Shown: positions 1 to 60,324 of the stretch, piece by piece
Layout of the letters: the number at the start of each line of letters is the position of its first letter
Position numbering within the stretch: position 1 is the stretch's first letter
Origin: Klebsiella phage phi_KPN_H2
Direction: 5' to 3' (one strand)
Sequence record: OQ267593.1
DNA length: 60,324 nucleotides
The notes under the pieces: generated by a model
Databases searched by the model: none
What the model was told of the DNA's origin: nothing
The model's input: the letters and a program-made list of their open reading frames with translations, nothing else
Made by a program: the position numbers and the translations under genes

Positions 1-120
1 GTGATGGTAATCCGACACCATATGGTAAATGGCATAACGTATTTGCTCGCCAGTATTTACAGTTAGGTAAGTTTAAAACAAACAGTCAGGGTAATCTGCA
101 ACATATTGAAACAGGTGATA
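1..120. repeat. exact 120-bp terminal redundancy (identical to 60205..60324)
   Basis: Base-by-base comparison of the first and last 120 nt. Confidence 0.95.
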
Positions 121-170
121 CAGATTATCAAAACTATCTTGTACCACCATCTGAGGTGAGCAAACCATGA
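3..170 (+). CDS. 3' portion of a gene that wraps across the window ends (continues from 60048-60324); CxxC...CxxC zinc-ribbon small protein, about 108 aa in total
   Basis: The open frame continues in phase from the window end through the 120-bp terminal identity. Its stop TGA at 168-170 overlaps the ATG of the next gene at 167 (ATGA coupling). Confidence 0.5.
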   Translation, partial: DGNPTPYGKWHNVFARQYLQLGKFKTNSQGNLQHIETGDTDYQNYLVPPSEVSKP

Positions 171-484
171 AACGACTGATATTACTGACGACTCTTACGC
201 TCGCCGCTGCAGTGAACGGTGCGGAGTTAAAACGCTGTGACCTGACGATCACCCGGCTGAACTCGACAGACAGCATTACGCGGCCCGGTGGCGCAACTGT
301 TGTTGATGATGTAGATCGGTTCGTGGTGATGACCAGCGATTTTACAAGCTGGAGCCTGAAACTGAACCGTTACGGGTTCGGGAAGTCGAAAGACGGTAAA
401 CGGATGTTCGTAAAAGACAACGGCAACTACACCGCGAAAGAAACGCTGATCACCTTATCTGCAACAAACTGTCATCCCTTCTGA
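167..484 (+). CDS. small secreted/periplasmic protein (N-terminal signal peptide MKRLILLTTLTLAAAVNGAEL)
   Basis: Hydrophobic h-region followed by an AxA-like cleavage context. Translationally coupled to the upstream gene. Confidence 0.5.
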   Translation: MKRLILLTTLTLAAAVNGAELKRCDLTITRLNSTDSITRPGGATVVDDVDRFVVMTSDFTSWSLKLNRYGFGKSKDGKRMFVKDNGNYTAKETLITLSATNCHPF

Positions 485-500
485 ACTGCTGGCGGGGCGC

Positions 501-1427
501 TCAACCCCGCTGCATATCTGTATAGAATTGCATAATCACATCGTCTGGTACAGCATCAAAATCACACTCAGAGTTCATCATCATGGCGAACGGTCGAACG
601 TATTCGCGGATCTCCTGTGTTACACCCATCGCATTAAACGGCGTGCCTGTACCTTCATAATGCTCTGTCAGTGTCACCATTGTTTCCAGCACATCAGAAG
701 GCCATTCCCGATCGATATGGTTGTGTAGCCAGTTTTCCGTGATGTTGTACCCGGTAACGTTCCGGCGCAGGGTGTACAGCGCGTTGTTGAAGTTCCCGCA
801 CATGGTTTCAAACCGTTTCCAGACGTCATAACCATAACGGATCACTGCATCCTTATGACTCATTACCCGTGGTGATCCGTCGCCCTGGGACACTGGTAAA
901 CCGTTCTGGATCACGTCATCCATAAAGTTCAGAACATCCGGGTACCAGCCGTTATCGATCCGGTTCAGTACCCATGATTCAGTGACCCGGCGATTCAGTG
1001 ACCCGGCGTTACGCAGCACATCAACTGCCTTAAACGTCCCGCCGCAGATATCCCTGAAACGTTCCCAGACGTCATAGCCGTAGATCACCCGTTCAACTTC
1101 TTTATCCATCATCCGCAACTGCTGAAAATAATTATCGCTGAACCGACGATGAGGAAGCGCCGCACGCAGCATATCAACACTGACCGTTTTGTTCAGTACG
1201 ATTTCTGCTTTCGGTGTTTGCGCCGGGATGACCACGGGGACCAGATCCAGTTCCCCGCCCGTTACCGTAGTAAGGATTAAATTTAAAGTTTCTGCCCGTG
1301 GTAACCGTTTCCCGGTCATCCATTCTGTGAACCGACCCCTGTTTACGCTGCAACCCATCATTTTTAGATAACTTACTGCGTTGTCTGCCGATCCAAAATG
1401 ACTGGCGAATTTTTCAAACAAGTTCAT
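501..1427 (-). CDS. hypothetical protein with an internal tandem domain duplication (YGYDVW[EK]RF...NWL..ID..WP.DVL repeated)
   Basis: 308-aa ORF. SD AAGGTG lies upstream of the ATG at 1427. Two roughly 75-aa repeats are visible in the translation. Confidence 0.6.
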   Translation of the reverse strand: MNLFEKFASHFGSADNAVSYLKMMGCSVNRGRFTEWMTGKRLPRAETLNLILTTVTGGELDLVPVVIPAQTPKAEIVLNKTVSVDMLRAALPHRRFSDNYFQQLRMMDKEVERVIYGYDVWERFRDICGGTFKAVDVLRNAGSLNRRVTESWVLNRIDNGWYPDVLNFMDDVIQNGLPVSQGDGSPRVMSHKDAVIRYGYDVWKRFETMCGNFNNALYTLRRNVTGYNITENWLHNHIDREWPSDVLETMVTLTEHYEGTGTPFNAMGVTQEIREYVRPFAMMMNSECDFDAVPDDVIMQFYTDMQRG

Positions 1428-1499
1428 GTTGTTTCACCTTACCAGATATATAACGAGAACTTTACGCCTTATATGAAACAAGGTCAACTCTTATATGCA

Positions 1500-1760
1500 A
1501 CAGTTTCAAAGTTGGCCTTGTTTACGCTGGTAAGGTGAAACAGAAAAGTTGTTACATCTGGTAAGCTGAAACAAAGATCTATGTAAACCATACAAGCACA
1601 TTTGGTAAGCTGTAACTAAAATCCTTATTTATTAATAACTTACTACTTTATAACATAGATAACATAGATAACATAGATAATATAAAAAAGTATAAACCCT
1701 ATAAAGATAGGCTAGTTAAACTGGTAAGCTGTAACAAGGTAAACTAGGAGGGATTTAAAA
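1500..1760. repeat. AT-rich non-coding region with four direct repeats of CTGGTAAG(C/G)TG(T/A)AAC and (CATAGATAA)x3
   Basis: GGTAAGGTGAAACAG at about 1521, GGTAAGCTGAAACAA at about 1561, GGTAAGCTGTAAC at about 1604 and 1721; CATAGATAACATAGATAACATAGATAA at about 1657-1683. Confidence 0.7.
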
Positions 1761-1880
1761 GTTATAGGGAAATAGTATGTAAACTATGATTTTCTATGTT
1801 TTCAACAACTTAAAGTATGTTGTAGACACCGGGTGGTAATTTGTGCAAAATAACCCAAAAGTGTAAGAGGAAACTAGCTT

Positions 1881-2516
1881 ATGAAAATTTCAGACCGTGC
1901 TAAACGTGCAAGTCTGGAGTTAACTACCGACCAACTCAGATTTGCTAATCTGTGGCTAGATCGTGCGAATAACGGCCTCAGTAATGCTCAGTGCGTTTTA
2001 GAGGCTTACCCAGGACATAAAGACTTAAACGCCGCACAGGTCACTGCACACCGTCTGTTGTCGAATACGAAGGTGTTAAACTACCTCGACGCGATGGGTA
2101 GTCATGCGCTGGAATCTGTTGGTGAATCGTTGTCATCTCGTGTCGAATGGTGGAAGCGTGCGGCAAGCACCGCTGAAGAATTACTGGAGCCATTTTGCAA
2201 ACGCGTTGTGATCCCAGGCGAGGACGATGACGAATGCAAACACCTGTGGGTGAACAGCACTGACGATATCCCGAACCACCTGCAACAATACGTGGTGCGT
2301 TACAAACGTTATCTATTGGGCGGGTACACGCTGGAGACGCGTGAACTGTTCGATCCTAAGACGCGGGCGAAAGCATCAGAGAACTTGGATAAAATCACCG
2401 GGAACAGTGTTGAGCGTGTGGAATTGTCAGGAACGGTGGGTAATGTGGTTCAGAGTGTTCCCGAAGGTGCCAGCATTGAAGATATCGCGCAGTTATATCA
2501 GAAGGCGCTGAAGTAG
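1881..2516 (+). CDS. terS: terminase small subunit-like protein (Terminase_2-like N-terminal HTH region)
   Basis: N-terminus LTTDQLRFANLWLDRANNGLSNAQCVLEAYPG...AAQVTAHRLLSNTKVLNYLDAM matches the conserved TerS pattern LTxKQ..F...Y...N.t.AA..AGYS...A...a.rLL.n.kV. It is preceded by a repeat-rich AT region. It lies far from terL, which is unusual. Confidence 0.55.
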   Translation: MKISDRAKRASLELTTDQLRFANLWLDRANNGLSNAQCVLEAYPGHKDLNAAQVTAHRLLSNTKVLNYLDAMGSHALESVGESLSSRVEWWKRAASTAEELLEPFCKRVVIPGEDDDECKHLWVNSTDDIPNHLQQYVVRYKRYLLGGYTLETRELFDPKTRAKASENLDKITGNSVERVELSGTVGNVVQSVPEGASIEDIAQLYQKALK

Positions 2517-2606
2517 CAGGTTAGACCGCCTCAAATTCAGCCGGAAACCGTTTGCGTTTTGACGATCGGCGGTTAGGTAGTGTAAAGGTACAGGTTGATA
2601 TAAGAA

Positions 2607-2625
2607 AGCCCCTTACGGGGCGTTT
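2607..2625. terminator. hairpin GCCCC-TTAC-GGGGC between convergent genes (terS on + and 2613..2930 on -); the T-run is on the minus strand side
   Basis: Stem-loop plus a TTTCTT run on the minus strand. Confidence 0.4.
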
Positions 2626-2930
2626 ACGATAAAATTTAAAGCACCTGTTTTACCAGTGCGTTCAACGTATGCTGCGTACTGAGGGTTAACCATATCTTTG
2701 AAACTGCTTGCCAGGGGTGCCAGAACGTCATACATCACCGCAGCAAAAGTTGCACGTTGATCTTCATTGAACGTCATGTATTCAACGAACATTTGCTGTT
2801 GTTTGGTGAAGTAGGAAACAATTTCTTCGTGAATAACCATCATGATCTGCTGTTCAGTCATGTCAGCGGTGATGCGCAGTTTTACATTTTCAACGATGAC
2901 TGGGGCGATTTTCTTAAATTCGTTAATCAT
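2613..2930 (-). CDS. hypothetical protein
   Basis: The ORF track gives 2613..2969, but the first ATG lies inside the -10 of the conserved promoter. Start moved to the Met at 2930, which has a GGAGA SD 7 nt upstream. Confidence 0.5.
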   Translation of the reverse strand: MINEFKKIAPVIVENVKLRITADMTEQQIMMVIHEEIVSYFTKQQQMFVEYMTFNEDQRATFAAVMYDVLAPLASSFKDMVNPQYAAYVERTGKTGALNFIVNAP

Positions 2931-2983
2931 TTTCTTGTCTCCGGTAGTTCGTTTTCTATGAACTAACAATACACTTCCCTGTG

Positions 2984-3007
2984 TAATCCGTCAAGAATTA
3001 TTTTAAA
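2984..3007 (-). promoter_or_regulatory. conserved phage promoter element copy 1 (minus orientation; -35 TTGACG plus upstream A/T UP-like AAAATAATTC)
   Basis: Reverse complement TTTAAAATAATTCTTGACGGATTA, then 17 nt, then a TATTGT -10 on the minus strand. Confidence 0.6.
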
Positions 3008-3129
3008 TATTCATCGTCACCAGGAACACAGAACATTTCCCAGGGCATCTTTTCAGTTACTTCCAGTTCCAGATCGCCGCGTGTGTTTTCAGCGATAATC
3101 TTCACGGGTACACCGTCATAGGTTTTCAT
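3004..3129 (-). CDS. small hypothetical protein (41 aa)
   Basis: Its ATG overlaps the stop of the upstream gene (ATGA). Too short to appear in the ORF track. Confidence 0.25.
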
Positions 3130-3404
3130 TTGTTTCTGGCCTCCATCATCGCATCAGCATAGGCGTAAGCACCTTTTGCGTAATAGGAAAACGCTTCATC
3201 CGGGGTATTAAATATCGGCTGATTTTCGGATGAATGAGCGATCAACCCCTGTAAAGCAGCAATTGCAAACTGGTCACGAACGGTCAGTGTTTTCTGGTTA
3301 ATTTCTTCCAGAGTTTCCGCTGACTGAAAGTGGGAAAGACAGTTTTGACCTTCAATAGATTTATAACCCTGAGAGTGTTTATGTTCGGCATCACTACGTT
3401 TCAT
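3126..3404 (-). CDS. hypothetical protein
   Basis: 92-aa ORF coupled to rdgC (stop/start overlap). Confidence 0.5.
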
Positions 3405-4318
3405 CGTTGAGCCTCCCCGCCCAGACCAGTTACAAGCTGTTTGATCAGCGACTGCAGTTCACCTGTCATCAGTGTAAAATCAGCGTCGAACCGCGCTAAC
3501 ACATCTTCATGATCGATATCGTCGTTCTGTTCAATCAGTTCGTCGCAGAACTTCAGGCGCGTTAAAATCGCATCATTAGTTAGTGTGAACGTGATCCGCT
3601 GTTGCCAGTCCAGCGCCAGTTTAGTAACAACTTTTCCGGCTTCGATGTGCGTTGCGATTTCATCGCTTACCAGATCCTGTTTCTTAACTTTCGCAATACC
3701 ACCATCAGCCAGGATCGCTTTCAGTTCCGCCGCATCACCGATCGCGAAGTAATCGCCAGGGACTTTACCGAGCTTGATCCATTCAGTCATCGTCAGTTCA
3801 ACAGGGTTTTCAATCGTGAGCGGGATAACCGGGAGGCTACCCAGACTTTTACGCAGCAGTGCAAGCGCGTCCTCTGCTTTACGAGCGCTGGACGCATCGA
3901 CAACAATCAACCCGTTCATAACATCGATCCACAACTGCGTACGGCTGTCTTTGGTAAATGCCCGTGGTAATAACGAATGCAACACTTCGTCTTTCAGGCT
4001 GTCTTTCTCTGTTTTCTTCAGCTTACGACCCTGTTCACTTTCCAGTTTAGCAATACGCGCATTCAGTTCCTGTTTAATAACCGGACCGGGCAGGATTTTT
4101 TCCTGACGTTGCACGGTTAACAGATACTGAGTGTGTGACCGATGCGCCAGGGTCTGGCTGAAAGCAGTCGCCGGAACCCATCCAGTGCGTGCCATATCGT
4201 TAGAACCGCACGGCGTAAACTGGAACGGCAACAACTGTTGTTCGATGGTTACCAGTTGTGCCATCAGCGACATAGGGTTACCGATGCGATAGATAATTGC
4301 ATTTTTGAAGAAGTTCAT
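3401..4318 (-). CDS. rdgC: recombination-associated protein RdgC homologue
   Basis: Recalled near-identity to E. coli RdgC along the full 305 aa (e.g. FTPCGSx[42 protein letters not shown], [15 protein letters not shown]). Confidence 0.85.
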
Positions 4319-4320
4319 AA

Positions 4321-4548
4321 TTATTCCTGTTCGTTAAAAGTAGCGACAATACGCGGTAAATGGTTTTGAATTTCCAGTGACCAAACACCACGTACTTTGG
4401 TTAATTTCCACGTTACACCGTCTTTTTCGTCATCCGGGATAGATACACCATCATCTTTATAAACGGCATTGTACGTTTTACCCACCGTAAACCACGGACA
4501 AGATTTATCCACGGTTAAACAGGTGAATCCGGTTGGAAAGCGTTTCAT
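4321..4548 (-). CDS. hypothetical protein
   Basis: Track ORF 4321..4602. Start moved to the Met that overlaps the stop of the upstream gene (ATGA). Confidence 0.4.
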
Positions 4549-4817
4549 GGTGTCGATAATCCTCTTAGTTTGTAATTCAACCGCACACAGAACATTTCCC
4601 AAGAACGGTCGTTAAATTTAAAACATGGGTCAAATGAACCATAAGCCCAGAAATTGACATACTGACCGCATGTTTCACAGTGCGTATCAATTTCAGCAGC
4701 ATTATTCGCGACTGTGTCGGTAATGGTGTCTTTAAACCGTGCACCACCACAATCAGGACAGCGAACACATTCACCATCTTTGCTGTAATTGCTGCGGATC
4801 GACCACAACTTTTTCAC
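4545..4817 (-). CDS. zinc-ribbon protein (CVRCPDCGG...CETCGQ)
   Basis: The track ORF starts with TTG at 4847. The GTG at 4817 has a strong SD (AAGAGGA). The translation contains a C4 motif. Confidence 0.45.
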   Translation of the reverse strand: MKKLWSIRSNYSKDGECVRCPDCGGARFKDTITDTVANNAAEIDTHCETCGQYVNFWAYGSFDPCFKFNDRSWEMFCVRLNYKLRGLSTP

Positions 4818-4959
4818 CTTCAATATCCTCTTTAATAACCGGTACAATTCTGCAGCGGCAGTTGATCATTCGTTCACGACCGTTATCATCAACCGCTGCC
4901 GGGATGTAAGTTACGCCTGGTTCAAGTTCAATCGTGGGCGACCAGTCGAAACGGTTCAT
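4771..4959 (-). CDS. hypothetical protein
   Basis: 62-aa ORF whose ATG overlaps the stop of the upstream small membrane protein gene. Confidence 0.4.
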   Translation of the reverse strand: MNRFDWSPTIELEPGVTYIPAAVDDNGRERMINCRCRIVPVIKEDIEGEKVVVDPQQLQQRW

Positions 4960-5117
4960 TTATTATCCCATTTCACATGAGCAATGATTAAACCCAATGC
5001 AAACATTCCGCAATGTCCCACAATCAATGACCATACGGGAACATCAATTTTTGCACAGGTCATTGAAATCGGAAGCGCTAATATAAAAACCGACAATACG
5101 ATCGTTAAACTTTTCAT
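4956..5117 (-). CDS. small two-TM membrane protein (53 codons)
   Basis: SD AAGGA sits 7 nt upstream of the ATG at 5117. The product is strongly hydrophobic. Preferred over the + strand track ORF 4984..5241. Confidence 0.4.
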   Translation of the reverse strand: MKSLTIVLSVFILALPISMTCAKIDVPVWSLIVGHCGMFALGLIIAHVKWDNK

Positions 5118-5289
5118 TTTCGGTTCCTTCTTTTCCGTGCATCGCGCCGGGACTGTGCAACACCAGTTTTACGGCGCGGCTGTTTGGTCGGTAACTGTTG
5201 GGTTATTTGTGGTTGTGCTGCCCAGTTTTCATGATTACTAGCAACTGAACCAACAATACTGAGAAAGTGGTATAACCACGGTGTATGTC

Positions 5290-5562
5290 TCATACGTTCA
5301 GCACCGCAAAATCAGGCGACAGGCTGCGGTGATCGTGCTGCCCGGACCAGGTGAAAGAAAAGGTGTAATCGCACTGTTCACCATTGAACAGGAAGGGGAT
5401 TTGAAACCCCGTATCGTCGGTAATGCGAACTTTTACGGGGTATTCAGCTTGTGGGTCGATGGCGACAATCTGGCCGAAAGGTTTTGTTTTCCGACGTGCG
5501 AGAACGTCGATTAGTTGTGGATTGGTGATTTCCACATGTTGACCAACATGATAGATAGACAT
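5290..5562 (-). CDS. hypothetical protein
   Basis: Track ORF 5290..5589. Start moved to the Met (MSIYHV...) that has a GGAG SD. The conserved promoter lies just upstream. Confidence 0.5.
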   Translation of the reverse strand: MSIYHVGQHVEITNPQLIDVLARRKTKPFGQIVAIDPQAEYPVKVRITDDTGFQIPFLFNGEQCDYTFSFTWSGQHDHRSLSPDFAVLNV

Positions 5563-5597
5563 TTTGTTGACTCCGGGTTGTGTGTACAACCAGAAGT

Positions 5598-5804
5598 CTA
5601 TCGGGTAATTCGTAATCCGTCAAGAATTATTTTAAACCGTCCTGTACTGTCTATCGCGTAACAGATACCGTTACTGTAAACGGTGGTGGTCTGAGTAATC
5701 CTTTGATAATCGGTGCATTGGCTGCGAACACGTAAATCATACGCAGACTGTATGACGAACCAGGCAACCATTATTGCTAAAAGTTTTAACACAAATCTGA
5801 ACAT
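5598..5804 (-). CDS. small membrane protein; its 3' end is overlapped by the conserved promoter element
   Basis: Internal Met with a GGAGGG SD. Contains a TM segment. The longer track ORF 5598..5951 overlaps 5863..6150 and is probably not real in its N-terminal part. Confidence 0.3.
   Translation of the reverse strand: MFRFVLKLLAIMVAWFVIQSAYDLRVRSQCTDYQRITQTTTVYSNGICYAIDSTGRFKIILDGLRITR
5613..5636 (-). promoter_or_regulatory. conserved promoter element copy 2 (minus orientation)
   Basis: Same 24-mer (TAATCCGTCAAGAATTATTTTAAA on the + strand). Confidence 0.6.
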
Positions 5805-5862
5805 TTCCGCACCCTCCAGTGTTTCCCCCAGAGTAGTGCGGATTTCTGGGGTGGCTATGGGG

Positions 5863-6150
5863 TTAATCTGATTTAACAGTGATACCAGCAGTTTTGAGGA
5901 CTCTGGTGCAATCCTGAACACCCTGACGGTAACAGTCAGCACGGCTTGCATCTTTCGGTATTACGATGAATGAAGTATCCGGCAACTCAACCATTAACTG
6001 TTCCCGACTGGCTTTCCAGCCTTCCCACATTACAGCCATCGTCAAGAACCAGAGGTTTCCGCATTCACTCTTTTTGTTGTCGAAAAACCAATCAATAAAT
6101 TCTTTCGACATGCCGTTTCGTTCAGCCAATTCGTAACGATCATCTTTCAT
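5863..6150 (-). CDS. hypothetical protein
   Basis: 95-aa ORF. Confidence 0.5.
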   Translation of the reverse strand: MKDDRYELAERNGMSKEFIDWFFDNKKSECGNLWFLTMAVMWEGWKASREQLMVELPDTSFIVIPKDASRADCYRQGVQDCTRVLKTAGITVKSD

Positions 6151-6302
6151 AGTTTGTGCACCTTAAAATTACAGCCGGAATAGCGATGTTTACCGCACAG
6201 TTTACAGCGGTGTTCTTCAGTCGCGTAGTTGCGTTCGTCCCCGTGAATGGTTCTGAACAGATACCACTGATGTTTGCAAAAAAGACGCTTAATGAAGTTC
6301 AT
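6147..6302 (-). CDS. small Cys-containing protein (52 aa)
   Basis: Its stop overlaps the start of the downstream gene (ATGA). Contains HRCKLCGKH. Confidence 0.3.
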   Translation of the reverse strand: MNFIKRLFCKHQWYLFRTIHGDERNYATEEHRCKLCGKHRYSGCNFKVHKL

Positions 6303-6324
6303 ATTTAATCATCCACATGATAAA

Positions 6325-6504
6325 TTACATACTTTGCATCATTCGAAGTATCAACGGTCTTACCGCAGCGCGTATTTGAAGTATTGAATATTCAGGAAAC
6401 AAGCGTTCCATTTCAGACCATACTTCATTTGCATTATTTTTAACGCGACAAAGACGGACCATCGCCATCTGCATTTCAGCTTCATCGTCTTGTATTTTAC
6501 TCAC
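6325..6504 (-). CDS. small hypothetical protein (59 aa)
   Basis: GTG start with an AGAGGGG SD. Fills the gap between 6302 and 6507. Confidence 0.25.
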   Translation of the reverse strand: MSKIQDDEAEMQMAMVRLCRVKNNANEVWSEMERLFPEYSILQIRAAVRPLILRMMQSM

Positions 6505-6506
6505 TA

Positions 6507-6695
6507 TCAGTAACCCCTCTTTGACTGGTATTCAATTTTGTTCAGCGTGTTTTGCACGATCTGCCATGAGCGCATCATGAACAACGACGCATACTGTGAT
6601 AACAAGACACAACGCGGCTGAACACTGTACGCGGTGATCGTGTCCATATCATCAGGTGTCAGGAGGAAACGCCAGGGTGAGTTATTCATGTTCAA
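6507..6695 (-). CDS. hypothetical protein
   Basis: 62-aa ORF. Confidence 0.4.
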   Translation of the reverse strand: MNMNNSPWRFLLTPDDMDTITAYSVQPRCVLLSQYASLFMMRSWQIVQNTLNKIEYQSKRGY

Positions 6696-7029
6696 GCCGC
6701 TCCAGCAGTTCGCGGATGTTCTGTAGAACGTGTTGCTTTGTCTGCGTCGTTACACAAACACCATCAGTACGCCCGAACGTATTCAGCACCGTTTGAAGTA
6801 CCTGGTACATCTGTTCGTTGTGTGTAATAGACGTTTCAACAAACCATGCAGATCTAACCAAAACACCATGAATCCAGTGTAAATCAGCATCACGGTCTGC
6901 TTTCTTCATTTTCTCACTGCTGATGGCTTTACTGATGTGACATTTAACTAACTCGTCGTGCAGTTCTAATGCTTCTTTTACGGTAAAACCACCGTGCATA
7001 ATTCTTTCAGTATTCATCACAAACCCCAT
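6682..7029 (-). CDS. hypothetical protein
   Basis: 115-aa ORF. Confidence 0.5.
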   Translation of the reverse strand: MGFVMNTERIMHGGFTVKEALELHDELVKCHISKAISSEKMKKADRDADLHWIHGVLVRSAWFVETSITHNEQMYQVLQTVLNTFGRTDGVCVTTQTKQHVLQNIRELLERLEHE

Positions 7030-7214
7030 ATTAATTTAATGAGCAGCCAGAGAGCGAGTATCATTAATGAAATAAAAGCTGGTCCGTACATGATTGCGAA
7101 TGAGTGTTTCAGTCGCCAGACAGACGGTATGTAAAAACAAATAACGCCTTGAAATAAACAAACGGCGAAAAGTGTTCCTAATAATTTATCCAATAGTTCA
7201 ACCATGTTACTCAC
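7017..7214 (-). CDS. small membrane protein, paralogue of the N-terminus of 7211..7522 (MVELLDKLLGTL)
   Basis: Shared 12-aa N-terminal motif and about 35 nt of DNA similarity with the neighbouring gene. Two TM helices. Confidence 0.5.
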   Translation of the reverse strand: MSNMVELLDKLLGTLFAVCLFQGVICFYIPSVWRLKHSFAIMYGPAFISLMILALWLLIKLIWGL

Positions 7215-7522
7215 CCCGCTGTACTTTCAACCTGGTTAGGGAAATTTAAAACTTCATCGAAGACTGCACCAATACGATCTGCGCTGGGAATGAAATCACC
7301 ACTTCCATTATCAACAGCATCACATATTTCATGATAACGGGTCGCATCGAATAGTGTTACCTCACAATCACCAATAGTGGCAAATGCAATACGATGTGAT
7401 GGGCATTGAGCTAATAATTTATTTAATTTTTTAACCCATGCGCGTTCTTCTTTAGTAAGTGTTCCCAATAATTTATCCAAGAGTTCAACCATTTTAGTCG
7501 CCTCGTTATTAGATGGTGACAA
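7211..7522 (-). CDS. hypothetical protein (first gene of the leftward operon after the promoter at 7737)
   Basis: 103-aa ORF containing the MVELLDKLLGTL motif. Confidence 0.5.
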   Translation of the reverse strand: MSPSNNEATKMVELLDKLLGTLTKEERAWVKKLNKLLAQCPSHRIAFATIGDCEVTLFDATRYHEICDAVDNGSGDFIPSADRIGAVFDEVLNFPNQVESTAG

Positions 7523-7718
7523 AATATCTCTTCAACCCGTCGCAACTAGTCTCACAATCCCCGCAGGAACCACTATCAATCAGATAGTGCATCGTGTGTG
7601 ATTTCGTGGAGTGAGTTACGCTTTATACTCACCGTAGCGCCTGACAATCAGCGGTATCTTCAGCCGGACATTACCGGGTTACTACATACTTGGTCAGGTA
7701 TTTTGTCTATGTGTAAGA

Positions 7719-7758
7719 CTATAGCCGCACATCTGCAATCCGTCAAGAATTATTTTAA
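7719..7758 (-). promoter_or_regulatory. conserved promoter element copy 3 (minus orientation; extended 36-bp identity with copy 4)
   Basis: CCGCACATCTGCAATCCGTCAAGAATTATTTTAACC is identical at 7724-7759 and at 10747-10782. Confidence 0.6.
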
Positions 7759-7820
7759 CCAATACCAGCTACGATAACCCGTGGTAAACTGTACAGAACT
7801 GTTGGAAACGGAACCTTACA

Positions 7821-9584
7821 ATGATTAAATTCACTGGTAACATTCACAAGTACCCGCGCTGGCGGGACGCTTACGCAGAGGACGAACGGATCTGGCGCAA
7901 GGGTGAACAACGACCTGATTACCGTCAGTGTTACCTTGACCGTATCAACCTGTTAAACCGTATGCGCACGGATCGGGCGATTGTCCCGATACTGAAAAAA
8001 TATTATGAAACTAACCCGGTGGCGTTCATCCTCGACTGGGCGTTTACTTATGACCCGCGTAACGTTGGTACGGAATACCCGCCGAATATGCCGTTCTGCC
8101 TATTTGAGCGCCAGATCGATATGATTCAGTTCGTTTATGAAGCGCTCGAAGATAAGGAGAAAGGGTTATGGGAAAAATCCCGCGACTATGGCGCAACGTG
8201 GGTAGCCTGTGGTTTATCCGTGTGGGCCTGGCTTTATCGTCCTGGTTCGTCGGTAGGTTGGGGATCGCGTAAAGAAACACTGGTCGATAAACTGGGGGAT
8301 CCTGACAGCATATTTGAAAAAATCAGGCAGATTATCCGCGCTTTACCACCTGAATTACGCCCGGTTGGATACCGTGAAAAAGATCACCTGACGTTCATGA
8401 AATGTATTAACCCGGAAAACGGATCGACGATAACTGGTGAGGCAGGGGATAATATTGGGCGCGGTGGTCGTAAGTCGATTTATTTTCTGGATGAGGCTGC
8501 ACACGTTGATCGCCCTGAACTGATCGAAGCATCGTTATCAGCTAACACCAACGTTCGTATCGATATCAGTTCTGTTAATGGTGTCGGTAACGTTTTTTAC
8601 CGTAATCGTAAAGCAGGTCTGGAATGGGAACCAGGTAAAAAGATCCCCCGTGGTAAATTGCGTGTCATGGTTCTGGACTGGCGCGATCACCCGGCGAAAA
8701 ATGATGAATGGTACGAACGGGAAAAGAAATCATTTGCTGAAAAAGGTCTGCAACATATTTTCGCACAGGAAGTTGACCGCGATTACGCCGCAGCAGTTCA
8801 GGGCGTGCTGATTAAAGCTGACTGGGTGCGTGCTGCGTTTGATGCGTTCCGCGATGTGGAATGGCGTAAAGCAAATGGTCTGCTCACTCCACACGGTAAA
8901 CGTGTTGCCGGACAGGATGCCGCAGATGGCGGTGAAGATGCGAGCGCCCTGGCGATAATGCACGGCGTATTTATAACCTACCTGCAGCTTGACCACCGTA
9001 GCGCGGAACTGGCAGCACCTGGAATGCTGCTTAACGCGAACGTGCAACAGTGCGATGAATACTGGTATGAATCGATCGGTGTCGGTACAGGCGTAAAAGT
9101 AGCGGCGCACAATATGAAGTCAACGTTGCGGTTCACGGCTAAACCCTGGGTGCCAAACGCTAAAGTTGTGGATCCGTTGGGCGATATCATCGCAGGTACG
9201 AAGCCGGGCGATAAGGATCGAAAATGTAACCGGGATTATTTCCGTGATTATAAGGCCCAGTCATCATGGGCGCTGCGTATGCGTTTTAAACGAATTTACG
9301 AATGGTACAGGGAAGGTAAACCGCAGGATCCTGATGAGATTATTCTCATAGACCCAGAAATGGAAAACGCGCAACGTCTGGAGGCAGAATTAAGTCAACC
9401 AACGTATTCAAGTAACGGTGCGGGTAAAATCGTAATTGATAAAGCACCAAACGGTACTAAATCACCAAACCTGTTCGACGCCGTTGTTATCGCATCATCG
9501 CCGAAACGCGTAATGGTTGAGGAAGAAGGATTTACCGGAAATGTAAACCCTATTGGAACACCAGAATACGGAAGTATTTTCTAA
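7821..9584 (+). CDS. terL: terminase large subunit
   Basis: 587 aa. Walker-B-like IYFLDEAAHV is followed by a C-terminal nuclease-like region. It is the first gene of the morphogenesis module. Confidence 0.75.
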   Translation: MIKFTGNIHKYPRWRDAYAEDERIWRKGEQRPDYRQCYLDRINLLNRMRTDRAIVPILKKYYETNPVAFILDWAFTYDPRNVGTEYPPNMPFCLFERQIDMIQFVYEALEDKEKGLWEKSRDYGATWVACGLSVWAWLYRPGSSVGWGSRKETLVDKLGDPDSIFEKIRQIIRALPPELRPVGYREKDHLTFMKCINPENGSTITGEAGDNIGRGGRKSIYFLDEAAHVDRPELIEASLSANTNVRIDISSVNGVGNVFYRNRKAGLEWEPGKKIPRGKLRVMVLDWRDHPAKNDEWYEREKKSFAEKGLQHIFAQEVDRDYAAAVQGVLIKADWVRAAFDAFRDVEWRKANGLLTPHGKRVAGQDAADGGEDASALAIMHGVFITYLQLDHRSAELAAPGMLLNANVQQCDEYWYESIGVGTGVKVAAHNMKSTLRFTAKPWVPNAKVVDPLGDIIAGTKPGDKDRKCNRDYFRDYKAQSSWALRMRFKRIYEWYREGKPQDPDEIILIDPEMENAQRLEAELSQPTYSSNGAGKIVIDKAPNGTKSPNLFDAVVIASSPKRVMVEEEGFTGNVNPIGTPEYGSIF

Positions 9585-9589
9585 TGAAC

Positions 9590-9616
9590 AACCCCGGTTT
9601 ACTCCGGGGTTTTTTC
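9590..9616 (+). terminator. rho-independent terminator after terL
   Basis: AACCCCGG-TTTACT-CCGGGGTT followed by TTTTTT. Confidence 0.65.
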
Positions 9617-9768
9617 GTTGCGGTAAACATCTGCGCAACCATATTTGTTATCAGGATGGTAAACCTGTTCAACTTTCAACGACGCCTGACATTCGTCCCA
9701 AGTAAGAACGTTATCATTAACAGGTTCAATCATCGACCCGTTAAGAATGATCACTAAGACGTATCCGA

Positions 9769-10095
9769 TCAGCATTTGCGCAATGTCTCCCGCCAGTCCA
9801 GACCGTGAAGGTTTACAGATCCGAGAAAAAGATGACTGGAACTTTGTAACCAGACGTCATTTTTCATTTCTGGTTCCCGCAGGTAAGAAAACACACTACC
9901 GTTTCGATCTGTTGCAATAAAACCGTGACTTTTTGGAACCATTAAAACAGTACCAAAATAATTAACCGCTTTATGTTCTGCGATTGATTCAAACGTCATT
10001 TTACAGTCCGGCGCTTCCTCGTGGATATCCCACGATTTACCGCAATACGAGCACTGATATTCGTCATTACAGCGAATAGCGTTTACATGGTTCAT
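9769..10095 (-). CDS. zinc-finger protein (CxxC...C)
   Basis: 108-aa ORF in the leftward cassette inside the structural module. Confidence 0.5.
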   Translation of the reverse strand: MNHVNAIRCNDEYQCSYCGKSWDIHEEAPDCKMTFESIAEHKAVNYFGTVLMVPKSHGFIATDRNGSVFSYLREPEMKNDVWLQSSSHLFLGSVNLHGLDWRETLRKC

Positions 10096-10400
10096 TATTC
10101 AACCTCTCTGATTTTTTCACCTATGATTTGTTTCAAACGGGTCAGACGACGGCACTGATTGATAAATGCACCATTTGACCACGGTTGACTAAAACGACCA
10201 GTTGACACAGGATTCATAAGACCGGGAATTATTACTGAAGCGTCTGCTAAAACTCGTTCACCATCCATTGATATTTCAACGTTAAGGCCATTATCAGGGT
10301 TGAACATTTGACAACCAGTTTCAACACCTGTACCCATGTAATGAGCCATACACGTCATACCCTGGACAGTCAGAAGTTGTTTGTACTGTTCGTAAGTCAT
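10095..10400 (-). CDS. hypothetical protein
   Basis: Track ORF 10095..10445 (GTG start). The Met at 10400 has a GGAG SD and forms an ATGA overlap with the upstream gene. Confidence 0.45.
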   Translation of the reverse strand: MTYEQYKQLLTVQGMTCMAHYMGTGVETGCQMFNPDNGLNVEISMDGERVLADASVIIPGLMNPVSTGRFSQPWSNGAFINQCRRLTRLKQIIGEKIREVE

Positions 10401-10708
10401 TCTACAGTCTCCGGTACAAACCATTGTGAAGCGAGGTAAGCGCACCCAGCGATCTTGTGCTCGTGTTTCGGTTCGAAACTAGCCAGAATCACTTTGATAT
10501 GTTTGTGGGCGTCTTTGAAATTTACACCTTTTACTGCAACAGCGTAATTTTCCAGACCATTGTAAAACCATTTGCTAATCCATCTGTTCCACGGGTTAGA
10601 GTCTTTGAAAAACTCTTCTGGGATACTACCCATTGCCGGGAGAAATTTAGCAAGGTTTTTAGGACCAAAAACGATATTACCAGAGGTGATGTTTTCAATC
10701 GGTTTCAT
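10397..10708 (-). CDS. hypothetical protein
   Basis: AGGAG SD lies upstream. The conserved promoter at 10759-10780 is immediately upstream. Confidence 0.55.
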   Translation of the reverse strand: MKPIENITSGNIVFGPKNLAKFLPAMGSIPEEFFKDSNPWNRWISKWFYNGLENYAVAVKGVNFKDAHKHIKVILASFEPKHEHKIAGCAYLASQWFVPETVE

Positions 10709-10744
10709 CTTTTACTACTCCTGTTCAGTTCATGCACAAACTAT

Positions 10745-10780
10745 AACCGCACATCTGCAATCCGTCAAGAATTATTTTAA
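10745..10780 (-). promoter_or_regulatory. conserved promoter element copy 4 (minus orientation)
   Basis: Drives the leftward cassette 10708 to 9769. Confidence 0.6.
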
Positions 10781-10830
10781 CCCCGTGCAAAACTAACCTG
10801 TCTGATATAACATACGTTAAGAATAAACCC

Positions 10831-12201
10831 GTGGAGCCTGTGAAGATGGCAGATGACCAATTTGAACAACTAGCCGTTGCCGGATACAGTCGCACAGGCA
10901 ACCAGGTTAACGATGACTTTTTACCTAAACTCAACGGTAAACAGGGTCGTCGTATCCTTCGCCAGATGGCGGAGAACGATGAAACGATTGGTGGTGTATT
11001 GTTCGCCATGAACAGCGTTTACCGTTCCGTACAGTGGATTTTTGACCCATCAGACAAGAACGATCCGCAAGCTGTTAAATACGCTGAATGGCTGCAAAAC
11101 ACCATTGAAAACCAGATGGGCGATCCGCAGGGTGCGTTACCTGATGACACCTGGTCAGCATTCGTTCAGACCTGGACCGACACCGATGTTTTCGGCTGGG
11201 GTTGGTATGACGTATGGGTTAAAGATTTACCAGATGGTTCCGTGGGTATCGCCCGTCTGGTTCCGGTTGCTGCTGAAACGCTCGACGGCTGGGAAATTGA
11301 AGAACCGACAGGTTATGTCACTGGTATTTACCAGCGTCAACCGTCAACCAATATCAGTAAACTGATCCCCCGGTCAAGATCGCTACACCTGATTTCATCA
11401 CCGAACAAAGGTAACCCGGAAGGTTTATCACTGCTGCGCACCGCCTATCGTCCGTGGTATTACAAAAAAGTACAGCTTGAGATCGAAGCAATTCTGGCAG
11501 AGCGCGGAACAGGTTTCCCGGTCATCACAGTTAATAGCGATATTAAAAATGCTGCGAACGATCTGACCATCCCGGAAGAAAAACGTAAAGCAGCACAGGC
11601 GATGATTGATAACTTTGAAACTATCGTTGCCAATATTAAGCGCAATGAACAGTCTGGTCTGGTTATTTACTCAAAACCCTATGTCAACGGCTTTGACAGT
11701 GAGACAGGCGTTACCACATATGGTGGTGAGCAACAGGTTAAACTGGAATTCCTGACCCCTGAACAGTCTAATGCCGTGGATATCGACCGGACAATCAAAC
11801 GTCTGGATACCAGTATTGCTCGTGCATTGCTGGCTGACTTCATGTTTTTTGGTACAGGTGGGAATACAGGCAACCAGGCAAATCTGGGAAGCCGTACAGA
11901 ACTGTGGATCCGTGCAATGCAGTCTCGCATTGACAGCAACGTTGAATGTATTAACCGCCAGTTAATCCCGCAACTGTGGACGTTAAACGCGTTCCCTTCA
12001 GAATACAAACCAACGTTACGTGCTGGCTCAATCAGTAAAGACAGTATCGAAACATTGACCACTGCGCTTACGCGTCTGGCACAGGCTGGTGCGCCAGTGT
12101 TCCCGGACCCTGTACTTCAGGAGTTCGTGTATAAAGAAGCTGGGTTGCCGACAGCGGGTATTGATAAAACAGGCGAAGGTTTACCGTCTATTGAAGATTA
12201 A
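10831..12201 (+). CDS. portal protein (putative)
   Basis: 456-aa acidic protein at the position of the next large morphogenesis gene after terL. No specific motif was recognised. Confidence 0.55.
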   Translation: MEPVKMADDQFEQLAVAGYSRTGNQVNDDFLPKLNGKQGRRILRQMAENDETIGGVLFAMNSVYRSVQWIFDPSDKNDPQAVKYAEWLQNTIENQMGDPQGALPDDTWSAFVQTWTDTDVFGWGWYDVWVKDLPDGSVGIARLVPVAAETLDGWEIEEPTGYVTGIYQRQPSTNISKLIPRSRSLHLISSPNKGNPEGLSLLRTAYRPWYYKKVQLEIEAILAERGTGFPVITVNSDIKNAANDLTIPEEKRKAAQAMIDNFETIVANIKRNEQSGLVIYSKPYVNGFDSETGVTTYGGEQQVKLEFLTPEQSNAVDIDRTIKRLDTSIARALLADFMFFGTGGNTGNQANLGSRTELWIRAMQSRIDSNVECINRQLIPQLWTLNAFPSEYKPTLRAGSISKDSIETLTTALTRLAQAGAPVFPDPVLQEFVYKEAGLPTAGIDKTGEGLPSIED

Positions 12202-12227
12202 ATAAAAAGGGGTCTATAGCAGACCCC
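12200..12227 (-). terminator. rho-independent terminator for the leftward membrane-protein cassette (hairpin GGGGTCT-ATAGC-AGACCCC with a T-run on the minus strand)
   Basis: The A-tract at 12201-12208 reads as TTTTTATT downstream of the stem on the minus strand. Confidence 0.55.
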
Positions 12228-12299
12228 AAATTACCAACGACCAGAACAGAATTAACATGATTGCTATCAGTAAATAAACTTTCTGGTTGTATGTCATAT

Positions 12300-12635
12300 C
12301 TACCCCACGTAGTTTGCAACGATTTGATCGCAGTCATCCGTGTTGCGGGCCAGTCGATAAATTTCAGAAGCAACCTGTGAACGATAATACATATCGACGT
12401 TATAATTATCATTCACGTAATTATAAGCCGCTTCATAACTACCGAACATTTTGTGATTGCTCACAACTTCTTTTTTCACCGAACCATTCATTAACCAGCC
12501 GATCAACAACAGCAACGCACCGATACCGGGACTGGTTAAAACAGCAATGAAGAACCAGGTTCCGGGGTTACGTCCGGTACGTTTAGCGAAGGCACCGACC
12601 AGAGCGCTAAACAGGATCCACAGGATTACGAACAT
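12300..12635 (-). CDS. membrane protein (two N-terminal TM helices plus a soluble C-terminal domain)
   Basis: Single-gene leftward cassette with its own conserved promoter (12684-12707) and terminator (12200-12227). Confidence 0.55.
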   Translation of the reverse strand: MFVILWILFSALVGAFAKRTGRNPGTWFFIAVLTSPGIGALLLLIGWLMNGSVKKEVVSNHKMFGSYEAAYNYVNDNYNVDMYYRSQVASEIYRLARNTDDCDQIVANYVG

Positions 12636-12683
12636 TTCAAACCTCCTTAATCAGGTATTGATTTAACAGTACACGTCCCTGTG

Positions 12684-12707
12684 TAATCCGTCAAGAATTA
12701 TTTTGAA
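12684..12707 (-). promoter_or_regulatory. conserved promoter element copy 5 (minus orientation)
   Basis: CCCTGTGTAATCCGTCAAGAATTATTTT is also shared with copy 1. Confidence 0.6.
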
Positions 12708-12958
12708 ACGTCAAATACGGGCGGAACACCCATCCCGGCCATTACGCGCCGTTGTTCGTACACCTGACGCAGTTTCTGCAACTGTTCTATACCGATATCA
12801 CAACCACGGATTATATCGTCGCAAAGATCAGTATAGCTTGCACCAGCTTGTGGCGTGGTTCGCGGATAGTCAACCAGCGACGGATCCGTAATGATGACCT
12901 TTGGGAGAAACGCCACCGTATCCCCAACGCCATTTTTCATAATCGTCATAAGTCGCAC
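12698..12958 (-). CDS. hypothetical protein
   Basis: 86-aa ORF. Confidence 0.4.
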   Translation of the reverse strand: MRLMTIMKNGVGDTVAFLPKVIITDPSLVDYPRTTPQAGASYTDLCDDIIRGCDIGIEQLQKLRQVYEQRRVMAGMGVPPVFDVSK

Positions 12959-13323
12959 CCGTGATAAAGTTCCTGACCTGGTTCAACTTTCGATCCGCAA
13001 CACTGGCAAACTAAACGCCACTCAAAACCGGGTGCTGCTTCAATTTTACGATAACCAGCATCATAAATACGCGCAGCATCTTCAAAAAATGTACCACGAC
13101 CGATCATACTTGCAATTTCATGGATAGCCGTTTCACGTTCGTCAGGTAGTGGTTTGAAATCATCGTCATTAACCACAAACGATTCAGAACCATCTTCAGG
13201 CTTAACCCACACTTCGTTACCGTTGACGCCCAGTACGTTAACAGTGGTCCATTCGTTGCCGTTGTTCCACTGGCAGACGATACCAACAGGTGGTAAACCT
13301 CTACCGTCCCATACTTGTTTCAT
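12946..13323 (-). CDS. hypothetical protein
   Basis: 125-aa ORF. Confidence 0.5.
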   Translation of the reverse strand: MKQVWDGRGLPPVGIVCQWNNGNEWTTVNVLGVNGNEVWVKPEDGSESFVVNDDDFKPLPDERETAIHEIASMIGRGTFFEDAARIYDAGYRKIEAAPGFEWRLVCQCCGSKVEPGQELYHGCDL

Positions 13324-13649
13324 AAGTTTTCCCCAATAATTGCAGCACAGTTAACGATCGCTAAACGGGTTGCTTTTTCACGATCTTCTCCGTGTGGAGT
13401 AAGTTGTTTATAGCGAACACCAGTATCTGGATTGTTCACTAAAACTGCATAGTCTCTAACATCTAAGTCTAAATACAGATGTACCATTAAACTGAAAGCA
13501 TCACCGTTATCAATAAGCGGGTTCCACAAACGACCACCGCCGATATCGATCCCTTCGTTTACGTCACGTTCACCATACGCGATGTAATACTTACCCGCGA
13601 TTTCACCAGCACGGGCCGCATTGATCAGCAATTCACGATTAGTCATCAT
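13320..13649 (-). CDS. hypothetical protein
   Basis: 109-aa ORF that overlaps the stop of the dUTPase gene. Confidence 0.5.
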   Translation of the reverse strand: MMTNRELLINAARAGEIAGKYYIAYGERDVNEGIDIGGGRLWNPLIDNGDAFSLMVHLYLDLDVRDYAVLVNNPDTGVRYKQLTPHGEDREKATRLAIVNCAAIIGENL

Positions 13650-14149
13650 TTACGCCCCGTTGATCCAAAACCGCCTTTACGTTGACTTTCCACGCCGGGT
13701 AACTGTTCCACTTCAACCACAGTTACAGGTTCAACGCGTTCTACCATCAGTTGACAGCAGCGTTCGCCATGTTCCAGCAAGAACACCTTGTGGGAATGGT
13801 TAACCAGGGTAATGAAGTATTCGCCAGGATAATCGCGGTCACCGACACCCACGCAGTTAATCAGCGTCATACCGTTTTTCAGGCTGAGGCCAGAACGAGG
13901 GTAAAATTTGATACAGTGATCAGCATCGACAGACATTTTCAGGCCAGTGGGGATCAGTGCGCGTTCGCCTGGGTAAATACCAATAATACCCTCAATGGGT
14001 TTTCGTTCCAGTTTAGCGCCTGCAGGCGGGTAGATTGTTACGGTTTCAGACCACAGGCACGCGCGAACATCCATCCCGGCGCTATCAGCCGTTTCCCGCG
14101 TTGGGATCACAGCCAGGTTAGTGAGTCGTTGAATGTAAAGATTAGACAT
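13646..14149 (-). CDS. dut: dUTP diphosphatase (dUTPase)
   Basis: Alignable with E. coli Dut: ..SAGMDVRA.., PTGL, RSGL, C-terminal ..RKGGFGSTGRK (Dut motif 5 GGFGSTG). Confidence 0.8.
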   Translation of the reverse strand: MSNLYIQRLTNLAVIPTRETADSAGMDVRACLWSETVTIYPPAGAKLERKPIEGIIGIYPGERALIPTGLKMSVDADHCIKFYPRSGLSLKNGMTLINCVGVGDRDYPGEYFITLVNHSHKVFLLEHGERCCQLMVERVEPVTVVEVEQLPGVESQRKGGFGSTGRK

Positions 14150-14200
14150 TGCTTGGTTCCTCGTTGTGTTTCGACACTTGCAATACTGCGTTCTGTAGTG

Positions 14201-14223
14201 TAATCTGTCAAGAATTATTTATA
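14201..14223 (-). promoter_or_regulatory. conserved promoter element copy 6 (minus orientation; TTGACA variant)
   Basis: TAATCTGTCAAGAATTATTTATAA immediately upstream of the dUTPase cassette. Confidence 0.55.
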
Positions 14224-14241
14224 ACCAACGAGGAACGAACG

Positions 14242-14820
14242 ATGAATCTTTTCGACTGGAGTAAAGCGCCTGACTGGGCAACCTGTGTTGTTATACGATC
14301 AACTAATAAATTTAGCACTGACTATCATTGGTCAGAAAAACCAATGGATGGTGCTCGCATGATGAGAATTGAAACAGGTACTAGTTTTTTAATGTCTAAA
14401 GTCTTATGGTGGACAGTAATTGAACATCGTCCTACACGGGTCAATGATATACCAGAGGGTGACATAATAACCACTGTGTATAAACCAATGTCACCTGTAG
14501 ACCTACATCTGTCACATTCATTTACCCCAGTAGAACAACCATCAACTGCACCAGAACTGTTGAATCAGGCCGCACAACTTCTGACCGAACGTGGTAAACA
14601 GTACGACAAATCAGGTGAAGAACGTTCAGCGGCTGCAATCGTCGCGGCGTTTAATGCGATCACTAAACGCGATTTAACACCAGGTGAAGGCTGGTTATTC
14701 ATGGTGCTATTAAAAGCAGTTCGTTTCTATTCAAATACTGAAACGCCACACCGTGACAGTCTGGAAGATATGATCGCCTATGTTGCGTTGCACGCTGAGG
14801 AATATCTGAATGATAAGTGA
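14242..14820 (+). CDS. hypothetical protein
   Basis: Start chosen at MNLFDWSK, which has an AGGAACGAACG SD. The track ORF 14149..14820 begins inside the divergent promoter region. Confidence 0.5.
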   Translation: MNLFDWSKAPDWATCVVIRSTNKFSTDYHWSEKPMDGARMMRIETGTSFLMSKVLWWTVIEHRPTRVNDIPEGDIITTVYKPMSPVDLHLSHSFTPVEQPSTAPELLNQAAQLLTERGKQYDKSGEERSAAAIVAAFNAITKRDLTPGEGWLFMVLLKAVRFYSNTETPHRDSLEDMIAYVALHAEEYLNDK

Positions 14821-15001
14821 GTTGCAGGCGTTTCACCTTATGGTAAAACACAGCATGATTATCATTCACTGTGACCGTGATAAATCGGTATTCACTGATG
14901 ACTTACAATATACGGAACAGTGGGTTAATGATTTCGATAAACCTAAAGCCACATGCCGTTTAATTGAACGTGTGGCGCGTGACCTGGGGGAACAGTTATG
15001 A
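14810..15001 (+). CDS. hypothetical protein
   Basis: 63-aa ORF overlapping its neighbours. Confidence 0.4.
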   Translation: MISELQAFHLMVKHSMIIIHCDRDKSVFTDDLQYTEQWVNDFDKPKATCRLIERVARDLGEQL

Positions 15002-15354
15002 AGGGTTTTCCAGGTGTATATTATAGTACCACTGGTTTTTCAGCAGGCGTTCATGTAAATCAAAAGAAATGTCATTTAGGGGTTTTTAAAACTCCAGAGC
15101 GTGCAAGTGTATCAGTGCGACTGTTTAAATACTGGTTAAGAAAAGGTTTTAAACCTGATGAAATCCCACGGTCATGTGTAACACCAATGAATCGTGAACC
15201 GGATTATAAACCAGTTGAAAATTATAAAATTTCAACGATCATTAAAAACAATGGTGAATATAAATTAGACACCATAGATCTATTAAATCTCGCAAGAGAA
15301 TTACAGTCACTAAGGGTTTATAAATATGGTCGGACAAAAGCGCTCAGATTCTGA
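14998..15354 (+). CDS. hypothetical protein
   Basis: 118-aa ORF. Confidence 0.45.
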   Translation: MKGFPGVYYSTTGFSAGVHVNQKKCHLGVFKTPERASVSVRLFKYWLRKGFKPDEIPRSCVTPMNREPDYKPVENYKISTIIKNNGEYKLDTIDLLNLARELQSLRVYKYGRTKALRF

Positions 15355-15477
15355 ATTACTTCGCGATCTGGAACTTGATTATGAACGTGCATTAGCAGCA
15401 GTAGAACACCTGGAAGAACAGATCAGGGAAGTGAAGAACCGTTTACAAGGGGTGACTAAACGTGAATTTCAGTCATA
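15325..15477 (+). CDS. small coiled-coil protein (50 aa)
   Basis: Protein-like heptad sequence, but it overlaps both neighbours. Confidence 0.25.
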
Positions 15478-15779
15478 ATTTAGAACGTTCTGCAGAATAT
15501 AGCGGTTATCCTGCAGATCATCCGAAAGTGATCGGTGTACATGAGTTTATCGATATAGTTGTAACATTGCAGTTGTGTATTGCGATGAATAAAGATAAAC
15601 CAAATACGGCGTTAAAACGTTGTGCACAGGTACTGAAACAACGAATGACAATGCCAAACACAATCAAAATGCTTGACGTTGTTCTTTCACAACCATTCCC
15701 ATCAGGCTATGTTGCCAAACTCCAGCGCCTGCTGATCGCAACCGATCGTGAAGTTGGTCAACGCATGATAAACCTGTGA
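15462..15779 (+). CDS. hypothetical protein
   Basis: 105-aa ORF with a GTG start. Followed by the terminator at 15786-15813. Confidence 0.45.
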   Translation: MNFSHNLERSAEYSGYPADHPKVIGVHEFIDIVVTLQLCIAMNKDKPNTALKRCAQVLKQRMTMPNTIKMLDVVLSQPFPSGYVAKLQRLLIATDREVGQRMINL

Positions 15780-15785
15780 TACAAT

Positions 15786-15813
15786 AAGCCTCAGTAACCA
15801 CGCTGAGGCTTTT
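15786..15813 (+). terminator. rho-independent terminator AGCCTCAG-TAACCACGC-TGAGGCTTTTCT
   Basis: 8-bp GC-rich stem followed by a T-run, between 15779 and 15816. Confidence 0.55.
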
Positions 15814-15815
15814 CT

Positions 15816-16769
15816 ATGAAAGACCCATACCCGGACATTGCTGATAAATATGACCTGCGGATCCGTGAAGCACTGAACCTCGTGTGGGAAAACGTGCGCC
15901 GTAGTGAGTCATTAGCTAACCTTGAGTACATTATTGAAACTCAGGGTGTTAGCGGGTTACTCCCCATTCTTGATACTCTTCCCGATGAGTTGAGCGCACA
16001 GTTACGGCCCGTTATCGAAAATGCGATAGCTGAATCAGGTCGTGTGGTCGTTCAGGTTTTGCCGAAAGCAGCGGTTACAGCACCCGTGGTTTTCAGCCTG
16101 GTTAATCCCCGTGTTGGTGCATACATCAATAACTACGTTGGACAGATGATCCGCGAAGTAAGCGATGAAACGGTAAAAGCGGTTCAGATTGCTGTCAATC
16201 AGGGTGTTATCACCGGGCGTAACCCGCGCCAGATTGCCCGTGATTTTCGTTCCAGTATCGGGTTAACCAGTCGCCAGGAACAAACTGTTCAACGGTTACG
16301 TGCTGCGCTTGAAAAAGGTGAAGCAGGCTATGTGAACAGTTTAACCACAGTTACTGACAGCGCAAAAAACGCTGTAAGCGCCGGGAAACTGTCTGAAAGC
16401 CAGATTGATAAGATTGTTGAACAAACCCGCTTACGCTACGTAAAACAACGCACAGAGACAATTGCACGTACTGAGTCATTACGTGCAACATCTGTTGGTC
16501 AGGATCTGGCAATTCGTGAAGGGCAGATCACCGGGGCTATCAGCAACGAACTGTTAAAGCGCTGGTTATATCGTCACGATACACGCACTCGTGATGCACA
16601 TATTAGCGCCGGGGAAACTAACGGGTGGATTCCAATGAACAGACCGTTTTCAACACCGTTAGGGCCGCTTATGTTCCCTCGTGACCCTAACGGAAGCGCA
16701 TCGAATACGATTAACTGCAGGTGCCGGGTACAGTACAGTTTGCCGGAAGATATCGGTTCACTGGGTTGA
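15816..16769 (+). CDS. head morphogenesis protein, Mu gpF / SPP1 gp7 family
   Basis: The C-terminal NCRCRV motif is typical of the Phage_Mu_F domain. Size and position fit. Confidence 0.65.
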   Translation: MKDPYPDIADKYDLRIREALNLVWENVRRSESLANLEYIIETQGVSGLLPILDTLPDELSAQLRPVIENAIAESGRVVVQVLPKAAVTAPVVFSLVNPRVGAYINNYVGQMIREVSDETVKAVQIAVNQGVITGRNPRQIARDFRSSIGLTSRQEQTVQRLRAALEKGEAGYVNSLTTVTDSAKNAVSAGKLSESQIDKIVEQTRLRYVKQRTETIARTESLRATSVGQDLAIREGQITGAISNELLKRWLYRHDTRTRDAHISAGETNGWIPMNRPFSTPLGPLMFPRDPNGSASNTINCRCRVQYSLPEDIGSLG

Positions 16770-17024
16770 ACAGGTACAGCGCCCGAACATAGCCAGACTG
16801 ATTGGAGACGGATCAGCAGGACTTGAGACAGAATCCGTGTGGTAAACAGTCCCGCGATAAATCACGCTGAAACCATTCTCTTTAATCAGCATGAGTTTTC
16901 CTGTTCGTGCAGTCATTCGAATACTGTTACCTGTTCGTTTCTCGATCACAAAATCAACTTTATCACCGACTTTCACAGGTGTTGGTTCACCCTGATAGCC
17001 GTTACATACGTTACAACGTTTCAT
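16758..17024 (-). CDS. hypothetical protein
   Basis: 88-aa ORF; last gene of leftward cassette 3. Confidence 0.4.
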   Translation of the reverse strand: MKRCNVCNGYQGEPTPVKVGDKVDFVIEKRTGNSIRMTARTGKLMLIKENGFSVIYRGTVYHTDSVSSPADPSPISLAMFGRCTCSTQ

Positions 17025-17263
17025 GGGCGCTTACCTCTGTAATTACGAACGGAAACGGCTTTTGTTTCATCAATTTCAATTTCCTGAATCTTTTTACCAG
17101 CATGTTCATCATAATTATCACGAAAGTCATCAGCCAGCGTTGAAACCGGATTGCTTTTCCGACCACCTGCTGCATGAAGAACATCATTTACCAAGTCGGG
17201 ATTTTCCTTAAAAATTACACCTTCTGTTTGACCACGATTCCACACGATTGTGTATTTGCTCAT
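17021..17263 (-). CDS. hypothetical protein
   Basis: Track ORF 17021..17386. Start moved to the Met that has an AGGA SD. Confidence 0.35.
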   Translation of the reverse strand: MSKYTIVWNRGQTEGVIFKENPDLVNDVLHAAGGRKSNPVSTLADDFRDNYDEHAGKKIQEIEIDETKAVSVRNYRGKRP

Positions 17264-17462
17264 TTTTAATTTCCTGAATAAGTTTGAAAGCATAGTCAGC
17301 CATTTTTCGATCGAACCACGGCTTCTGTGTTTTTGCGTAACGGTATGCATTATTGCCGTAAACAGAGTGCGCCCCGTAACTGCCAAACTGACATTTCGGA
17401 CACTCCACCCCCGTGTTAAATATCCACTCGCAAGAGGCGCATACGCGTAGTTTGGCAGTCAT
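17208..17462 (-). CDS. zinc-ribbon protein (CASCEW...CPKC)
   Basis: 84-aa ORF. Confidence 0.45.
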   Translation of the reverse strand: MTAKLRVCASCEWIFNTGVECPKCQFGSYGAHSVYGNNAYRYAKTQKPWFDRKMADYAFKLIQEIKNEQIHNRVESWSNRRCNF

Positions 17463-17467
17463 CAGCG

Positions 17468-17743
17468 TTACTCCTGCTTTTCACCACAGAACGGGCAATA
17501 AGACATTTTCACGTTAGTTTCTAATCGCGTGAAGTTCTTCGCCAGTTCGCCGTTTTTCTTCGGTGCACGATACGCCAGGCGATATTTCAGCATGACGTAC
17601 ATGTTCCCGGATGACAGCCCCAGACACTGGTTATCCCAGCCCACTTTGTCAAATATGTTGGTACTGACTTCTGCGCCCTGCGGCACTTTTTCCATCAGTC
17701 GTTGTTGAAGTTCGTCACCAAGTTTTTTCATGCATTCGCACAT
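17468..17743 (-). CDS. hypothetical protein (C-terminal CPFCG)
   Basis: 91-aa ORF. Confidence 0.45.
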   Translation of the reverse strand: MCECMKKLGDELQQRLMEKVPQGAEVSTNIFDKVGWDNQCLGLSSGNMYVMLKYRLAYRAPKKNGELAKNFTRLETNVKMSYCPFCGEKQE

Positions 17744-18039
17744 TACCAGCCACCTTTCTTTAAAAGAATACGTTTAGTTTCAGGGTGAGGATGACGGTAG
17801 TTAACCAGTTGTTCCGGCATACTCATAAATTTATTGTTTTTATCTTTGACCGTGACAAAACAGGAATGAACACCAAACGCACCAGTGTTGATTGTTTCGT
17901 CGTATTCGTGGAGAAGTTCGGCCATTTTTTCCTGCCACTCTTTTGGCATCTGCATCATAGCCACACGGGGCATAACAACAAACGCCGCATAAGATAAACC
18001 GAACCACCCGTGCAGGTCTTTTCGATCGTCATATTCCAT
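17743..18039 (-). CDS. hypothetical protein
   Basis: Track ORF 17743..18111 begins inside the conserved promoter. Start moved to the Met at 18039, which has an AAAGG SD. Confidence 0.45.
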   Translation of the reverse strand: MEYDDRKDLHGWFGLSYAAFVVMPRVAMMQMPKEWQEKMAELLHEYDETINTGAFGVHSCFVTVKDKNNKFMSMPEQLVNYRHPHPETKRILLKKGGW

Positions 18040-18101
18040 CGCCTTTACCTTTTCAGTTAAGCACCCGTTATTGGGTGTGATAACTATACCTTCCTGTCTG
18101 C

Positions 18102-18124
18102 AATCCGTCAAGAATTATTTTAAA
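18102..18124 (-). promoter_or_regulatory. conserved promoter element copy 7 (minus orientation)
   Basis: GCAATCCGTCAAGAATTATTTTAAA; drives leftward cassette 3. Confidence 0.6.
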
Positions 18125-18420
18125 TCTTCTTTCATCTTACCAAACTGGTAAGCCGTAACTCAGCGTCATAGATGACATAGATAGTATGAAAGAGTTATAC
18201 AGATCTGGTAAGCCGTAACATAGATTGCATAGTTTGCGCATACTTATTTTTAACAAATTTATCTTCTAACTTACTGTTTTTATTATCTTTTACATATTTA
18301 TCATAGATAGTATAGATTTATATAAGAATTATAAAAGTAAGGTAAGTAAGGGTTAGTAGGGTAAGATCTAAAAGATAAGGAAAACAGCATGAAATGTATG
18401 ATACTATGCACCCGTGGTTA
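18125..18420. repeat. second AT-rich non-coding region sharing CTGGTAAGCCGTAAC (x2) and CATAGAT motifs with 1500-1760
   Basis: CTGGTAAGCCGTAAC at about 18137 and about 18207; CATAGATGACATAGATAG and ATCATAGATAGTATAGAT; GGTAAG-rich stretch at 18340-18370. Confidence 0.7.
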
Positions 18421-18439
18421 ACTCGCGAGGAAACACCCA

Positions 18440-18850
18440 ATGATCGAAGTTAAAGTTAACAAGGTCGATCCACAGTTACGGATGGTTTTCGGCTGGGGTT
18501 CGATTTGTAAAAAACGGAATCAGGAAACGGGTCAGTTAGAAATTTACACTGACACCGATAACGAACAATTCCCTGAAGATGTAACGTTAAAAGCATGGCT
18601 GGATTTCATGAACGGCGATCAGCGGATCATGGATAACATGCATAACGAGCAACCCGTGGGCAAAGTGGTGTTCGCTTTTCCGATGACCGAAGATATCGCT
18701 GCAAGTTTTGGACTGGTTGAAAAACTGGATCAAACAGGCGTTATTGTTGGTACGCTGATCACCGACGATGACATTCTGAAAAAATTTCAGTCTGGCGAAT
18801 ATACCGGGTATAGTATCGGTGGAACTGCTTACTATGAGGACGTTGAATAA
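18440..18850 (+). CDS. head-assembly protein (possibly a prohead protease-related or decoration domain), hypothetical
   Basis: First gene after the second AT-rich repeat region. Coupled (TAATG) to the scaffold-like gene. Confidence 0.35.
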   Translation: MIEVKVNKVDPQLRMVFGWGSICKKRNQETGQLEIYTDTDNEQFPEDVTLKAWLDFMNGDQRIMDNMHNEQPVGKVVFAFPMTEDIAASFGLVEKLDQTGVIVGTLITDDDILKKFQSGEYTGYSIGGTAYYEDVE

Positions 18851-20106
18851 TGCGTACTGATGGCACTAACCATTTACGCCGGGCGCGGTCAATGAAAATT
18901 GGCTTTCTGTCCGGTGTGACCAAACCAGCGCATGAAGGCGCAAACGCCCTTATGCTTAAATCCCACGGTGAAACACCCGGCGAAGCCCTGCTGAAGTCTG
19001 CGTTTAGTGCGGCGCTTGCTGAACAGCAGCTGGAACAGCAGGTGAACCAGTTTCTTTCTAACTCATGGGTGCTTAATGAAGCGCTTCGCGAGTCAGCAGA
19101 GGATATTGCAAAAGACGATTCAGTTACTGATAAACAAGCAGCATTGCGTGACGCAGTAAATGAATATATTATAACAATGCAGCAGGCCGCTGGTATTTCG
19201 CTTAATAAAGCGAATGGTGGTAAAACAGAAGGTGGTGAAGTATTCCCGGCATCCGATTACGCTTATGTACCGGACTCGGAAAAACCTTCAACCTGGAAAC
19301 TTCGTTTAACCTCCACGCCCGGCGGAAAACCTGATTCACGTATTGTCGGTGCTGCACTGGCTGCATTAGGTCCAGGGTATCGCGGTAATAAGGTTGAAAT
19401 CCCTGAAGCTGATTTAGCAGGTGTGAAAAGTAAGGTTCGGGCCGCGTGGAAAGAATTGCACCCGGATCAAGAAATCCCCCAGGTTTTAAAAACGGCAGAG
19501 GAAATTGAAATGTCCGAACTGGAAAAATACAAAGCTCTGGCTGAGATGAGCGATACCCACAAGGCGTATCATGACGCTCTGCCTGAAACCGATCAGGAAG
19601 CGTTCCGTAAAATGGACGCAACCGCCCGTGACGCTCTGGTAGTTATGGCGAAACAGGCTGACGAATCTTTCACTACCGTAGCTGGTCAGGAAGTGAAAAA
19701 ATCCGTAGCTGGCGCGATGTATGACGTTCTGAAAACTCAGGACGAACAGATCCGCAAAGCACAAACCGAAGCGGCACTGGCGAAAGCTAAAGAAGTAGTG
19801 AATACCGACTATGCGCATATTCCGGGCGAAGTTGTTCAGAAAACCGCTATGGTTATGGCGCTGGATAAACTGCCGGAAGCAGATCGCAATTTCCTGGTAG
19901 AAAAACTGAAACAGGCCGATACCCTGTGGAAAGAGCGTAAAACGCCTGCCGCACCGAACGGTGGTAAAGGTTCTACTGCGTTTGAAGATCTGATCAGCGA
20001 ATACATGAAGAATAACCCAGGCAAAACCCGTGCACAGGCTATGCAAGCTGTTGCATCGACCAAAAAAGGCCAGGAAGTGATCGAAACCATGCGAGGTGAT
20101 GAATAA
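18850..20106 (+). CDS. scaffolding-like protein (A/E/K/Q-rich, predicted coiled coil)
   Basis: 418 aa with low-complexity helical composition, immediately upstream of the capsid genes. Confidence 0.5.
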   Translation: MRTDGTNHLRRARSMKIGFLSGVTKPAHEGANALMLKSHGETPGEALLKSAFSAALAEQQLEQQVNQFLSNSWVLNEALRESAEDIAKDDSVTDKQAALRDAVNEYIITMQQAAGISLNKANGGKTEGGEVFPASDYAYVPDSEKPSTWKLRLTSTPGGKPDSRIVGAALAALGPGYRGNKVEIPEADLAGVKSKVRAAWKELHPDQEIPQVLKTAEEIEMSELEKYKALAEMSDTHKAYHDALPETDQEAFRKMDATARDALVVMAKQADESFTTVAGQEVKKSVAGAMYDVLKTQDEQIRKAQTEAALAKAKEVVNTDYAHIPGEVVQKTAMVMALDKLPEADRNFLVEKLKQADTLWKERKTPAAPNGGKGSTAFEDLISEYMKNNPGKTRAQAMQAVASTKKGQEVIETMRGDE

Positions 20107-20513
20107 TGGCTACTAACAGCAAAATCTACTGGAACTACGAGCGCCCGACCCGTGCTGTTGCCAGCGTAGCGATCGCTGCTGGTGTTGGTCTGGTGCTTGA
20201 TACCAGTCTGGGCGACACCAACGCGTGCGTACCGAAATATAAACTTCCTGATGCTGGCGGTCGTATCGACGGTGTAGCACTGGACGATGTAGCGGCTAAT
20301 CAGTTCTTTGATCTGGTTAACGAAAAAGAAAAATTCGTTCCGGTTAAAGCGGCTGCGGCTTTCGGTGTCGGTGTTGAACTCGCAGTAACTGCCGCTGGTA
20401 AATTCCAGACTGCAACCACGGGTCAACTGGTCGTGGCAATTTCCCAGACCCAGGCCACCGCTGCGGATCAGGTTGTTACGGCTTTAGTCCGTGCGCCATA
20501 CGCTAAAGCATAA
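20106..20513 (+). CDS. head protein (possibly decoration/cement), hypothetical
   Basis: 135 aa, lying between the scaffold and the major capsid protein gene. Confidence 0.4.
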   Translation: MATNSKIYWNYERPTRAVASVAIAAGVGLVLDTSLGDTNACVPKYKLPDAGGRIDGVALDDVAANQFFDLVNEKEKFVPVKAAAAFGVGVELAVTAAGKFQTATTGQLVVAISQTQATAADQVVTALVRAPYAKA

Positions 20514-20528
20514 TCAGGAGCAAATCAG

Positions 20529-21548
20529 ATGAGCTATAAACAGAATTTCCGCGACGTTGGCGCCCCGGATCTATTCCTGTCCAACTTTTCAGTAGCCTAC
20601 TGGCAAGATACCTCTCGCTTTGTCGGTACTCGTTATTTTCCAGTAGTTCCGGTAACTCAGGCTGCAGGTAAGTATCTTACCTACCCGAAAGGTTATTTCG
20701 GTCGCCCGGTAAACTCGAAACGTGCTGAAGATGGTGTTGCTAACACGATCGGTTATAAAACCAAAAACCAGGGCTACACCGTCGATGACGATGCGATCCG
20801 TATTTTTATCTCTGATAAAAAACGTGCGAACGTCGCAAACGGTCAACAACTGGATATGGAAGCAACCGGTGTCGTTACCGACGCGCTGCTGATCAATAAA
20901 GAGATCGATTTCGTATCTAAGTTCCTGGTGCCTGGCAAGTGGGCTACCGATTATCAGGGTGTTGATGCAACACCGACTGGTAACCAGTTCCTGAAATGGT
21001 CTAACGCCAACTCTGATCCGATCGGTGATATCCTGTCACATCGTGTGGCGTTCTCTCTGGCTACTGGCGGTCGCCGCTGGAACAAGGCGCTGATGACGCT
21101 GGATGTGTACGATGCGCTGACCCGTAACCCGTCTGTAATTGACCGCATCAACGGCGCGTCAACCAGCCAGAATCCGGGTATTGTGACCCAACAGGCGCTT
21201 GCAGCACTGCTGGAAGTTGACGAAATCGAAATCATGCAATCCGTGGTTAACATGGCTGCTGACGGTCTGGAAGATGCCGAAGGTAACCCGCTGTCCGACT
21301 TCCAGTTTGCGGCAGAAGGTGTACTGATGCTGAACTACGTCGAACCGACCGTAGGTAACATGAAACCGATTTCGGCTGTAACCTTTGCCTGGAATGAGTT
21401 TGCAAGTCTGGGTATTGATAATGGCCCGTCTATCCGTACTTATCCGGGTGTTGAAGGTCGTCGCGGTAACTTTGTTGAAGCAGAGTTTGCGATCGATACT
21501 GAAATGGTTGCACCGGATATGGGTATTCTGTTCTACGACGCTGTTTAA
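20529..21548 (+). CDS. major capsid protein (HK97-fold, putative)
   Basis: 339 aa at the canonical position. Followed by a terminator hairpin at 21571-21598. Confidence 0.65.
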   Translation: MSYKQNFRDVGAPDLFLSNFSVAYWQDTSRFVGTRYFPVVPVTQAAGKYLTYPKGYFGRPVNSKRAEDGVANTIGYKTKNQGYTVDDDAIRIFISDKKRANVANGQQLDMEATGVVTDALLINKEIDFVSKFLVPGKWATDYQGVDATPTGNQFLKWSNANSDPIGDILSHRVAFSLATGGRRWNKALMTLDVYDALTRNPSVIDRINGASTSQNPGIVTQQALAALLEVDEIEIMQSVVNMAADGLEDAEGNPLSDFQFAAEGVLMLNYVEPTVGNMKPISAVTFAWNEFASLGIDNGPSIRTYPGVEGRRGNFVEAEFAIDTEMVAPDMGILFYDAV

Positions 21549-21570
21549 CAGTCTGCCGTAATCACAAAGG

Positions 21571-21598
21571 GGTGGCTAACGCTGCCCCTTTTGCTTAT
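21571..21598 (+). terminator. terminator-like hairpin after the major capsid gene (AAGGGG...CCCCTTTT)
   Basis: Stem plus a short T-run. Probably a partial terminator. Confidence 0.4.
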
Positions 21599-21610
21599 GT
21601 GAGGTTTATC

Positions 21611-22057
21611 ATGAAAAAGAACGAATTTGATCCGTCAGCCACATATCGGTTTACACGCCCTATGAAATGGAACGGTAAATATGTTGGTACGGGCACTTTA
21701 TTACCCGAAGATGGTACACCGATCGGAATCCTGCGTTCCCTGTTTAAGATGCGTCAGATTGAACTGGCTGACGGTTCCGAACCGGAACAGCAACCGGAAC
21801 AGCAACCGGAACAGCAACCGGAACAGCAACCGGAACAGCAACCGGAACAGCAACCGGAACAGCAACCGGAACAGCAACCGGAACAGCAACCGGAACAGCA
21901 ACCGGAACAGCCTGGCGCAGTAGCTGAAATCCGTAATGAAGGTTCTGGCTGGTACAACGTCTACATGGGCGGGATGCTGATCAGCGAGAAGAAATTACGT
22001 AAAGATGACGCTGAAAAATGGTGTGAAGAAAAAGGTTTGACTTACAATATTTCTTAA
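21611..22057 (+). CDS. protein with an (EQQP)n repeat linker, hypothetical head-associated
   Basis: ATG at 21611 has a GAGG SD. Contains 10.75 tandem copies of CCGGAACAGCAA at 21783-21911. Confidence 0.5.
   Translation: MKKNEFDPSATYRFTRPMKWNGKYVGTGTLLPEDGTPIGILRSLFKMRQIELADGSEPEQQPEQQPEQQPEQQPEQQPEQQPEQQPEQQPEQQPEQQPEQPGAVAEIRNEGSGWYNVYMGGMLISEKKLRKDDAEKWCEEKGLTYNIS
21783..21911 (+). repeat. 12-bp tandem repeat (CCGGAACAGCAA) x 10.75 encoding (PEQQ)n
   Basis: Counted directly in the sequence. Confidence 0.9.
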
Positions 22058-22368
22058 CGTATTGTTAGTTCAAGGCGACGGTGATTAGATAGAACTGCAT
22101 AGCAGACGCTGTTGAAAACCCTAGCCTTTATAGTCCAGACGATATCTGAGTGACTTAAAAAACAGATGGGAGTCGGTGGAATCCCGGCACACAACAGGTT
22201 AGAGCATTGAGCCGATAATCGTGAAGAGTCGGCGTGCCTGGTTAGCCAGTGCTCTTTCCGTTGTGGTGAAGTATAAGATGGCAGTGCTGATGAATCGGGG
22301 ACATCAAAACCCTTGATCCGGGTCTTATGGGGACGGAAACAACGCGACTTCAGCCACCACAACACCCC

Positions 22369-22456
22369 GGATAGTTGGCTGAGAGGCCGAAAGCGATCGG
22401 TTGCTAACCGATAGATCGGAAACGGTCCACAGGTTCGAATCCTGTACTATCCGCCA
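22369..22456 (+). tRNA. tRNA-Ser (anticodon GCU), class II with a long variable arm, CCA encoded
   Basis: Hand-folded: acceptor GGATAGT / ACTATCC; D-stem GCT / AGC; anticodon stem ATCGG / CCGAT with loop TTGCTAA (U33-GCU-A37); variable-arm hairpin GATCG-GAAA-CGGTC; T-arm ACAGG-TTCGAAT-CCTGT; discriminator G followed by CCA. Confidence 0.8.
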
Positions 22457-22585
22457 AATTATGCGAATCACACCGACGGGAGGTGATCGCTATCTTGCTG
22501 GCGGGCAAGCCGCAAAGCGTGGGTAAAGCACGTTGTGAAACGTCCTGAACTGCGTAAAGAATTAACCCAGAGCCAAGCAATCGTT

Positions 22586-22613
22586 AGCCGTCTGTTTAAG
22601 ACGGCTTTTTTTC
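22586..22613 (+). terminator. rho-independent terminator AGCCGTCT-GTTTA-AGACGGCTTTTTTT
   Basis: Perfect 8-bp stem plus T7, downstream of tRNA-Ser. Confidence 0.7.
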
Positions 22614-22652
22614 GTGCTAAAATAATGAAAACTATTCTATACAGGTGACCAC

Positions 22653-23063
22653 ATGGCAATCACAGTTGATGGTATCCGCAATTTAATTAACGTTCCTGAT
22701 ATCAGTGATGAAACAATTCAGTGGTACATCGATAACGGATATACTAACCCGTTAAGCATCTGTATCGCCCTTTGTGATTACATGGCTTCACTGGTCAGTA
22801 ACGATACTGATATTAAAGTTGGCCCTATCTCACTTTCTGGTAGTGATGCAGCCAAAGCATGGAACCTGCTTAAAAAAGATTTCATTTTACGTTTGAATAC
22901 TGGAACGGATCCGGGTGGTTCAGGGTTTGGTTTAGGGTTCGGCGTGGGTGGTATTACATTGACTGGTCAGGGTATGCCACCTGCTATTCAACGCGGGCAG
23001 TTCGATAACCCGCCGATTACGCTGGAGAATAGCAGTACGCGTATCAACGAAGGTGAACAGTAA
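22653..23063 (+). CDS. head-tail connector / head completion protein (putative)
   Basis: 136 aa; first of four small neck genes with overlapping stops and starts. Confidence 0.4.
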   Translation: MAITVDGIRNLINVPDISDETIQWYIDNGYTNPLSICIALCDYMASLVSNDTDIKVGPISLSGSDAAKAWNLLKKDFILRLNTGTDPGGSGFGLGFGVGGITLTGQGMPPAIQRGQFDNPPITLENSSTRINEGEQ

Positions 23064-23437
23064 TGTCTGATCAACGTAGCCGTGTTTTAGCAGGTGTGAC
23101 TCGTGCACTCGCAGAAGTGGGTGAAGATCTGACTGTATCACGTACTGTAACCACACCAAACCCCAGCAACCCTACGTTACCCGGTGTAACAGAAACCACG
23201 GTTCATAGTTGCCGTGGTTATGTTTACCCGCTTGAAAAATGGGATCCATCGACCATGACACGTAATACAGTGACAATGGTTATTATGGACACGAAATCAT
23301 TTGATCCACCTTTTGTCCCAGAGCGTGGCGATGTTGTGACTGATGGTCGTGGTCGTGAATATCGACTGTTAGATCGTCAAAACCCACGATTACTGGGTGA
23401 CGATATGGCGTTTATCCATCCTACAGGTGCTGCATAA
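23063..23437 (+). CDS. neck protein (putative)
   Basis: 124 aa, ATGA-coupled to the preceding gene. Confidence 0.4.
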   Translation: MSDQRSRVLAGVTRALAEVGEDLTVSRTVTTPNPSNPTLPGVTETTVHSCRGYVYPLEKWDPSTMTRNTVTMVIMDTKSFDPPFVPERGDVVTDGRGREYRLLDRQNPRLLGDDMAFIHPTGAA

Positions 23438-23865
23438 TGGCACGTAACGTTAATGATATAAATCGGATCACTGGTGTCTTTAAAGACATAAAAGCTGATT
23501 TACAGGATTTCACGAATCGTGAAGTGATCCGATATGTTTTAACGTTACGTAATATTTTAATCAGTGAACCACCTACAGGTACACCAGTAGACACAGGATG
23601 GGCATCAAATAACTGGTGGTTCGATCAAGGTCAGCCAGCTAACAGCCCATCAACTTCATCTGGTGATGTGGCAACCAGTAAAGCGCGAATTGAACAGGAC
23701 ACTATAACGATCAGCAGTATTGTTGTTAATGGTCAATCGCTGCATATAACGAATAACGTTCCTTATATTGGTATTCTGAATAGTGGTAGTAGTTTACAAA
23801 CACCATCAGGATTTGTAGATCGTGCTATTTTAACAGCCGGAATTATGGTGAGGTTCAATCAATGA
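23437..23865 (+). CDS. neck / tail completion protein (putative)
   Basis: 142 aa. Confidence 0.4.
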   Translation: MARNVNDINRITGVFKDIKADLQDFTNREVIRYVLTLRNILISEPPTGTPVDTGWASNNWWFDQGQPANSPSTSSGDVATSKARIEQDTITISSIVVNGQSLHITNNVPYIGILNSGSSLQTPSGFVDRAILTAGIMVRFNQ

Positions 23866-24284
23866 ATATCTCTGATGTATCCGGGGTTGTTTATAATCGT
23901 GTTCTGGATAATCTCCCCGTGGAGATAACACCAGATCGCTTTACGATTGCGTCTGGTAATCTTCCTGACGATACAACAGGGAAACCCGGACTTATTTTAA
24001 CGCATAACCCCGGCCCGTGGGCGATTACAACCCTGGGTGGGGAGGGTGTTTGTCGTCGGCGTTTACGTACCGGAAATGTGTTTTTACAGGTGCGTACTCC
24101 TGCACAATACGGAATGGATACGTTAAGTCTTGATATTGCTGACCGACTGGCGCGTTTGTTTGAGGGGATCTGGCAGGATCGCCCGTTACTTTATACAGGT
24201 GTTGATGTAAGATATGTGGGACGTGATAATGCCTGGTTCCTCGCGAATACGGTTATCACTTATGAATTTGAAGAAGTCTATTAG
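23862..24284 (+). CDS. tail terminator / completion protein (putative)
   Basis: 140 aa, immediately upstream of the major tail protein gene. Confidence 0.4.
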   Translation: MNISDVSGVVYNRVLDNLPVEITPDRFTIASGNLPDDTTGKPGLILTHNPGPWAITTLGGEGVCRRRLRTGNVFLQVRTPAQYGMDTLSLDIADRLARLFEGIWQDRPLLYTGVDVRYVGRDNAWFLANTVITYEFEEVY

Positions 24285-24300
24285 CGAATGAGGAACCAAA

Positions 24301-25758
24301 ATGGCTGAGTCAATTTTTAACTGTAATCAGGCCAGCGCTGCAGACGTTAACGCAACCCGTCTTTCTGTGGCTAAAGTCTGTGAACCTGTCAGCGGTACAC
24401 CCTGGACTGTACAGCAACCTAACGAAATCAGTTCATACTCTGCTGACATTACCAAAACTCAACGTACCCCGATTAGCACTGACCGATCCGCGCGGAAAGG
24501 CACTGTAACCAACATTGAAGTTGCACCAGGCTTTCAGACTGATATCACTCTGGATACGTTCCGTTACTGGGGTGATGGTTTTCTTTACAGCCGCTGGATG
24601 GGTGCCGGGGCTATCGATATTGATGTAATCAGCGTTGATAGCGACAGTTACACCGTTGCGACAATGGCAAGCGCATTGCCAGCCGGAACATTGGTTTATG
24701 CTGCTGGGTTTATGATGGCTGCAAATAACGGTCTGAAAACGGTTGGTTCCGGCAGTACCACTACTGATATTAACGTGACTGGTCTGGTAGCTGAGGCATC
24801 CCCGCCAGCTACTGCACGTTTATACGTGGTAGGTACAGTCGCTGCTGCAGGTGACATTGCGGTAAACGCCAATGGTCAGATCACATCAACCACGCTGGAT
24901 TTTACCACGCTGGGATTGATTCCGGGTCAGTACATTTACATTGATGGTTTCACCCAGACCGTTACCAGTAAGTTAGCGCGGGTTGTTTCGGTAACAGATC
25001 ATGTGCTTACTCTGGCAAGCAGTGAGTTTGTAACCGAAGTCGGTACAGGGAAAACCGTTAGCATTTACGTATCCAGTTTTGTGCGTAACGTTCCGGTTGA
25101 TTCACCGGATTTCGTGAAAACTGAATACACGATGGAAGCGCGTTATAACACCGAACCGGAAATTTACGAATATGCCCGTGGTGTCAGCGCTAACCAGATG
25201 ACCATCAACGCGCCATTGACTGAAAAAATGACAATGGATCTAACGTTTGTAGCACAGGATTTGTCAGAACCTGTTGATACACCGTTACCGGGTTCAGGTT
25301 ATTATGATTTCGTTGAAAACGAAGCGTATAACACTGTTACTAACCTCAATCGTGTTCGCCTGACTGGGATCGATGAAAGTGGTCTTTCAACATATCTGAA
25401 AGACACCACCATCACGATCAACAACAACGTGTCAGGTGAAAATACGCTGGGCCGCATGGGTGCCACGTTTACTAACCTGGGTAACCTGGAAGTCACCATT
25501 GATACTGAAGCAGTCATGACTGATGGCGCGGTGCTTGCGGCGATCCGTAACAACACTACCGTTACGTTTGAACTGGCTGGCGTTAATGGTGATGGTGCAT
25601 TTGTGGTTAACATTCCTGCTATGACGCTGGGTGATGGTTCTAAGAACCTGGCAACGGGTGAGAAGGTTAAAGTGACCGTATCAGGAACCGCGCATGAGGA
25701 AGCGGGTCTGGACTTTATGGTAGGTTTCAGTTTGTTCCCGTATCTGCCAACTCTGTAA
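24301..25758 (+). CDS. major tail protein (large, with C-terminal Ig-like region)
   Basis: 485-aa T/S/G/V-rich protein at the canonical position. Followed by the terminator at 25766-25793. Confidence 0.6.
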   Translation: MAESIFNCNQASAADVNATRLSVAKVCEPVSGTPWTVQQPNEISSYSADITKTQRTPISTDRSARKGTVTNIEVAPGFQTDITLDTFRYWGDGFLYSRWMGAGAIDIDVISVDSDSYTVATMASALPAGTLVYAAGFMMAANNGLKTVGSGSTTTDINVTGLVAEASPPATARLYVVGTVAAAGDIAVNANGQITSTTLDFTTLGLIPGQYIYIDGFTQTVTSKLARVVSVTDHVLTLASSEFVTEVGTGKTVSIYVSSFVRNVPVDSPDFVKTEYTMEARYNTEPEIYEYARGVSANQMTINAPLTEKMTMDLTFVAQDLSEPVDTPLPGSGYYDFVENEAYNTVTNLNRVRLTGIDESGLSTYLKDTTITINNNVSGENTLGRMGATFTNLGNLEVTIDTEAVMTDGAVLAAIRNNTTVTFELAGVNGDGAFVVNIPAMTLGDGSKNLATGEKVKVTVSGTAHEEAGLDFMVGFSLFPYLPTL

Positions 25759-25765
25759 AAGAACT

Positions 25766-25793
25766 GCCCCGGACTAACCGGGGCTTTATCTTC
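25766..25793 (+). terminator. rho-independent terminator after the major tail protein gene (GCCCCGG-ACTAA-CCGGGGC TTTATCTT)
   Basis: 7-bp GC stem followed by a U-rich tail. Confidence 0.55.
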
Positions 25794-25856
25794 ACTTGCG
25801 TAATTCGTACAGAACTATTACTATTTACCTGTCATCTAACATAACAGGTAAACATC

Positions 25857-26279
25857 ATGTCCAAGTTTGATCATCTTAAAAAAGCACTTTCACCGCTGAT
25901 CCTGAAAGCATCTGCCGAACTGATTCTGAACGAAAATTTCAAAATCACCGTGCTGAACCTGAACACCACTAATCAGGTGTATAACGCCGCAGTTGCGGAG
26001 TATATGAAAGGTCGCGCAGCGCTTCCTGAAGATTTCTTTGAGCGTCTCTGGAAACAGGAATACTTCCCACAGGGGGTTGAATTCGTTGCTAACGTCCTGA
26101 TGCTGGATTGGGTGTTATTATCAGAAGATGACACACCTGAACCGTTCAGCCCGGAAGAAGCGATCGAACTGATGAGCGATGATCGTTTCGGTCCGTCTAT
26201 CTACGCCCGCGTGGTTCAGTTCTCGATTAACTCCGCGATGTTTAAAGACGACTGGGAGAAACAGATCACAAAAAACTAA
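25857..26279 (+). CDS. tail assembly chaperone (gpG-like)
   Basis: 140 aa directly upstream of the tape measure gene. Ends in the slippery heptamer A_AAA_AAC. Confidence 0.65.
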   Translation: MSKFDHLKKALSPLILKASAELILNENFKITVLNLNTTNQVYNAAVAEYMKGRAALPEDFFERLWKQEYFPQGVEFVANVLMLDWVLLSEDDTPEPFSPEEAIELMSDDRFGPSIYARVVQFSINSAMFKDDWEKQITKN

Positions 26280-26545
26280 TTGACTTCCTCCAGTGGAACC
26301 GAAAAACAGACGGTGATGATCTGGACTGGGTTGCACAGGGGGCTGCGGCGCGTGGTAAGGCTGTTCCGGCAGTAGTTCAGAATCGTCCCGTGTTGCGTCC
26401 TGACGCGATATTTTACTGGAATGCTTACCTTGACCTGATGACGGCTGAATGGGGTAACTGTGAGCGTTATGCACGGTGTTATAACGTTGATGTTCAGTTC
26501 CTGTGGTCATTACTGATTAAATTACGCGCTGTTGGGTCAAAGTAG
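25857..26545 (+). CDS. tail assembly chaperone -1 frameshift fusion product (gpGT-like)
   Basis: A_AAA_AAC at 26270-26276 is followed by a 270-nt open -1 frame (no ATG) ending in TAG at 26543-26545. Confidence 0.55.
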
Positions 26546-26601
26546 TCACGGGGTCACGGTTGAGTTAAACTATTCGTATCAACGTTTCAGGAGGTTTGAC
26601 C

Positions 26602-29517
26602 GTGGCCCAATATCCTATAGATATAAAGTTAGATACCGGGTCTGCTGACCGTGATCTAAAAAATCTTAATACTCAGTTAGATCAAACTGAGAAATCAACT
26701 ATTGCGGCTGCACAGGCTGCTAACCAGTTATCTGCTGCGGATCAACAGGTCGCTAAAGCATCCCAGCAATTAGCCCAACAACAAGTACAACAGGCTGCTA
26801 AAGCGGCTGCTGTTGCGCGTGCTACTCGTGAGGCTGCACAGGAACAATCACGCTTATTAGCCACACAGGGGGCTGCGGCGCGTGCTGCTGGTGAAACGGT
26901 CAATAACCAACAGAAGTTTGCAGATCTTGCTAAAACAATTAAACAAGCAACTGCTGATGAAAAGAAAGCAATTGACGATCTGACAAATAGCCTTAAAAAA
27001 CTGGATAGCCAGCAGAATAATACAAACCAGTCGGCACAGAAAACCAATACTGCATTTGACACTATCGCAACAGGTGTTAAAGGTTTTATCGGTTTACAGG
27101 TGGTCAGTACCGTAGCTGAATGGGGTAAGGCGTTTATCGATACCGCATCCCAGGTTGAACTTTTACAGAGTCGCATTCAGCTTTATTCAAATACATCTGT
27201 TGAAGCAACACAGATTTTTCAGCAACTAGTACAACAGGCTAACCGTGCGGGTACAGATATTAATGCTGTAGCCAACAGTTTTCAGCGTTTTGCGGCTGCT
27301 GGTAAAGATGCCGGGATCAGTAATCAGGTTATTCTGCAGTTCACCGACAACCTGCAGAAAATGGCGCGTATTTCTGGCGCATCTTCACAGGAAGCATCCG
27401 CTGCTATCTACCAGCTATCACAGGCGTTTGCATCTGGTCGATTACAGGGTGACGAATTCAGATCTGTTTCGGAACAGATGCCTACTGTTCTACAAGTGTT
27501 AGCAAAACAGTTAGGTGTAACTACGGGTGAATTAAAACAAATGGGTTCTGAAGGACTCATTACCCGTGACCAAATGTTACTGTTAAATAACGCCACCGAC
27601 GATATTAACGCACAGTTTGACCGTATGCCGCGTACAGTCGATCAGGCTGCTACCGCATTGCAGAATAATCTTTCCGTGGCTATCGCCGAACTGGATCAGC
27701 AGATCGGCGCGTCTAAATTTCTGGCGAAATTCCTCGATTTACTGGCAGGCGGTGTATCCGGGGTTACTGACCTGGTCAAAGCCGCTGGTGAAATTGATAA
27801 AATGGCGCAGGCTACAAATAACCTGAATGCCGTTACCAGTCAACGTGAATCGAACCTGAAAGAGATCGCGGATCTTGAGAAACAGATTCAGAATGGTTAC
27901 ACCACTCAATCTATCGGTGGGTATACCAAATTTGTTAACAGCACTGCTGATGCACAAAAACGGCTGACTGAGCTTAAAAAATTAGATGTTCAGTTAACAA
28001 AACAGCAGGCAGACGCACAGCGACAGGTAACACAGGCTACCCCACTGGGTAAAGGTGTTGCTGAAAATCTCGCGTCACAGGCAAGCCAGTTAGCATCGCT
28101 GAACAAAAGTGTCACGGCTGCTGGTCGTCCTGATGCAGATGCAGCCAAACAGATTAAAAACCTGCAGGAACAGTTTACCTATACTAAAGCGCTTGCCGAT
28201 GGTAACTACGAACTGGCCGCTGCTCAAAAACTGGGTAATAAAGCCACCAAAGACCAGATTTCTTCTTACGCTGCGTTACTGAAACAGCAGGCAGAGTATA
28301 AGCAAGGTCTTAAAGACGATAAAAAAGCCCAGTCAGAGGCCGCAGCGGCTGCTAAACGTGCACAGAAAGAACTGGAACGTAATCAGGCTGCGAATGAAAA
28401 ATATTTAAAAACACTCAACAATAAAGTTACTGCAGGTCAATATGATGTTCAGTTGGCCCGTGAGCAGGTTCAATTAAGTCTCACGCAGGGTGCATCAGTT
28501 GATCAGCTTACGGCAGCGTATCAGAAGTCCTATCAGGTACAGCAGCAGTTAACGCTACAGTCACAACAGGCAGAAGCACAATCACGCCTGAATAAAGATG
28601 CTACGGACGCTGAACGTAAAGCTGTAGATGAACAGGTTGCAGCGCTTCAGCGCCAGCAGGAGGCTAAACGCCTTGCTGCACAGGTTTCCCAGGTTCAAAG
28701 CGATGTTACCAGTACGCTTAACCCAGTTCAGGGACAAATGGACCAGATTAACCAGCAGGAAGCACAGCGTTTAACTGTTGCTGAACAGGCACGCCAACAG
28801 GATCTGATTAACGAACAGCAATACCAGGATCTGAAAACGCAGATCATGATGGCGGGTGAACAACAGCGCAATGATGTAATGACTGCTAATAATGCGATGT
28901 TGCTGGGTGCAACTGGCGATCTTTTTGGTGGTCTGGCTGATGTTTTAAAGAATGCGCAAGGTGAACAGTCAAGCATCTATAAAACGATGTTTGCTGCAAG
29001 TAAAGCATTTGCCATTGCGCAGGCGTCTGTTCTTCTGTGGCAAAACGTCAGTAAAGCAATGGCGATTGGTTTCCCTCAGAACATCCCATTTATTGCGGGT
29101 GCTTTAGCACAGGGTACATCTATTTTAACTAGCCTGTCGTCCGTGGCTGCAACTGGGTTTGCAACGGGTGGTTTAGTCACTGGTCCGGGTACAGGGCAGA
29201 GTGATAGCATTAACGCACGTTTAAGTAATGGTGAATTCGTCAGTACCAAACAAGCAACAAGTCGTTATCGTGATACACTGGAATCAATGAACCGTGGCAC
29301 ATATACACCGGGTTCTGAGGGTGGATCAGGAACTAACGTACAAGTTCATAACTATGCTGGTGAGCGTGTACAGGTTAAGCAAGGATTAACCCGTGATGAT
29401 GTAGTTCTGATCATCGGTGAAGAATTCCCGCGTCAGTCTGCCGCACAATGGAATAACCCGTACAGCCAGACTAACAAATCATTCAGATCGAATTACGATG
29501 TGAACAGGAAACTTTAA
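26602..29517 (+). CDS. tail tape measure protein
   Basis: About 970 aa, A/Q-rich coiled coil with a C-terminal glycine-rich hydrophobic segment. GTG at 26602 lies 7 nt after an AGGAGG SD; the track's TTG at 26596 is less likely. Confidence 0.8.
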   Translation: MAQYPIDIKLDTGSADRDLKNLNTQLDQTEKSTIAAAQAANQLSAADQQVAKASQQLAQQQVQQAAKAAAVARATREAAQEQSRLLATQGAAARAAGETVNNQQKFADLAKTIKQATADEKKAIDDLTNSLKKLDSQQNNTNQSAQKTNTAFDTIATGVKGFIGLQVVSTVAEWGKAFIDTASQVELLQSRIQLYSNTSVEATQIFQQLVQQANRAGTDINAVANSFQRFAAAGKDAGISNQVILQFTDNLQKMARISGASSQEASAAIYQLSQAFASGRLQGDEFRSVSEQMPTVLQVLAKQLGVTTGELKQMGSEGLITRDQMLLLNNATDDINAQFDRMPRTVDQAATALQNNLSVAIAELDQQIGASKFLAKFLDLLAGGVSGVTDLVKAAGEIDKMAQATNNLNAVTSQRESNLKEIADLEKQIQNGYTTQSIGGYTKFVNSTADAQKRLTELKKLDVQLTKQQADAQRQVTQATPLGKGVAENLASQASQLASLNKSVTAAGRPDADAAKQIKNLQEQFTYTKALADGNYELAAAQKLGNKATKDQISSYAALLKQQAEYKQGLKDDKKAQSEAAAAAKRAQKELERNQAANEKYLKTLNNKVTAGQYDVQLAREQVQLSLTQGASVDQLTAAYQKSYQVQQQLTLQSQQAEAQSRLNKDATDAERKAVDEQVAALQRQQEAKRLAAQVSQVQSDVTSTLNPVQGQMDQINQQEAQRLTVAEQARQQDLINEQQYQDLKTQIMMAGEQQRNDVMTANNAMLLGATGDLFGGLADVLKNAQGEQSSIYKTMFAASKAFAIAQASVLLWQNVSKAMAIGFPQNIPFIAGALAQGTSILTSLSSVAATGFATGGLVTGPGTGQSDSINARLSNGEFVSTKQATSRYRDTLESMNRGTYTPGSEGGSGTNVQVHNYAGERVQVKQGLTRDDVVLIIGEEFPRQSAAQWNNPYSQTNKSFRSNYDVNRKL

Positions 29518-29519
29518 TC

Positions 29520-30023
29520 ATGGCAAATACTGACGACTTACCACGGCTTGAATATGGGGGTGAAATGGTTCGCCCCGCCCGTGATAATTATAATTATAAC
29601 CCTCCATGGGGTGCGACTAAATCAGATATTGCCGGGACACTATCGCGGCTGGGACGTAGCGCTTTCGGTGGTCCGGCTGATGTTTCCTGTACTGTTCAGT
29701 TGCATAGTCCAGCAATGCTTCAGTGGTGGGACGATTTTTATAACCTTGAAATTGCAGAAGGTACGAAACGCTTCGTGATGGAACTGTTTGTTAACGGTTT
29801 TATTCAGGAACATGTCGTACAGATCGTATCACGACCAGCAGCAGTTACAGTAGGCTGGAAAGGAAGTATTGACCTGCAGTTGCAGGCAGTACCAATTATC
29901 GATCGCTGTGCTATGGCATCCCGCTTGCTCATCACTAAATGTCAGGGTGATCACTCATCTTGCTATATTAATGACTTGATTGAATTAGGTTTATCTCTCA
30001 ATAACGCCTGGACACCAGAATGA
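29520..30023 (+). CDS. distal tail / minor tail protein (putative)
   Basis: 167 aa immediately after the tape measure gene. Confidence 0.4.
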   Translation: MANTDDLPRLEYGGEMVRPARDNYNYNPPWGATKSDIAGTLSRLGRSAFGGPADVSCTVQLHSPAMLQWWDDFYNLEIAEGTKRFVMELFVNGFIQEHVVQIVSRPAAVTVGWKGSIDLQLQAVPIIDRCAMASRLLITKCQGDHSSCYINDLIELGLSLNNAWTPE

Positions 30024-30526
30024 AAGACGAACTGAAAGAACTATTGACAGTCGCCACAACGGGTAAAGGAGTGGTTGACGGCATAAAACTTAATCATAGT
30101 TCCTGGCCGCAGCCGCTTTATATCACCAGTGTTTACCCCGGCTTTACGGCAGTACATGAAGATGGTCTGGAATATGATTACGAATATATTCCTATGTCTG
30201 TTAAAAAAGCGAACAAGCAAAACGACTTATCACAGGATTATAGTTTCACTATTCAGGATCTGAACGAGGTTGTCGGGGTTTATCTGGACCTGATACCGCT
30301 TGATAGTGAAGAAAAACCATCGGTGGAGTTGCGAACCTTCGTGTATCGTGAGGACGGATCTATTTCTGATATTCAGGATGGTCCATATGTGCTCGAATCT
30401 GGTGATATCACCACAGAGCCGCAGGGGTGTACGTTTACAGCTACACCACCGATAACGAATTTTTCAGGAACAGGCGAGTTATACACGTTTGAACTTTTCC
30501 CTTCATTGCTGGCATATACATCATGA
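30020..30526 (+). CDS. minor tail protein (putative)
   Basis: 168 aa, coupled to the preceding gene. Confidence 0.4.
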   Translation: MKDELKELLTVATTGKGVVDGIKLNHSSWPQPLYITSVYPGFTAVHEDGLEYDYEYIPMSVKKANKQNDLSQDYSFTIQDLNEVVGVYLDLIPLDSEEKPSVELRTFVYREDGSISDIQDGPYVLESGDITTEPQGCTFTATPPITNFSGTGELYTFELFPSLLAYTS

Positions 30527-30882
30527 TCGGTGATCGTTATGATGTTGATAAATGGAATTGCACACATGAAGTCAGTCAGTGGTACAGATTAAATAACTAT
30601 CCTCATCAATTACAGAGTATCAACAGTAGTGAATGGGGTGTATCGTTCGTCAGATGGATGCGTAAGCGTTTTACACCACTGGTCAAGCCTGAACAGGGTG
30701 CATTAGTTTTAATGAAAAATCGCTGTTCTGGTGGGCTTCATGTTGGTGTATGGGATAGCGGTATGGTTCATCATTGCTATCAGCCTCCCGGTAATACACC
30801 AGGACAAACTATAAGAACACCTCTAAGTATAATAAAATGTTCTCATAAAGACGTGACTTTCTGGAGAATGAAAAATGTCTAA
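30523..30882 (+). CDS. tail tip protein, possibly NlpC/P60-like (lambda gpK-like)
   Basis: Contains DKWNCTHEV...GLHVGVWD, a candidate Cys/His arrangement. Weak call. Confidence 0.3.
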   Translation: MIGDRYDVDKWNCTHEVSQWYRLNNYPHQLQSINSSEWGVSFVRWMRKRFTPLVKPEQGALVLMKNRCSGGLHVGVWDSGMVHHCYQPPGNTPGQTIRTPLSIIKCSHKDVTFWRMKNV

Positions 30883-33412
30883 AGTTGTTTATCACACAGT
30901 GCCGATTGAAAAAGCTGAAAATGTTGATTTTGGTGAATGGTTGCTGAAACGCTGGCCTGTTGGATCCGTTCGCCCCCGTGGATTACTGATTTTTAAAAAT
31001 GACGAAAACATTACTCATGAATGGGTGAATAACCCGTCAGTTTTAAACGATCCTGATGCAACTTATCATATTTACGAATTACCACGCGGCGGTATTGTAA
31101 GCGCCATTACAGGTGTGATTGGCGCTATCCTCAACCCTATTTTAAAAATATTCACGCCGCAGGGTAACGTTTCGAATGCTACAATAAACAGTAAAATAAA
31201 GTCGTCGAACAACTCGTTACAGGGTCGTTCGAACGATTCCCGTCCCGGTGAACGAATTGCGGATATTCGTGGTATGGTCAGAGCATACCCGGATCTGTTA
31301 ATGAACTACAATATTTTTAAAGACGGCACTGAGTTTGAATGTCAGTTTCTTTGTCTGGGCGCTGGGTCATATGTTACCGATGAAATCAGCGATGGTGTAA
31401 CGCCCATTACAAACGTATCTGGTTCTCAGATTTCAATTTATGAACCAGGAACTGCGCCTGGGTATGGTTCACCTTCAAAGGTTATCAACGGGGTTATTGA
31501 TATTGCATCATTCCCCGTGGTTATCGCTAAAGAATCGAATGAAGTTGATGGCGCTGAACTATTCCCGCCGAACTATGCCGATGTTAGTTCCGGGAATGTA
31601 ACCTATACAATATATTCTACTGGTCAAATAGATGCCGTCAGCAATGATGATGATAACCCTATTAACTGGTCTGATCGTGTAGCGATTGGTGATGATTTTG
31701 TAATATCAGGTTTTATTTCACTAGAAGAACAAATAGTGGGTGGTGTACCAACAGGTTTATATTATCTACATGATTTAAGTGGTACATATCAGGTTACTGG
31801 AACATCTGATGACGGTGTATTACTAGACGTGTCTGGAAATTCGAACTGGTCTTTTCTTTCTTCCACTGGACAGGCACCTTATACGACTGTTTACGATGTT
31901 GGTGGTGGTCTGTACTCATTAAGTGCTTCATCTGGCGGTACTAAAATTACTTATAAACCGAGTATGGATACAACCCGCCCTTATAGTGTCGGCCCGTACT
32001 TAATGATTAATTCACCGAAAATTCTGGTGAATGCTTACGCTCAAAACGGTATTTATCGTCGTCGCTATTACATTACCCCGTTTGATGTAACTTTGCGTGT
32101 AACCGTATCTAATTATGATAATCCGTCAGATCCTGAATATACATTCGACTTTGTAGTTAAGGGATCGACAAGTGCTACAGGCGCGTCTTTATTATTTGAT
32201 AATCCTTATCCAGATGCAGCGTTTATCAGGATGCAACGTATCACAGATACAACATTAAACGAAAGTATTTCAACAATCGATACTGTTAAATGGCGCGATA
32301 TGTATGGTATCACTGATATTTCACCGCGCAGTTATGGTAATGTCACAACCATTCATTCTGTAACTAAAGCAACGTCAGCAGCTTTAAAACTAAAAGAAAG
32401 AAAATTAAACATTTTGGCTACCAGAATTTATAATGGTAGTCCAAGCAGTAATTTTGCCGATGTTGTTATGTCAATGCATCTTGATCCGCACTTCGGACGT
32501 CGTGATCTATCCACAATCGATGTTGATGCTTTATATGCCGTACAACAGCAGTTACTTGATTACTTTGGTGATCCTCGTGCTATTCAGGTTGGATATACGT
32601 TCGACGATAACGGGACCACCTATGAAGAAGCGTTGCAAACCATTTGTAATACGGTCAACGTAACCCCATATCAGGTGGGTAGCGTGCTTTACTTTTGGCC
32701 TGAGTTACCACAATCAGTATCTGCAATGCAATTTGGGCACGCGTTTAAAGTGCCCGATACTGATAAACGTACCCGTGCATTTGCACCACCTAAAGAATAC
32801 ACGGGTGTTCAGGTTAAATACTTTGACCACGATGAAAAATCATATCTTTACGTTACGATCGGCGAAGAAACTAACCTGAATAAAATAGATTTAGTTGCCT
32901 GCCAGTCAAAATATCTGGCTACAATCCGTGCTAATCGTGAGATGAATAAACTACGTTATCAGCGTATTACCCACGAATGCACCGCGCTTAGTATCGGGTT
33001 ACAGGCTACTCCCGGAATGCGCGTGGATATGATCGATAATACCAGAATGAAACAACATGAAGGTGTGATAGTTGATGTTGATGGTTTAACACTGACGTTA
33101 AGTGATCCTGTTGATTTTGTTACAGGTAATACATATTCAATCACGATAACAGGTCGTTTAGGCACGCTTGAAAACATCCCAGTTTCACCCGGTGATGATG
33201 AATTTACCGTTGTATTACAGTCAGCACCGACAGAAGAAATATACACCGGGTGGTTACAGGATCGGACCAATTATATCATCAGAACGGATGATGAACGTAG
33301 TAAGCTGGCAATGCTGGTACAGACTATGGAACCTTCAGGCGCTGACAACAACTATCAGGTAGGTTTAACGTGCATCAACTACGATGCACGTTATTATCAG
33401 GACGATGTTTAA
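30875..33412 (+). CDS. tail tip / central fiber (gpJ-like) protein
   Basis: 845 aa; last gene of the rightward tail module. Confidence 0.5.
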   Translation: MSKVVYHTVPIEKAENVDFGEWLLKRWPVGSVRPRGLLIFKNDENITHEWVNNPSVLNDPDATYHIYELPRGGIVSAITGVIGAILNPILKIFTPQGNVSNATINSKIKSSNNSLQGRSNDSRPGERIADIRGMVRAYPDLLMNYNIFKDGTEFECQFLCLGAGSYVTDEISDGVTPITNVSGSQISIYEPGTAPGYGSPSKVINGVIDIASFPVVIAKESNEVDGAELFPPNYADVSSGNVTYTIYSTGQIDAVSNDDDNPINWSDRVAIGDDFVISGFISLEEQIVGGVPTGLYYLHDLSGTYQVTGTSDDGVLLDVSGNSNWSFLSSTGQAPYTTVYDVGGGLYSLSASSGGTKITYKPSMDTTRPYSVGPYLMINSPKILVNAYAQNGIYRRRYYITPFDVTLRVTVSNYDNPSDPEYTFDFVVKGSTSATGASLLFDNPYPDAAFIRMQRITDTTLNESISTIDTVKWRDMYGITDISPRSYGNVTTIHSVTKATSAALKLKERKLNILATRIYNGSPSSNFADVVMSMHLDPHFGRRDLSTIDVDALYAVQQQLLDYFGDPRAIQVGYTFDDNGTTYEEALQTICNTVNVTPYQVGSVLYFWPELPQSVSAMQFGHAFKVPDTDKRTRAFAPPKEYTGVQVKYFDHDEKSYLYVTIGEETNLNKIDLVACQSKYLATIRANREMNKLRYQRITHECTALSIGLQATPGMRVDMIDNTRMKQHEGVIVDVDGLTLTLSDPVDFVTGNTYSITITGRLGTLENIPVSPGDDEFTVVLQSAPTEEIYTGWLQDRTNYIIRTDDERSKLAMLVQTMEPSGADNNYQVGLTCINYDARYYQDDV

Positions 33413-36400
33413 TTAGATTTTGAAGATGTATTGTTTAATAATACATCTTCAATCCTGTCCAGACGTCTGCGTTGATATGCAGTTTCCATAGCATTACATT
33501 CATCCATCACCAGTCTCCACTGGTCGACGGCTTCAGTTGCCTCCTGGATAACCCCGTAACCGGCTTCTTTAACAAGAACTTGCGTTTCCGGAGTTACTAC
33601 ATTTCCATCCGCATCATATTCAGCTGGTACGGTCTCATAAACAGCATCCCATGATTCAACAATAGCGTCCTGTGCTTCCTGGTAAACATGTACAATTAAC
33701 CCCCACTCAGTAGCATCTTCACCAGCAGCTTCAAATGCTTCAAGGATATCCTGGGCAATATATCCTACATGCCACCGTGCAGCCTCTTCCCCTTTCCCAG
33801 CAACGGCCCAATCGTACTTATACCGCTTGATGCTGATAGTGCCCCATATATCCAGGATGTTATCAGGAATACTTTCCTGAACAGGCTTATGTCTCCTGTC
33901 AGATACAACGGTAACAGCATTCTGCGTATAGATATTGTTCCATGGTAACGCTGCTGTACCAAGATTATAGGTAGCTGCCGCAGCAGGCTGTACACCGCGC
34001 GTTGTTGCTGTCCGGGTGAGCGTCAAACCTCCGGCAGTCACCATCCCTGTAGCGGTGAGCGTACTGGCCGATACGTTGTTAAAGTTCACATCGCCTTTGG
34101 TGCTGTATGCCGGTAATAAACTTTGGTTTATAACCAGCGTATCCCCGGCAGCCCCCACTACCGCATCGAGCACATACTTGTTAGTCGCGGTTCCATTGCT
34201 ATTCATCACTCGCGCATATACGCGGGTAGCGCCTGTATATGCCGTGGAAGAGCCAGACGCCACATATGCAGGGATCCCCATTGCGATATACGGAAGGCTG
34301 CCTGATGGCACAGTAATCGTAGTGCGCCCGTTTGCGGAATCCACTGAGTCTACTGTCACATTAAAGGTCTGCTGATACTGGCTACCCAACGTCATCCCGC
34401 TGGTGATGATTTGCGGGATCGGATTTCCTGTCGCGCCCAGCGTCGCATTGTACTTGTAGTCGTTGGAGTGTTTATCGACTGATATCCACGGATAAACGAT
34501 GTCACCTGGTTTAAACAGCCCACCACCCGGAGACTTGATGTAGCCATTGGTGTAGTTACCGAATACGCCAGCCATACCAGATTCCGGCTTGTAGGATAAT
34601 CCGGTAGGGAATACAGGTACACCACCAGTAAAAGCCTGAATAGCTTTCAGTACGATTGGCTTACCAGATGCAACCGTGATAACCAGGTTCTGCTGTGGTG
34701 TGAACGTGCCTACGCCGTCGTTCGCGTTCCACTTGACGTTCGGGATGATCGCCAGCTTATAGCCGTTACCGAAGTCGATACAGCCTTCTCCGCGCGACAT
34801 CACCAGGTTCCCGTCAACTGACGGCGTTTCCACCCCTGCAATTGATTGCCAGATAACAAAATTTACCGGGTCAAAGCTCCCCGTTAAGTCTTTGTACCAG
34901 ATACAGATATTAGACCTGTATGCAGGTGAGTGCATTGGGACATACAACGTTCCCGAGTTTACCTGTAACCCATACGGACTGATAAACTCTTTTGTCTCTT
35001 TGTAATCCCTTAGATGGTCAAAATCCACACTCCCGGCTGCACCGCCATACAGCCCGTAGGTTCCATATTTAAAGTCATATCCACCATGCAGGAAAGCTCC
35101 TACATCATGAACAGGCGCACCAATACGCGTAAAGTTTATGCCGTTATATGAGAAGTTGTTGTCGTTGTATAACTCTGGGTACACCCAGTTGCCGTTGGCG
35201 TCATAGTGTCCAAAACACCCATCCTCGAAAGTGATATACGTCCATGAGGAAACCGGTTTGTACTGGTGTGCGATCCCATCAATGATAAGGCCCAGCGCCT
35301 TCGAATAGGTTGGGTCACCCATCTGCTTACTAACAACGAAGAGATTAGGGGTGTGTTCCAGGTAGTTGTTAGTGAAAGAATGGCCACGGCAGTTGGTGTA
35401 AATTACACCCTTACCTGGGCGTTTTGTTTCATCAGAAATCTGCCCGTGGCTAACGGTCAGGTTCACCCCAGACATTCTGAAACCCGCGCCAGTGACTACC
35501 AGGAAGTAGTCTGGTCGTTTAGCATCTGGTCCTTCAATCCAGGCAGCACCATCACACAGGCTTCCTCCTTCCCATGTGGACCAGTCAGTCATAATTTGGG
35601 CCAAACCTTCACGACCCCAATCGAGGAAAACGTTTTTGCAATACAACCCGTAGAAGTTACCAAAAGTAACACCAGCATCACTAGATGTTGGCAAGTCGGT
35701 TGTAATCAGGCCGGAATTGATAACCCCACTGTTTGCCGGGCGGGCAACCAATGGAAGCTGGAAGCCGCGCGCGTGGATATTCTCAAGGGTGACATACTCC
35801 GGGTTAATCAGGAAGAATGCCGAGCCAGCAGAACATACAGATTCTGAAAGAGAAACTTTGTGGTCACCAATAATTTTAGCATTAGAAATTTTGGTATACC
35901 CGGCAGCTACCGCACCCCAATACTCCTGCTCCCCAATTGCCGCGTAAACTTCGTCGATATCTTCATACGAGTGCTCGAAGCCATTAAGCCACTCACCTGT
36001 AACTGAGCGCTTATATTCGTTAGCAGCATATACGTATATCACCGACCCCGCACAATCGTAATCGGCGAACTTGCGGAATTTAGCACCTTTCTTGGAGATT
36101 CGGTAACTGCCCCCGGTTATTTTAATATAAACTTTCTGAGCAACTACCGGCGCTAACAGGTCATCGTTAGACAGTGAATATGTGTCTGTTGGGCTGATTG
36201 TGTACAGTATGCCGTTAATAGCTTGCCCAAGGCAGGTGGTGCTTGCCGCACTTACATCTGAAATGAGGCTGGAGTTATCTCCGCCAGTGACACATACCGC
36301 ACCATTGCTTCGGGCATCAACGTCGCTTCCGACATTCACTTTCAGCTGATATTCGACACCGTTGGCGTTGTAAATCTTCGCCTGAGTGATAAGGTGGGTT

Positions 36401-37095
36401 CCTGCTTTTGATGCGTCAGTGTTTCCGGTAGCTACCCATGTACCCTCCCCTCCATCATTAGGAGAATAAAATCCACGAACACGAATGGATGAGTACGTGT
36501 CGGTTGAACTGAGTACAGCTGATACAGATGGCAGCCACTGGCCTAACTGGTACTGCACTTGCTGTCGGATATCATTATCTCCGATAGCTACAAGATGAAG
36601 TGAATCGCTCGCCCAGGAAGTAGAATCATTCCCGGTTGTCGTAAACGGAACGTCAGTATTGGCAGCAAGTCGGTACGCTACTCCATTGTATACGGTTACC
36701 TGGCTGCGATTTGTAAATGTAACTGGCCCATCAATATAATCATTCAGCCACGAATAGCCTGATGCTGCGAGCATATCGTTGAATTCGTCTCTTTGTTCTG
36801 TAATCTGAGAAACAAACTCGTTTTCCTGGGAGATCAACTGATCATTAAATCTTGTTTGTTGTTGATCAAGTTGTTGATTAAATTCTGTTTCACGCTCATC
36901 TTGCGCAGTCTGAAACTGTGCTTCCATTCCGTCAAGTGTCAAGTTCGTTACTTGCTCACCACGGATAGTATCAGTTACAGTTAAAGCATGTGCACCATTA
37001 GCATCTTTGCTTTTAGCAACATGTTCAATGTGCTGGACTGCTTGTTTACCTGTTTTAAGGTCGTCAGCATTGATATAATCACTGCAATTAGCCAT
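33409..37095 (-). CDS. tail fiber protein with C-terminal intramolecular chaperone (peptidase S74-like) domain
   Basis: 1228 aa. N-terminal heptad region, a long beta-rich body, and C-terminal ...SDRRHKPV...WHVGYIAQD..., which resembles the autocleaving chaperone domain of T5 pb1 and K1F endosialidase. Confidence 0.65.
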   Translation of the reverse strand: MANCSDYINADDLKTGKQAVQHIEHVAKSKDANGAHALTVTDTIRGEQVTNLTLDGMEAQFQTAQDERETEFNQQLDQQQTRFNDQLISQENEFVSQITEQRDEFNDMLAASGYSWLNDYIDGPVTFTNRSQVTVYNGVAYRLAANTDVPFTTTGNDSTSWASDSLHLVAIGDNDIRQQVQYQLGQWLPSVSAVLSSTDTYSSIRVRGFYSPNDGGEGTWVATGNTDASKAGTHLITQAKIYNANGVEYQLKVNVGSDVDARSNGAVCVTGGDNSSLISDVSAASTTCLGQAINGILYTISPTDTYSLSNDDLLAPVVAQKVYIKITGGSYRISKKGAKFRKFADYDCAGSVIYVYAANEYKRSVTGEWLNGFEHSYEDIDEVYAAIGEQEYWGAVAAGYTKISNAKIIGDHKVSLSESVCSAGSAFFLINPEYVTLENIHARGFQLPLVARPANSGVINSGLITTDLPTSSDAGVTFGNFYGLYCKNVFLDWGREGLAQIMTDWSTWEGGSLCDGAAWIEGPDAKRPDYFLVVTGAGFRMSGVNLTVSHGQISDETKRPGKGVIYTNCRGHSFTNNYLEHTPNLFVVSKQMGDPTYSKALGLIIDGIAHQYKPVSSWTYITFEDGCFGHYDANGNWVYPELYNDNNFSYNGINFTRIGAPVHDVGAFLHGGYDFKYGTYGLYGGAAGSVDFDHLRDYKETKEFISPYGLQVNSGTLYVPMHSPAYRSNICIWYKDLTGSFDPVNFVIWQSIAGVETPSVDGNLVMSRGEGCIDFGNGYKLAIIPNVKWNANDGVGTFTPQQNLVITVASGKPIVLKAIQAFTGGVPVFPTGLSYKPESGMAGVFGNYTNGYIKSPGGGLFKPGDIVYPWISVDKHSNDYKYNATLGATGNPIPQIITSGMTLGSQYQQTFNVTVDSVDSANGRTTITVPSGSLPYIAMGIPAYVASGSSTAYTGATRVYARVMNSNGTATNKYVLDAVVGAAGDTLVINQSLLPAYSTKGDVNFNNVSASTLTATGMVTAGGLTLTRTATTRGVQPAAAATYNLGTAALPWNNIYTQNAVTVVSDRRHKPVQESIPDNILDIWGTISIKRYKYDWAVAGKGEEAARWHVGYIAQDILEAFEAAGEDATEWGLIVHVYQEAQDAIVESWDAVYETVPAEYDADGNVVTPETQVLVKEAGYGVIQEATEAVDQWRLVMDECNAMETAYQRRRLDRIEDVLLNNTSSKSN
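33420..33452. repeat. perfect 13-bp inverted repeat TTGAAGATGTATT-GTTTAAT-AATACATCTTCAA at the convergent junction of 30875..33412 (+) and the tail fiber gene (-)
   Basis: Reverse complement checked by hand. Lies within the 3' coding end of the fiber gene. Confidence 0.7.
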
Positions 37096-37123
37096 CTTTT
37101 AACCCTCGTGGGAGTGTGGAACA

Positions 37124-37447
37124 ATGTCCGATAATCCGGTATTGAAATATTGGCCTATCATAACATTTATTGTAACTGGTGCGGTAGGTTTCGGCGTACT
37201 CCAGCAGCAGGTTAACGCAACGGCTAAAGATGTAGCTGACGCAAAGGTAAACGCCAGCAACGCATACAACCTCGCAAAACGTATTGAATCCCGTGTTGAT
37301 GTTCACGATGTAAAATTAGAGTATCAGGCTGTTCAGAATACTCAAATCCTTTCCAGCGTCAAAGAACTTACCCAGTCTACTAACGATCTAAAAGTCGTTA
37401 TCGAAGGTCTTAAAAATCAACGCCGTACAGAAGGTGACAGAAGATGA
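37124..37447 (+). CDS. holin candidate (single N-terminal TM helix plus coiled-coil periplasmic domain)
   Basis: First gene of the lysis cassette. Confidence 0.4.
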   Translation: MSDNPVLKYWPIITFIVTGAVGFGVLQQQVNATAKDVADAKVNASNAYNLAKRIESRVDVHDVKLEYQAVQNTQILSSVKELTQSTNDLKVVIEGLKNQRRTEGDRR

Positions 37448-38004
37448 GCACAGGTAACGCATCTGTTGATAAAATCATTGATACAACTATTGGTCACGAG
37501 GGCGGTTATTCAAATAATAGCGCCGATCGTGGTGGTGCAACAATGTGGGGCATTACAGAGACTGTAGCACGTGCACATGGCTACAAAGGTGATATGCATT
37601 TATTACCACGGGCAACTGCTGTAAGCATTTATGAGGCTGATTACTGGTTCGGTCCTCGTTTTGATCTGGTACAAAAAGTTTCACCGTTAATTGCGGCTGA
37701 ACTTTTTGATACTGGCGTTAACATGGGTCCGTCAGTCCCATGCAAGTTTTTTCAACGGTGGTTGAACGTTTTCAATAATCAGCAAAAACTTTACCCTGAT
37801 TTAATCGCAGATGGTCAGATCGGACCACGAACTATCAACGCCCTTAAACAGTACTTAACCGTCCGTGGTAAAGATGCTGAAAAAGTCATGCTGCGTGCGC
37901 TGAACTGTTCACAAGGTAATCGTTACTTGGAACTGTCAGAGGCACGGGAAGCGAATGAAACGTTTACTTATGGTTGGTTACTTAATCGCGTGGGGTCACT
38001 CTGA
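37444..38004 (+). CDS. endolysin, glycoside hydrolase family 108 N-terminal domain with a C-terminal peptidoglycan-binding domain
   Basis: N-terminus ...IGHEGGYSNNSADRGGATMWGITE is the GH108 signature. Confidence 0.75.
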   Translation: MSTGNASVDKIIDTTIGHEGGYSNNSADRGGATMWGITETVARAHGYKGDMHLLPRATAVSIYEADYWFGPRFDLVQKVSPLIAAELFDTGVNMGPSVPCKFFQRWLNVFNNQQKLYPDLIADGQIGPRTINALKQYLTVRGKDAEKVMLRALNCSQGNRYLELSEAREANETFTYGWLLNRVGSL

Positions 38005-38246
38005 TGGATATGTTAAGCATGTTTCGTAATGCAGCGGGTGGTATCTCGTTAAGCCGTGCGCAGGCTGCGCTGGGTTTCCTCGTGGTAACCGGGATCCTGA
38101 TTTACCAGGCGGTTGATCAGACGTTAGATAACACCGTGCTGTTAACGTACTTCGGTTTCTGCATCGGCCAGTATGTTGGCGCTAAGAAGATCGCCGTTGA
38201 TAAGGATATCAAAGAACAGAAAATTGATGCGGGGTTGAACCCATGA
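38004..38246 (+). CDS. holin / antiholin candidate (two TM helices)
   Basis: 80-aa protein with two hydrophobic helices. Confidence 0.4.
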   Translation: MDMLSMFRNAAGGISLSRAQAALGFLVVTGILIYQAVDQTLDNTVLLTYFGFCIGQYVGAKKIAVDKDIKEQKIDAGLNP

Positions 38247-38641
38247 GTATTCGCAGCGTTGTTATCACGATAATTGCGCTTTTACTGGCTTTAGCAGCAG
38301 GTGGTATAACCTGTTATAAGGCCGGGTATAAAGCGCGAGTGAATGAAGAAAAACAGGAAAAGTTAAACGATGCTCAACAGGAGCAGTTACGTTTAAAAGC
38401 ACAGCAACAGTTGGCTGATAACGTTTTACGTGGTCTTGCTGACTGGTCACAAAATACTAAAATCGTGGAAATTCGTCATGAAAAAACTAATACTGTTTTT
38501 CGTAATGAGTGTCTTACTCCTGAATATCAGCGCTTGTACAACGAACGAGTTACCGAAGCAGAAAGCCGTTTATCAGGCCGCACTGGTTCAGAAGTGTCAG
38601 ACCGAAAACCTGCCACGGCTAAACGGTCTGACGGGAACTGA
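38243..38641 (+). CDS. i-spanin (Rz-like; N-terminal TM anchor plus coiled coil)
   Basis: TM helix IRSVVITIIALLLALAAGGITCY followed by a charged helical region. The downstream o-spanin is partly embedded in it. Confidence 0.6.
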   Translation: MSIRSVVITIIALLLALAAGGITCYKAGYKARVNEEKQEKLNDAQQEQLRLKAQQQLADNVLRGLADWSQNTKIVEIRHEKTNTVFRNECLTPEYQRLYNERVTEAESRLSGRTGSEVSDRKPATAKRSDGN

Positions 38642-38726
38642 TTCAACTGATGTGAATGATTTGTGGTTGGATATTTATTTCAAATGCGCTTATACACACA
38701 ACGCATTAGTAGACAGCCTTCAGTAA
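38478..38726 (+). CDS. o-spanin (Rz1-like outer-membrane lipoprotein)
   Basis: Signal peptide with lipobox LLNISAC. Starts inside the i-spanin gene in the +1 frame and extends beyond its end. Confidence 0.6.
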   Translation: MKKLILFFVMSVLLLNISACTTNELPKQKAVYQAALVQKCQTENLPRLNGLTGTDSTDVNDLWLDIYFKCAYTHNALVDSLQ

Positions 38727-38945
38727 TTCTTCAACGCTCACTTCAACCCATGACACCGGGACAGGATATTCAGTCCGATACATGAACAGGGACGTTCCAA
38801 TCAGACCGTTAGGATCCGTTTTAATTCCCTGCATTGCGATAAGCGGCAAGAACTGTTCACGCGTTTGTGGCAACCGTGCAAAGCGCCCCGTGGGACGTTT
38901 CGCCGGGTCCATAGGGTTAAACTCAACGATTGTTGACATAAGCAA
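38706..38945 (-). CDS. hypothetical protein
   Basis: 79-aa ORF; last gene of the leftward replication operon. Confidence 0.4.
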   Translation of the reverse strand: MLMSTIVEFNPMDPAKRPTGRFARLPQTREQFLPLIAMQGIKTDPNGLIGTSLFMYRTEYPVPVSWVEVSVEELLKAVY

Positions 38946-40254
38946 TCCTCTGTTTAGCTATTTCACAATAATGTGGGTCCATTTCGAAACCGATAAAATC
39001 AAAACCCTCAATTGCACAGGCTTTACCAGTTGAACCACTGCCTGTGAATGGATCCAGAACTTTACCGCCTGGTGGTGTAACGAGACGTACCAGCCACTGC
39101 ATCAGCGCTGTAGGTTTTACCGTAGGATGGTTATTACGTGCGCCAGATGTACGCCCGGCACCTGCACGAGGGCTGTTTAACCCGTCAGTATCAGGTTCAC
39201 GGTCTGTCATTTCAGCAGCGGTCACCATCGCTAACATAACACCTTCATCACGGTCTGATTTGCTCGCTTTAGCACAGTAGAAGAACCGCGCAGCACTCCC
39301 TGAATCACTGTAGAACTGACCTGGTAAACGATCGTTGAATTTACCATAGATACCGTTAGTAACTTCACTTTGTTCAGTCCCTTTGACGGGTGCAGCAGCG
39401 CCAGCTTTCGCCGGGAACAGGCTTACAACTTCATCTGAACCATCGTGGATAAAGTTTGCGGGCCATCGGCCTTGTGTGTCAGGCTGGTTAGCAGTTGACG
39501 GATTATAATTATCAGACAAACCTGTTATTGACGGCCTACCGTTTGCAGAGGATTTAAAATCGCCATTCAATTCTGTTCGACAATCATCAATATTCATCCC
39601 ACCCGTACCGAACTTCAGGACGTTTTCAGCAACATTTCCTGCCAGTGGTTTACGTGCAACGCAAATTGGCTCGTGAGCAGGTTTCAAAGCTGTTCCCCAT
39701 CCTTGCCATTGTTTTGCTTCGTCGGTGACTGGTGCTAGAATATCAGGAACCCCACCGACATATGTTCCGTAATCATTATCTCCCGCATCTGAACCAAATG
39801 ATCGGCTATTGTGTCTTGCGCTCTTACCGATCACTTCACTACGTTCAGCGCCTGCCGCTTTATCAATAGCCTTACTCACGTCTAACGATTTAGGGAAACC
39901 AGAACCGTAAACCCAATCAATTTGATCGCGGATTTCAAATCCTGCTAAACGGATTGCGAGCGTTCCCAGGTCATAGGTACGTGTTCCGAAAAACGCCAAC
40001 AGGTGACCACCTGGTTTCAGGACACGGAAAACTTCTTTCCAGATTGATGGACCTGGTACAAAGCTATCCCACGTTTTACCCATGAAACCACCACCTGTAT
40101 GAACATAGTCATCACCGTTTAACCAATGGCGTAAAACTTCGTTCATATCAGGTTGTTTACTGAGTCCGTAAGGCGGATCCGTCACGACTGCATCGATACT
40201 ATTATCAGCGATCATCATACGCATACCGATTAGACATTCGAGATTAATCACCAT
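38923..40254 (-). CDS. DNA methyltransferase, beta class (N6-adenine or N4-cytosine)
   Basis: Motif IV DPPYG at the N-terminus and motif I FTGSGST near the C-terminus, with a long insertion between them. Confidence 0.75.
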   Translation of the reverse strand: MVINLECLIGMRMMIADNSIDAVVTDPPYGLSKQPDMNEVLRHWLNGDDYVHTGGGFMGKTWDSFVPGPSIWKEVFRVLKPGGHLLAFFGTRTYDLGTLAIRLAGFEIRDQIDWVYGSGFPKSLDVSKAIDKAAGAERSEVIGKSARHNSRSFGSDAGDNDYGTYVGGVPDILAPVTDEAKQWQGWGTALKPAHEPICVARKPLAGNVAENVLKFGTGGMNIDDCRTELNGDFKSSANGRPSITGLSDNYNPSTANQPDTQGRWPANFIHDGSDEVVSLFPAKAGAAAPVKGTEQSEVTNGIYGKFNDRLPGQFYSDSGSAARFFYCAKASKSDRDEGVMLAMVTAAEMTDREPDTDGLNSPRAGAGRTSGARNNHPTVKPTALMQWLVRLVTPPGGKVLDPFTGSGSTGKACAIEGFDFIGFEMDPHYCEIAKQRIAYVNNR

Positions 40255-40594
40255 GTGGGATACTCTCCACGCTGTAATAAACGGGGATCCTTAATCGTTC
40301 AGCCTCTGCGATTTCAGCAATAGTCCCATGCGAACGACGGTAATCAGGAAGCACCAGAACAGCGTCACAGCGGCGCATAACTTCCAGTGTCCCTGACAGG
40401 TAGTATTCAGGCTGAATGTTGCGTAACCCGCCGTCAAAGTCCCATAGTTCGGTGTTCTTGTGTGGGATAACCGGGAACCATTCAGGACGCTCTAACGTCA
40501 GACGCTTACCCATTTGTTCAGCACGGGACACGTTACGGGAGGTTTTAAGCGCACATTCAGCACGGTAAGGCCCGGCAATATAGCAAAGTTTCAT
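40244..40594 (-). CDS. nucleoside 2-deoxyribosyltransferase / DNPH1 (Rcl)-like fold protein (DUF4406-like)
   Basis: YIAGPY N-terminal motif and C-terminal ...GTIAEIAEAERLRIPVY resemble the NDT/DNPH1 family. Confidence 0.4.
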   Translation of the reverse strand: MKLCYIAGPYRAECALKTSRNVSRAEQMGKRLTLERPEWFPVIPHKNTELWDFDGGLRNIQPEYYLSGTLEVMRRCDAVLVLPDYRRSHGTIAEIAEAERLRIPVYYSVESIPHGD

Positions 40595-40977
40595 TATTTG
40601 TTTTCCTGCATTTGTAAGAATACGATCATCGCAGCGCGGAGTGGGTTTACGTCAGTGACAGCACTGTCACTTGCATAAAAACAAACGTCAAAATCTCCGG
40701 TAATCCCATCAATTACGGTATCAACCGGTGCCGCAATCCATTTATCATTAAGTGATACGATGCTTATCTTGTTAGCAACAATAATCGGCCATGCATCCGC
40801 TGGGTTGTTGCAATAATCCCTTGAAAAACCACCGTAACCATTATGCATATAGACAATGGATGTATTTTGTGGAAACGACTTATTTTCGCATTCTGGTGAT
40901 TTTCGCAAATCATGCCAAAAAACATCACAAATCATCTTGTTAATATCAAAGTCACTCAACTTACTGTAATCAGTCAT
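40594..40977 (-). CDS. hypothetical protein
   Basis: 127-aa ORF. Confidence 0.45.
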   Translation of the reverse strand: MTDYSKLSDFDINKMICDVFWHDLRKSPECENKSFPQNTSIVYMHNGYGGFSRDYCNNPADAWPIIVANKISIVSLNDKWIAAPVDTVIDGITGDFDVCFYASDSAVTDVNPLRAAMIVFLQMQENK

Positions 40978-41506
40978 GACGTTTCATTCCTTCCAACATA
41001 TCCCAGATGATAGCCACACGGCGCGGGTTAGTGCTGATCGAATGCAGGGTTTCGCACCCGTGGTGATAGCCCCAACGAACAGATAATTCTGATAACAGGT
41101 AACCGCGAGTATTAGCCAGTTCTGCCAGTTCACCCGGCGCGAAAATAGTTGTGTTCGGTTCTGTCAGAACATGCGATCCGAAAATTGCGTCAGTGATGCG
41201 CCACGGTTTCATGAGGTCGTCAACCATGTACCAGTTACTGATACTGATTTCAGAAACACCCCAGCGTGCAGCCAGTTTCAAACGTTCCTGGCGCGGCGGG
41301 AAAACAGGCATTCGTGGTAAACGCAGTTCGGTAAGTTCTGCAGGCTCAAACAGCGCGTCATCGGTCAAACGGAATTCACCACGGTCATCGATATAGAAAC
41401 CACGGGATTTCCCGTCGCGGATAAAACCATCAACGCGATTGTAAACTTTACCCGGCGTAAACACGCCAATGGTGGAACCAGAAATGAATTTATGTGAAGT
41501 ATGCAT
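40970..41506 (-). CDS. hypothetical protein
   Basis: 178-aa ORF. Confidence 0.45.
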   Translation of the reverse strand: MHTSHKFISGSTIGVFTPGKVYNRVDGFIRDGKSRGFYIDDRGEFRLTDDALFEPAELTELRLPRMPVFPPRQERLKLAARWGVSEISISNWYMVDDLMKPWRITDAIFGSHVLTEPNTTIFAPGELAELANTRGYLLSELSVRWGYHHGCETLHSISTNPRRVAIIWDMLEGMKRHD

Positions 41507-41546
41507 TGTTTATCGCCTCAGTAAGTTTTAAATAATTCTATACGGT

Positions 41547-43430
41547 TTACCGTAATGGCGCAACCAGCTTTTCAGCCTCTTTTATGTAAAACTCATAGTT
41601 CAGCGTTGTCCGGTTGAAGCGCTGCATGTTGTTACATTCTGTCACTGTCCAGCCTTTGCATACTGCCATGTGTCGTTCTGGTGCGTTAGGATCCAGTTTA
41701 AGATTTTTAGCCAGTGGTGGCATGACTTTAACTAAAGGTGCACCATCAGTGCTGACGTAATAACGTGTAATGTTTTGAACCTGCTGATCGCCACACATTA
41801 ATTTGCTGTTGCGGGGAACTTTCGTTACCAGCATGAAATCGTGAATATCTTCATGTGTTGTTATAAACTTACGAATATCTTTGCCATATACCAGTGCGGC
41901 TTCAGCAGCTTTTGCGACAACCTGCATACTGTGGTTTTGATGCCAACCCAAATCACCATTTTTATTCTGTTCAGTCTTAGTTGTGTGGCAATACGCACCT
42001 TTGCGTTTAACCTTTTTTCCACCTTCATACACTGCAATATAGTTATTCACATCACGGATAAACATCACATCATAAATTGCTTCTTCTAATTCCAGCCGTG
42101 TAAGTTTTTCCCAAGCGTGACGAACCTGTTCAACTTGTCTAGTGAAAACACGAGGAACATAAACAGTAAGACCATCAGTATTTGCCTGAATCATTGAAAG
42201 ACCAGGGATTTTCATCAACTCTTCGGCTAACATGCAAAGTAGTAACTGACCGTTGATAGTAATCGCCATCGTATAAGCTGGATCATAAAATGGACTATAC
42301 ACATTATTACTGTCACCATAGACACCGTTCAGTGCGAGTTTAAGCATTGCGTTTTCCGGTGTGCCTTTTGGATAACCAGAACGCATATCGTAAACATTTT
42401 TATAAATAATGCAGAACTGTTTACCCAAATGTTCTGGAAAAAGCTCATTACTGATCGCCAGGTTAGGGTAAAAACTTGCAACGTCCAGATCGATAATCAC
42501 ATAGTTTTCAGTTGAACGGATGGTTTGTGATTCAATAGATCCGTGGATGCCACCTGTACCAAAATCAAATGAAAAGCCGTTAATAGTAGCGCTCAGATCA
42601 GTAAATACACCTTTAGTTTCTGTAATGACTTGCTGACGTAACCAGTTTAAGACACGGTTGAATTCAGGCTGTTCAAAATGAATGTAAGGGAATATAACAT
42701 CGTTAAGTGCAATAGATGATCTGATAGTTTGCCGTGGTCTTTTGCCTGGTCCTGGGTGATAACATTCAATGCCGGATTTTTCAAGTTCCATAATGAAATA
42801 ATCTTTGCCGATTTTAGTATCATTATGGTTCATGAAATTTCGATTATACTTCTCGGAAAGTTCACGGCGAAAATCTATCAACTTTTTACTGTGACCATGA
42901 AACATCAAAGTAGCTTTAAGGTCGTGTATCAAATACTGACGAAGTTTATCAATTTGTTCATCAGTCAAATAAGTACCCGGTGAGAATGGCAGATCTTCAA
43001 TATTTTCCATTCTCATATTGAACTCAAGCGTTTTTAAACTTGTTCTTTTTGCCTGGTTATCAAAGTGGTGAATCTTATAAAGATCGATTTGTGGAACAAT
43101 CCAGTCACTTTCCCACACCATGTGAGCAAAACGATTATCATCGCCACAGTTAATGATAGCATCACCTTTACGATAAATATCAGCATTAGTGATGTACATG
43201 ATATTATTGAGTATCGAATGTTGAACAGGGTAGTCATAACCAATGTTGTTATAACCCACTTCTTCAGCACCATGTTCACGAAGAAATTCAGTGAACATAT
43301 AATACGCCTGACGATCATCGCGGCGATGCGAGATTTCAAATATATAAGGCGTTCCCGTTAAAGCGTGAATAGCACCAAATAACCACACGTTAGGGTAATT
43401 TTCAATATCGTAAATGTAAGCGTCTGACAT
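41547..43430 (-). CDS. DNA polymerase with 3'-5' exonuclease domain; motifs look family-B-like
   Basis: Exo I YDIE, Exo II YNNIGYDYP, Exo III YLIHD; polymerase motifs DLDVASFYPNL (Dx2SLYPS-like), KLALNGVYG (Kx3NSxYG-like) and ANTDGL (YxDTDS-like). Confidence 0.6.
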   Translation of the reverse strand: MSDAYIYDIENYPNVWLFGAIHALTGTPYIFEISHRRDDRQAYYMFTEFLREHGAEEVGYNNIGYDYPVQHSILNNIMYITNADIYRKGDAIINCGDDNRFAHMVWESDWIVPQIDLYKIHHFDNQAKRTSLKTLEFNMRMENIEDLPFSPGTYLTDEQIDKLRQYLIHDLKATLMFHGHSKKLIDFRRELSEKYNRNFMNHNDTKIGKDYFIMELEKSGIECYHPGPGKRPRQTIRSSIALNDVIFPYIHFEQPEFNRVLNWLRQQVITETKGVFTDLSATINGFSFDFGTGGIHGSIESQTIRSTENYVIIDLDVASFYPNLAISNELFPEHLGKQFCIIYKNVYDMRSGYPKGTPENAMLKLALNGVYGDSNNVYSPFYDPAYTMAITINGQLLLCMLAEELMKIPGLSMIQANTDGLTVYVPRVFTRQVEQVRHAWEKLTRLELEEAIYDVMFIRDVNNYIAVYEGGKKVKRKGAYCHTTKTEQNKNGDLGWHQNHSMQVVAKAAEAALVYGKDIRKFITTHEDIHDFMLVTKVPRNSKLMCGDQQVQNITRYYVSTDGAPLVKVMPPLAKNLKLDPNAPERHMAVCKGWTVTECNNMQRFNRTTLNYEFYIKEAEKLVAPLR

Positions 43431-43509
43431 AGTAAATCCTGATAAGTAAATGGGGCGCTATGGCCCCATGTCTGTTTAAAGCGGTATGTCGTCCCAGTTC
43501 CAGTAACTA

Positions 43510-44430
43510 TCAGTAACCGTTACCCGTGAGAAACCCTGGCGCGGGAGTGGTCATAACCATGTAACCCTGATCAATCATTGCCTGATCTGTCCAGCCACCT
43601 GCAACAAACTGTTCATAAGTTGCACCACCCGCTTTTTCAGTCATCACTTTCACAGGTGCTGCCGCTGGTGTAGGCGCTGCTACAGGTGCTGCCGCTGGTG
43701 TAGGCGCTGCTACAGGTGCTGCCGCTGGTGTAGGCGCTGCTACAGGTGCTGCCGCTGGTGTAGGCGCTGCTACAGGTGCTGCCGCTGGTGTAGGCGCTGG
43801 TGTAGGCGCTGCTACAGGTGTAGGCGCTGCGCCGATCGCAGTAGCGCCTGCTGGCATTGCTGGTACAGCACCAAACACAGAAGCAGGAGCCGGACCAGAA
43901 ATGATTTCTTCACCTGCGTATAGCAGTTGCGCCATTTCCATATTGATATACATCCCCGCCTGATTGCCAGTACGACCATTAGGAGACGTTGAGCCGCTAA
44001 TACGGTAATAGTAGCCTTTTTTGGCCTGATTTTTATCGATCACAGGCTGGAATTGTGCGTTATACAACGGGCAAGCATCGATCGCCACGTTGCGTGAAAA
44101 TCCGATTACCCAGTGACCAGGGTAACCCGTTTTTCCAGCATGTTTTGGATCGTCACCATTCGTGATTTTCCATGCAAAAGTTGGTTGTTGCGTTTCACCA
44201 TTTACATAGTGTGCGCCAGCAGCTTTCAAAATTGCCTGGAATACCACACCCAGTTCACCTTGTTCTTCCCACCAGTTCGCGGCGGTTTTAGGAAACGCCA
44301 GGCCAACCCACCAGTTGTATTTTTCAGGTGCGAGCGGTTTGTTTTCATGATCGCTGGTATTCATATCAAAGAACGAGCCACCAACTAGACGACCAACCGG
44401 AGTGACGAATTTTTCAACAATCTTAGCCAT
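43510..44430 (-). CDS. T7 gp2.5-like / DUF2815-like ssDNA-binding protein candidate with (PAAAPVAAPT)n linker
   Basis: Sits between the Cas4-like nuclease and the polymerase, as in many phage replication modules. Contains five 30-bp tandem repeats at 43651-43800. Confidence 0.35.
   Translation of the reverse strand: MAKIVEKFVTPVGRLVGGSFFDMNTSDHENKPLAPEKYNWWVGLAFPKTAANWWEEQGELGVVFQAILKAAGAHYVNGETQQPTFAWKITNGDDPKHAGKTGYPGHWVIGFSRNVAIDACPLYNAQFQPVIDKNQAKKGYYYRISGSTSPNGRTGNQAGMYINMEMAQLLYAGEEIISGPAPASVFGAVPAMPAGATAIGAAPTPVAAPTPAPTPAAAPVAAPTPAAAPVAAPTPAAAPVAAPTPAAAPVAAPTPAAAPVKVMTEKAGGATYEQFVAGGWTDQAMIDQGYMVMTTPAPGFLTGNGY
43651..43800 (-). repeat. 30-bp tandem repeat x5 encoding (PAAAPVAAPT)n
   Basis: TACAGGTGCTGCCGCTGGTGTAGGCGCTGC appears five times on the + strand. 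Confidence 0.85.
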
Positions 44431-44442
44431 GTTACTTACCTT

Positions 44443-45588
44443 TTATAACGGACGTGCGCCAGCGGGCATCGTCGCAGGAGTATTAAAAATGGATTCAGCC
44501 ATTGTGCTAAAACCAGTTCGAGCATCGGTATCAGGCACTAACGCAAACTGACCTTCAGGTTTCGTTGTGCACATATCAACCAGTTCTTTCGGTAATGTTT
44601 TTTCCAGAGTAGCCAGAGTTTTCAATTTACGTTCGTAAAGCGTATCAGGGTTGACACCAAACATAGGCGCAATACCAATCAGTTTCCCTTCATCGGTTAA
44701 CTGACGTTTCGTTTGTTTCGGAGCCAGTTTAAAACCGGGTAACGGTTTACCTTGTCGAACGAAATGCAAACCCTGAATGTGCAACGCTGTTTTTGCATCG
44801 CTTGCCCGTGAATAAAGTTCCTCCAGAAGCAGTAAACGTTGTCCCACTTCTTCAGGGGTTAATGATGGTGGTGCATCCAGAACGGTAGCCAATTCTGTGA
44901 TCCTCTCATAAAGAGCCGGGCATAAACCACGGGCCGGGCAATAATGACAATGTTCACCAACAACCAACGGTGCATCAATTTTGTGAGCATCAGCGAAACC
45001 TTTTTTAAACCGATCCGCCCACTCCATTAACACGCCGCGTGAAAACTGCCAGCGCCTTACAGGCCCGTCAGGATGCCACGCACGGGGTTGAATAACGGTG
45101 AATACCACTTGTTTAACTGAACTAATACACCGTTGATCAAGCGCATAGTAAACACCCTGTGAGTTACCAACAGCATCAATCGCCTTATGCCCGTATTTGT
45201 AATCCCAGATATACAGGGTATCAGTTAAAAAATCGTACCAGCGATAATCACAGATCCCGTATTGCCCCGGCAACAACCAGTCAATGTGGATGCGAACTTC
45301 TGAAAACAGCGGATCGACTTTTGCACCAACTGATAAAATATCAGCAATGAATTCATCAGCATGTTCATGCATATCATCAGTTACGGTAATACCGTTTGGT
45401 GCAACACAAGGCATTAGTGGTGACTTACCTTTAATCTTTTGTTCAAGCACCCAGTGAGCCGCTTTACCTTCATGCTTGCTTTGACTTAAAGGTTCGTCAA
45501 AGTCGATCCGCTGTGACAGTTGAACGCTACCCGGACAAGATAACCAACGTTTAGAACCACTGGCACTAAAGGTAGCGTTGCGTGTCAT
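44443..45588 (-). CDS. PD-(D/E)XK nuclease with Cas4/AddB-type Fe-S cysteine cluster (DUF2800-like)
   Basis: One N-terminal Cys (WLSCPG) plus C-terminal C-x2-C-x5-C (CHYCPARGLCP). Nuclease-like D...D-Y-K core. Confidence 0.55.
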   Translation of the reverse strand: MTRNATFSASGSKRWLSCPGSVQLSQRIDFDEPLSQSKHEGKAAHWVLEQKIKGKSPLMPCVAPNGITVTDDMHEHADEFIADILSVGAKVDPLFSEVRIHIDWLLPGQYGICDYRWYDFLTDTLYIWDYKYGHKAIDAVGNSQGVYYALDQRCISSVKQVVFTVIQPRAWHPDGPVRRWQFSRGVLMEWADRFKKGFADAHKIDAPLVVGEHCHYCPARGLCPALYERITELATVLDAPPSLTPEEVGQRLLLLEELYSRASDAKTALHIQGLHFVRQGKPLPGFKLAPKQTKRQLTDEGKLIGIAPMFGVNPDTLYERKLKTLATLEKTLPKELVDMCTTKPEGQFALVPDTDARTGFSTMAESIFNTPATMPAGARPL

Positions 45589-46382
45589 CAGAAGGATCCG
45601 CCCATATTTTTGCTGACTTCTGCCTGACCCAGAATATTTTCAGCATCAGCAGGTGTCTGGTTGATACGCTCGATCAGGTCGATTGCAGATTTCAGTTGTG
45701 CAGGATCAGACAACGCCATGATATTCTGCGTGTTATACAGTGCCAGGATACGCTGACTAATCGGCGCGGCGCGATCGCCGGTGATCTGGCCGAACATCTG
45801 CATCAGTGCAGACTGCAACACCTGACTGTTGTAAACTTTCGCTGGTTCTGATTCCACTGGCGGAACGTTAGCCGGAGCAGCCGGAACGGTGTTCACTGGT
45901 GCTGCTGGAACCGGGTTAGCGGGTGCAACAGGTACAGCAGGAGTCGGATCGACTGGCGCAACATAACCCGGCGCAAGTTCAGCGGGTCCGGTATAACGTC
46001 CGGCTGCTGCGGCTTCTGCGATCAGTTCGCGTTTCACTTTGTCCAGGAAAACTTCATCCAGTTTTTTACGCTGACGCCACAGGCCATCGCCTTTATTGAT
46101 AGATTTGCTGTCAGTGTGAATACGCGGATCGTGGCGCAGACCCCATGCGTCGAATTCGTCGGTGCTGGTTTCACCTTCTTCACCGTCATCAGATCCGGTA
46201 ACTGGCGCTGCTGGTGTAACGATCGGTAAGTTGGGATGCTGTGCAGCGATTAGTGCCTCTTTGGCGACACCATCACCAGCAACTGTCATAAGCGGCGCGG
46301 CACCAGTAGCAATAGCATTTGCCAGATTGTTGATCGCAGTTTCCAGACCCGGAGCGGTGATAAGCAATTTAACTTCAAACAT
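45588..46382 (-). CDS. hypothetical protein with a Pro/Ala/Val-rich linker
   Basis: Track ORF 45588..46451. Start moved to the Met that has an AAGGAA SD. First gene after the conserved promoter at 46441-46464. Confidence 0.5.
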   Translation of the reverse strand: MFEVKLLITAPGLETAINNLANAIATGAAPLMTVAGDGVAKEALIAAQHPNLPIVTPAAPVTGSDDGEEGETSTDEFDAWGLRHDPRIHTDSKSINKGDGLWRQRKKLDEVFLDKVKRELIAEAAAAGRYTGPAELAPGYVAPVDPTPAVPVAPANPVPAAPVNTVPAAPANVPPVESEPAKVYNSQVLQSALMQMFGQITGDRAAPISQRILALYNTQNIMALSDPAQLKSAIDLIERINQTPADAENILGQAEVSKNMGGSF

Positions 46383-46437
46383 AGTTGGTTCCTTGTGTGG
46401 TTGATTGGTTGCTACGTGGCTAAGGTTACGAGTCAGG

Positions 46438-46466
46438 TTGCAATGTGTCAAGAATTATTTTATGAT
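46438..46466. promoter_or_regulatory. conserved promoter element copy 8 (minus orientation, TTGACA), overlapped by a candidate + strand promoter TTGCAA-17-TATGAT
   Basis: Minus orientation: TGTCAAGAATTATTTTA. Plus orientation: TTGCAA 46438-46443, a 17-nt spacer, TATGAT 46461-46466, upstream of 46497. Confidence 0.5.
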
Positions 46467-46496
46467 TATTTCACATTCAAAACGGAGATAAACCGA

Positions 46497-46646
46497 TGAT
46501 TACTGATCTGTATAGTTTCATTCGTCATAACGTATTTTTCGATCGCGTAACAGGTAAGTATGTTTTCAGAGGTCGTGAGTTTAAACGAAACGGACAAGCA
46601 CAGAAAGCCGCGCGTGACGCATACGTTAAGGAGAACCGCGCGTGAG
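46497..46646 (+). CDS. small hypothetical protein (49 aa)
   Basis: GGAGA SD. Its stop overlaps the GTG start of the helicase gene. Confidence 0.35.
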
Positions 46647-48306
46647 TCAACAACCGTTACGTTACTATCAGCAGGATGCGGTTAACGGTGTGAATGCTGA
46701 ATGGGACGCTGGTAAAAAAGATGTGATCCTGGTAATGCCTACCGGGAGCGGTAAAACGCGAACGATGGCTGAACTGGTTAAGGTTGACGGGATAAAAGTC
46801 ATTCAGGCGCACCGTAAAGAACTGGTTAGTCAGATAGCAATGGCTATTGCTGCACAGGGATTACCACACCGTTTCATCGCGCAAAAAGACGCTATTAAAT
46901 TTGCTACTGGTCAGCAGATGAAAAAGCTGGGTTACAGCACCTACGCACCCGGCGCAGATATCGTTATTGCCAGTGCACCCACGCTGCGAACAAAAAAATA
47001 CGAACGTTGGCACGATAGCGTAACCCGTGTTTTTTGTGATGAAGCCCATCATCTGGTACGCGGCACCATGTGGGGAACCTGTCGTGAGCTTTTCCCAAAA
47101 TCTTTAGGATTAGGCGTAACTGCATCACCGATCCGTGCAGATGGTAAAGGGCTTGGACGTCATGCGTCTGGCTATGCTGATGCGATGGTGATTGGTCCGG
47201 CAATGCGTGAATTAATCAACCAGCAGCACCTGGCAGATTATCGCCTGATTATGGCTGAAACAGATATTGACCTGACAGCGGATATGATTTCCAGCACCAC
47301 GGGGGATTACAAGCCATCTGCGTTGAAAAAGGCAATGGAAGATTCAACCATCGTTGGTGATACAGTGAGTACCTGGAAAATGTACGCCGACGGTATGCTG
47401 ACGGTGGTTTTCACCGTTGATGTTGACGCGGCTATAACACTGGCACAGGAATTCAGGGACGCGGGTATTCCTGCTGAGGCAATCAGTTCGCGTAATACCG
47501 ATCAGGAACGCGCCGATATTCTGGACCGTTTCGAAAAACGCAAAACCCTGATTATGTGCAACAATGATCTGTTCGGGGAAGGTTACGATTGTCCCGCAAT
47601 GGAATGTGCTGTAATGGACAGACCCACAGAATCCTATTCGTTGTTTATCCAGCAAATGGGACGCCCGTTACGCTATGTTCCGGGTAAAAAAGCACTCATC
47701 ATTGATAAAGTGGGTAACGTCCGGCGCTTTATTGCTCGTGGGTTTCCTTTACCCGATCAACATTACAACTGGTCGTTAGACGACCGTGATCGTAAATCAT
47801 CGAGCGGTGGGGCAAGTAATACAACCTGTACGAATAAAGGGGATGCTGCAAAAGGTATTGAACCCTGTCTGAAACCATACCCTGCAGGGCTTGCTGCCTG
47901 CCCTTACTGTGGTCATGTGCCGGAAAAAGCATTACGTTCTGGTCCTGATCGGGTTGAGGGTAATTTACGCGAACTAACCCCTGAAGAACTCGAAGAACTG
48001 CGCCGGGCAGTGGTGATTATTGACCGTGACCCAGCAGCCGTTAAAGACCAGATGTTACACGCTGGCGCACCCGCTGTTGCAGCTTACAGCGCAATGAAAA
48101 ATATTCAGGCGATGAATGATGCACAACGTAAGTTACGTTCCATGATAACCACATGGGCTGGGTTACAGCGTGATAAAGGTATTTCACCTGATGATGCTTA
48201 TCGTATGTTTTATCAGGTATTTGGCGTTGATGTACTCAGCGCACAGGCGTTACACACTCGGGAAGCAAACGAGTTGTCAGCACGGGTTGCAGGAACTATG
48301 ATTTAA
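46642..48306 (+). CDS. superfamily-2 DEAD/DEAH-box helicase
   Basis: Walker A VMPTGSGKT, DEAH box (FCDEAHH), helicase C-domain motifs. Confidence 0.8.
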   Translation: MSQQPLRYYQQDAVNGVNAEWDAGKKDVILVMPTGSGKTRTMAELVKVDGIKVIQAHRKELVSQIAMAIAAQGLPHRFIAQKDAIKFATGQQMKKLGYSTYAPGADIVIASAPTLRTKKYERWHDSVTRVFCDEAHHLVRGTMWGTCRELFPKSLGLGVTASPIRADGKGLGRHASGYADAMVIGPAMRELINQQHLADYRLIMAETDIDLTADMISSTTGDYKPSALKKAMEDSTIVGDTVSTWKMYADGMLTVVFTVDVDAAITLAQEFRDAGIPAEAISSRNTDQERADILDRFEKRKTLIMCNNDLFGEGYDCPAMECAVMDRPTESYSLFIQQMGRPLRYVPGKKALIIDKVGNVRRFIARGFPLPDQHYNWSLDDRDRKSSSGGASNTTCTNKGDAAKGIEPCLKPYPAGLAACPYCGHVPEKALRSGPDRVEGNLRELTPEELEELRRAVVIIDRDPAAVKDQMLHAGAPAVAAYSAMKNIQAMNDAQRKLRSMITTWAGLQRDKGISPDDAYRMFYQVFGVDVLSAQALHTREANELSARVAGTMI

Positions 48307-48348
48307 TGGTAATCTGTTTAGAATTATTTTAAACATAAGGTTGAACGA

Positions 48349-48855
48349 ATGCAGGATCTGATGATTGATATTGAAACATGTGGCACGAAACCCGGTTGTG
48401 CGGTGCTTTCCATTGGTGCTGTATATTTCGATCGCAAAGGTAATATCGGTGAACAGTTTTACGCATCGATGGGTTTTAGCGCGTTGTCATACGGTAATGC
48501 TGATGTTGACATAATGCGTTGGTGGTCGCAGCAGTCTGAACAGGCGCGTACTGATGCGTTTGGCGGGACTGATGACCCACGTGAAGTAGCACAACGTTTT
48601 GCAAAATTCATTCGTTCTGATGCGCTTCCCTGGGGTAACGGATCTGTATTTGATATTACCATTTTAGAAGCATGGTTTGATGCGGTAGGTATCCGCTGCC
48701 CGTGGAAATTCTGGAATGTTCGCGATGTGCGCACGGCGGTGGATTTGCTGGGTATCAATACTAAACTGTTTATCCGTGATGGTGTTTTTCATAACGCGCT
48801 GGATGATTGCCTTCATCAGATCAAATATCTCACCAGCGGGACTAAACATTTATGA
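48349..48855 (+). CDS. DnaQ-like 3'-5' exonuclease
   Basis: N-terminal MIDIETCGT (Exo I DxE) and a distal H...D motif (HNALDD). Confidence 0.6.
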   Translation: MQDLMIDIETCGTKPGCAVLSIGAVYFDRKGNIGEQFYASMGFSALSYGNADVDIMRWWSQQSEQARTDAFGGTDDPREVAQRFAKFIRSDALPWGNGSVFDITILEAWFDAVGIRCPWKFWNVRDVRTAVDLLGINTKLFIRDGVFHNALDDCLHQIKYLTSGTKHL

Positions 48856-49343
48856 CACCACTTGAACAATGGGCGAAACGCCACGGTGTCAGCCAGATGG
48901 CACTATATGAACTGTATGGTCTGTTTCAGCCGGACGGGAAACCGCATGAAGATGGTGTTAGCGAGTCAGCAACGTCTAAAGAATGCGAACTGATCGCGGC
49001 CCGTGCGGGTCAGCGTCTCTGGCGAAACAACAATGGCGCTTTACAGAATGAAAAAGGTCAGTGGGTTCGCTACGGTTTGGGTAACACCAGCAAGAAGATC
49101 AACGATGTTATGAAATCCAGTGACTATATCGGGATCAAAACGTTGATTATCACCCCTGCTGATGTTGGTCGTAAAATTGGAATGTTTATCGCGGCTGAAA
49201 TGAAAGAGCCAAACTGGCACATGACCCCCAGTGATAAACGCGCACAGGCGCAGGCCACTTTTGGTACAGTTGTAGTTAACGCAGGTGGTGAATTTCGTTT
49301 CATCACCCACCCCTCACAGTTTGAACAATGGATGAAAGAATGA
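48852..49343 (+). CDS. VRR-NUC domain nuclease
   Basis: ...SDYIGIKTLIITPADVGRKIGMFIAAEMKE matches the PD-(D/E)xK VRR-NUC core (D...E-x-K). Confidence 0.55.
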   Translation: MTPLEQWAKRHGVSQMALYELYGLFQPDGKPHEDGVSESATSKECELIAARAGQRLWRNNNGALQNEKGQWVRYGLGNTSKKINDVMKSSDYIGIKTLIITPADVGRKIGMFIAAEMKEPNWHMTPSDKRAQAQATFGTVVVNAGGEFRFITHPSQFEQWMKE

Positions 49344-49513
49344 ATAACGAACGCGTAAACCGTCTGCAAAAATTGATCGATACTCACGGGATTGAAAACG
49401 TTGCTAAACGTATGAACGTAAGTGAGATCCACATTAAACGTAATCTTCTCACAGGTCATTCAGCAATCAACCTGGTAAAACTCATGGCTGCTGAACGTCA
49501 GTTCGGAGCGTAG
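49328..49513 (+). CDS. small helix-turn-helix protein
   Basis: VAKRMNVSEIHIKRNL is HTH-like. Confidence 0.35.
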   Translation: MDERMNNERVNRLQKLIDTHGIENVAKRMNVSEIHIKRNLLTGHSAINLVKLMAAERQFGA

Positions 49514-49516
49514 ATC

Positions 49517-50080
49517 ATGATGGAGAGAAAATCACTTCCATCACAGGATTACATAAAAAAATGTTTCGTATACAACGAAGATACTGGTGATCTTGTTTGG
49601 AAATACAGACCGCAAAACCATTTTAAAAATTCCGTTGGTTTTAAAAACTTCAACAATCAGAACGTGGGTAAAATCGCGGGTTCAATAGTTACAACCAAAG
49701 AGGGTAATCGTTACAGAAGTGTTAAGATAAATGGTGTTTTTTATTTTGCGCACAGATTGGTTTTCAAGCTCTTATACAATGAAGAACCTGATTACATCGA
49801 TCATTTAAATGGGAACGGCATTGATAACCGTAAAGTGAATTTAGAAAAATCAACTGCTCATAAAAACAATAAAAATCAAACACTTAATAAAAGAAATAAA
49901 GAAAATAAAATGGGTGTTTATTGGCGTGAGGACCACGGTCGTTTTTGTGCGTCAATTGGTTATAAAGGAAAACAAATTCACATAGGTTCTTTTATGAGCA
50001 AAAAAGAAGCCGTAAAGGCCCGTGAAAAAGCTGAAAAAGAACTCTTATTTTCTTCGAATCACGGGAGACTTAGAACATGA
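49517..50080 (+). CDS. HNH homing endonuclease with AP2 DNA-binding domain
   Basis: HNH core HRLVFKLLYNEEP...DHLNGNGIDNR and C-terminal AP2-like GVYWREDHGRFCASIGYKGKQIHIGSF. Confidence 0.75.
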   Translation: MMERKSLPSQDYIKKCFVYNEDTGDLVWKYRPQNHFKNSVGFKNFNNQNVGKIAGSIVTTKEGNRYRSVKINGVFYFAHRLVFKLLYNEEPDYIDHLNGNGIDNRKVNLEKSTAHKNNKNQTLNKRNKENKMGVYWREDHGRFCASIGYKGKQIHIGSFMSKKEAVKAREKAEKELLFSSNHGRLRT

Positions 50081-52431
50081 AAGGTCTGCTGAACCGTAAA
50101 CAGTGGATTTGTTGGAGGCTGGAACACGTTGAAGGTCGCCCAAAACCTACCAAAGTACCTTACAGCCCAATTCACGGGTATAAGGCCAGTACAACAAACC
50201 CTGCTGACTGGTCTGACTATCATACTGCGCTGGGTATGGCGCAAATGTATGGTATGTCAGGTGTCGGTTTCGTGTTCACTGAAAACGATCCTTATTTTTT
50301 CATTGACGTCGATAACTGTCTGGTAGACCAGGCTACCGCTACATGGTCGCCACTGGCGCATGAATTTGTAAACCGTTTCCCCGGCGCTTATACGGAAGTA
50401 AGCCAGTCAGGAACAGGTTTACATATCATCTGTGCCTACACCAGTTTACCGGAAGGTTTCAACAGCCTTAACGATCAGAAAACCGGACTTGAAATGTACT
50501 GGCGCGATCGTTTTGTCGCCATGACGTTAACAGGGAACGGTGAAGTTGACGTTGATTATACACAGGGCGTTCATGACTCAATCGCCCGGTATGGTCGTAT
50601 TCGTTCCGATCGTTCAGCACACTGGACCAGTGCACCCTGTGACGAATGGTCCGGGCCGGAAGATGATGAAGAACTGATCGCAATGGCGTTAAAGTCGTCA
50701 AGTGCGGCTTCAGTTTTTGGGAATAAAGCATCGTTTGCGGATCTGTGGACTGCGAATGTTGAAAAACTGTCTGTCAGTTACGCCAGTGATCAGGGAAAAG
50801 ACTACAACGCGTCAGCCGCTGATGCTGCTTTGTGTTCACACCTTGCTTTCTGGACGGGTAAAAACTGTGAACGAATGGAGCGGTTATTTAATAAATCCGC
50901 GCTGGTTCGTGGTAAATGGACCGATCGCCAGGATTACCGGGAAACAACCATATTAGGCGCGGTTGAACGTTGCGATACCGTTTATCGTGCGCAACCAGCA
51001 CTGACACAGGAACTGATTAATGCTGTTACGCCAGCGCCTACAGTAGCTGTTACTGGTGGTGTTCCGGCATATATGACTATCAGACCTGGTGAAGGTGCAT
51101 ATGGTGCTAACCATACCGTTAACGCGTCAACGTTCGTTAATAACTATTATCCGAACAACACGCTTATTTTTGTACAGCAGCAACCGTACCGCTTTAACGG
51201 TCGCGTCTGGGAGCGGGTGACAGAAGATGAATTAAAACATCAGTTATCTATGGCAATGCTGGCGAGCGAACCAAAAGCTGATGTGATTAATGGCACATAT
51301 AAAGTTTTAAGCTATCTGTTTACCCGTGCCGATCGTGAGTTAGGCACCTGGCCGGGCGTTGATGTTTCACACTATATCGTGTGTCAAAACGGGATCCTTG
51401 ACGTTCACACGAGAAAATGTGAACCGCACAATCCTGATTTCTTCACTACCAGTATTTTACCATACAGTTACGATCCGTTTGCACAGGCACCCGTTTTTCA
51501 GGAATTTCTGAATACGACACTGGAAGGCGATCAGGAACGTATTGCACTGTTGCAGGAGTGGTTGGGTTATATGCTTGTTAACTCCTATGACTATCAGAAA
51601 GCAATGCTGATGATCGGTGCACCACGTTCCGGTAAAGGTACAATCGGCCAGATTATACAGGCGCTGGTAGGTGAAGAAGCGTATGCAGGGATCACGCTCG
51701 AAGGTCTGGCGAATGATGCAATACTTGAAACTGTTCTGGATAAATCAGTGTTGTTTATCGGTGATGCTCACAGTGTTTCCGGGCCTGACCGTAACAGGAT
51801 CCTTGACCGCTTTAAGTCAATAACTGGTGCTGATGCGATACCTGTTAACCGTAAATATAAAGGTGCGTGGAACGGTCGTTTACCAGGTCGTATGACACTT
51901 GCCGCGAACAATATTCCGGCTTTTGCGGATGATTCCGGGGCAATGGCTAACCGTCTGCTGATCCTGCCGTTTAACGTGTCGTTCCTCAATCGTGAAGATA
52001 TCACCTTAAAATCACGACTGATGAAGGAATTACCGGGGATCTGCAACTGGGCTATCGAAGGTCTGGAACGTTTACGTAAAAATAACCGCTTCACAGAACC
52101 TGCAGCGAGTATCGCAGAACGTCAGGAAATCATGGACCAGCAGGCACCGTTAATGGCTTTTGTGCGTGACTGCTGCGAACTGCTGCCTGATAGCGCTACT
52201 CACACTGAAGAACTTTTCTGTAGATATAAAATGTGGAAGATGCAGGAGGGAGGCGCAACCATGACTAAAACCGCATTTAGTCGGGCGTTTAAGTCAATGC
52301 TTCGTGGGCGAGTGGTTAAAGATGTGGTATCAGTCAATGGTCAGCGTGCTAACGGCTTCAGGGGTGTCCGTTTACTCTCTTTCCAGTCAGCGGCTAATGT
52401 GCTGCCGTTCCCGCCTGTCAGTAATAGTTAA
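50077..52431 (+). CDS. primase-helicase (bifunctional prim-pol N-terminal domain plus D5/P4-type SF3 helicase)
   Basis: Walker A GAPRSGKGT and Walker B ...LFIGDA in the C-terminal half. The N-terminal half is about 400 aa. Confidence 0.7.
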   Translation: MKGLLNRKQWICWRLEHVEGRPKPTKVPYSPIHGYKASTTNPADWSDYHTALGMAQMYGMSGVGFVFTENDPYFFIDVDNCLVDQATATWSPLAHEFVNRFPGAYTEVSQSGTGLHIICAYTSLPEGFNSLNDQKTGLEMYWRDRFVAMTLTGNGEVDVDYTQGVHDSIARYGRIRSDRSAHWTSAPCDEWSGPEDDEELIAMALKSSSAASVFGNKASFADLWTANVEKLSVSYASDQGKDYNASAADAALCSHLAFWTGKNCERMERLFNKSALVRGKWTDRQDYRETTILGAVERCDTVYRAQPALTQELINAVTPAPTVAVTGGVPAYMTIRPGEGAYGANHTVNASTFVNNYYPNNTLIFVQQQPYRFNGRVWERVTEDELKHQLSMAMLASEPKADVINGTYKVLSYLFTRADRELGTWPGVDVSHYIVCQNGILDVHTRKCEPHNPDFFTTSILPYSYDPFAQAPVFQEFLNTTLEGDQERIALLQEWLGYMLVNSYDYQKAMLMIGAPRSGKGTIGQIIQALVGEEAYAGITLEGLANDAILETVLDKSVLFIGDAHSVSGPDRNRILDRFKSITGADAIPVNRKYKGAWNGRLPGRMTLAANNIPAFADDSGAMANRLLILPFNVSFLNREDITLKSRLMKELPGICNWAIEGLERLRKNNRFTEPAASIAERQEIMDQQAPLMAFVRDCCELLPDSATHTEELFCRYKMWKMQEGGATMTKTAFSRAFKSMLRGRVVKDVVSVNGQRANGFRGVRLLSFQSAANVLPFPPVSNS

Positions 52432-52469
52432 AATAATTCTTGACGGATTACAAGGAAGTGATCCATACT
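52430..52469 (+). promoter_or_regulatory. conserved promoter element copy 9 (plus orientation): AAAATAATTCTTGACGGATTA, 18-nt spacer, CATACT
   Basis: -35 TTGACG at 52440-52445. Located upstream of the small-gene array that starts at 52500. Confidence 0.55.
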
Positions 52470-52499
52470 CTGTACATCAACTGAACAGGGGTTAAGAAA

Positions 52500-52709
52500 A
52501 TGGTTAACGTTAAGTGCATCAAAGATAACGAAGGTTACTGGACCGAAGGTGAAATTTATCAGGCTGAAACAGAACCGGGTGGTTTTTTAAGAATTGGTGA
52601 CGATAACGACAAAAATGCTGATTGGTGTTTAGTGCCATTATCATATGATGAAAATGAAAAAGCCACTTATTTATTAGCTGGCTTAGATGCTGAATTTATT
52701 GATCTATGA
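52500..52709 (+). CDS. hypothetical protein
   Basis: First gene after the + oriented conserved promoter at 52430-52469. Confidence 0.45.
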   Translation: MVNVKCIKDNEGYWTEGEIYQAETEPGGFLRIGDDNDKNADWCLVPLSYDENEKATYLLAGLDAEFIDL

Positions 52710-52933
52710 AACGTCGCCGTAAGCAGTATACATGCCGATGCAGCGCCTATGGTTTCCCACACCGTTTTAGTGGTGGGCGCTGTCAGGGGTTATGGTTGGT
52801 CGAACCTAATAATTATTGCCCCGCGTGTAATTTGCTTACTGGTTCTGGTTGCCAGGTTATTAACGGTGTTGAACACCCGCGCGAATGTCCGTTAGTTCAG
52901 GATTTTTGCACTTATCACGAGGTTAAATTATGA
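52706..52933 (+). CDS. cysteine-rich small protein (putative zinc-binding)
   Basis: Nine Cys in 75 aa. Confidence 0.4.
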   Translation: MKRRRKQYTCRCSAYGFPHRFSGGRCQGLWLVEPNNYCPACNLLTGSGCQVINGVEHPRECPLVQDFCTYHEVKL

Positions 52934-53142
52934 AGCCGCGTTATCGATTAATGAAATTATCAGAATGTGCGAACGGGACGCGATTTTATTTCTATCGTTC
53001 TAAATTGATGTGGCCTTATACGCTAATTGCTATCAATCGTAAGAAATACGAAGGTGTTTATCACATAGGGCATGGTTTTAATATTAACGTTCGGATGTTT
53101 AGAACATCGTTGAATACACAAGTTTGGGCTAAGGTGGATTAA
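52930..53142 (+). CDS. hypothetical protein
   Basis: 70-aa ORF with ATGA coupling. Confidence 0.4.
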   Translation: MKPRYRLMKLSECANGTRFYFYRSKLMWPYTLIAINRKKYEGVYHIGHGFNINVRMFRTSLNTQVWAKVD

Positions 53143-53400
53143 ATGGAATGGAAACGTATTAAACGAAGTTACGGATCGAACCCATTATATCTGTATTTGA
53201 ATAAACTTCATGTTGCTACAGTTTCATGGGATTTTGGGCATTCTAAAAATAACCCCAATACTCATCGTGCTAATGTGCATTTACCGGGTATGAAACAAGA
53301 ATTTTCTACTTCTACACACCCCAGTGAACAAATAGCAAAAGACGCTGTTGAAACTATTGTTAAACGCTGGGTAGATGCTGCCGGACTGGAGTTTAAATAA
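53143..53400 (+). CDS. hypothetical protein
   Basis: 85-aa ORF. Confidence 0.4.
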   Translation: MEWKRIKRSYGSNPLYLYLNKLHVATVSWDFGHSKNNPNTHRANVHLPGMKQEFSTSTHPSEQIAKDAVETIVKRWVDAAGLEFK

Positions 53401-53591
53401 TGAGTGGTCGTCGAACTCGTTCGTTACGCTGTAGCAAGTGTTATGAACAATACGGTTATAACGGTCTGGTCGAAGTTACTGGTGAGAACGGAAACGCTTT
53501 TACCTGCCGTTGTAAAACCTGTGGTCACACTTATCAAACAACATCAGCGGCTGCACGCCGTGCCTGGAGATATCGTGAAAAGAGAATTTGA
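53400..53591 (+). CDS. Ogr/Delta-like zinc-finger protein (candidate transcription activator)
   Basis: C-x2-C-x21-C-x-C-x2-C resembles the P2 Ogr C-x2-C-x22-C-x4-C finger. Confidence 0.35.
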   Translation: MSGRRTRSLRCSKCYEQYGYNGLVEVTGENGNAFTCRCKTCGHTYQTTSAAARRAWRYREKRI

Positions 53592-53598
53592 TCGTTAT

Positions 53599-54144
53599 GT
53601 GGTAATCAAGAATAGTCATGCAGAACAAGCACTAACCGATGATGAACGTAAAGAACTTTATCGGTTAGGTGTGAAGTGCGCAAAATGGCGTCGGGATAAC
53701 GGCAAAAAACCTTTCGAGTGTGTTGTAGTTGAACACGACTGGCCTGAATATGAACCTGTCTGGAAAGCGATTGAACAACGTGTTGATGGTCCACACCCTT
53801 TACCAGTAATGAATAAAGATGTTCGGTGTTTAGTTGACGCTATTAGTCAGGCAGCGTTAGCTGATGATATTTCTGCTGGTATATTTGGTCCTGTTTTTAG
53901 TCAGCTTATTTTCCAGTTAGCAGAAATAAAGCGCAAATCACAATTACTCGATCAGTTACGCGATCTGATGGGTTACGTTCAAAACGGAACAGATGGAATT
54001 ATCACTTTGTTCCAGGATGATGCTACTTTAACTTATTGGGTTACTCATCGAACAGCAGGTAAAAAAGAACATGACTGGCAAGAACATGCTGCATCACTAG
54101 AACAAGCTATTCGTAATGCGTATGATAAACATGGGGATAACTAA
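53599..54144 (+). CDS. hypothetical protein whose C-terminal domain is paralogous to 54979..55176
   Basis: The track ORF 53404..54144 overlaps the preceding gene. A GTG at 53599 is the proposed start. C-terminus LRDLMGYVQNGTDGIITLFQDD...YWV...LEQAIRNAYDKHG. Confidence 0.4.
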   Translation: MVIKNSHAEQALTDDERKELYRLGVKCAKWRRDNGKKPFECVVVEHDWPEYEPVWKAIEQRVDGPHPLPVMNKDVRCLVDAISQAALADDISAGIFGPVFSQLIFQLAEIKRKSQLLDQLRDLMGYVQNGTDGIITLFQDDATLTYWVTHRTAGKKEHDWQEHAASLEQAIRNAYDKHGDN

Positions 54145-54145
54145 G

Positions 54146-54307
54146 ATGCTTGAACGTATCGTTATTTCGATTATTTTTCTGATCTCCGTGGCGCTGGTTT
54201 CATCGAATCTGGCGTTTATTACTCAACAGTTCGTACTGGCTTTAACGGGCGTAATTGCAGCGTTAGCCAGTATCGCCGCGTGCATGTGGGGCGCTAAACA
54301 TGAATAA
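54146..54307 (+). CDS. small two-TM membrane protein
   Basis: MLERIVISIIFLISVALVSS...LTGVIAALASIAACMWGA. Confidence 0.4.
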   Translation: MLERIVISIIFLISVALVSSNLAFITQQFVLALTGVIAALASIAACMWGAKHE

Positions 54308-54992
54308 GGTAGTCTGGTCACTTTTCGACGGTTCCGGGATCATGGGTTTGCCGTGGGCTGAGGCTGGTTATCAGGTGTACTGTTTCAATGCGGATAAGGG
54401 TAATCACGGTGAATATAAAATTAAAATGTATCACCCTAACCTGCATTATGTTGATCAGTGGATTGATCCAGATTTTGCTATTAAACGTGAAATCCTCGGA
54501 ACGCCGTTACCGTCTATTATTTTTGGTTTCCCTGATTGCACGCTATTTGCTCAAAGTGGATCACAACATGAACGATCGCAGGGAGCGCTACAATACGCGC
54601 TAATGCTGGCAAAACTGATCCGTGAATTGGGTGAAAGATATAACGTACCGTGGATGATTGAAAACCCGGTGGGTGCTTTGTCACGACCAGAAATGATGGG
54701 TAAAGCAAATGCTTATTTTCATCCGTGGGAATATGGCGGTCATATGAGTATTGACGATCGACCATATCACCCAAAAATGCCGATGTTTGATGGGTATACG
54801 AAAAAAACATGTTTGTGGTTCGGCAATGGTTTTAAAATGCCTGAAAAGTGTCCGGGGCCGATTAACATTGGTTTCTTCTGGGGCTGGAAATTCCTCGGTG
54901 GTAACTCTACACGGACTAAGCAATTACGATCACTTACCCCACGGGGCTTTGCTCGTGCTGTGTTCAAGGCTAACCATCATGACGCATCTTGA
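54300..54992 (+). CDS. DNA (cytosine-5)-methyltransferase-like protein, minimal (no recognisable target-recognition domain)
   Basis: Motif I LFDGSGIMG, motif IV-like GFPDCTLFAQSG, motif VI-like IENPVGAL, distal GGNS. Only 230 aa. Confidence 0.45.
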   Translation: MNKVVWSLFDGSGIMGLPWAEAGYQVYCFNADKGNHGEYKIKMYHPNLHYVDQWIDPDFAIKREILGTPLPSIIFGFPDCTLFAQSGSQHERSQGALQYALMLAKLIRELGERYNVPWMIENPVGALSRPEMMGKANAYFHPWEYGGHMSIDDRPYHPKMPMFDGYTKKTCLWFGNGFKMPEKCPGPINIGFFWGWKFLGGNSTRTKQLRSLTPRGFARAVFKANHHDAS

Positions 54993-55176
54993 AAAATTAC
55001 GATCGCTGATGGGGTATTACCAGTCCGGTAGCGATCAGATAATCAGTCTTGCCCAGGATCCTCATACGGGGCTTTACTGGGTTAGTTGTAAACGTGCCTG
55101 GTATGAATGCGGCGCAACACTGGAAGCCGCGATTGATACCGCTTATGAAAAACATGGGGTGCCTTCTTATGAGTGA
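54979..55176 (+). CDS. small protein (65 aa) paralogous to the C-terminal domain of 53599..54144
   Basis: LRSLMGYYQSGSDQIISLAQDP...YWV...LEAAIDTAYEKHG aligns with the C-terminus of the upstream protein. Confidence 0.4.
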   Translation: MTHLEKLRSLMGYYQSGSDQIISLAQDPHTGLYWVSCKRAWYECGATLEAAIDTAYEKHGVPSYE

Positions 55177-55663
55177 ACAATACGTTTATCGATACAATGA
55201 TGTTAACCGGGTTGGTGATGGTCATGCACAGGTTCAGTTATTGCGCCGGGTGGTTATCAAAGAAACCGAACACTATGTATGGTCTGTTCCTGAACCTTTT
55301 GGGTGGAATGGTGTTCCGGGTGCATTAAGCGATCTCGGGTATTACTGGTCACATCCTAAGCGCAGTTATTATTATCCAAAGAAAACGAAAAAGAACGCGG
55401 ATCGGTCTGCCTGGCATATTACTAAAGAACAGGCAATGAAAGCATGGTTCATTCGTAAACAACACCAGTTAGCACGCCTCAGACTGGCGCTGGAACGCGT
55501 TGAACTCTGTGTGGAAGGTGTTAAAGCGCAGGGGGTGTTAGTTCCAGCCGGTTACGATAAAGTTGGTGATCCGTGGCAACCACTGCGTGTAAAACAAACA
55601 CCTGATAAGGTTGAATGTGGTGCTGGTCCGGTACTGTCTGAATATAGCTGGGTGGAGATCTGA
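55172..55663 (+). CDS. hypothetical protein
   Basis: The track ORF starts at 55049. The ATG at 55172 forms an ATGA overlap with the preceding gene. Confidence 0.4.
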   Translation, partial: SEQYVYRYNDVNRVGDGHAQVQLLRRVVIKETEHYVWSVPEPFGWNGVPGALSDLGYYWSHPKRSYYYPKKTKKNADRSAWHITKEQAMKAWFIRKQHQLARLRLALERVELCVEGVKAQGVLVPAGYDKVGDPWQPLRVKQTPDKVECGAGPVLSEYSWVEI

Positions 55664-55665
55664 TT

Positions 55666-55869
55666 ATGAATGTGGGGAATTTATATGTTTATCAACAAAC
55701 TGGTATTTTTGAAAAATGCTGTGTTTTAATAACACATCATAATCCTTGCGAGGGATTGATCATATGGGCAGACGGTGTAAAACAAAGATCTATGATTACA
55801 GATCAGGATTTCCGCAAATACAACGGGGAATTAGTCGGACGTAATGTAAAAATGAGGCCAACACTATGA
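55666..55869 (+). CDS. hypothetical protein
   Basis: 67-aa ORF. Confidence 0.4.
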   Translation: MNVGNLYVYQQTGIFEKCCVLITHHNPCEGLIIWADGVKQRSMITDQDFRKYNGELVGRNVKMRPTL

Positions 55870-56261
55870 TCGTAGTCGTCACAGGAGGTCGTGAATATAA
55901 CGATCAGGCTGCTATATTCAGTGCGTTATCAATACTACATGCGCAACACCCGATTACTGAACTGATCGAAGGTGAAGCGGCTGGTGTTGATTCAATCTGC
56001 CGTGAATGGGCGGAACGGCACGCGATCCCTGTTCGTCGTTGTCCGGCTGACTGGGGTAATCTTGACGTGCCGGGCGCGGTTATTAAACAGGGTAAGCACG
56101 GGGCATATAACGCCGTAGCTGGTCATCAGCGTAACCAATCCATGTTAGATAATGAACCACGTCCGACATATGGTGTTGTGTTCCCCGGTGGGCGTGGAAC
56201 GGCTGATATGCATCGTCGCATGTTGAAAGCTGGTTTAACTGTATGGGTGCCTTATGGTTGA
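55866..56261 (+). CDS. DUF2493 / SLOG-superfamily (LOG/DprA-like Rossmann) protein
   Basis: N-terminal VVVTGGREY... motif and a distal AGHQRNQ.ML motif. 131 aa. Confidence 0.5.
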   Translation: MIVVVTGGREYNDQAAIFSALSILHAQHPITELIEGEAAGVDSICREWAERHAIPVRRCPADWGNLDVPGAVIKQGKHGAYNAVAGHQRNQSMLDNEPRPTYGVVFPGGRGTADMHRRMLKAGLTVWVPYG

Positions 56262-56691
56262 TAGTTTTAGTGGTGAGTATCGCTGGTTAAGTAATTTCCA
56301 TCCGGTCACCGTAATTTATGACGGGTATGTTTTTAAAACTGTTGAACATGCTTACCAGGCACTTAAATGTAAATTTTATCAGGAGTTCCTGGAGGTTAAA
56401 AACTGTGAAACGCCGGGTCAGGCTAAACGTAGCGCTCGTCAAAAAGTAATGCGTGATGACTGGGATAAAGTTAAAATCCCGGTGATGTTTTATTTACTGC
56501 AGCAAAAATTTTCAGATCCTCATTTATGGTCTTTGCTCATTGCTACTGGTGATCAACCGATCGTTGAAGGTAACCAGTGGGGCGATACTTTCTGGGGTGT
56601 TTGTCGTGGTAAAGGTGAAAACCATTTAGGCAAAATGATTATGGCTATCCGAGCCGGGCAACAACACTACATTATTCAAAATAATTCTTGA
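56254..56691 (+). CDS. NADAR (YbiA-like) domain protein
   Basis: ...LSNFHP..., TVEHAYQALK, ...WD..., NHLGKMIMAIR align with E. coli YbiA motifs (SNF..P, TSEHYFQAQK, NRLGYLLMELR). Confidence 0.8.
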   Translation: MVDSFSGEYRWLSNFHPVTVIYDGYVFKTVEHAYQALKCKFYQEFLEVKNCETPGQAKRSARQKVMRDDWDKVKIPVMFYLLQQKFSDPHLWSLLIATGDQPIVEGNQWGDTFWGVCRGKGENHLGKMIMAIRAGQQHYIIQNNS

Positions 56692-56716
56692 CACATTGCA
56701 AACCCTCCACCATAAT
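56677..56716 (+). promoter_or_regulatory. conserved promoter element copy 10 (plus orientation): AAAATAATTCTTGACA, 17-nt spacer, CATAAT
   Basis: -35 TTGACA at 56688-56693 and -10 CATAAT at 56711-56716. A small 5' hairpin (CAGCCTCAG...CGAGGCTG) follows. Confidence 0.65.
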
Positions 56717-56750
56717 CAGCCTCAGTTAACCAACACGAGGCTGATAACCA

Positions 56751-57509
56751 ATGTCCAACATCCATTCACTACGCAAACTGTCAGAAGCCGACAAAGAAAA
56801 CGTAAAACGCGCCAACTCATTCATTATCGACCCGCGCATTATCCAGATTGAACCGGGTTTTAACCCGCGTGGCATGTTCACTGATAACTACTGGGAACAA
56901 CCGGATACCCTGGCGCACATCGAACAGTTCGTTAAAGCGTATCGCAACGGCGACTTCGTACCACCTATCGCGGTGAAAGTTATCGATGGTGTGCCGTTCG
57001 TGCGCGACGGTGAGCACCGCTTACGGGCGCTGCGTAAACTGATTGCTGAGGGTGTACCGTTCCAGCGTGTTGAAGTCGTTGAAGCGTCTGGTGACGAACT
57101 GGCGCAGGCTAAAACCAACTTTAACGCTAACAACGGTCGCCAGTGGTCAGCCGTCGAACGCGCTGTTCATTACGGACGGTTTAAATCCTACGGTATGACC
57201 GTTGAAGAGATCGCCCACGAGGTCGGTAAAACCGTACAGCATGTTTACCAGATGCTGACCATCCTTGAAATGCCGCTGGAAATGAAGCGCCGGATTCAGG
57301 AAGGGGCGATTAGCGCATCAGCCGCGATCAACCTGTTTAAAAACCCGGAACGCGCCACCGTTAAACGCCCTCCTGCAAAACTGATCCGTTCGGCTGTTGA
57401 AGCCATCCGTGGTGAATGGTCGGTCACACGGCAGGAAGGCGGTAAAGTTCTGGTTGAACTGACCGCTGAACAGTTCGAAGCACTGAAGGCACTGAAAGAC
57501 CATGAATAA
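56751..57509 (+). CDS. ParB-like nuclease domain protein
   Basis: ParB-box-like DGEHRLRA after IQIEPGFNPR. Preceded by the consensus promoter TTGACA-17-CATAAT. Confidence 0.65.
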   Translation: MSNIHSLRKLSEADKENVKRANSFIIDPRIIQIEPGFNPRGMFTDNYWEQPDTLAHIEQFVKAYRNGDFVPPIAVKVIDGVPFVRDGEHRLRALRKLIAEGVPFQRVEVVEASGDELAQAKTNFNANNGRQWSAVERAVHYGRFKSYGMTVEEIAHEVGKTVQHVYQMLTILEMPLEMKRRIQEGAISASAAINLFKNPERATVKRPPAKLIRSAVEAIRGEWSVTRQEGGKVLVELTAEQFEALKALKDHE

Positions 57510-57527
57510 AGTTGAGGAAAAATCAGA

Positions 57528-57821
57528 ATGACTATTGAAGACCAAATCGGAAAAGAATTAGCAGCAGAGGATGGCGGTGGTTTCGGCTTTGTCTGCATCT
57601 GGCGAGAAAAAGGAGATCCACTTGACGATGGGTCTGACCACGCTCGGCATTGCTCTGTAGGTGAATTTCTTTCCAGACCTGAAAACCAGAAAGGGAAGTG
57701 GCTCATCGATGGTGGCTGGGGTGGTCCTCCTGGGCCGATTCACGTTCAGTGGAACGAAGAAACCAACGAGTGGGAAAATGGTGGTTTTGGCGGGCATAGG
57801 TTTTCAAACGAGAGTAAATAA
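57528..57821 (+). CDS. glycine-rich hypothetical protein
   Basis: 97-aa ORF with a GAGGAAAA SD. Confidence 0.45.
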   Translation: MTIEDQIGKELAAEDGGGFGFVCIWREKGDPLDDGSDHARHCSVGEFLSRPENQKGKWLIDGGWGGPPGPIHVQWNEETNEWENGGFGGHRFSNESK

Positions 57822-57822
57822 C

Positions 57823-58182
57823 ATGACCAGAGAAGAACTGTTGAACATCATTGAAACCGATCAAGTTCAGTGTGGCGAGGCTGCTACACTGGCACGAATG
57901 GCGCTGGCGTTTTATGAGTGGCATGAAAAAACAGCGTGGGTGCAAACTGATAAGCGTTTTGGTGTTCTGAAGCCGTGGGGCAAGCATCGCGCGGATGTTC
58001 TGAAAGAATATATTGAACATCTGGAAAATCGTGTTGTGGAACTGCCGAAGTTAAAAATGCTCGAAGACTACCTCGCAGAAGTGGCTGTTGAAGAGAGAAA
58101 ACAGATTCTGGTCGGCGTGAAACTTGAATTTCATCGTGCGCTGGTTAATGTTGGCATTAAGATAGGGGTTGATCATGGGTAA
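57823..58182 (+). CDS. hypothetical protein
   Basis: Track ORF 57661..58182. Start moved to the Met just after the stop of the preceding gene. Confidence 0.4.
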   Translation: MTREELLNIIETDQVQCGEAATLARMALAFYEWHEKTAWVQTDKRFGVLKPWGKHRADVLKEYIEHLENRVVELPKLKMLEDYLAEVAVEERKQILVGVKLEFHRALVNVGIKIGVDHG

Positions 58183-58576
58183 ATTCAGAAAGGAAAAATT
58201 AAATCCGGTTGATGTTCTTCGCGATCAATTTGGCATCATGTGCGAGCACATCACGTATGACCCTGGCCTTAAAAAATCAGGATGTCATTTTCAGGTTATT
58301 CGTCAATGCTCGCATGATGGAACAATGCTGTTCACTACCGAACTATTGGCAGACACCTTGCTCGGCATTGCAAATATGCAGGCTTATCCGAAAAATCTTG
58401 CGCCTGAATTCGACAAACTTGTGGCGATAAAATATACCGTCGGCCCAATCTGGTTAAGCACCGTTTATGGGGTAGTGGACCTGCCACCTGGGTCATACCC
58501 AGGGGAGCGCCAGCGCACGCGTATGTGTGTTGTTTGCGAATACGTTTACGCGGATAAGACGCTGCAGGAGGACTAA
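58169..58576 (+). CDS. hypothetical protein
   Basis: 135-aa ORF. Confidence 0.45.
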   Translation: MIMGKFRKEKLNPVDVLRDQFGIMCEHITYDPGLKKSGCHFQVIRQCSHDGTMLFTTELLADTLLGIANMQAYPKNLAPEFDKLVAIKYTVGPIWLSTVYGVVDLPPGSYPGERQRTRMCVVCEYVYADKTLQED

Positions 58577-58578
58577 CC

Positions 58579-58737
58579 ATGTTAGAAAACAACCCTAACT
58601 ATTGCACGATGCAATGTAAGTCTAAATTCATACGGCTTACAGCAGACGAAGAAAAAGCCTGCAAAGGTCGTAATAGTTTCCCCAGCGTTAACGAAAATAA
58701 GTGGGTTAATAAGTTTATTAAGGACGGTAAGAAATGA
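58579..58737 (+). CDS. small hypothetical protein (52 aa)
   Basis: Fills the gap between neighbours and has an ATGA overlap with the next gene. Confidence 0.3.
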   Translation: MLENNPNYCTMQCKSKFIRLTADEEKACKGRNSFPSVNENKWVNKFIKDGKK

Positions 58738-58952
58738 AATATGAAAAACTCGACCAGATGATTTTAAATCGACTGTGTTCAGAACCGAAACCTTTCTGTG
58801 ACATTTTCACCGGGGATATTCTTGAAAAGTGCGAAGAATTATCCATTCATAAACATGAAGGTTTTCGCGTACTTGACCGCCGTTTACAGGCACTGCGTAA
58901 AAAAGGTTTAATTGTAAATATCAGTTCGTCTAAAGGGTGGATGAAACTATGA
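58734..58952 (+). CDS. hypothetical protein
   Basis: 72-aa ORF. Confidence 0.4.
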   Translation: MKYEKLDQMILNRLCSEPKPFCDIFTGDILEKCEELSIHKHEGFRVLDRRLQALRKKGLIVNISSSKGWMKL

Positions 58953-59242
58953 AATGGATCTCGTGGTTTCAACCAACAGAAGATTATCGCCCGGTCAGTT
59001 ACCCACCGACTGAGAAAGTTTTAGCGTGGTGGTGTACTGGTCATAGTGAAAACGGTGCCACACTTGTTGCTTTGGTTGATGTAGATGATCAGGAACAGGC
59101 GGAACACCACGTTAAACTGAACTGGCCTGAAGCGGAAAACTGGCGTTTCTGTGAAGATAAGAATGATAAAACTTTTGGCGATCGCTTTCCTCTCGAAGAC
59201 TGGATGATTGAACGTGGTTGTAGTTATAGGGAGGTATGCTGA
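58949..59242 (+). CDS. hypothetical protein
   Basis: The track ORF starts at 58937. The ATG at 58949 forms an ATGA overlap. Confidence 0.4.
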   Translation: MKWISWFQPTEDYRPVSYPPTEKVLAWWCTGHSENGATLVALVDVDDQEQAEHHVKLNWPEAENWRFCEDKNDKTFGDRFPLEDWMIERGCSYREVC

Positions 59243-59454
59243 TGAAACTGACATACGATCAACGACAAGCCTTAATCGGTAAATCGTTTGTATCAAAGAT
59301 GAATCACCCCGTTGAATCGAGCGTTACCGTACATGATGTTGAACGTTGCGGCGGTGGGTATACTGTTAAATTCACCAGACACGATCAGTGGGGAGGACTT
59401 ATTTATTGTGGTTTACAACGGTTCCTGAAACGTTTCCCACATGAGGTACGCTGA
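59236..59454 (+). CDS. hypothetical protein
   Basis: 72-aa ORF. Confidence 0.4.
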   Translation: MLMKLTYDQRQALIGKSFVSKMNHPVESSVTVHDVERCGGGYTVKFTRHDQWGGLIYCGLQRFLKRFPHEVR

Positions 59455-59687
59455 TGAAACGCTATGAGTTTTGGTTCTGTCATAACATGATGTATAACGC
59501 ACAAACCATTAAGCGGATACGGTGGTATAACCGCTGGTTTATTTCGATGGGGTGTATAGTGATCGATAAAGTAAAAGGCAATGCAATTTTTAGTGGATGG
59601 GATACGCCGGAAATTGCATTTAAAGAGGCGAAAAAAGAATTTGAACGCCGTGGTTTATACGAACATGTCATGGGTAAACGTATATGA
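59454..59687 (+). CDS. hypothetical protein
   Basis: 77-aa ORF. Confidence 0.4.
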   Translation: MKRYEFWFCHNMMYNAQTIKRIRWYNRWFISMGCIVIDKVKGNAIFSGWDTPEIAFKEAKKEFERRGLYEHVMGKRI

Positions 59688-59914
59688 AAATTAAAAACAT
59701 GGCTGCGTCTGGCCTGTCAGGTCGTATCTTTTACGGTACGATGGAAACCAGTAATGGTGGTCAGTCCGGGCGCTGGTTAGCCGGGAAACAGGACGTTACT
59801 GATATGGCGATCAAAGCCGTTGCTGAACACTGCTATCAGACGGGTAATAGTTACAGTTGCCAACTCGTTACCGGGGAGACTCTTACGTTATCAGTTGAGG
59901 TGAGCAGACCATGA
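59684..59914 (+). CDS. hypothetical protein
   Basis: 76-aa ORF. Confidence 0.4.
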   Translation: MKIKNMAASGLSGRIFYGTMETSNGGQSGRWLAGKQDVTDMAIKAVAEHCYQTGNSYSCQLVTGETLTLSVEVSRP

Positions 59915-60052
59915 AAATTAAACTGCCCGGTTGGTGGGTTTCTGTAAGCTGGCAACCTACTAAAAACTGGGGTTACTTTTACTTCTGGCATGACCAACCG
60001 CTTCGCGCATTCTGGATCGGTCATATCGTAATCGAATGGTGGTGGCGATGAG
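59911..60052 (+). CDS. small Trp-rich hypothetical protein (47 aa)
   Basis: ATGA-coupled on both sides. Too short for the ORF track. Confidence 0.3.
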
Positions 60053-60324
60053 TCTATTTCAATGTGAAAATTGTGGGTGTGTTGAAAACACAGCGCTTTC
60101 AGCCCAGGGTTTTACAAACTCGTTTCAGGCGTTGTTTGACTGGTCGTATGCCCAAAACCGTGCGGGTAAACGGTTGTGTTCCGCGTGTGGGCCTGTTAAA
60201 TATCGTGATGGTAATCCGACACCATATGGTAAATGGCATAACGTATTTGCTCGCCAGTATTTACAGTTAGGTAAGTTTAAAACAAACAGTCAGGGTAATC
60301 TGCAACATATTGAAACAGGTGATA
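60048..60324 (+). CDS. 5' portion of the zinc-ribbon gene that continues at 3..170 (wraps across the window ends)
   Basis: ATG at 60048. The frame stays open to the window end and continues in phase at the window start. Confidence 0.5.
   Translation, partial: MSLFQCENCGCVENTALSAQGFTNSFQALFDWSYAQNRAGKRLCSACGPVKYRDGNPTPYGKWHNVFARQYLQLGKFKTNSQGNLQHIETGD
60205..60324. repeat. exact 120-bp terminal redundancy (identical to 1..120)
   Basis: Base-by-base comparison. Confidence 0.95.

Follow-up and report, generated by a model that had tools for sequence, protein, structure and literature searches.

In phage lambda, the N-terminal, DNA-binding domain of the O protein is variable and co-evolves with the dyad-symmetric iterons that adjoin an AT-rich tract; these iterons lie inside the O gene and serve a single origin. 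Phage P4 has two separated clusters of one repeat, ori and crr, both needed in cis, and these 8-bp repeats are bound by the primase-helicase (alpha) itself. SF3 primase-helicases usually recognise their origin via their own C-terminal domain. Among late-gene switches, the promoters governed by P2 Ogr, Mu C and P1 Lpa have activator sites within ~60 bp of the transcription start, before every late operon. [quoted passage not shown] The origins of the SaPIs, which work with self-loading Rep / PriRep5 helicases, are built from short, element-specific iterons around a central AT-rich region (PMC9371898).

Here we analyse a non-coding island ahead of the head-tail operon of Klebsiella phage phi_KPN_H2, together with its paralogue ahead of terS. 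We conclude that the island is probably a replication-origin-type or late-gene control element and not a plain promoter. By analogy, it would be an element of a known kind, one that joins iterons to an unwinding element and a cognate binder, with the two-site arrangement of SPP1.

Genome setting

The window, that is, the whole stretch of DNA that was analysed, is the 60,324-nucleotide record OQ267593.1, a circular assembly of ~60.2 kb in which bases 1-120 recur at 60205-60324. phi_KPN_H2 is a Klebsiella siphophage of the 9NA/Sasha/Carvaje group. Its DNA is 100% identical to that of Klebsiella phages phi_270/e270 (over the queried 2 kb), ~98% identical to that of vB_KpnS-Carvaje and ~80% identical to that of the Salmonella phages Sasha and 9NA, and gene order is common to phi_KPN_H2 and 9NA. 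Small-gene clusters on the minus strand are interspersed among the virion genes of the left arm. The terL gene has its own terminator and therefore probably forms a transcription unit by itself. The replisome is phage-encoded, with a PrimPol-D5_N-SF3 primase-helicase of 784 aa, which matches SaPI PriRep5 (7OLA, E = 4e-35), and a family-A polymerase. The genes around the two islands are as follows.

1881-2516: terS, with island 1 directly 5' of the gene
7821-9584: terL
about 10846-12201: portal gene
15816-16769: SPP1-gp7-like head gene
17468-18042, minus strand: small genes, assigned to the leftward promoter at 18083-18127
18440-18850, plus strand: first gene of the head-tail operon, with an XkdF-like serine protease domain (PF14550), named from the domain match and the annotations of relatives
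18850-20106, plus strand: genes after the XkdF-like gene
20106-20513, plus strand: scaffold-like gene
20529-21548, plus strand: major capsid gene

Two paralogous islands of unstable, non-coding DNA

A first-pass annotation had paired a repeat-bearing region upstream of the head operon with a region at 1440-1880 as two copies of a repeat island. The pairing is real and extends beyond the repeat motif, since the two islands align colinearly and pass through the same modules in identical order. Both begin with a leftward site, followed by rightward sites with CATAGAT units and by TAACTTACT with a T-rich tract; 9-bp-periodic ATAGATA repeats, a purine-rich block and a GATYTAAAAG..AGGRAA..TATG.AA.CTATGAT block come next, and the last module is a leader, that of terS in island 1 and that of the head operon in island 2. 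The modules of island 1 were located as follows.

1428-1880: island 1, paralogue of island 2, directly upstream of terS
1431-1445, minus strand: leftward site at the left edge
1527-1541, 1558-1572, 1602-1616 and 1721-1735, plus strand: sites
1610-1709: AT-rich tract, second least stable in the genome
1650-1685: three tandem ATAACATAG 9-mers
1756-1790: TAAAAG...CTATGAT block

Those of island 2, with the promoter at its left edge, are listed below.

18083-18127, minus strand: leftward early-type sigma-70 promoter, 10/12 consensus matches
18112-18439: island 2, non-coding, ahead of the head operon
18127-18145, minus strand: weak inverted copy of the site, GTTTGGTAAGATGAAAGAA, 13.5 bits
18145-18159, plus strand: site A, exact CTGGTAAGCCGTAAC, 26.0 bits by weight matrix
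18167-18182, plus strand: CATAGATGACATAGAT, two CATAGAT units 9 bp apart, 3' of site A
18205-18219, plus strand: site B, exact CTGGTAAGCCGTAAC, 27.9 bits, followed by ATAGATTGCATAG
18240-18339: least stable 100 bp of the genome, 15% G+C, a candidate DNA-unwinding or bendable element
18340-18364, plus strand: purine-rich block with GGTAAG/GTAAG half-site-like repeats (AGGTAAGTAAGGGTTAGTAGGGTAA), recognised from the alignment of the islands and not significant alone
18365-18409, plus strand: most conserved block of the island, GATCTAAAAGATAAGGAAAACAG ... TATGAT (18397-18402) / TACTAT (18402-18407)
18410-18439, plus strand: invariant leader with ACCCGTGG (18410-18417), the palindrome CTCGCGAG and the Shine-Dalgarno sequence GAGGAA (18427-18432)

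The purine-rich block of island 2 aligns where island 1 has the full site 1721-1735. The islands are the two largest gaps in the genome without an ORF of >=50 aa (453 and 328 bp), and in 100-, 200- and 300-bp windows they rank 1 (island 2) and 2 for lowest duplex stability, with z = 4.1-5.1 compared with 3.4 or lower for the next least stable segment. The island 2 tract at 18240-18339 (z = 5.1) is T-rich on its left and A-rich on its right, and carries ATAGATAGT / ATAGATTTA repeats with a 9-bp period at 18302-18320.

Products encoded by island 2 itself were sought in several ways. The only small ORFs are 26-40-aa frames with TTG or GTG starts, of low plausibility. Neither an Rfam search of the whole window at the gathering threshold nor one of island 2 alone at E up to 1 gave a match in the island, and a scan for tRNAs was likewise negative there. 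RNA and DNA folding of island 2 and of its leader was no better than that of shuffles (z = -0.28 and 0.64), and the same held for the fold of a long A/T-rich inverted repeat, 18274-18298 / 18363-18387. A structured non-coding RNA was rejected on the negative Rfam result and these z-scores. With no credible ORF, Rfam match or fold better than shuffles, island 2 appears to work as duplex DNA.

Repeats confined to the two islands

Searched at <=3 mismatches, the 60-kb window contains 8 matches to CTGGTAAGCCGTAAC compared with 1.3 expected, a count that 0 of 100 shuffles reached. Five matches lie in 1431-1735, two in island 2 and one, with 3 mismatches, at 11884 in the portal gene. This last, the sole coding match, is within shuffle noise by weight matrix, so that the motif does not occur at random in coding sequence, where the first-pass annotation had not seen it. 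The matrix was built from the 7 island copies, so that their own scores of 23.7-30.2 bits are circular; over the 60 kb it finds only these 7 strong sites, all within islands 1 and 2, and none near terL, portal or the gp7-like gene. The top non-training match is the inverted copy at 18127-18145, whose score is on a par with the shuffled-genome maximum (mean 13.0), and all further matches score <=11.2 bits, inside the shuffled-genome range. A terL-proximal TGGTAAACTGTAC was considered as a weak site and rejected, being absent from the matrix matches.

The first-pass annotation had placed two copies at about 18137 and 18207, 70 bp apart and directly upstream of the first head gene at 18440. The repeat pair stands, with corrections of 8 and 2 bp to its positions and of the spacing to 60 bp; sites A and B belong to a 22-nt direct repeat. 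Likewise, 18440 does open the head operon, with XkdF-like, scaffold-like and major capsid genes following, but the repeats are not directly upstream of it: they lie 221-295 bp from its ATG. They lie upstream of the TATGAT at 18397-18402 by 190-265 bp. The leftward promoter is 50-140 bp away, and relative to its start they occupy about -53 to -143. Site A and the weak inverted copy together form the dyad CTTACCA-AAC-TGGTAAG. The CATAGAT unit is also concentrated here, with 8 of its 13 genome copies within the two islands.

Conserved architecture with exchangeable sites

All relatives examined have two such gaps: one of ~400 bp precedes the XkdF-like gene, and one of 450-780 bp separates terS from the divergent gene. 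In every genome examined, terS and the head operon each follow directly on an island that shares their orientation. This architecture persists where DNA identity between the phages has fallen to about 80% or below. In island 2, the last 100 bp on the 3' side hardly vary among phi_KPN_H2, Carvaje, Sasha and 9NA, in contrast to the 5' part with the repeats, which has diverged. Sasha, 9NA and KarinMuster also retain tandem ATAGAWA 9-mers, and in 9NA the two islands are likewise the least stable DNA, the orthologue of the 18240-18339 tract ranking 1.

The repeats of 9NA have a different sequence, GTGTTATNTGNAAC. At <=1 mismatch all 10 matches in the 9NA genome fall in the two islands (8 and 2), compared with 0.47 expected. 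Many of the sites form head-to-head dyads, 17 bp apart, and island 1 of 9NA contains at least 10 sites over 500 bp, on both sides of its AT tract. Comparison of the 11 genomes with both islands in hand, which fall into three clades, distinguished three site sequences, referred to here as dialects.

K dialect: site TGGTAAGCCGTAAC
N dialect: site GTGTTATCTGAAAC
S dialect: site GCTAATACACGTTG

In all 11 genomes island 1 holds a single dialect, with 3-9 matches compared with <=0.08 expected, and in 10 of the 11 island 2, 16 kb away, has the same dialect as island 1. The exception is Sasha, in which island 1 and the candidate binding protein described below are S-type and the island-2 sites are K/N-type. 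Island 2 of Sasha is almost identical to island 2 of SP069 and therefore looks recombinant; the mismatch may mean that its island-2 sites are dispensable, or that they are read by another factor. A further dialect, GTGACACAGTGAAAC, flanks an AT-rich tract in a distant contig, L025. A scan of viral contigs with the L025 repeat gave just scattered chance matches among the matches listed, and a scan based on TerS did not retrieve this contig.

Two apparent regularities were discarded. The site pair of island 2 is spaced by 60, 63, 67, 69 or 70 bp among relatives, so that spacings are not phase-locked and helical phasing was rejected. A family-wide conserved 3' half-site, YTGWAAC, was dropped as it fits the K, N and L025 types but not the S type (GCTAATRCACGTTG).

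Because the repeats are confined to the two islands and share one dialect in both within each clade, those of island 2 behave like iteron- or operator-type sites for a putative trans-acting phage protein. The same comparison bears on the proposal that the islands have no dedicated function and are A+T-rich spacers left by an old duplication, with repeats kept by descent and not by selection. The paralogy of the islands and the drift of the pair spacing between 60 and 70 bp fit such a history. Against it, sites are exact or near exact within clades while the intervening sequence diverges, the two islands have undergone parallel replacement of the site sequence between clades, the architecture is retained at ~80% or lower DNA identity, and no other sizeable non-coding gap exists in so tightly packed a genome. 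We consider an idle spacer very improbable.

A candidate site-binding protein

Parallel replacement of the site in both islands points to a trans-acting specificity factor, and sequence comparison indicates as the best candidate binder a 308-aa protein whose gene borders island 1.

501-1427, minus strand: gene for the 308-aa candidate site-binding protein (phrog_25538; 9NA gp84 / Sasha gp81 family), diverging from island 1

At 41% identity, this is the most divergent sizeable protein shared with 9NA. Across the family the N-terminal domain varies, an LPHRRF segment and the C-terminal region are conserved, and a DVWxRFExMCGNF module occurs once or twice, the duplicate being a feature of the Klebsiella clade. 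The N-terminal 60 residues are modelled as four helices (AF2 pLDDT 91.9). When residues 1-58 were assessed as a Cro/CI (HTH_XRE-like) DNA-binding domain, the best Foldseek match was Xfaso-1 Cro (prob 0.96, TM 0.69, rmsd 2.2), and further top matches were the DNA-binding domains of ImmR, Aca7, CylR2 and TP901-1 CI; all E-values were >=0.47, weak values of the kind expected for a domain so small. A Pfam HTH_3 match was obtained for the Sasha homologue only (E = 0.19). The N-terminal domain is thus predicted from its model to adopt a Cro-like, HTH-like fold. No Pfam or PDB-sequence match reached significance, whole or by domain, and a fold search with the whole-protein model (pTM 0.31) gave nothing below E = 1. 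Homology to known initiator families (gp38, O, Rep, DnaD-like) was detected by none of Pfam, PDB sequence and whole-model fold.

The N-terminal domain varies with the site. Proteins of the type SVN/NVN-[RK]-GRFTEW accompany the K dialect, QITTTRYREW and relatives the N dialect, and KVTVGRYNQW the S dialect. At island 1 the dialect agrees with N-terminal type in all 11 genomes, and at island 2 in 10 of them, a concordance drawn from three clades, with island 1 physically linked to the gene. The inverted island-1 site at 1431-1445 overlaps the ribosome-binding site of the 308-aa gene; as in autoregulated initiator genes, a site over the gene's own ribosome-binding site suggests autoregulation.

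Two other phage proteins were rejected as readers of the sites. TerS is 94% identical between phi_KPN_H2 and 9NA, with 3 changes in its first 80 residues, while the sites differ (TGGTAAG... compared with GTGTTAT...). The C-terminus of the primase-helicase was considered for the variable half-site, and this protein is 92% identical to that of 9NA throughout. Near-constant sequences of this kind cannot explain a wholly different 5' half-site.

The near identity of TerS also bears on pac recognition, in which the repeats would be TerS sites like SPP1 pacL/pacR or the R-sites of lambda cosB, and island 2 a second or relic pac-like site. Island 1 does lie directly upstream of terS, several database records of the phage group begin their linear sequence inside or next to island 1, and 9NA is a pac-type headful packager (PMC4153490). 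A TerS that is 94% conserved would, however, have to read sites whose 5' half is completely different, and island 2 lies 16 kb from terS. A role in packaging is accordingly a poor fit, and we give it very little weight.

A leftward promoter and a candidate rightward one at the ends of island 2

The leftward promoter placed at 18102 by the first-pass annotation was confirmed as a sequence element. It consists of a -35 hexamer TTGACG (18111-18106), a 17-nt spacer and a -10 hexamer TATAGT (18088-18083), with a UP-like A+T-rich tract at 18112-18127, and it is one of ~12 near-identical copies of the family AAAATAATTCTTGACGGATTRC-N-TAnnnT. Each left-arm minus-strand small-gene cluster has a promoter copy of this family. 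From its sequence, the element is predicted to act as a promoter with early timing.

No consensus rightward promoter was found ahead of 18440, where scan matches were at chance level; the sole rightward match, TTTACA-18-TAGATT (9/12), occurs at a chance rate. No copy of the early-type family serves terS or the head operon in phi_KPN_H2, and no sigma-54-type promoter is visible in the sequence. The block at 18365-18409, near-invariant in phi_KPN_H2, Carvaje, Sasha and 9NA and with a paralogous block in island 1, contains a conserved TATGAT without a -35 element, GATAAG occupying the expected -35 position. We regard it as a candidate promoter for the head operon, in which the TATGAT would be the -10-like hexamer. 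In the leader that follows, ACCCGTGG is present in 9 genome copies compared with 1.8 expected, also upstream of terL and portal. The region had been described as a divergent regulatory hub. It is divergent, with a strong leftward promoter and sites that look like those of a trans-acting factor; its rightward arm, however, has no consensus promoter, just the -35-less TATGAT, and the pairing of repeats with an AT tract suggests an origin-type element no less strongly than a transcriptional hub.

These features are also what would be expected if the repeats served late-operon control, as enhancer-like activator sites at which the 308-aa HTH protein switches on the -35-less TATGAT promoters of the terS and head-tail operons. 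Action would be through the bendable AT-rich tract, and the protein may also damp the adjacent leftward promoters. The position and orientation of the islands relative to terS and the head operon in every genome examined, the -35-less TATGAT block as the most conserved part of island 2 with a paralogue in island 1, and the lack of an early-type promoter serving either operon are all consistent with this. So are the predicted Cro/CI-type fold, typical of transcription regulators, and the dyad sites, which suit a dimeric regulator, as well as the location of sites A and B within about -53 to -143 of the leftward start and of an island-1 site over the binder gene leader. Other observations are harder to accommodate. 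A distance of 190-265 bp from the putative -10 is far for a sigma-70 activator, and no promoter of sigma-54 type is visible. terL, portal and the gp7-like gene are without sites, so that an activator site would not stand ahead of all late units. The island 1 array of 9NA exceeds the need of a single promoter, in KarinMuster-type phages island 2 is separated from the head operon by an additional gene and an early-type promoter, and mismatched island-2 sites are tolerated in Sasha. We regard late-operon control as the main rival to the origin-type reading given below, possible but on balance unlikely.

P2 Ogr, Mu C and P1 Lpa provide the nearest comparison for such a switch, sharing a -35-less, -10-like element before virion operons and a phage DNA-binding protein as the presumed switch. 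They differ in that here the repeats lie 190-265 bp upstream, are absent at terL and portal, and form arrays of up to at least 10.

It is also conceivable that the repeats are Cro-like repressor operators, acting mainly on the binder gene (island 1, with a leftward promoter at 1487-1459) and on the leftward early operon at 17.4-18.1 kb (island 2), with the AT tracts and late-gene positions incidental. The Cro/CI-like fold and dyad arrangement would suit a repressor, one site overlaps the ribosome-binding site and leader of the binder gene, and sites A and B abut the UP-like tract of the leftward promoter. On the other hand, ~10 other copies of the early promoter are without sites, which argues against a general early shut-off. 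Repression would also leave unexplained the colinear AT tract, 9-mers and TAAAAG block, and the many island-1 sites of 9NA. We judge this explanation improbable.

An origin-type reading of the islands

The explanation we tentatively prefer, while giving it somewhat less than an even chance, is that island 2 is a cis-acting iteron and unwinding-element region like SPP1 oriL/oriR that also houses the head-operon promoter. The 308-aa protein would bind the repeats at both islands and organise a nucleoprotein complex, which would open or bend the adjacent AT-rich tract (15% G+C, ATAGATA 9-bp period), and replication would start or stall there. Island 1, with 5-13 sites, adjoining the binder gene and with one site on its ribosome-binding site, would be the main site. 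Island 2, with 2-3 sites, would be secondary; it is flanked by the gp7-like head gene and its small moron genes on one side and by the scaffold/capsid genes on the other. Its right-hand 75 bp would be the head-operon promoter and leader, and its left edge the leftward early promoter. With promoters at both ends of island 2, transcription and origin function would overlap.

Several lines of evidence favour an origin-type function. The sites are specific, with all 7 strong sites in the islands, and the repeats are clustered and non-coding. 9NA provides a replicate, with a different site sequence and the same confinement. The islands are the least stable DNA and the largest ORF-free gaps. Dialect and protein agree, the candidate has a predicted HTH-like N-terminus, and one site lies on its ribosome-binding site. 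The phage has its own replisome with a PriRep5-related helicase, a class that uses iterons flanking an AT-rich region (PMC9371898). Finally, SPP1 offers a precedent in which oriR occupies the same relative position as island 2.

Other evidence argues against an origin. The raw GC-skew minimum falls at 18145 and the detrended minimum at 45.7 kb; GC skew was rejected as an origin marker because it follows transcription switches, and the 45.7 kb minimum is plausible as another origin position. The 308-aa protein lacks initiator similarity and its fold-match E-values are weak, the covariation comes from three clades only and at island 1 is confounded by linkage, island 2 of Sasha is mismatched, and DnaA and IHF consensus sites are not enriched. 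The C-terminal domain of the primase-helicase, the part through which this class usually recognises its origin, does not covary with the sites. Furthermore, the islands stand in front of late operons, in the same orientation and with a promoter-like end, which a transcriptional role explains equally well.

An origin-type function would make the islands most like SPP1. In both phages, two similarly organised regions are found in a pac-type siphophage with a single phage binder proposed, one region at the binder's gene and the other in the late region between gp7-type and scaffold/capsid genes, and A+T-rich islands form the strongest compositional bias of the genome. There are also clear differences. 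The hosts of 9NA-like phages are Gram-negative. The 308-aa candidate, with a predicted Cro-like HTH and repeated modules, has no similarity to gp38, and island 1 is beside its gene, not inside. A PrimPol-SF3 helicase and family-A polymerase are encoded here, whereas SPP1 uses a DnaB-type helicase with loader and host polymerases. The phi_KPN_H2 islands also lie directly ahead of late operons.

Like the SaPIs, phi_KPN_H2 encodes a primase-SF3 helicase, and site sequence varies between related elements. SaPI iterons, however, measure 5-6 bp and come directly after rep, and it is the C-terminal winged helix of the helicase that reads them; the phi_KPN_H2 sites are 14-15 bp and far from the primase gene, occupy two islands compared with one origin, and vary independently of the primase-helicase C-terminus. 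With respect to lambda O and P4 alpha, the 308-aa protein differs in having no detected homology to either.

Origin-type function and late-gene control are compatible and not mutually exclusive. In a coupled switch, the multi-HTH protein would bridge an origin-like island 1 with island 2, and origin firing or fork arrival, together with opening of the AT-rich tract, would license the -35-less late promoters. Such a switch seems to us a little less probable still than repressor operators; if true, it would amount to replication-coupled late transcription in a host-RNAP-dependent siphophage, run by the uncharacterised phrog_25538 family.

Implications for 9NA-like phages

While the proposed element is of a familiar kind, the phage group in which it occurs is unstudied and the family of its candidate binder uncharacterised. 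9NA-like phages of Salmonella, E. coli and Klebsiella are used in phage-therapy and biocontrol collections. The analysis turns an anonymous A+T-rich gap into a testable system, made up of a 14-15-bp site for which nature supplies three dialects, a pair of islands in each genome and a named candidate binder. The dialects suit specificity-swap tests, for which Sasha is a natural mismatch control. If the islands are an origin pair, the two-origin design of SPP1 would extend to Gram-negative virulent siphophages with a PrimPol-SF3 replisome; if they are a late switch, the missing late regulator of the 9NA-like group would have been identified.

Early-type promoters and proposed transcription units of the left arm

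In the window, the small-gene clusters interleaved with the virion genes are driven by about 12 almost identical members of one strong sigma-70 promoter family (AAAATAATTCTTGACGGATTRC, 17 nt, TAnnnT), with an A+T-rich tract upstream. The two degenerate copies are oriented opposite to the local genes and look like relics.

Promoter family, by position of the -35 element
2993, 5622, 7745, 10767, 12693, 14210, 18110, 46450, minus strand
52441, 56689, plus strand
41540 (plus strand) and 48319 (minus strand), degenerate copies

Strong intrinsic-terminator hairpins were found at three positions in the left arm, and suggest that the virion genes there form separate small transcription units between converging early units.

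2608-2621, boundary between terS and an early cluster
9590-9611, plus strand, 3' of terL
12209-12227, boundary between the portal gene and an early cluster

A possible promoter or leader element of the late genes

The sequence ACCCGTGG occurs nine times in the window, against 1.8 occurrences expected. Three of the nine precede the start codons of terL, portal and the head operon by 12-37 nt, and each of them directly follows a TAnnAT-like hexamer without a -35 element; a variant, ACCGGGTGG, was found near 1831 in island 1 (the non-coding, A+T-rich repeat region upstream of terS). ACCCGTGG may be a late-promoter discriminator or leader element.

7777-7784, ACCCGTGG ahead of terL
10827-10834, ACCCGTGG ahead of portal
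18410-18417, ACCCGTGG ahead of the head operon
865, 10589 onward, 16082, 18652, 20416 onward, 41056, remaining copies

AGATCT sites and the candidate binder

AGATCT is enriched in island 1 and its partner upstream of the head operon, island 2, which hold three of the 12 genomic sites within 1.3% of the sequence (1575-1580, 18201-18206 and 18364-18369); no GATC site occurs there outside an AGATCT. In island 2, the AAGATCTAAAAGATAAGGAAA block is invariant across the window, Sasha and 9NA.

The candidate binder of the islands (501-1427, minus strand, in the window) varies in its modules. In the Klebsiella clade, where it is 308-318 aa long, the DVWxRFExMCGNF...W module is duplicated internally to give two copies, whereas the 9NA, Sasha and KarinMuster versions have one; those of Sasha and KarinMuster contain instead tandem PVARAEP repeats that vary in length.

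Other features of the genome

Positions 1-120 recur exactly at 60205-60324; this 120-bp terminal duplication shows that the window was assembled as a closed circle, with a unique genome length of 60204 bp. Long in-frame tandem repeats lie within coding sequence at two places, and a tRNA gene lies within the head-tail operon region. The replisome includes a primase-helicase, with an HNH endonuclease gene beside its own; a ParB-like protein encoded further right was not found in the portion of 9NA compared.

21756-21935, about 11 copies of the 12-nt unit AACCGGAACAGC, in the ORF that follows the major capsid gene
22369-22456, plus strand, tRNA-Ser (anticodon GCT)
43622-43872, minus strand, 30-nt (12+18) repeat unit in the gp2.5-like SSB gene
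49517-50080, plus strand, HNH endonuclease gene, immediately upstream of the helicase gene
50077-52431, plus strand, gene of the PrimPol (NrS-1-like HBD)-D5_N-SF3 helicase, a relative of PriRep5 from SaPI
56751-57509, plus strand, ParB-like protein gene, further right than the helicase gene

Variation of the islands among relatives

In E. coli Nonanavirus-type phages, island 2 is separated from the XkdF-like gene by an inserted early-type promoter (AAAATAATTCTTGACGGATTAC) and an additional ORF of 115 aa (1550-1995 in the KarinMuster sequence, L004; also in relatives L020, L021, L023 and L024). Within this ORF lies a tandem repeat, GTTGAACCAGTAACGACTGCT, which is variable. Sasha (NC_047786) has an S-type protein and S-type repeats in island 1 (sequences L013/L014), while its island 2 (L003, 2567-2965) has sites of the K/N type, K and N being the other clade-specific site dialects, and is near-identical to that of SP069. 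Sasha looks like a recombinant of natural origin whose sites are mismatched; it would be a useful control for tests of binding or function.

Follow-up and report, generated by a model that had tools for sequence, protein, structure and literature searches.

What do the adjacent SLOG, NADAR and ParB-type genes of Klebsiella phage phi_KPN_H2 contribute to infection, and do they belong together? We addressed this in the whole stretch of 60,324 nucleotides (nts) deposited as OQ267593.1, hereafter the window; the phage is a lytic Klebsiella siphophage, kin of KP13-27, BU9 and Carvaje. The initial annotation had described a candidate counter-defence cluster composed of a SLOG/DUF2493 protein, a NADAR protein and a ParB-like nuclease. 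The three open reading frames (ORFs) lie, as annotated, on the + strand at 55866-56261, 56254-56691 and 56751-57509, and all three domain calls held against Pfam and PHROGs. In our reading the real unit would consist of two genes, SLOG followed by NADAR, which close an early/middle operon.

The gene at 56254-56691 encodes 145 amino acids (aa) and matches PF08719 NADAR in Pfam (E = 6e-21, 75.8 bits, cut-off 35.1). Its AlphaFold2 model (pLDDT 94.2) was aligned by Foldseek with E. coli YbiA (2B3W; TM 0.80, E = 4e-9, 31% identity) and with the P. nicotianae NADAR-ADPr complex (8BAU; TM 0.74), so that both profile and fold confirm its placement inside NADAR. When solved structures were compared by sequence, YbiA 2B3W was again the best match (E = 3e-14), with the alignment beginning at residue 4. 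Residues E31, H32, K38, E105, W109, D111 and W114 are invariant in the protein and its homologues (n = 25). NADARs are defined by two catalytic residues, Glu and Lys, in a helix of pattern EHxxQxxK, and by a last strand that carries either His or an acidic residue (PMC11543638), and the corresponding Glu/Lys/Glu set (E31, K38 and E105) is intact here, giving a Glu-type NADAR. The protein is 45% identical to bas33_0070 over residues 2-134 (E = 5e-41); bas33_0070 is NADAR-Bas32, which is encoded identically in the Bas33 genome, and the Bas33 sequence was used for the comparison. The riboflavin-intermediate N-glycosidase model TIGR02464 scored the protein at 71.2 bits, below its cut-off of 73.7, and source databases name its homologues 'ribA/ribD-fused'. 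The NCBIfam model NF053876 ('DS32_2 NADAR anti-phage protein') gave 53, far under the cut-off of 240, and PADLOC returned zero matches for SLOG, NADAR and ParB.

Comparison with characterized members points to a role in DNA de-ADP-ribosylation. Phage orphan NADARs have been described by Johannesman, Carlson & LeRoux 2024 (PMC11257639), namely AdfN (T4 gp30.3), NADAR-Bas32 of the T5-like phages Bas32/33, and NADAR-Bas60, and the present protein resembles them as a small stand-alone NADAR in a non-structural region of a lytic phage. As in NADAR-Bas32, the catalytic Glu and Lys and the last-strand acidic residue are kept and the YbiA core has no N-terminal extension, whereas the T4-type NADARs carry His (PMC11543638) where this one is Glu-type. 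Unlike the Bas33 gene, the present gene overlaps a SLOG gene and belongs to a phage of Klebsiella. With DarG1 of the DarTG1 system (Schuller et al. 2023, PMC11543638) it shares the superfamily and, presumably, hydrolysis of guanine-N2-ADP-ribose; DarG1 differs in having Asp in the last strand, which here has Glu105, and in its adjacent DarT toxin. The neighbours of our gene are a methyltransferase, two ORFs without assigned function, SLOG and ParB, and neither Pfam nor PHROGs nor PADLOC matched an ADP-ribosyltransferase (ART) there. Nor does the protein have the basic N-terminal extension found in DarT1-linked NADARs, as seen from the start of the YbiA alignment. YbiA itself has the same 'naked' fold and a last-strand Glu, but the phage gene differs from it and from TIGR02464 members in its accessory context without rib genes as well as in its score.

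The gene at 55866-56261 encodes a 131-aa protein with the Rossmannoid SLOG fold, which matches PF10686 YAcAr (formerly DUF2493, a SLOG family; E = 2e-21, 75.9 bits, cut-off 28.2), and the assignment to DUF2493 was thus borne out by profile. In this high score it resembles other YAcAr/DUF2493 members such as mycobacteriophage D29 gp61 and the C-terminal domain of ICP1 HelB. Pfam describes the family as kin of YspA/cpYpsA, and it is widespread in lytic phages, with matches in 761 of 50,697 phage records; literature searches found no experimentally characterized DUF2493/YAcAr member. LOG proteins occur among the structural matches. Where LOG has PGGxGTxxE, the phage protein has PGGRGTADM with Met115 invariant in 39 sequences, and with the catalytic Glu of LOG missing it is not predicted to be a LOG phosphoribohydrolase. 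It carries a beta-hairpin insert at approximately residues 64-84 that only some family members share. Its sequence gave zero matches to PDB chains, and the profile search gave only a marginal match to 3IMK (E = 0.011) together with spurious matches to ribosomal S3. We also considered and rejected DprA as its identity, since the protein is a single 131-aa domain whereas in DprA, which loads RecA on ssDNA, the Rossmann domain is flanked by SAM/DML1 domains. Isoelectric point and net charge of the SLOG and NADAR homologues were uninformative on DNA binding.

The start of the SLOG gene overlaps the stop of the preceding ORF as ATGA (55866-55869), and its own stop overlaps the NADAR start by 8 nts, ATGGTTGA (56254-56261). 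The translational coupling proposed in the initial annotation agrees with this overlap, which was read directly from the sequence and suggests that the two proteins are made together. The identical overlap is present in L003/L015 and in a more distant phage contig (L165), in which SLOG and NADAR are 57% and 64% identical to ours and the flanking genes differ, being HD_4 and Nmad5. These two flanks were also tested as homologues of the 204-aa ORF and ParB of the present phage and are not homologous.

Recurrence was then measured over 80 unrelated viral NADAR loci, where SLOG was the commonest neighbour (8-11 loci). Clustering of neighbours placed SLOG in 11 loci and the runner-up cluster in 3, HMM counting gave 8-9, and SLOG was the top Pfam family among immediate neighbours, which also included DUF4326 and NAD synthase. 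Even at a generous background of 0.5%, the binomial P for at least 8 of 80 is 8e-9, with loci counted individually and their kinship ignored. In these pairs the two genes share a strand, occur in either order, overlap by -4, -8 or -32, and have otherwise unrelated flanks. The linkage is real and recurrent. Iyer et al. 2021/2022 (PMC7824862, PMC9503650) described SLOG-NADAR/Macro/DUF4326 fusions and neighbourhoods in phages computationally, including SLOG-NADAR fusions in jumbo phages (PMC7824862), and our survey independently arrived at SLOG as the most frequent neighbour of NADAR and at DUF4326 as another. The present locus resembles these predicted viral SLOG-Macro/NADAR-DUF4326 neighbourhoods in linking a YAcAr-type SLOG to NADAR in a phage, and differs in having no Macro, Nudix or DUF4326 partner; unlike the jumbo-phage fusions, it keeps SLOG and NADAR as distinct genes that overlap, and its phage is a siphophage of medium size. 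The earlier claim of novelty has been overtaken, the linkage having been published and the orphan NADARs characterized (AdfN, 2024).

The partnership is statistical only. Approximately 90% of the NADAR loci have no SLOG, bas33_0070 (NADAR-Bas32) in Bas33 likewise has no SLOG neighbour, and conversely NADAR was found in only 2 of 80 viral SLOG loci and absent from 78. The viral SLOG genes usually lie amid replication genes, with SF2 helicase, DNA polymerase, sigma factor and dCMP deaminase as neighbours; in JustaPhage/BUCT791, SLOG adjoins the DNA polymerase. In the lineage of the present phage SLOG is a core gene, and NADAR is a presence/absence cassette between SLOG and ParB carried by 4 of 10 close relatives. 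In relatives with SLOG at least 78% identical, this slot holds NADAR, HNH, both or neither, with clean indel boundaries. Such gain and loss is typical of accessory anti-defence genes, and NADAR is predicted to be an accessory counter-defence gene.

The third gene (56751-57509) encodes a 252-aa ParB/Spo0J-type protein with an N-terminal ParB domain and an HTH, matching PF17762 HTH_ParB (E = 5e-8, 33.4 bits, cut-off 22.6), phrog_1033 'ParB-like partition protein' (E = 4e-53) and Spo0J 1VZ0 (E = 1.4e-5); TIGR00180 gave 37.8 bits with a cut-off of 58.45. Its GEHRLRA box aligns with the GERRxRA region of Spo0J, and the domain order is that of ParB/Spo0J/Noc, whereas its counterpart of the ENLQR box in the alignment is degenerate, and neither parS nor a partition context could be found. 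The label 'ParB-like nuclease' is thus right about the ParB type, as the protein aligns to Spo0J/Noc-type ParB, and the nuclease part is a legacy label with no sign of nuclease activity. A promoter-family copy at 56683-56716 (+), AATTCTTGACACATTGCA...CATAAT, overlaps the NADAR stop codon upstream of ParB and the small ORFs, which it is predicted to drive. Its TTGACA-17-CATAAT core (56688-56716) has 11 of 12 sigma-70 matches and is the best promoter in the window, as had been claimed, and only the position given earlier (56677) was a few bases off. The exact pattern TTGACA-N17-CATAAT occurs at one site only; a wider scan for the motif AATTCTTGACRSATTRCA gave a family of 10 copies, with 0.04 expected by chance, including the copy at 56683-56700. 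In phage BU9 the same promoter sequence follows the HNH gene. Another family member at 52435-52469 (+), found in the motif scan, probably marks the start of a predicted transcription unit of genes packed head-to-tail on the + strand (52500-56691), with SLOG and NADAR at its end. ParB is the next transcription unit and stands outside the pair. It was near SLOG in 7 of 80 viral SLOG loci, and those inspected were all close relatives of this phage; among the 80 viral NADAR loci it did not recur outside this lineage. With its own promoter, a linkage to SLOG confined to this lineage, and different flanks in L165, ParB does not join the other two genes in a three-gene module.

The function that we assign to NADAR follows the orphan-antitoxin-like ADP-ribosylglycohydrolases of the AdfN/NADAR-Bas32 kind. 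Because the catalytic residues are intact and the protein is 45% identical to NADAR-Bas32, it most likely strips ADP-ribose from the guanines of phage DNA, and the earlier suggestion that it reverses DarT-type guanine ADP-ribosylation is the best-supported reading. We infer what it acts on and which host system it would counter. Host DarT1-type or other guanine-directed ADP-ribosyltransferases would tag guanine of phage single-stranded DNA (ssDNA) at N2, NADAR would break the N-glycosidic link from ADP-ribose to guanine N2 by hydrolysis, and replication could then continue. NADAR-Bas32 restores phage growth on DarTG1, neutralizes DarT1 and works alone (PMC11257639), and all NADAR subtypes tested hydrolyse G-ADPr in vitro (PMC11125620). 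Activity in vitro is no guarantee of protection in vivo; in one study, neither E. coli YbiA nor T4 gp30.3 relieved DarT1 toxicity (PMC11125620). The YbiA-like Glu type and the score just under the TIGR02464 cut-off count against the DNA-repair reading. A literature search on DarTG in Klebsiella gave nothing decisive. The NADAR of this phage is a further example of a published counter-defence (AdfN, 2024) and not a new system, and it extends what is known from AdfN and NADAR-Bas32 to a group of Klebsiella siphophages that might be used in phage therapy. In phages of this sort, carrying or lacking the cassette could alter host range on DarTG1-type strains.

For the pair as a whole, we consider it somewhat better than an even bet that a guanine de-ADP-ribosylating NADAR serves in counter-defence with SLOG as a helper. 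SLOG would be a co-translated, nucleotide-binding Rossmannoid protein with an independent function of its own. Its ligand may be an adenine-ribose compound, either released ADP-ribose or something derived from it, that SLOG binds or processes; alternatively, SLOG may attach to ssDNA at the replication forks, the site at which NADAR has to work. It is unlikely that SLOG genuinely partners NADAR, as an enzyme or as a targeting factor, in a two-component de-ADP-ribosylation module, recognizing ADP-ribosylated ssDNA at forks or else cutting between adenine and ribose, either in the adduct or in ADP-ribose already released. Were it so, a wider range of ADP-ribosylating or NAD-derived host defences would be neutralized, and a first function would be gained for a family that matches approximately 1.5% of deposited phage genome records; the recurrent overlapping pairing offers a cheap, concrete handle on the function of DUF2493/YAcAr.

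The two genes may instead be independent neighbours, which we rate as rather doubtful, NADAR being a stand-alone cassette in a recombination-prone slot and SLOG a DprA-like accessory protein of DNA metabolism, comparable to D29 gp61 and the ICP1 HelB C-terminal domain, with no functional tie to NADAR. The 78 of 80 SLOG loci without NADAR, the position beside replication genes and the HNH homing endonuclease hosted by the same slot all agree with this, as do the GGR, GxAxGxD and RN motifs of SLOG, which we take to resemble those of DprA. ICP1 HelB combines DUF2493 and an SF1B helicase in one fusion protein (bioRxiv 10.1101/671271), and NADAR-Bas32 alone suffices (PMC11257639). Against independence, the tight same-strand adjacency is strongly enriched in unrelated contexts and in both orders, L165 keeps the pair and its 8-nt overlap at such diverged identity while the flanks have changed, and SLOG-NADAR fusions exist in jumbo phages (PMC7824862).

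Two further readings assign the pair small-molecule substrates. According to the Iyer-Burroughs-Aravind model, stated for SLOG/NADAR in PMC9503650 (sections 3.4.4, 3.7.4) and PMC7824862, both proteins would cleave ribosyl linkages in small ADP-ribose derivatives, such as cADPR isomers or ADPr conjugates from TIR/Thoeris-like or other NAD-consuming defences, and would weaken immune signals instead of repairing DNA. The kinship of PF10686 to YspA/cpYpsA, the weak 3IMK profile match, and DUF4326 and NAD synthase next to viral NADARs speak for it; yet each phage NADAR tested so far acts on DNA guanine-ADPr (PMC11257639, PMC11125620), literature searches found no phage SLOG with such an activity, and SLOG lies mostly amid replication genes without an ADPr-processing partner, which leaves this model quite improbable. 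The Thoeris- or CBASS-like role suggested in the initial annotation received no specific support in this analysis; the signal-sensing SLOG of the ThsA type in Thoeris binds gcADPR and is fused to an effector such as SIR2. Metabolic housekeeping, with NADAR as a YbiA-like N-glycosidase of riboflavin intermediates and SLOG as a LOG/PpnN-like nucleotide phosphoribohydrolase tuning nucleotide pools during infection, would account for the near-cut-off TIGR02464 score, the YbiA-like Glu type, the LOG proteins among the SLOG structural matches and the 'ribA/ribD-fused' names. It is very improbable, as the score does not reach the curated cut-off, the annotation of the relative BU9 shows no rib genes, the LOG catalytic Glu is replaced by the invariant Met, NADAR is closer to NADAR-Bas32 (45%) than to YbiA (31%, Foldseek alignment), and gain, loss and dispensability fit conflict genes better.

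Genome comparison placed all three genes in a block (55215-60212) bounded by 8-bp direct repeats, GTGATGGT, at 55215-55222 and 60205-60212, which contains SLOG, NADAR, ParB and 11 small ORFs. PHROG scans of these small ORFs gave only 'unknown function', and E. coli genomes had no near match to the region. New here is that three deposited phages, phi_270, e270.1 and e270.2, lack the block through a 4,990-bp deletion; literature searches found no paper on them. Since these three are otherwise 100% identical to the window wherever compared, the block is probably dispensable, and the full-length genome and the phi_270/e270 deletion variants form a handy natural experimental pair.

On the plus strand, 55866-56261 encodes a SLOG protein of 131 aa (PF10686, the YAcAr family, formerly DUF2493, a SLOG family; E = 2e-21), 56254-56691 a NADAR protein of 145 aa (PF08719, E = 6e-21) and 56751-57509 a ParB protein of 252 aa (ParB HTH, PF17762, E = 5e-8; phrog_1033, 'ParB-like partition protein', E = 4e-53). 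The positions of the three ORFs in the initial annotation were thus exact, and their families were borne out by Pfam and PHROG profiles. Inspection of the sequence revealed that the NADAR start overlaps the SLOG stop by 8 nts (ATGGTTGA, 56254-56261), and that an upstream 67-aa ORF shares ATGA at its stop with the SLOG start. This ORF (55666-55869), directly upstream of SLOG, and a 204-aa ORF (55049-55663; weak phrog_1636 match, doubtful TTG start), also directly upstream, belong to the same operon, and their presence varies among relatives.

To define the recurring unit, viral loci were surveyed around 80 relatives of NADAR and 80 of SLOG, and their genes were called, clustered and profile-scanned. 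By clustering, SLOG was by far the commonest NADAR neighbor, lying within three genes in 11 of the 80 loci, and the next cluster reached 3 of 80; by HMM, SLOG was near NADAR in 8-9 of 80. SLOG was also first among the Pfam families directly beside NADAR in the 80 loci, before ResIII, NAD synthase and DUF4326. The linked SLOG shared the strand of NADAR in every case, lay before or after it and often overlapped it by 4-32 nts, and the flanks were otherwise unrelated. Finding SLOG in at least 8 of 80 NADAR loci has a probability of 8e-9 if the background is set generously at 0.5%, all loci being counted irrespective of phylogeny. In L165, a more distant phage contig from Logan (SRR33471211), SLOG and NADAR are 57% and 64% identical to those of the window, and the pair is kept with the same 8-nt overlap. 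Unlike in the window, the pair sits here (region 5459-7500) between genes for HD_4 (RelA/SpoT-type HD hydrolase) and Nmad5 (nucleotide-modification-associated), pointing to a small island of accessory genes centred on nucleotides. Viewed from SLOG, NADAR was nearby in only 2 of 80 loci, the usual neighbors being SF2 helicase, DNA polymerase, sigma factor and dCMP deaminase, and SLOGs adjoining NADAR are spread across the SLOG tree; clearly, SLOG also works without NADAR. Methyltransferase and ParB are SLOG neighbors only within the lineage of the window. From the survey and the lineage pattern, therefore, the recurring unit seen from the NADAR side is the SLOG-NADAR pair, and the three-gene module proposed initially does not hold, ParB being outside the pair.

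The backbone order in the lineage is methyltransferase, small ORF, SLOG, optional NADAR, optional HNH and ParB, with NADAR in 4 of 10 genomes and no HNH gene in the slot of the window. The indel boundaries are clean; in Kpn BU9, the SLOG stop is directly followed by the HNH gene. Over 56668-56716, the NADAR end (IIQNNS*), together with the -35 box of the ParB promoter embedded there, matches the 3′ end of the BU9 HNH gene (L002, 3720-3770). Since the same tail ends whichever cassette is upstream, the slot has the behavior of a cassette site. The promoter before ParB, which had been singled out as the strongest copy, is indeed the best of the window (TTGACA-17-CATAAT, 56688-56716, 11/12 matches). 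The motif AATTCTTGACRSATTRCA occurs 10 times in the window versus 0.04 expected by chance, on the minus strand at 2982, 5611, 7734, 10756, 12682, 14199, 18099 and 46439 and on the plus strand at 52435 and 56683, and probably represents the phage's own sigma-70-type promoters, delimiting transcription units. Since 52435 is the sole plus-strand copy in the region besides the ParB promoter, 52500-56691, with the Dcm-like methyltransferase, SLOG and NADAR among its genes, looks like a single transcription unit, the next one starting with ParB. ParB residues 52-200 align with Spo0J/Noc and a GEHRLRA box is present, and in the profile search the protein fell under the TIGR00180 cut-off; the 'nuclease' of its earlier label, 'ParB-like nuclease', is merely the old Pfam name of the domain.

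NADAR has more than 2,500 homologues, many of the closest being 135-150 aa long with about 50-60% identity, and E. coli YbiA (2B3W) aligns with it (E = 3e-14). Residues E31, H32, K38, E105, W109, D111 and W114 are invariant among 25 homologues, a set that includes the counterparts of the catalytic Glu and Lys of NADARs and of the acidic residue in their last strand; this last-strand residue is Glu in the YbiA subfamily, Asp in DarT1-linked and His in T4-type NADARs (PMC11543638). The AlphaFold2 model (pLDDT 94.2) matched only YbiA (TM 0.80) and the P. nicotianae NADAR-ADP-ribose complex (TM 0.74). Among deposited phages, bas33_0070 of HildyBeyeler (Bas33) matched with E = 5e-41, and since it is the same protein as NADAR-Bas32, the window NADAR shares 45% identity with an enzyme that, expressed alone, neutralizes DarT1 and restores phage growth on DarTG1 (PMC11257639, section 9). 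In the KP13-27 orthologue (OP617744, 4305-4733), codon 11 (W) is replaced by an in-frame TAG, the mark of a pseudogene or else of a sequencing error, and the deposited 113-aa annotation begins downstream of the TAG.

In SLOG, R9, G36, G40, D42, R89, N90, G111 and M115 are invariant among 39 homologues and lie in the motifs GGR, GxAxGxD, AGxxRN and PGGxGTADM. In the LOG motif, PGGxGTxxE, the catalytic residue is Glu; here the invariant Met takes its place, and a LOG-type hydrolase is therefore ruled out. Sequence and profile searches found no solved relative, and literature searches found no experimental characterization of YAcAr/DUF2493. Of 50,697 phage records, 761 have a match to the family, including Kuttervirus, mycobacteriophages and Klebsiella phages where it adjoins DNA polymerase, under labels such as 'GTP-binding domain', 'DprA-like' and 'D29 gp61'; in ICP1 HelB, DUF2493 is fused with an SF1B helicase (bioRxiv 10.1101/671271). 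Only some members of the family share the beta-hairpin insert NLDVPGAVIKQGKHGAYNAVAGH (residues about 64-84).

On the best-supported reading, NADAR is a guanine de-ADP-ribosylating orphan antitoxin of the type of AdfN (T4 gp30.3) and NADAR-Bas32, for which we infer the substrate and host system. Host DarT1-type or similar transferases would put ADP-ribose on guanine in phage ssDNA, and NADAR would take it off. The analysis establishes the family and fold of NADAR, its residues, its homology to a validated enzyme and its accessory behavior, and makes it probably dispensable. SLOG, probably co-translated with NADAR and statistically linked to it, may be its helper in ligand processing or ssDNA targeting, besides an independent function, and this is the view we favor. 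As rivals, the pair could degrade small ADP-ribose-derived immune signals (PMC9503650), or an anti-defence cassette could be merely co-located beside a DprA-like replication accessory gene, or NADAR and SLOG could perform YbiA/LOG-like metabolic housekeeping; NADAR scored narrowly below the cut-off of the NCBIfam riboflavin-intermediate N-glycosidase model (71.2 vs 73.7). The pairing had been considered uncharacterized as phage anti-defence, but counter-defence by phage NADAR is already published (PMC11257639) and confirmed by transposon sequencing (bioRxiv 10.1101/2025.11.20.689424), as is NADAR biochemistry (PMC11543638, PMC11125620), and SLOG-NADAR/Macro/DUF4326 fusions and neighborhoods in phages have been described computationally (PMC7824862, PMC9503650).

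The deposited phages phi_270, e270.1 and e270.2 (OR148034/36/37) are 100% identical to the window over 20001-45000, and all lack 55223-60212 (4,990 bp), with SLOG, NADAR, ParB and 11 small ORFs. The junction lies inside an 8-bp direct repeat (GTGATGGT, 55215-55222 and 60205-60212), indicating microhomology-mediated deletion, and since relatives are colinear with the window over both junctions, the window is the ancestral arrangement. Judged from these genomes, which match the window fully wherever compared, the block is probably dispensable for propagation, as expected of conditionally useful genes, and the window phage with its natural deletion variant offers a means to test the role of the YAcAr SLOG. 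The phi_270 deletion also truncates the 204-aa ORF.

The window comes from a lytic siphophage of Klebsiella. In this region it shares about 90% identity with KP13-27, Carvaje, Kpn BU9 and VLCpiS10a, and Sashavirus is more distant kin. The BU9 annotation (OR145793; 42087-43980 and elsewhere) lists several DNA methyltransferases, a nucleoside 2-deoxyribosyltransferase and a dUTPase, and on this basis DNA modification and nucleotide genes are a heavy investment of the lineage. The 120-bp end repeat (1-120 and 60205-60324; 60,204 unique bases) makes the contig either circular or terminally redundant. Its first base falls precisely on the right junction of the deletion, a caveat to the dispensability of the block: the assembly may have broken there at a branch of the graph, with full-length and deleted genomes mixed in the population. 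Within the stretch of e270.1 and e270.2 corresponding to 20001-45000, a tRNA-Ser is annotated.
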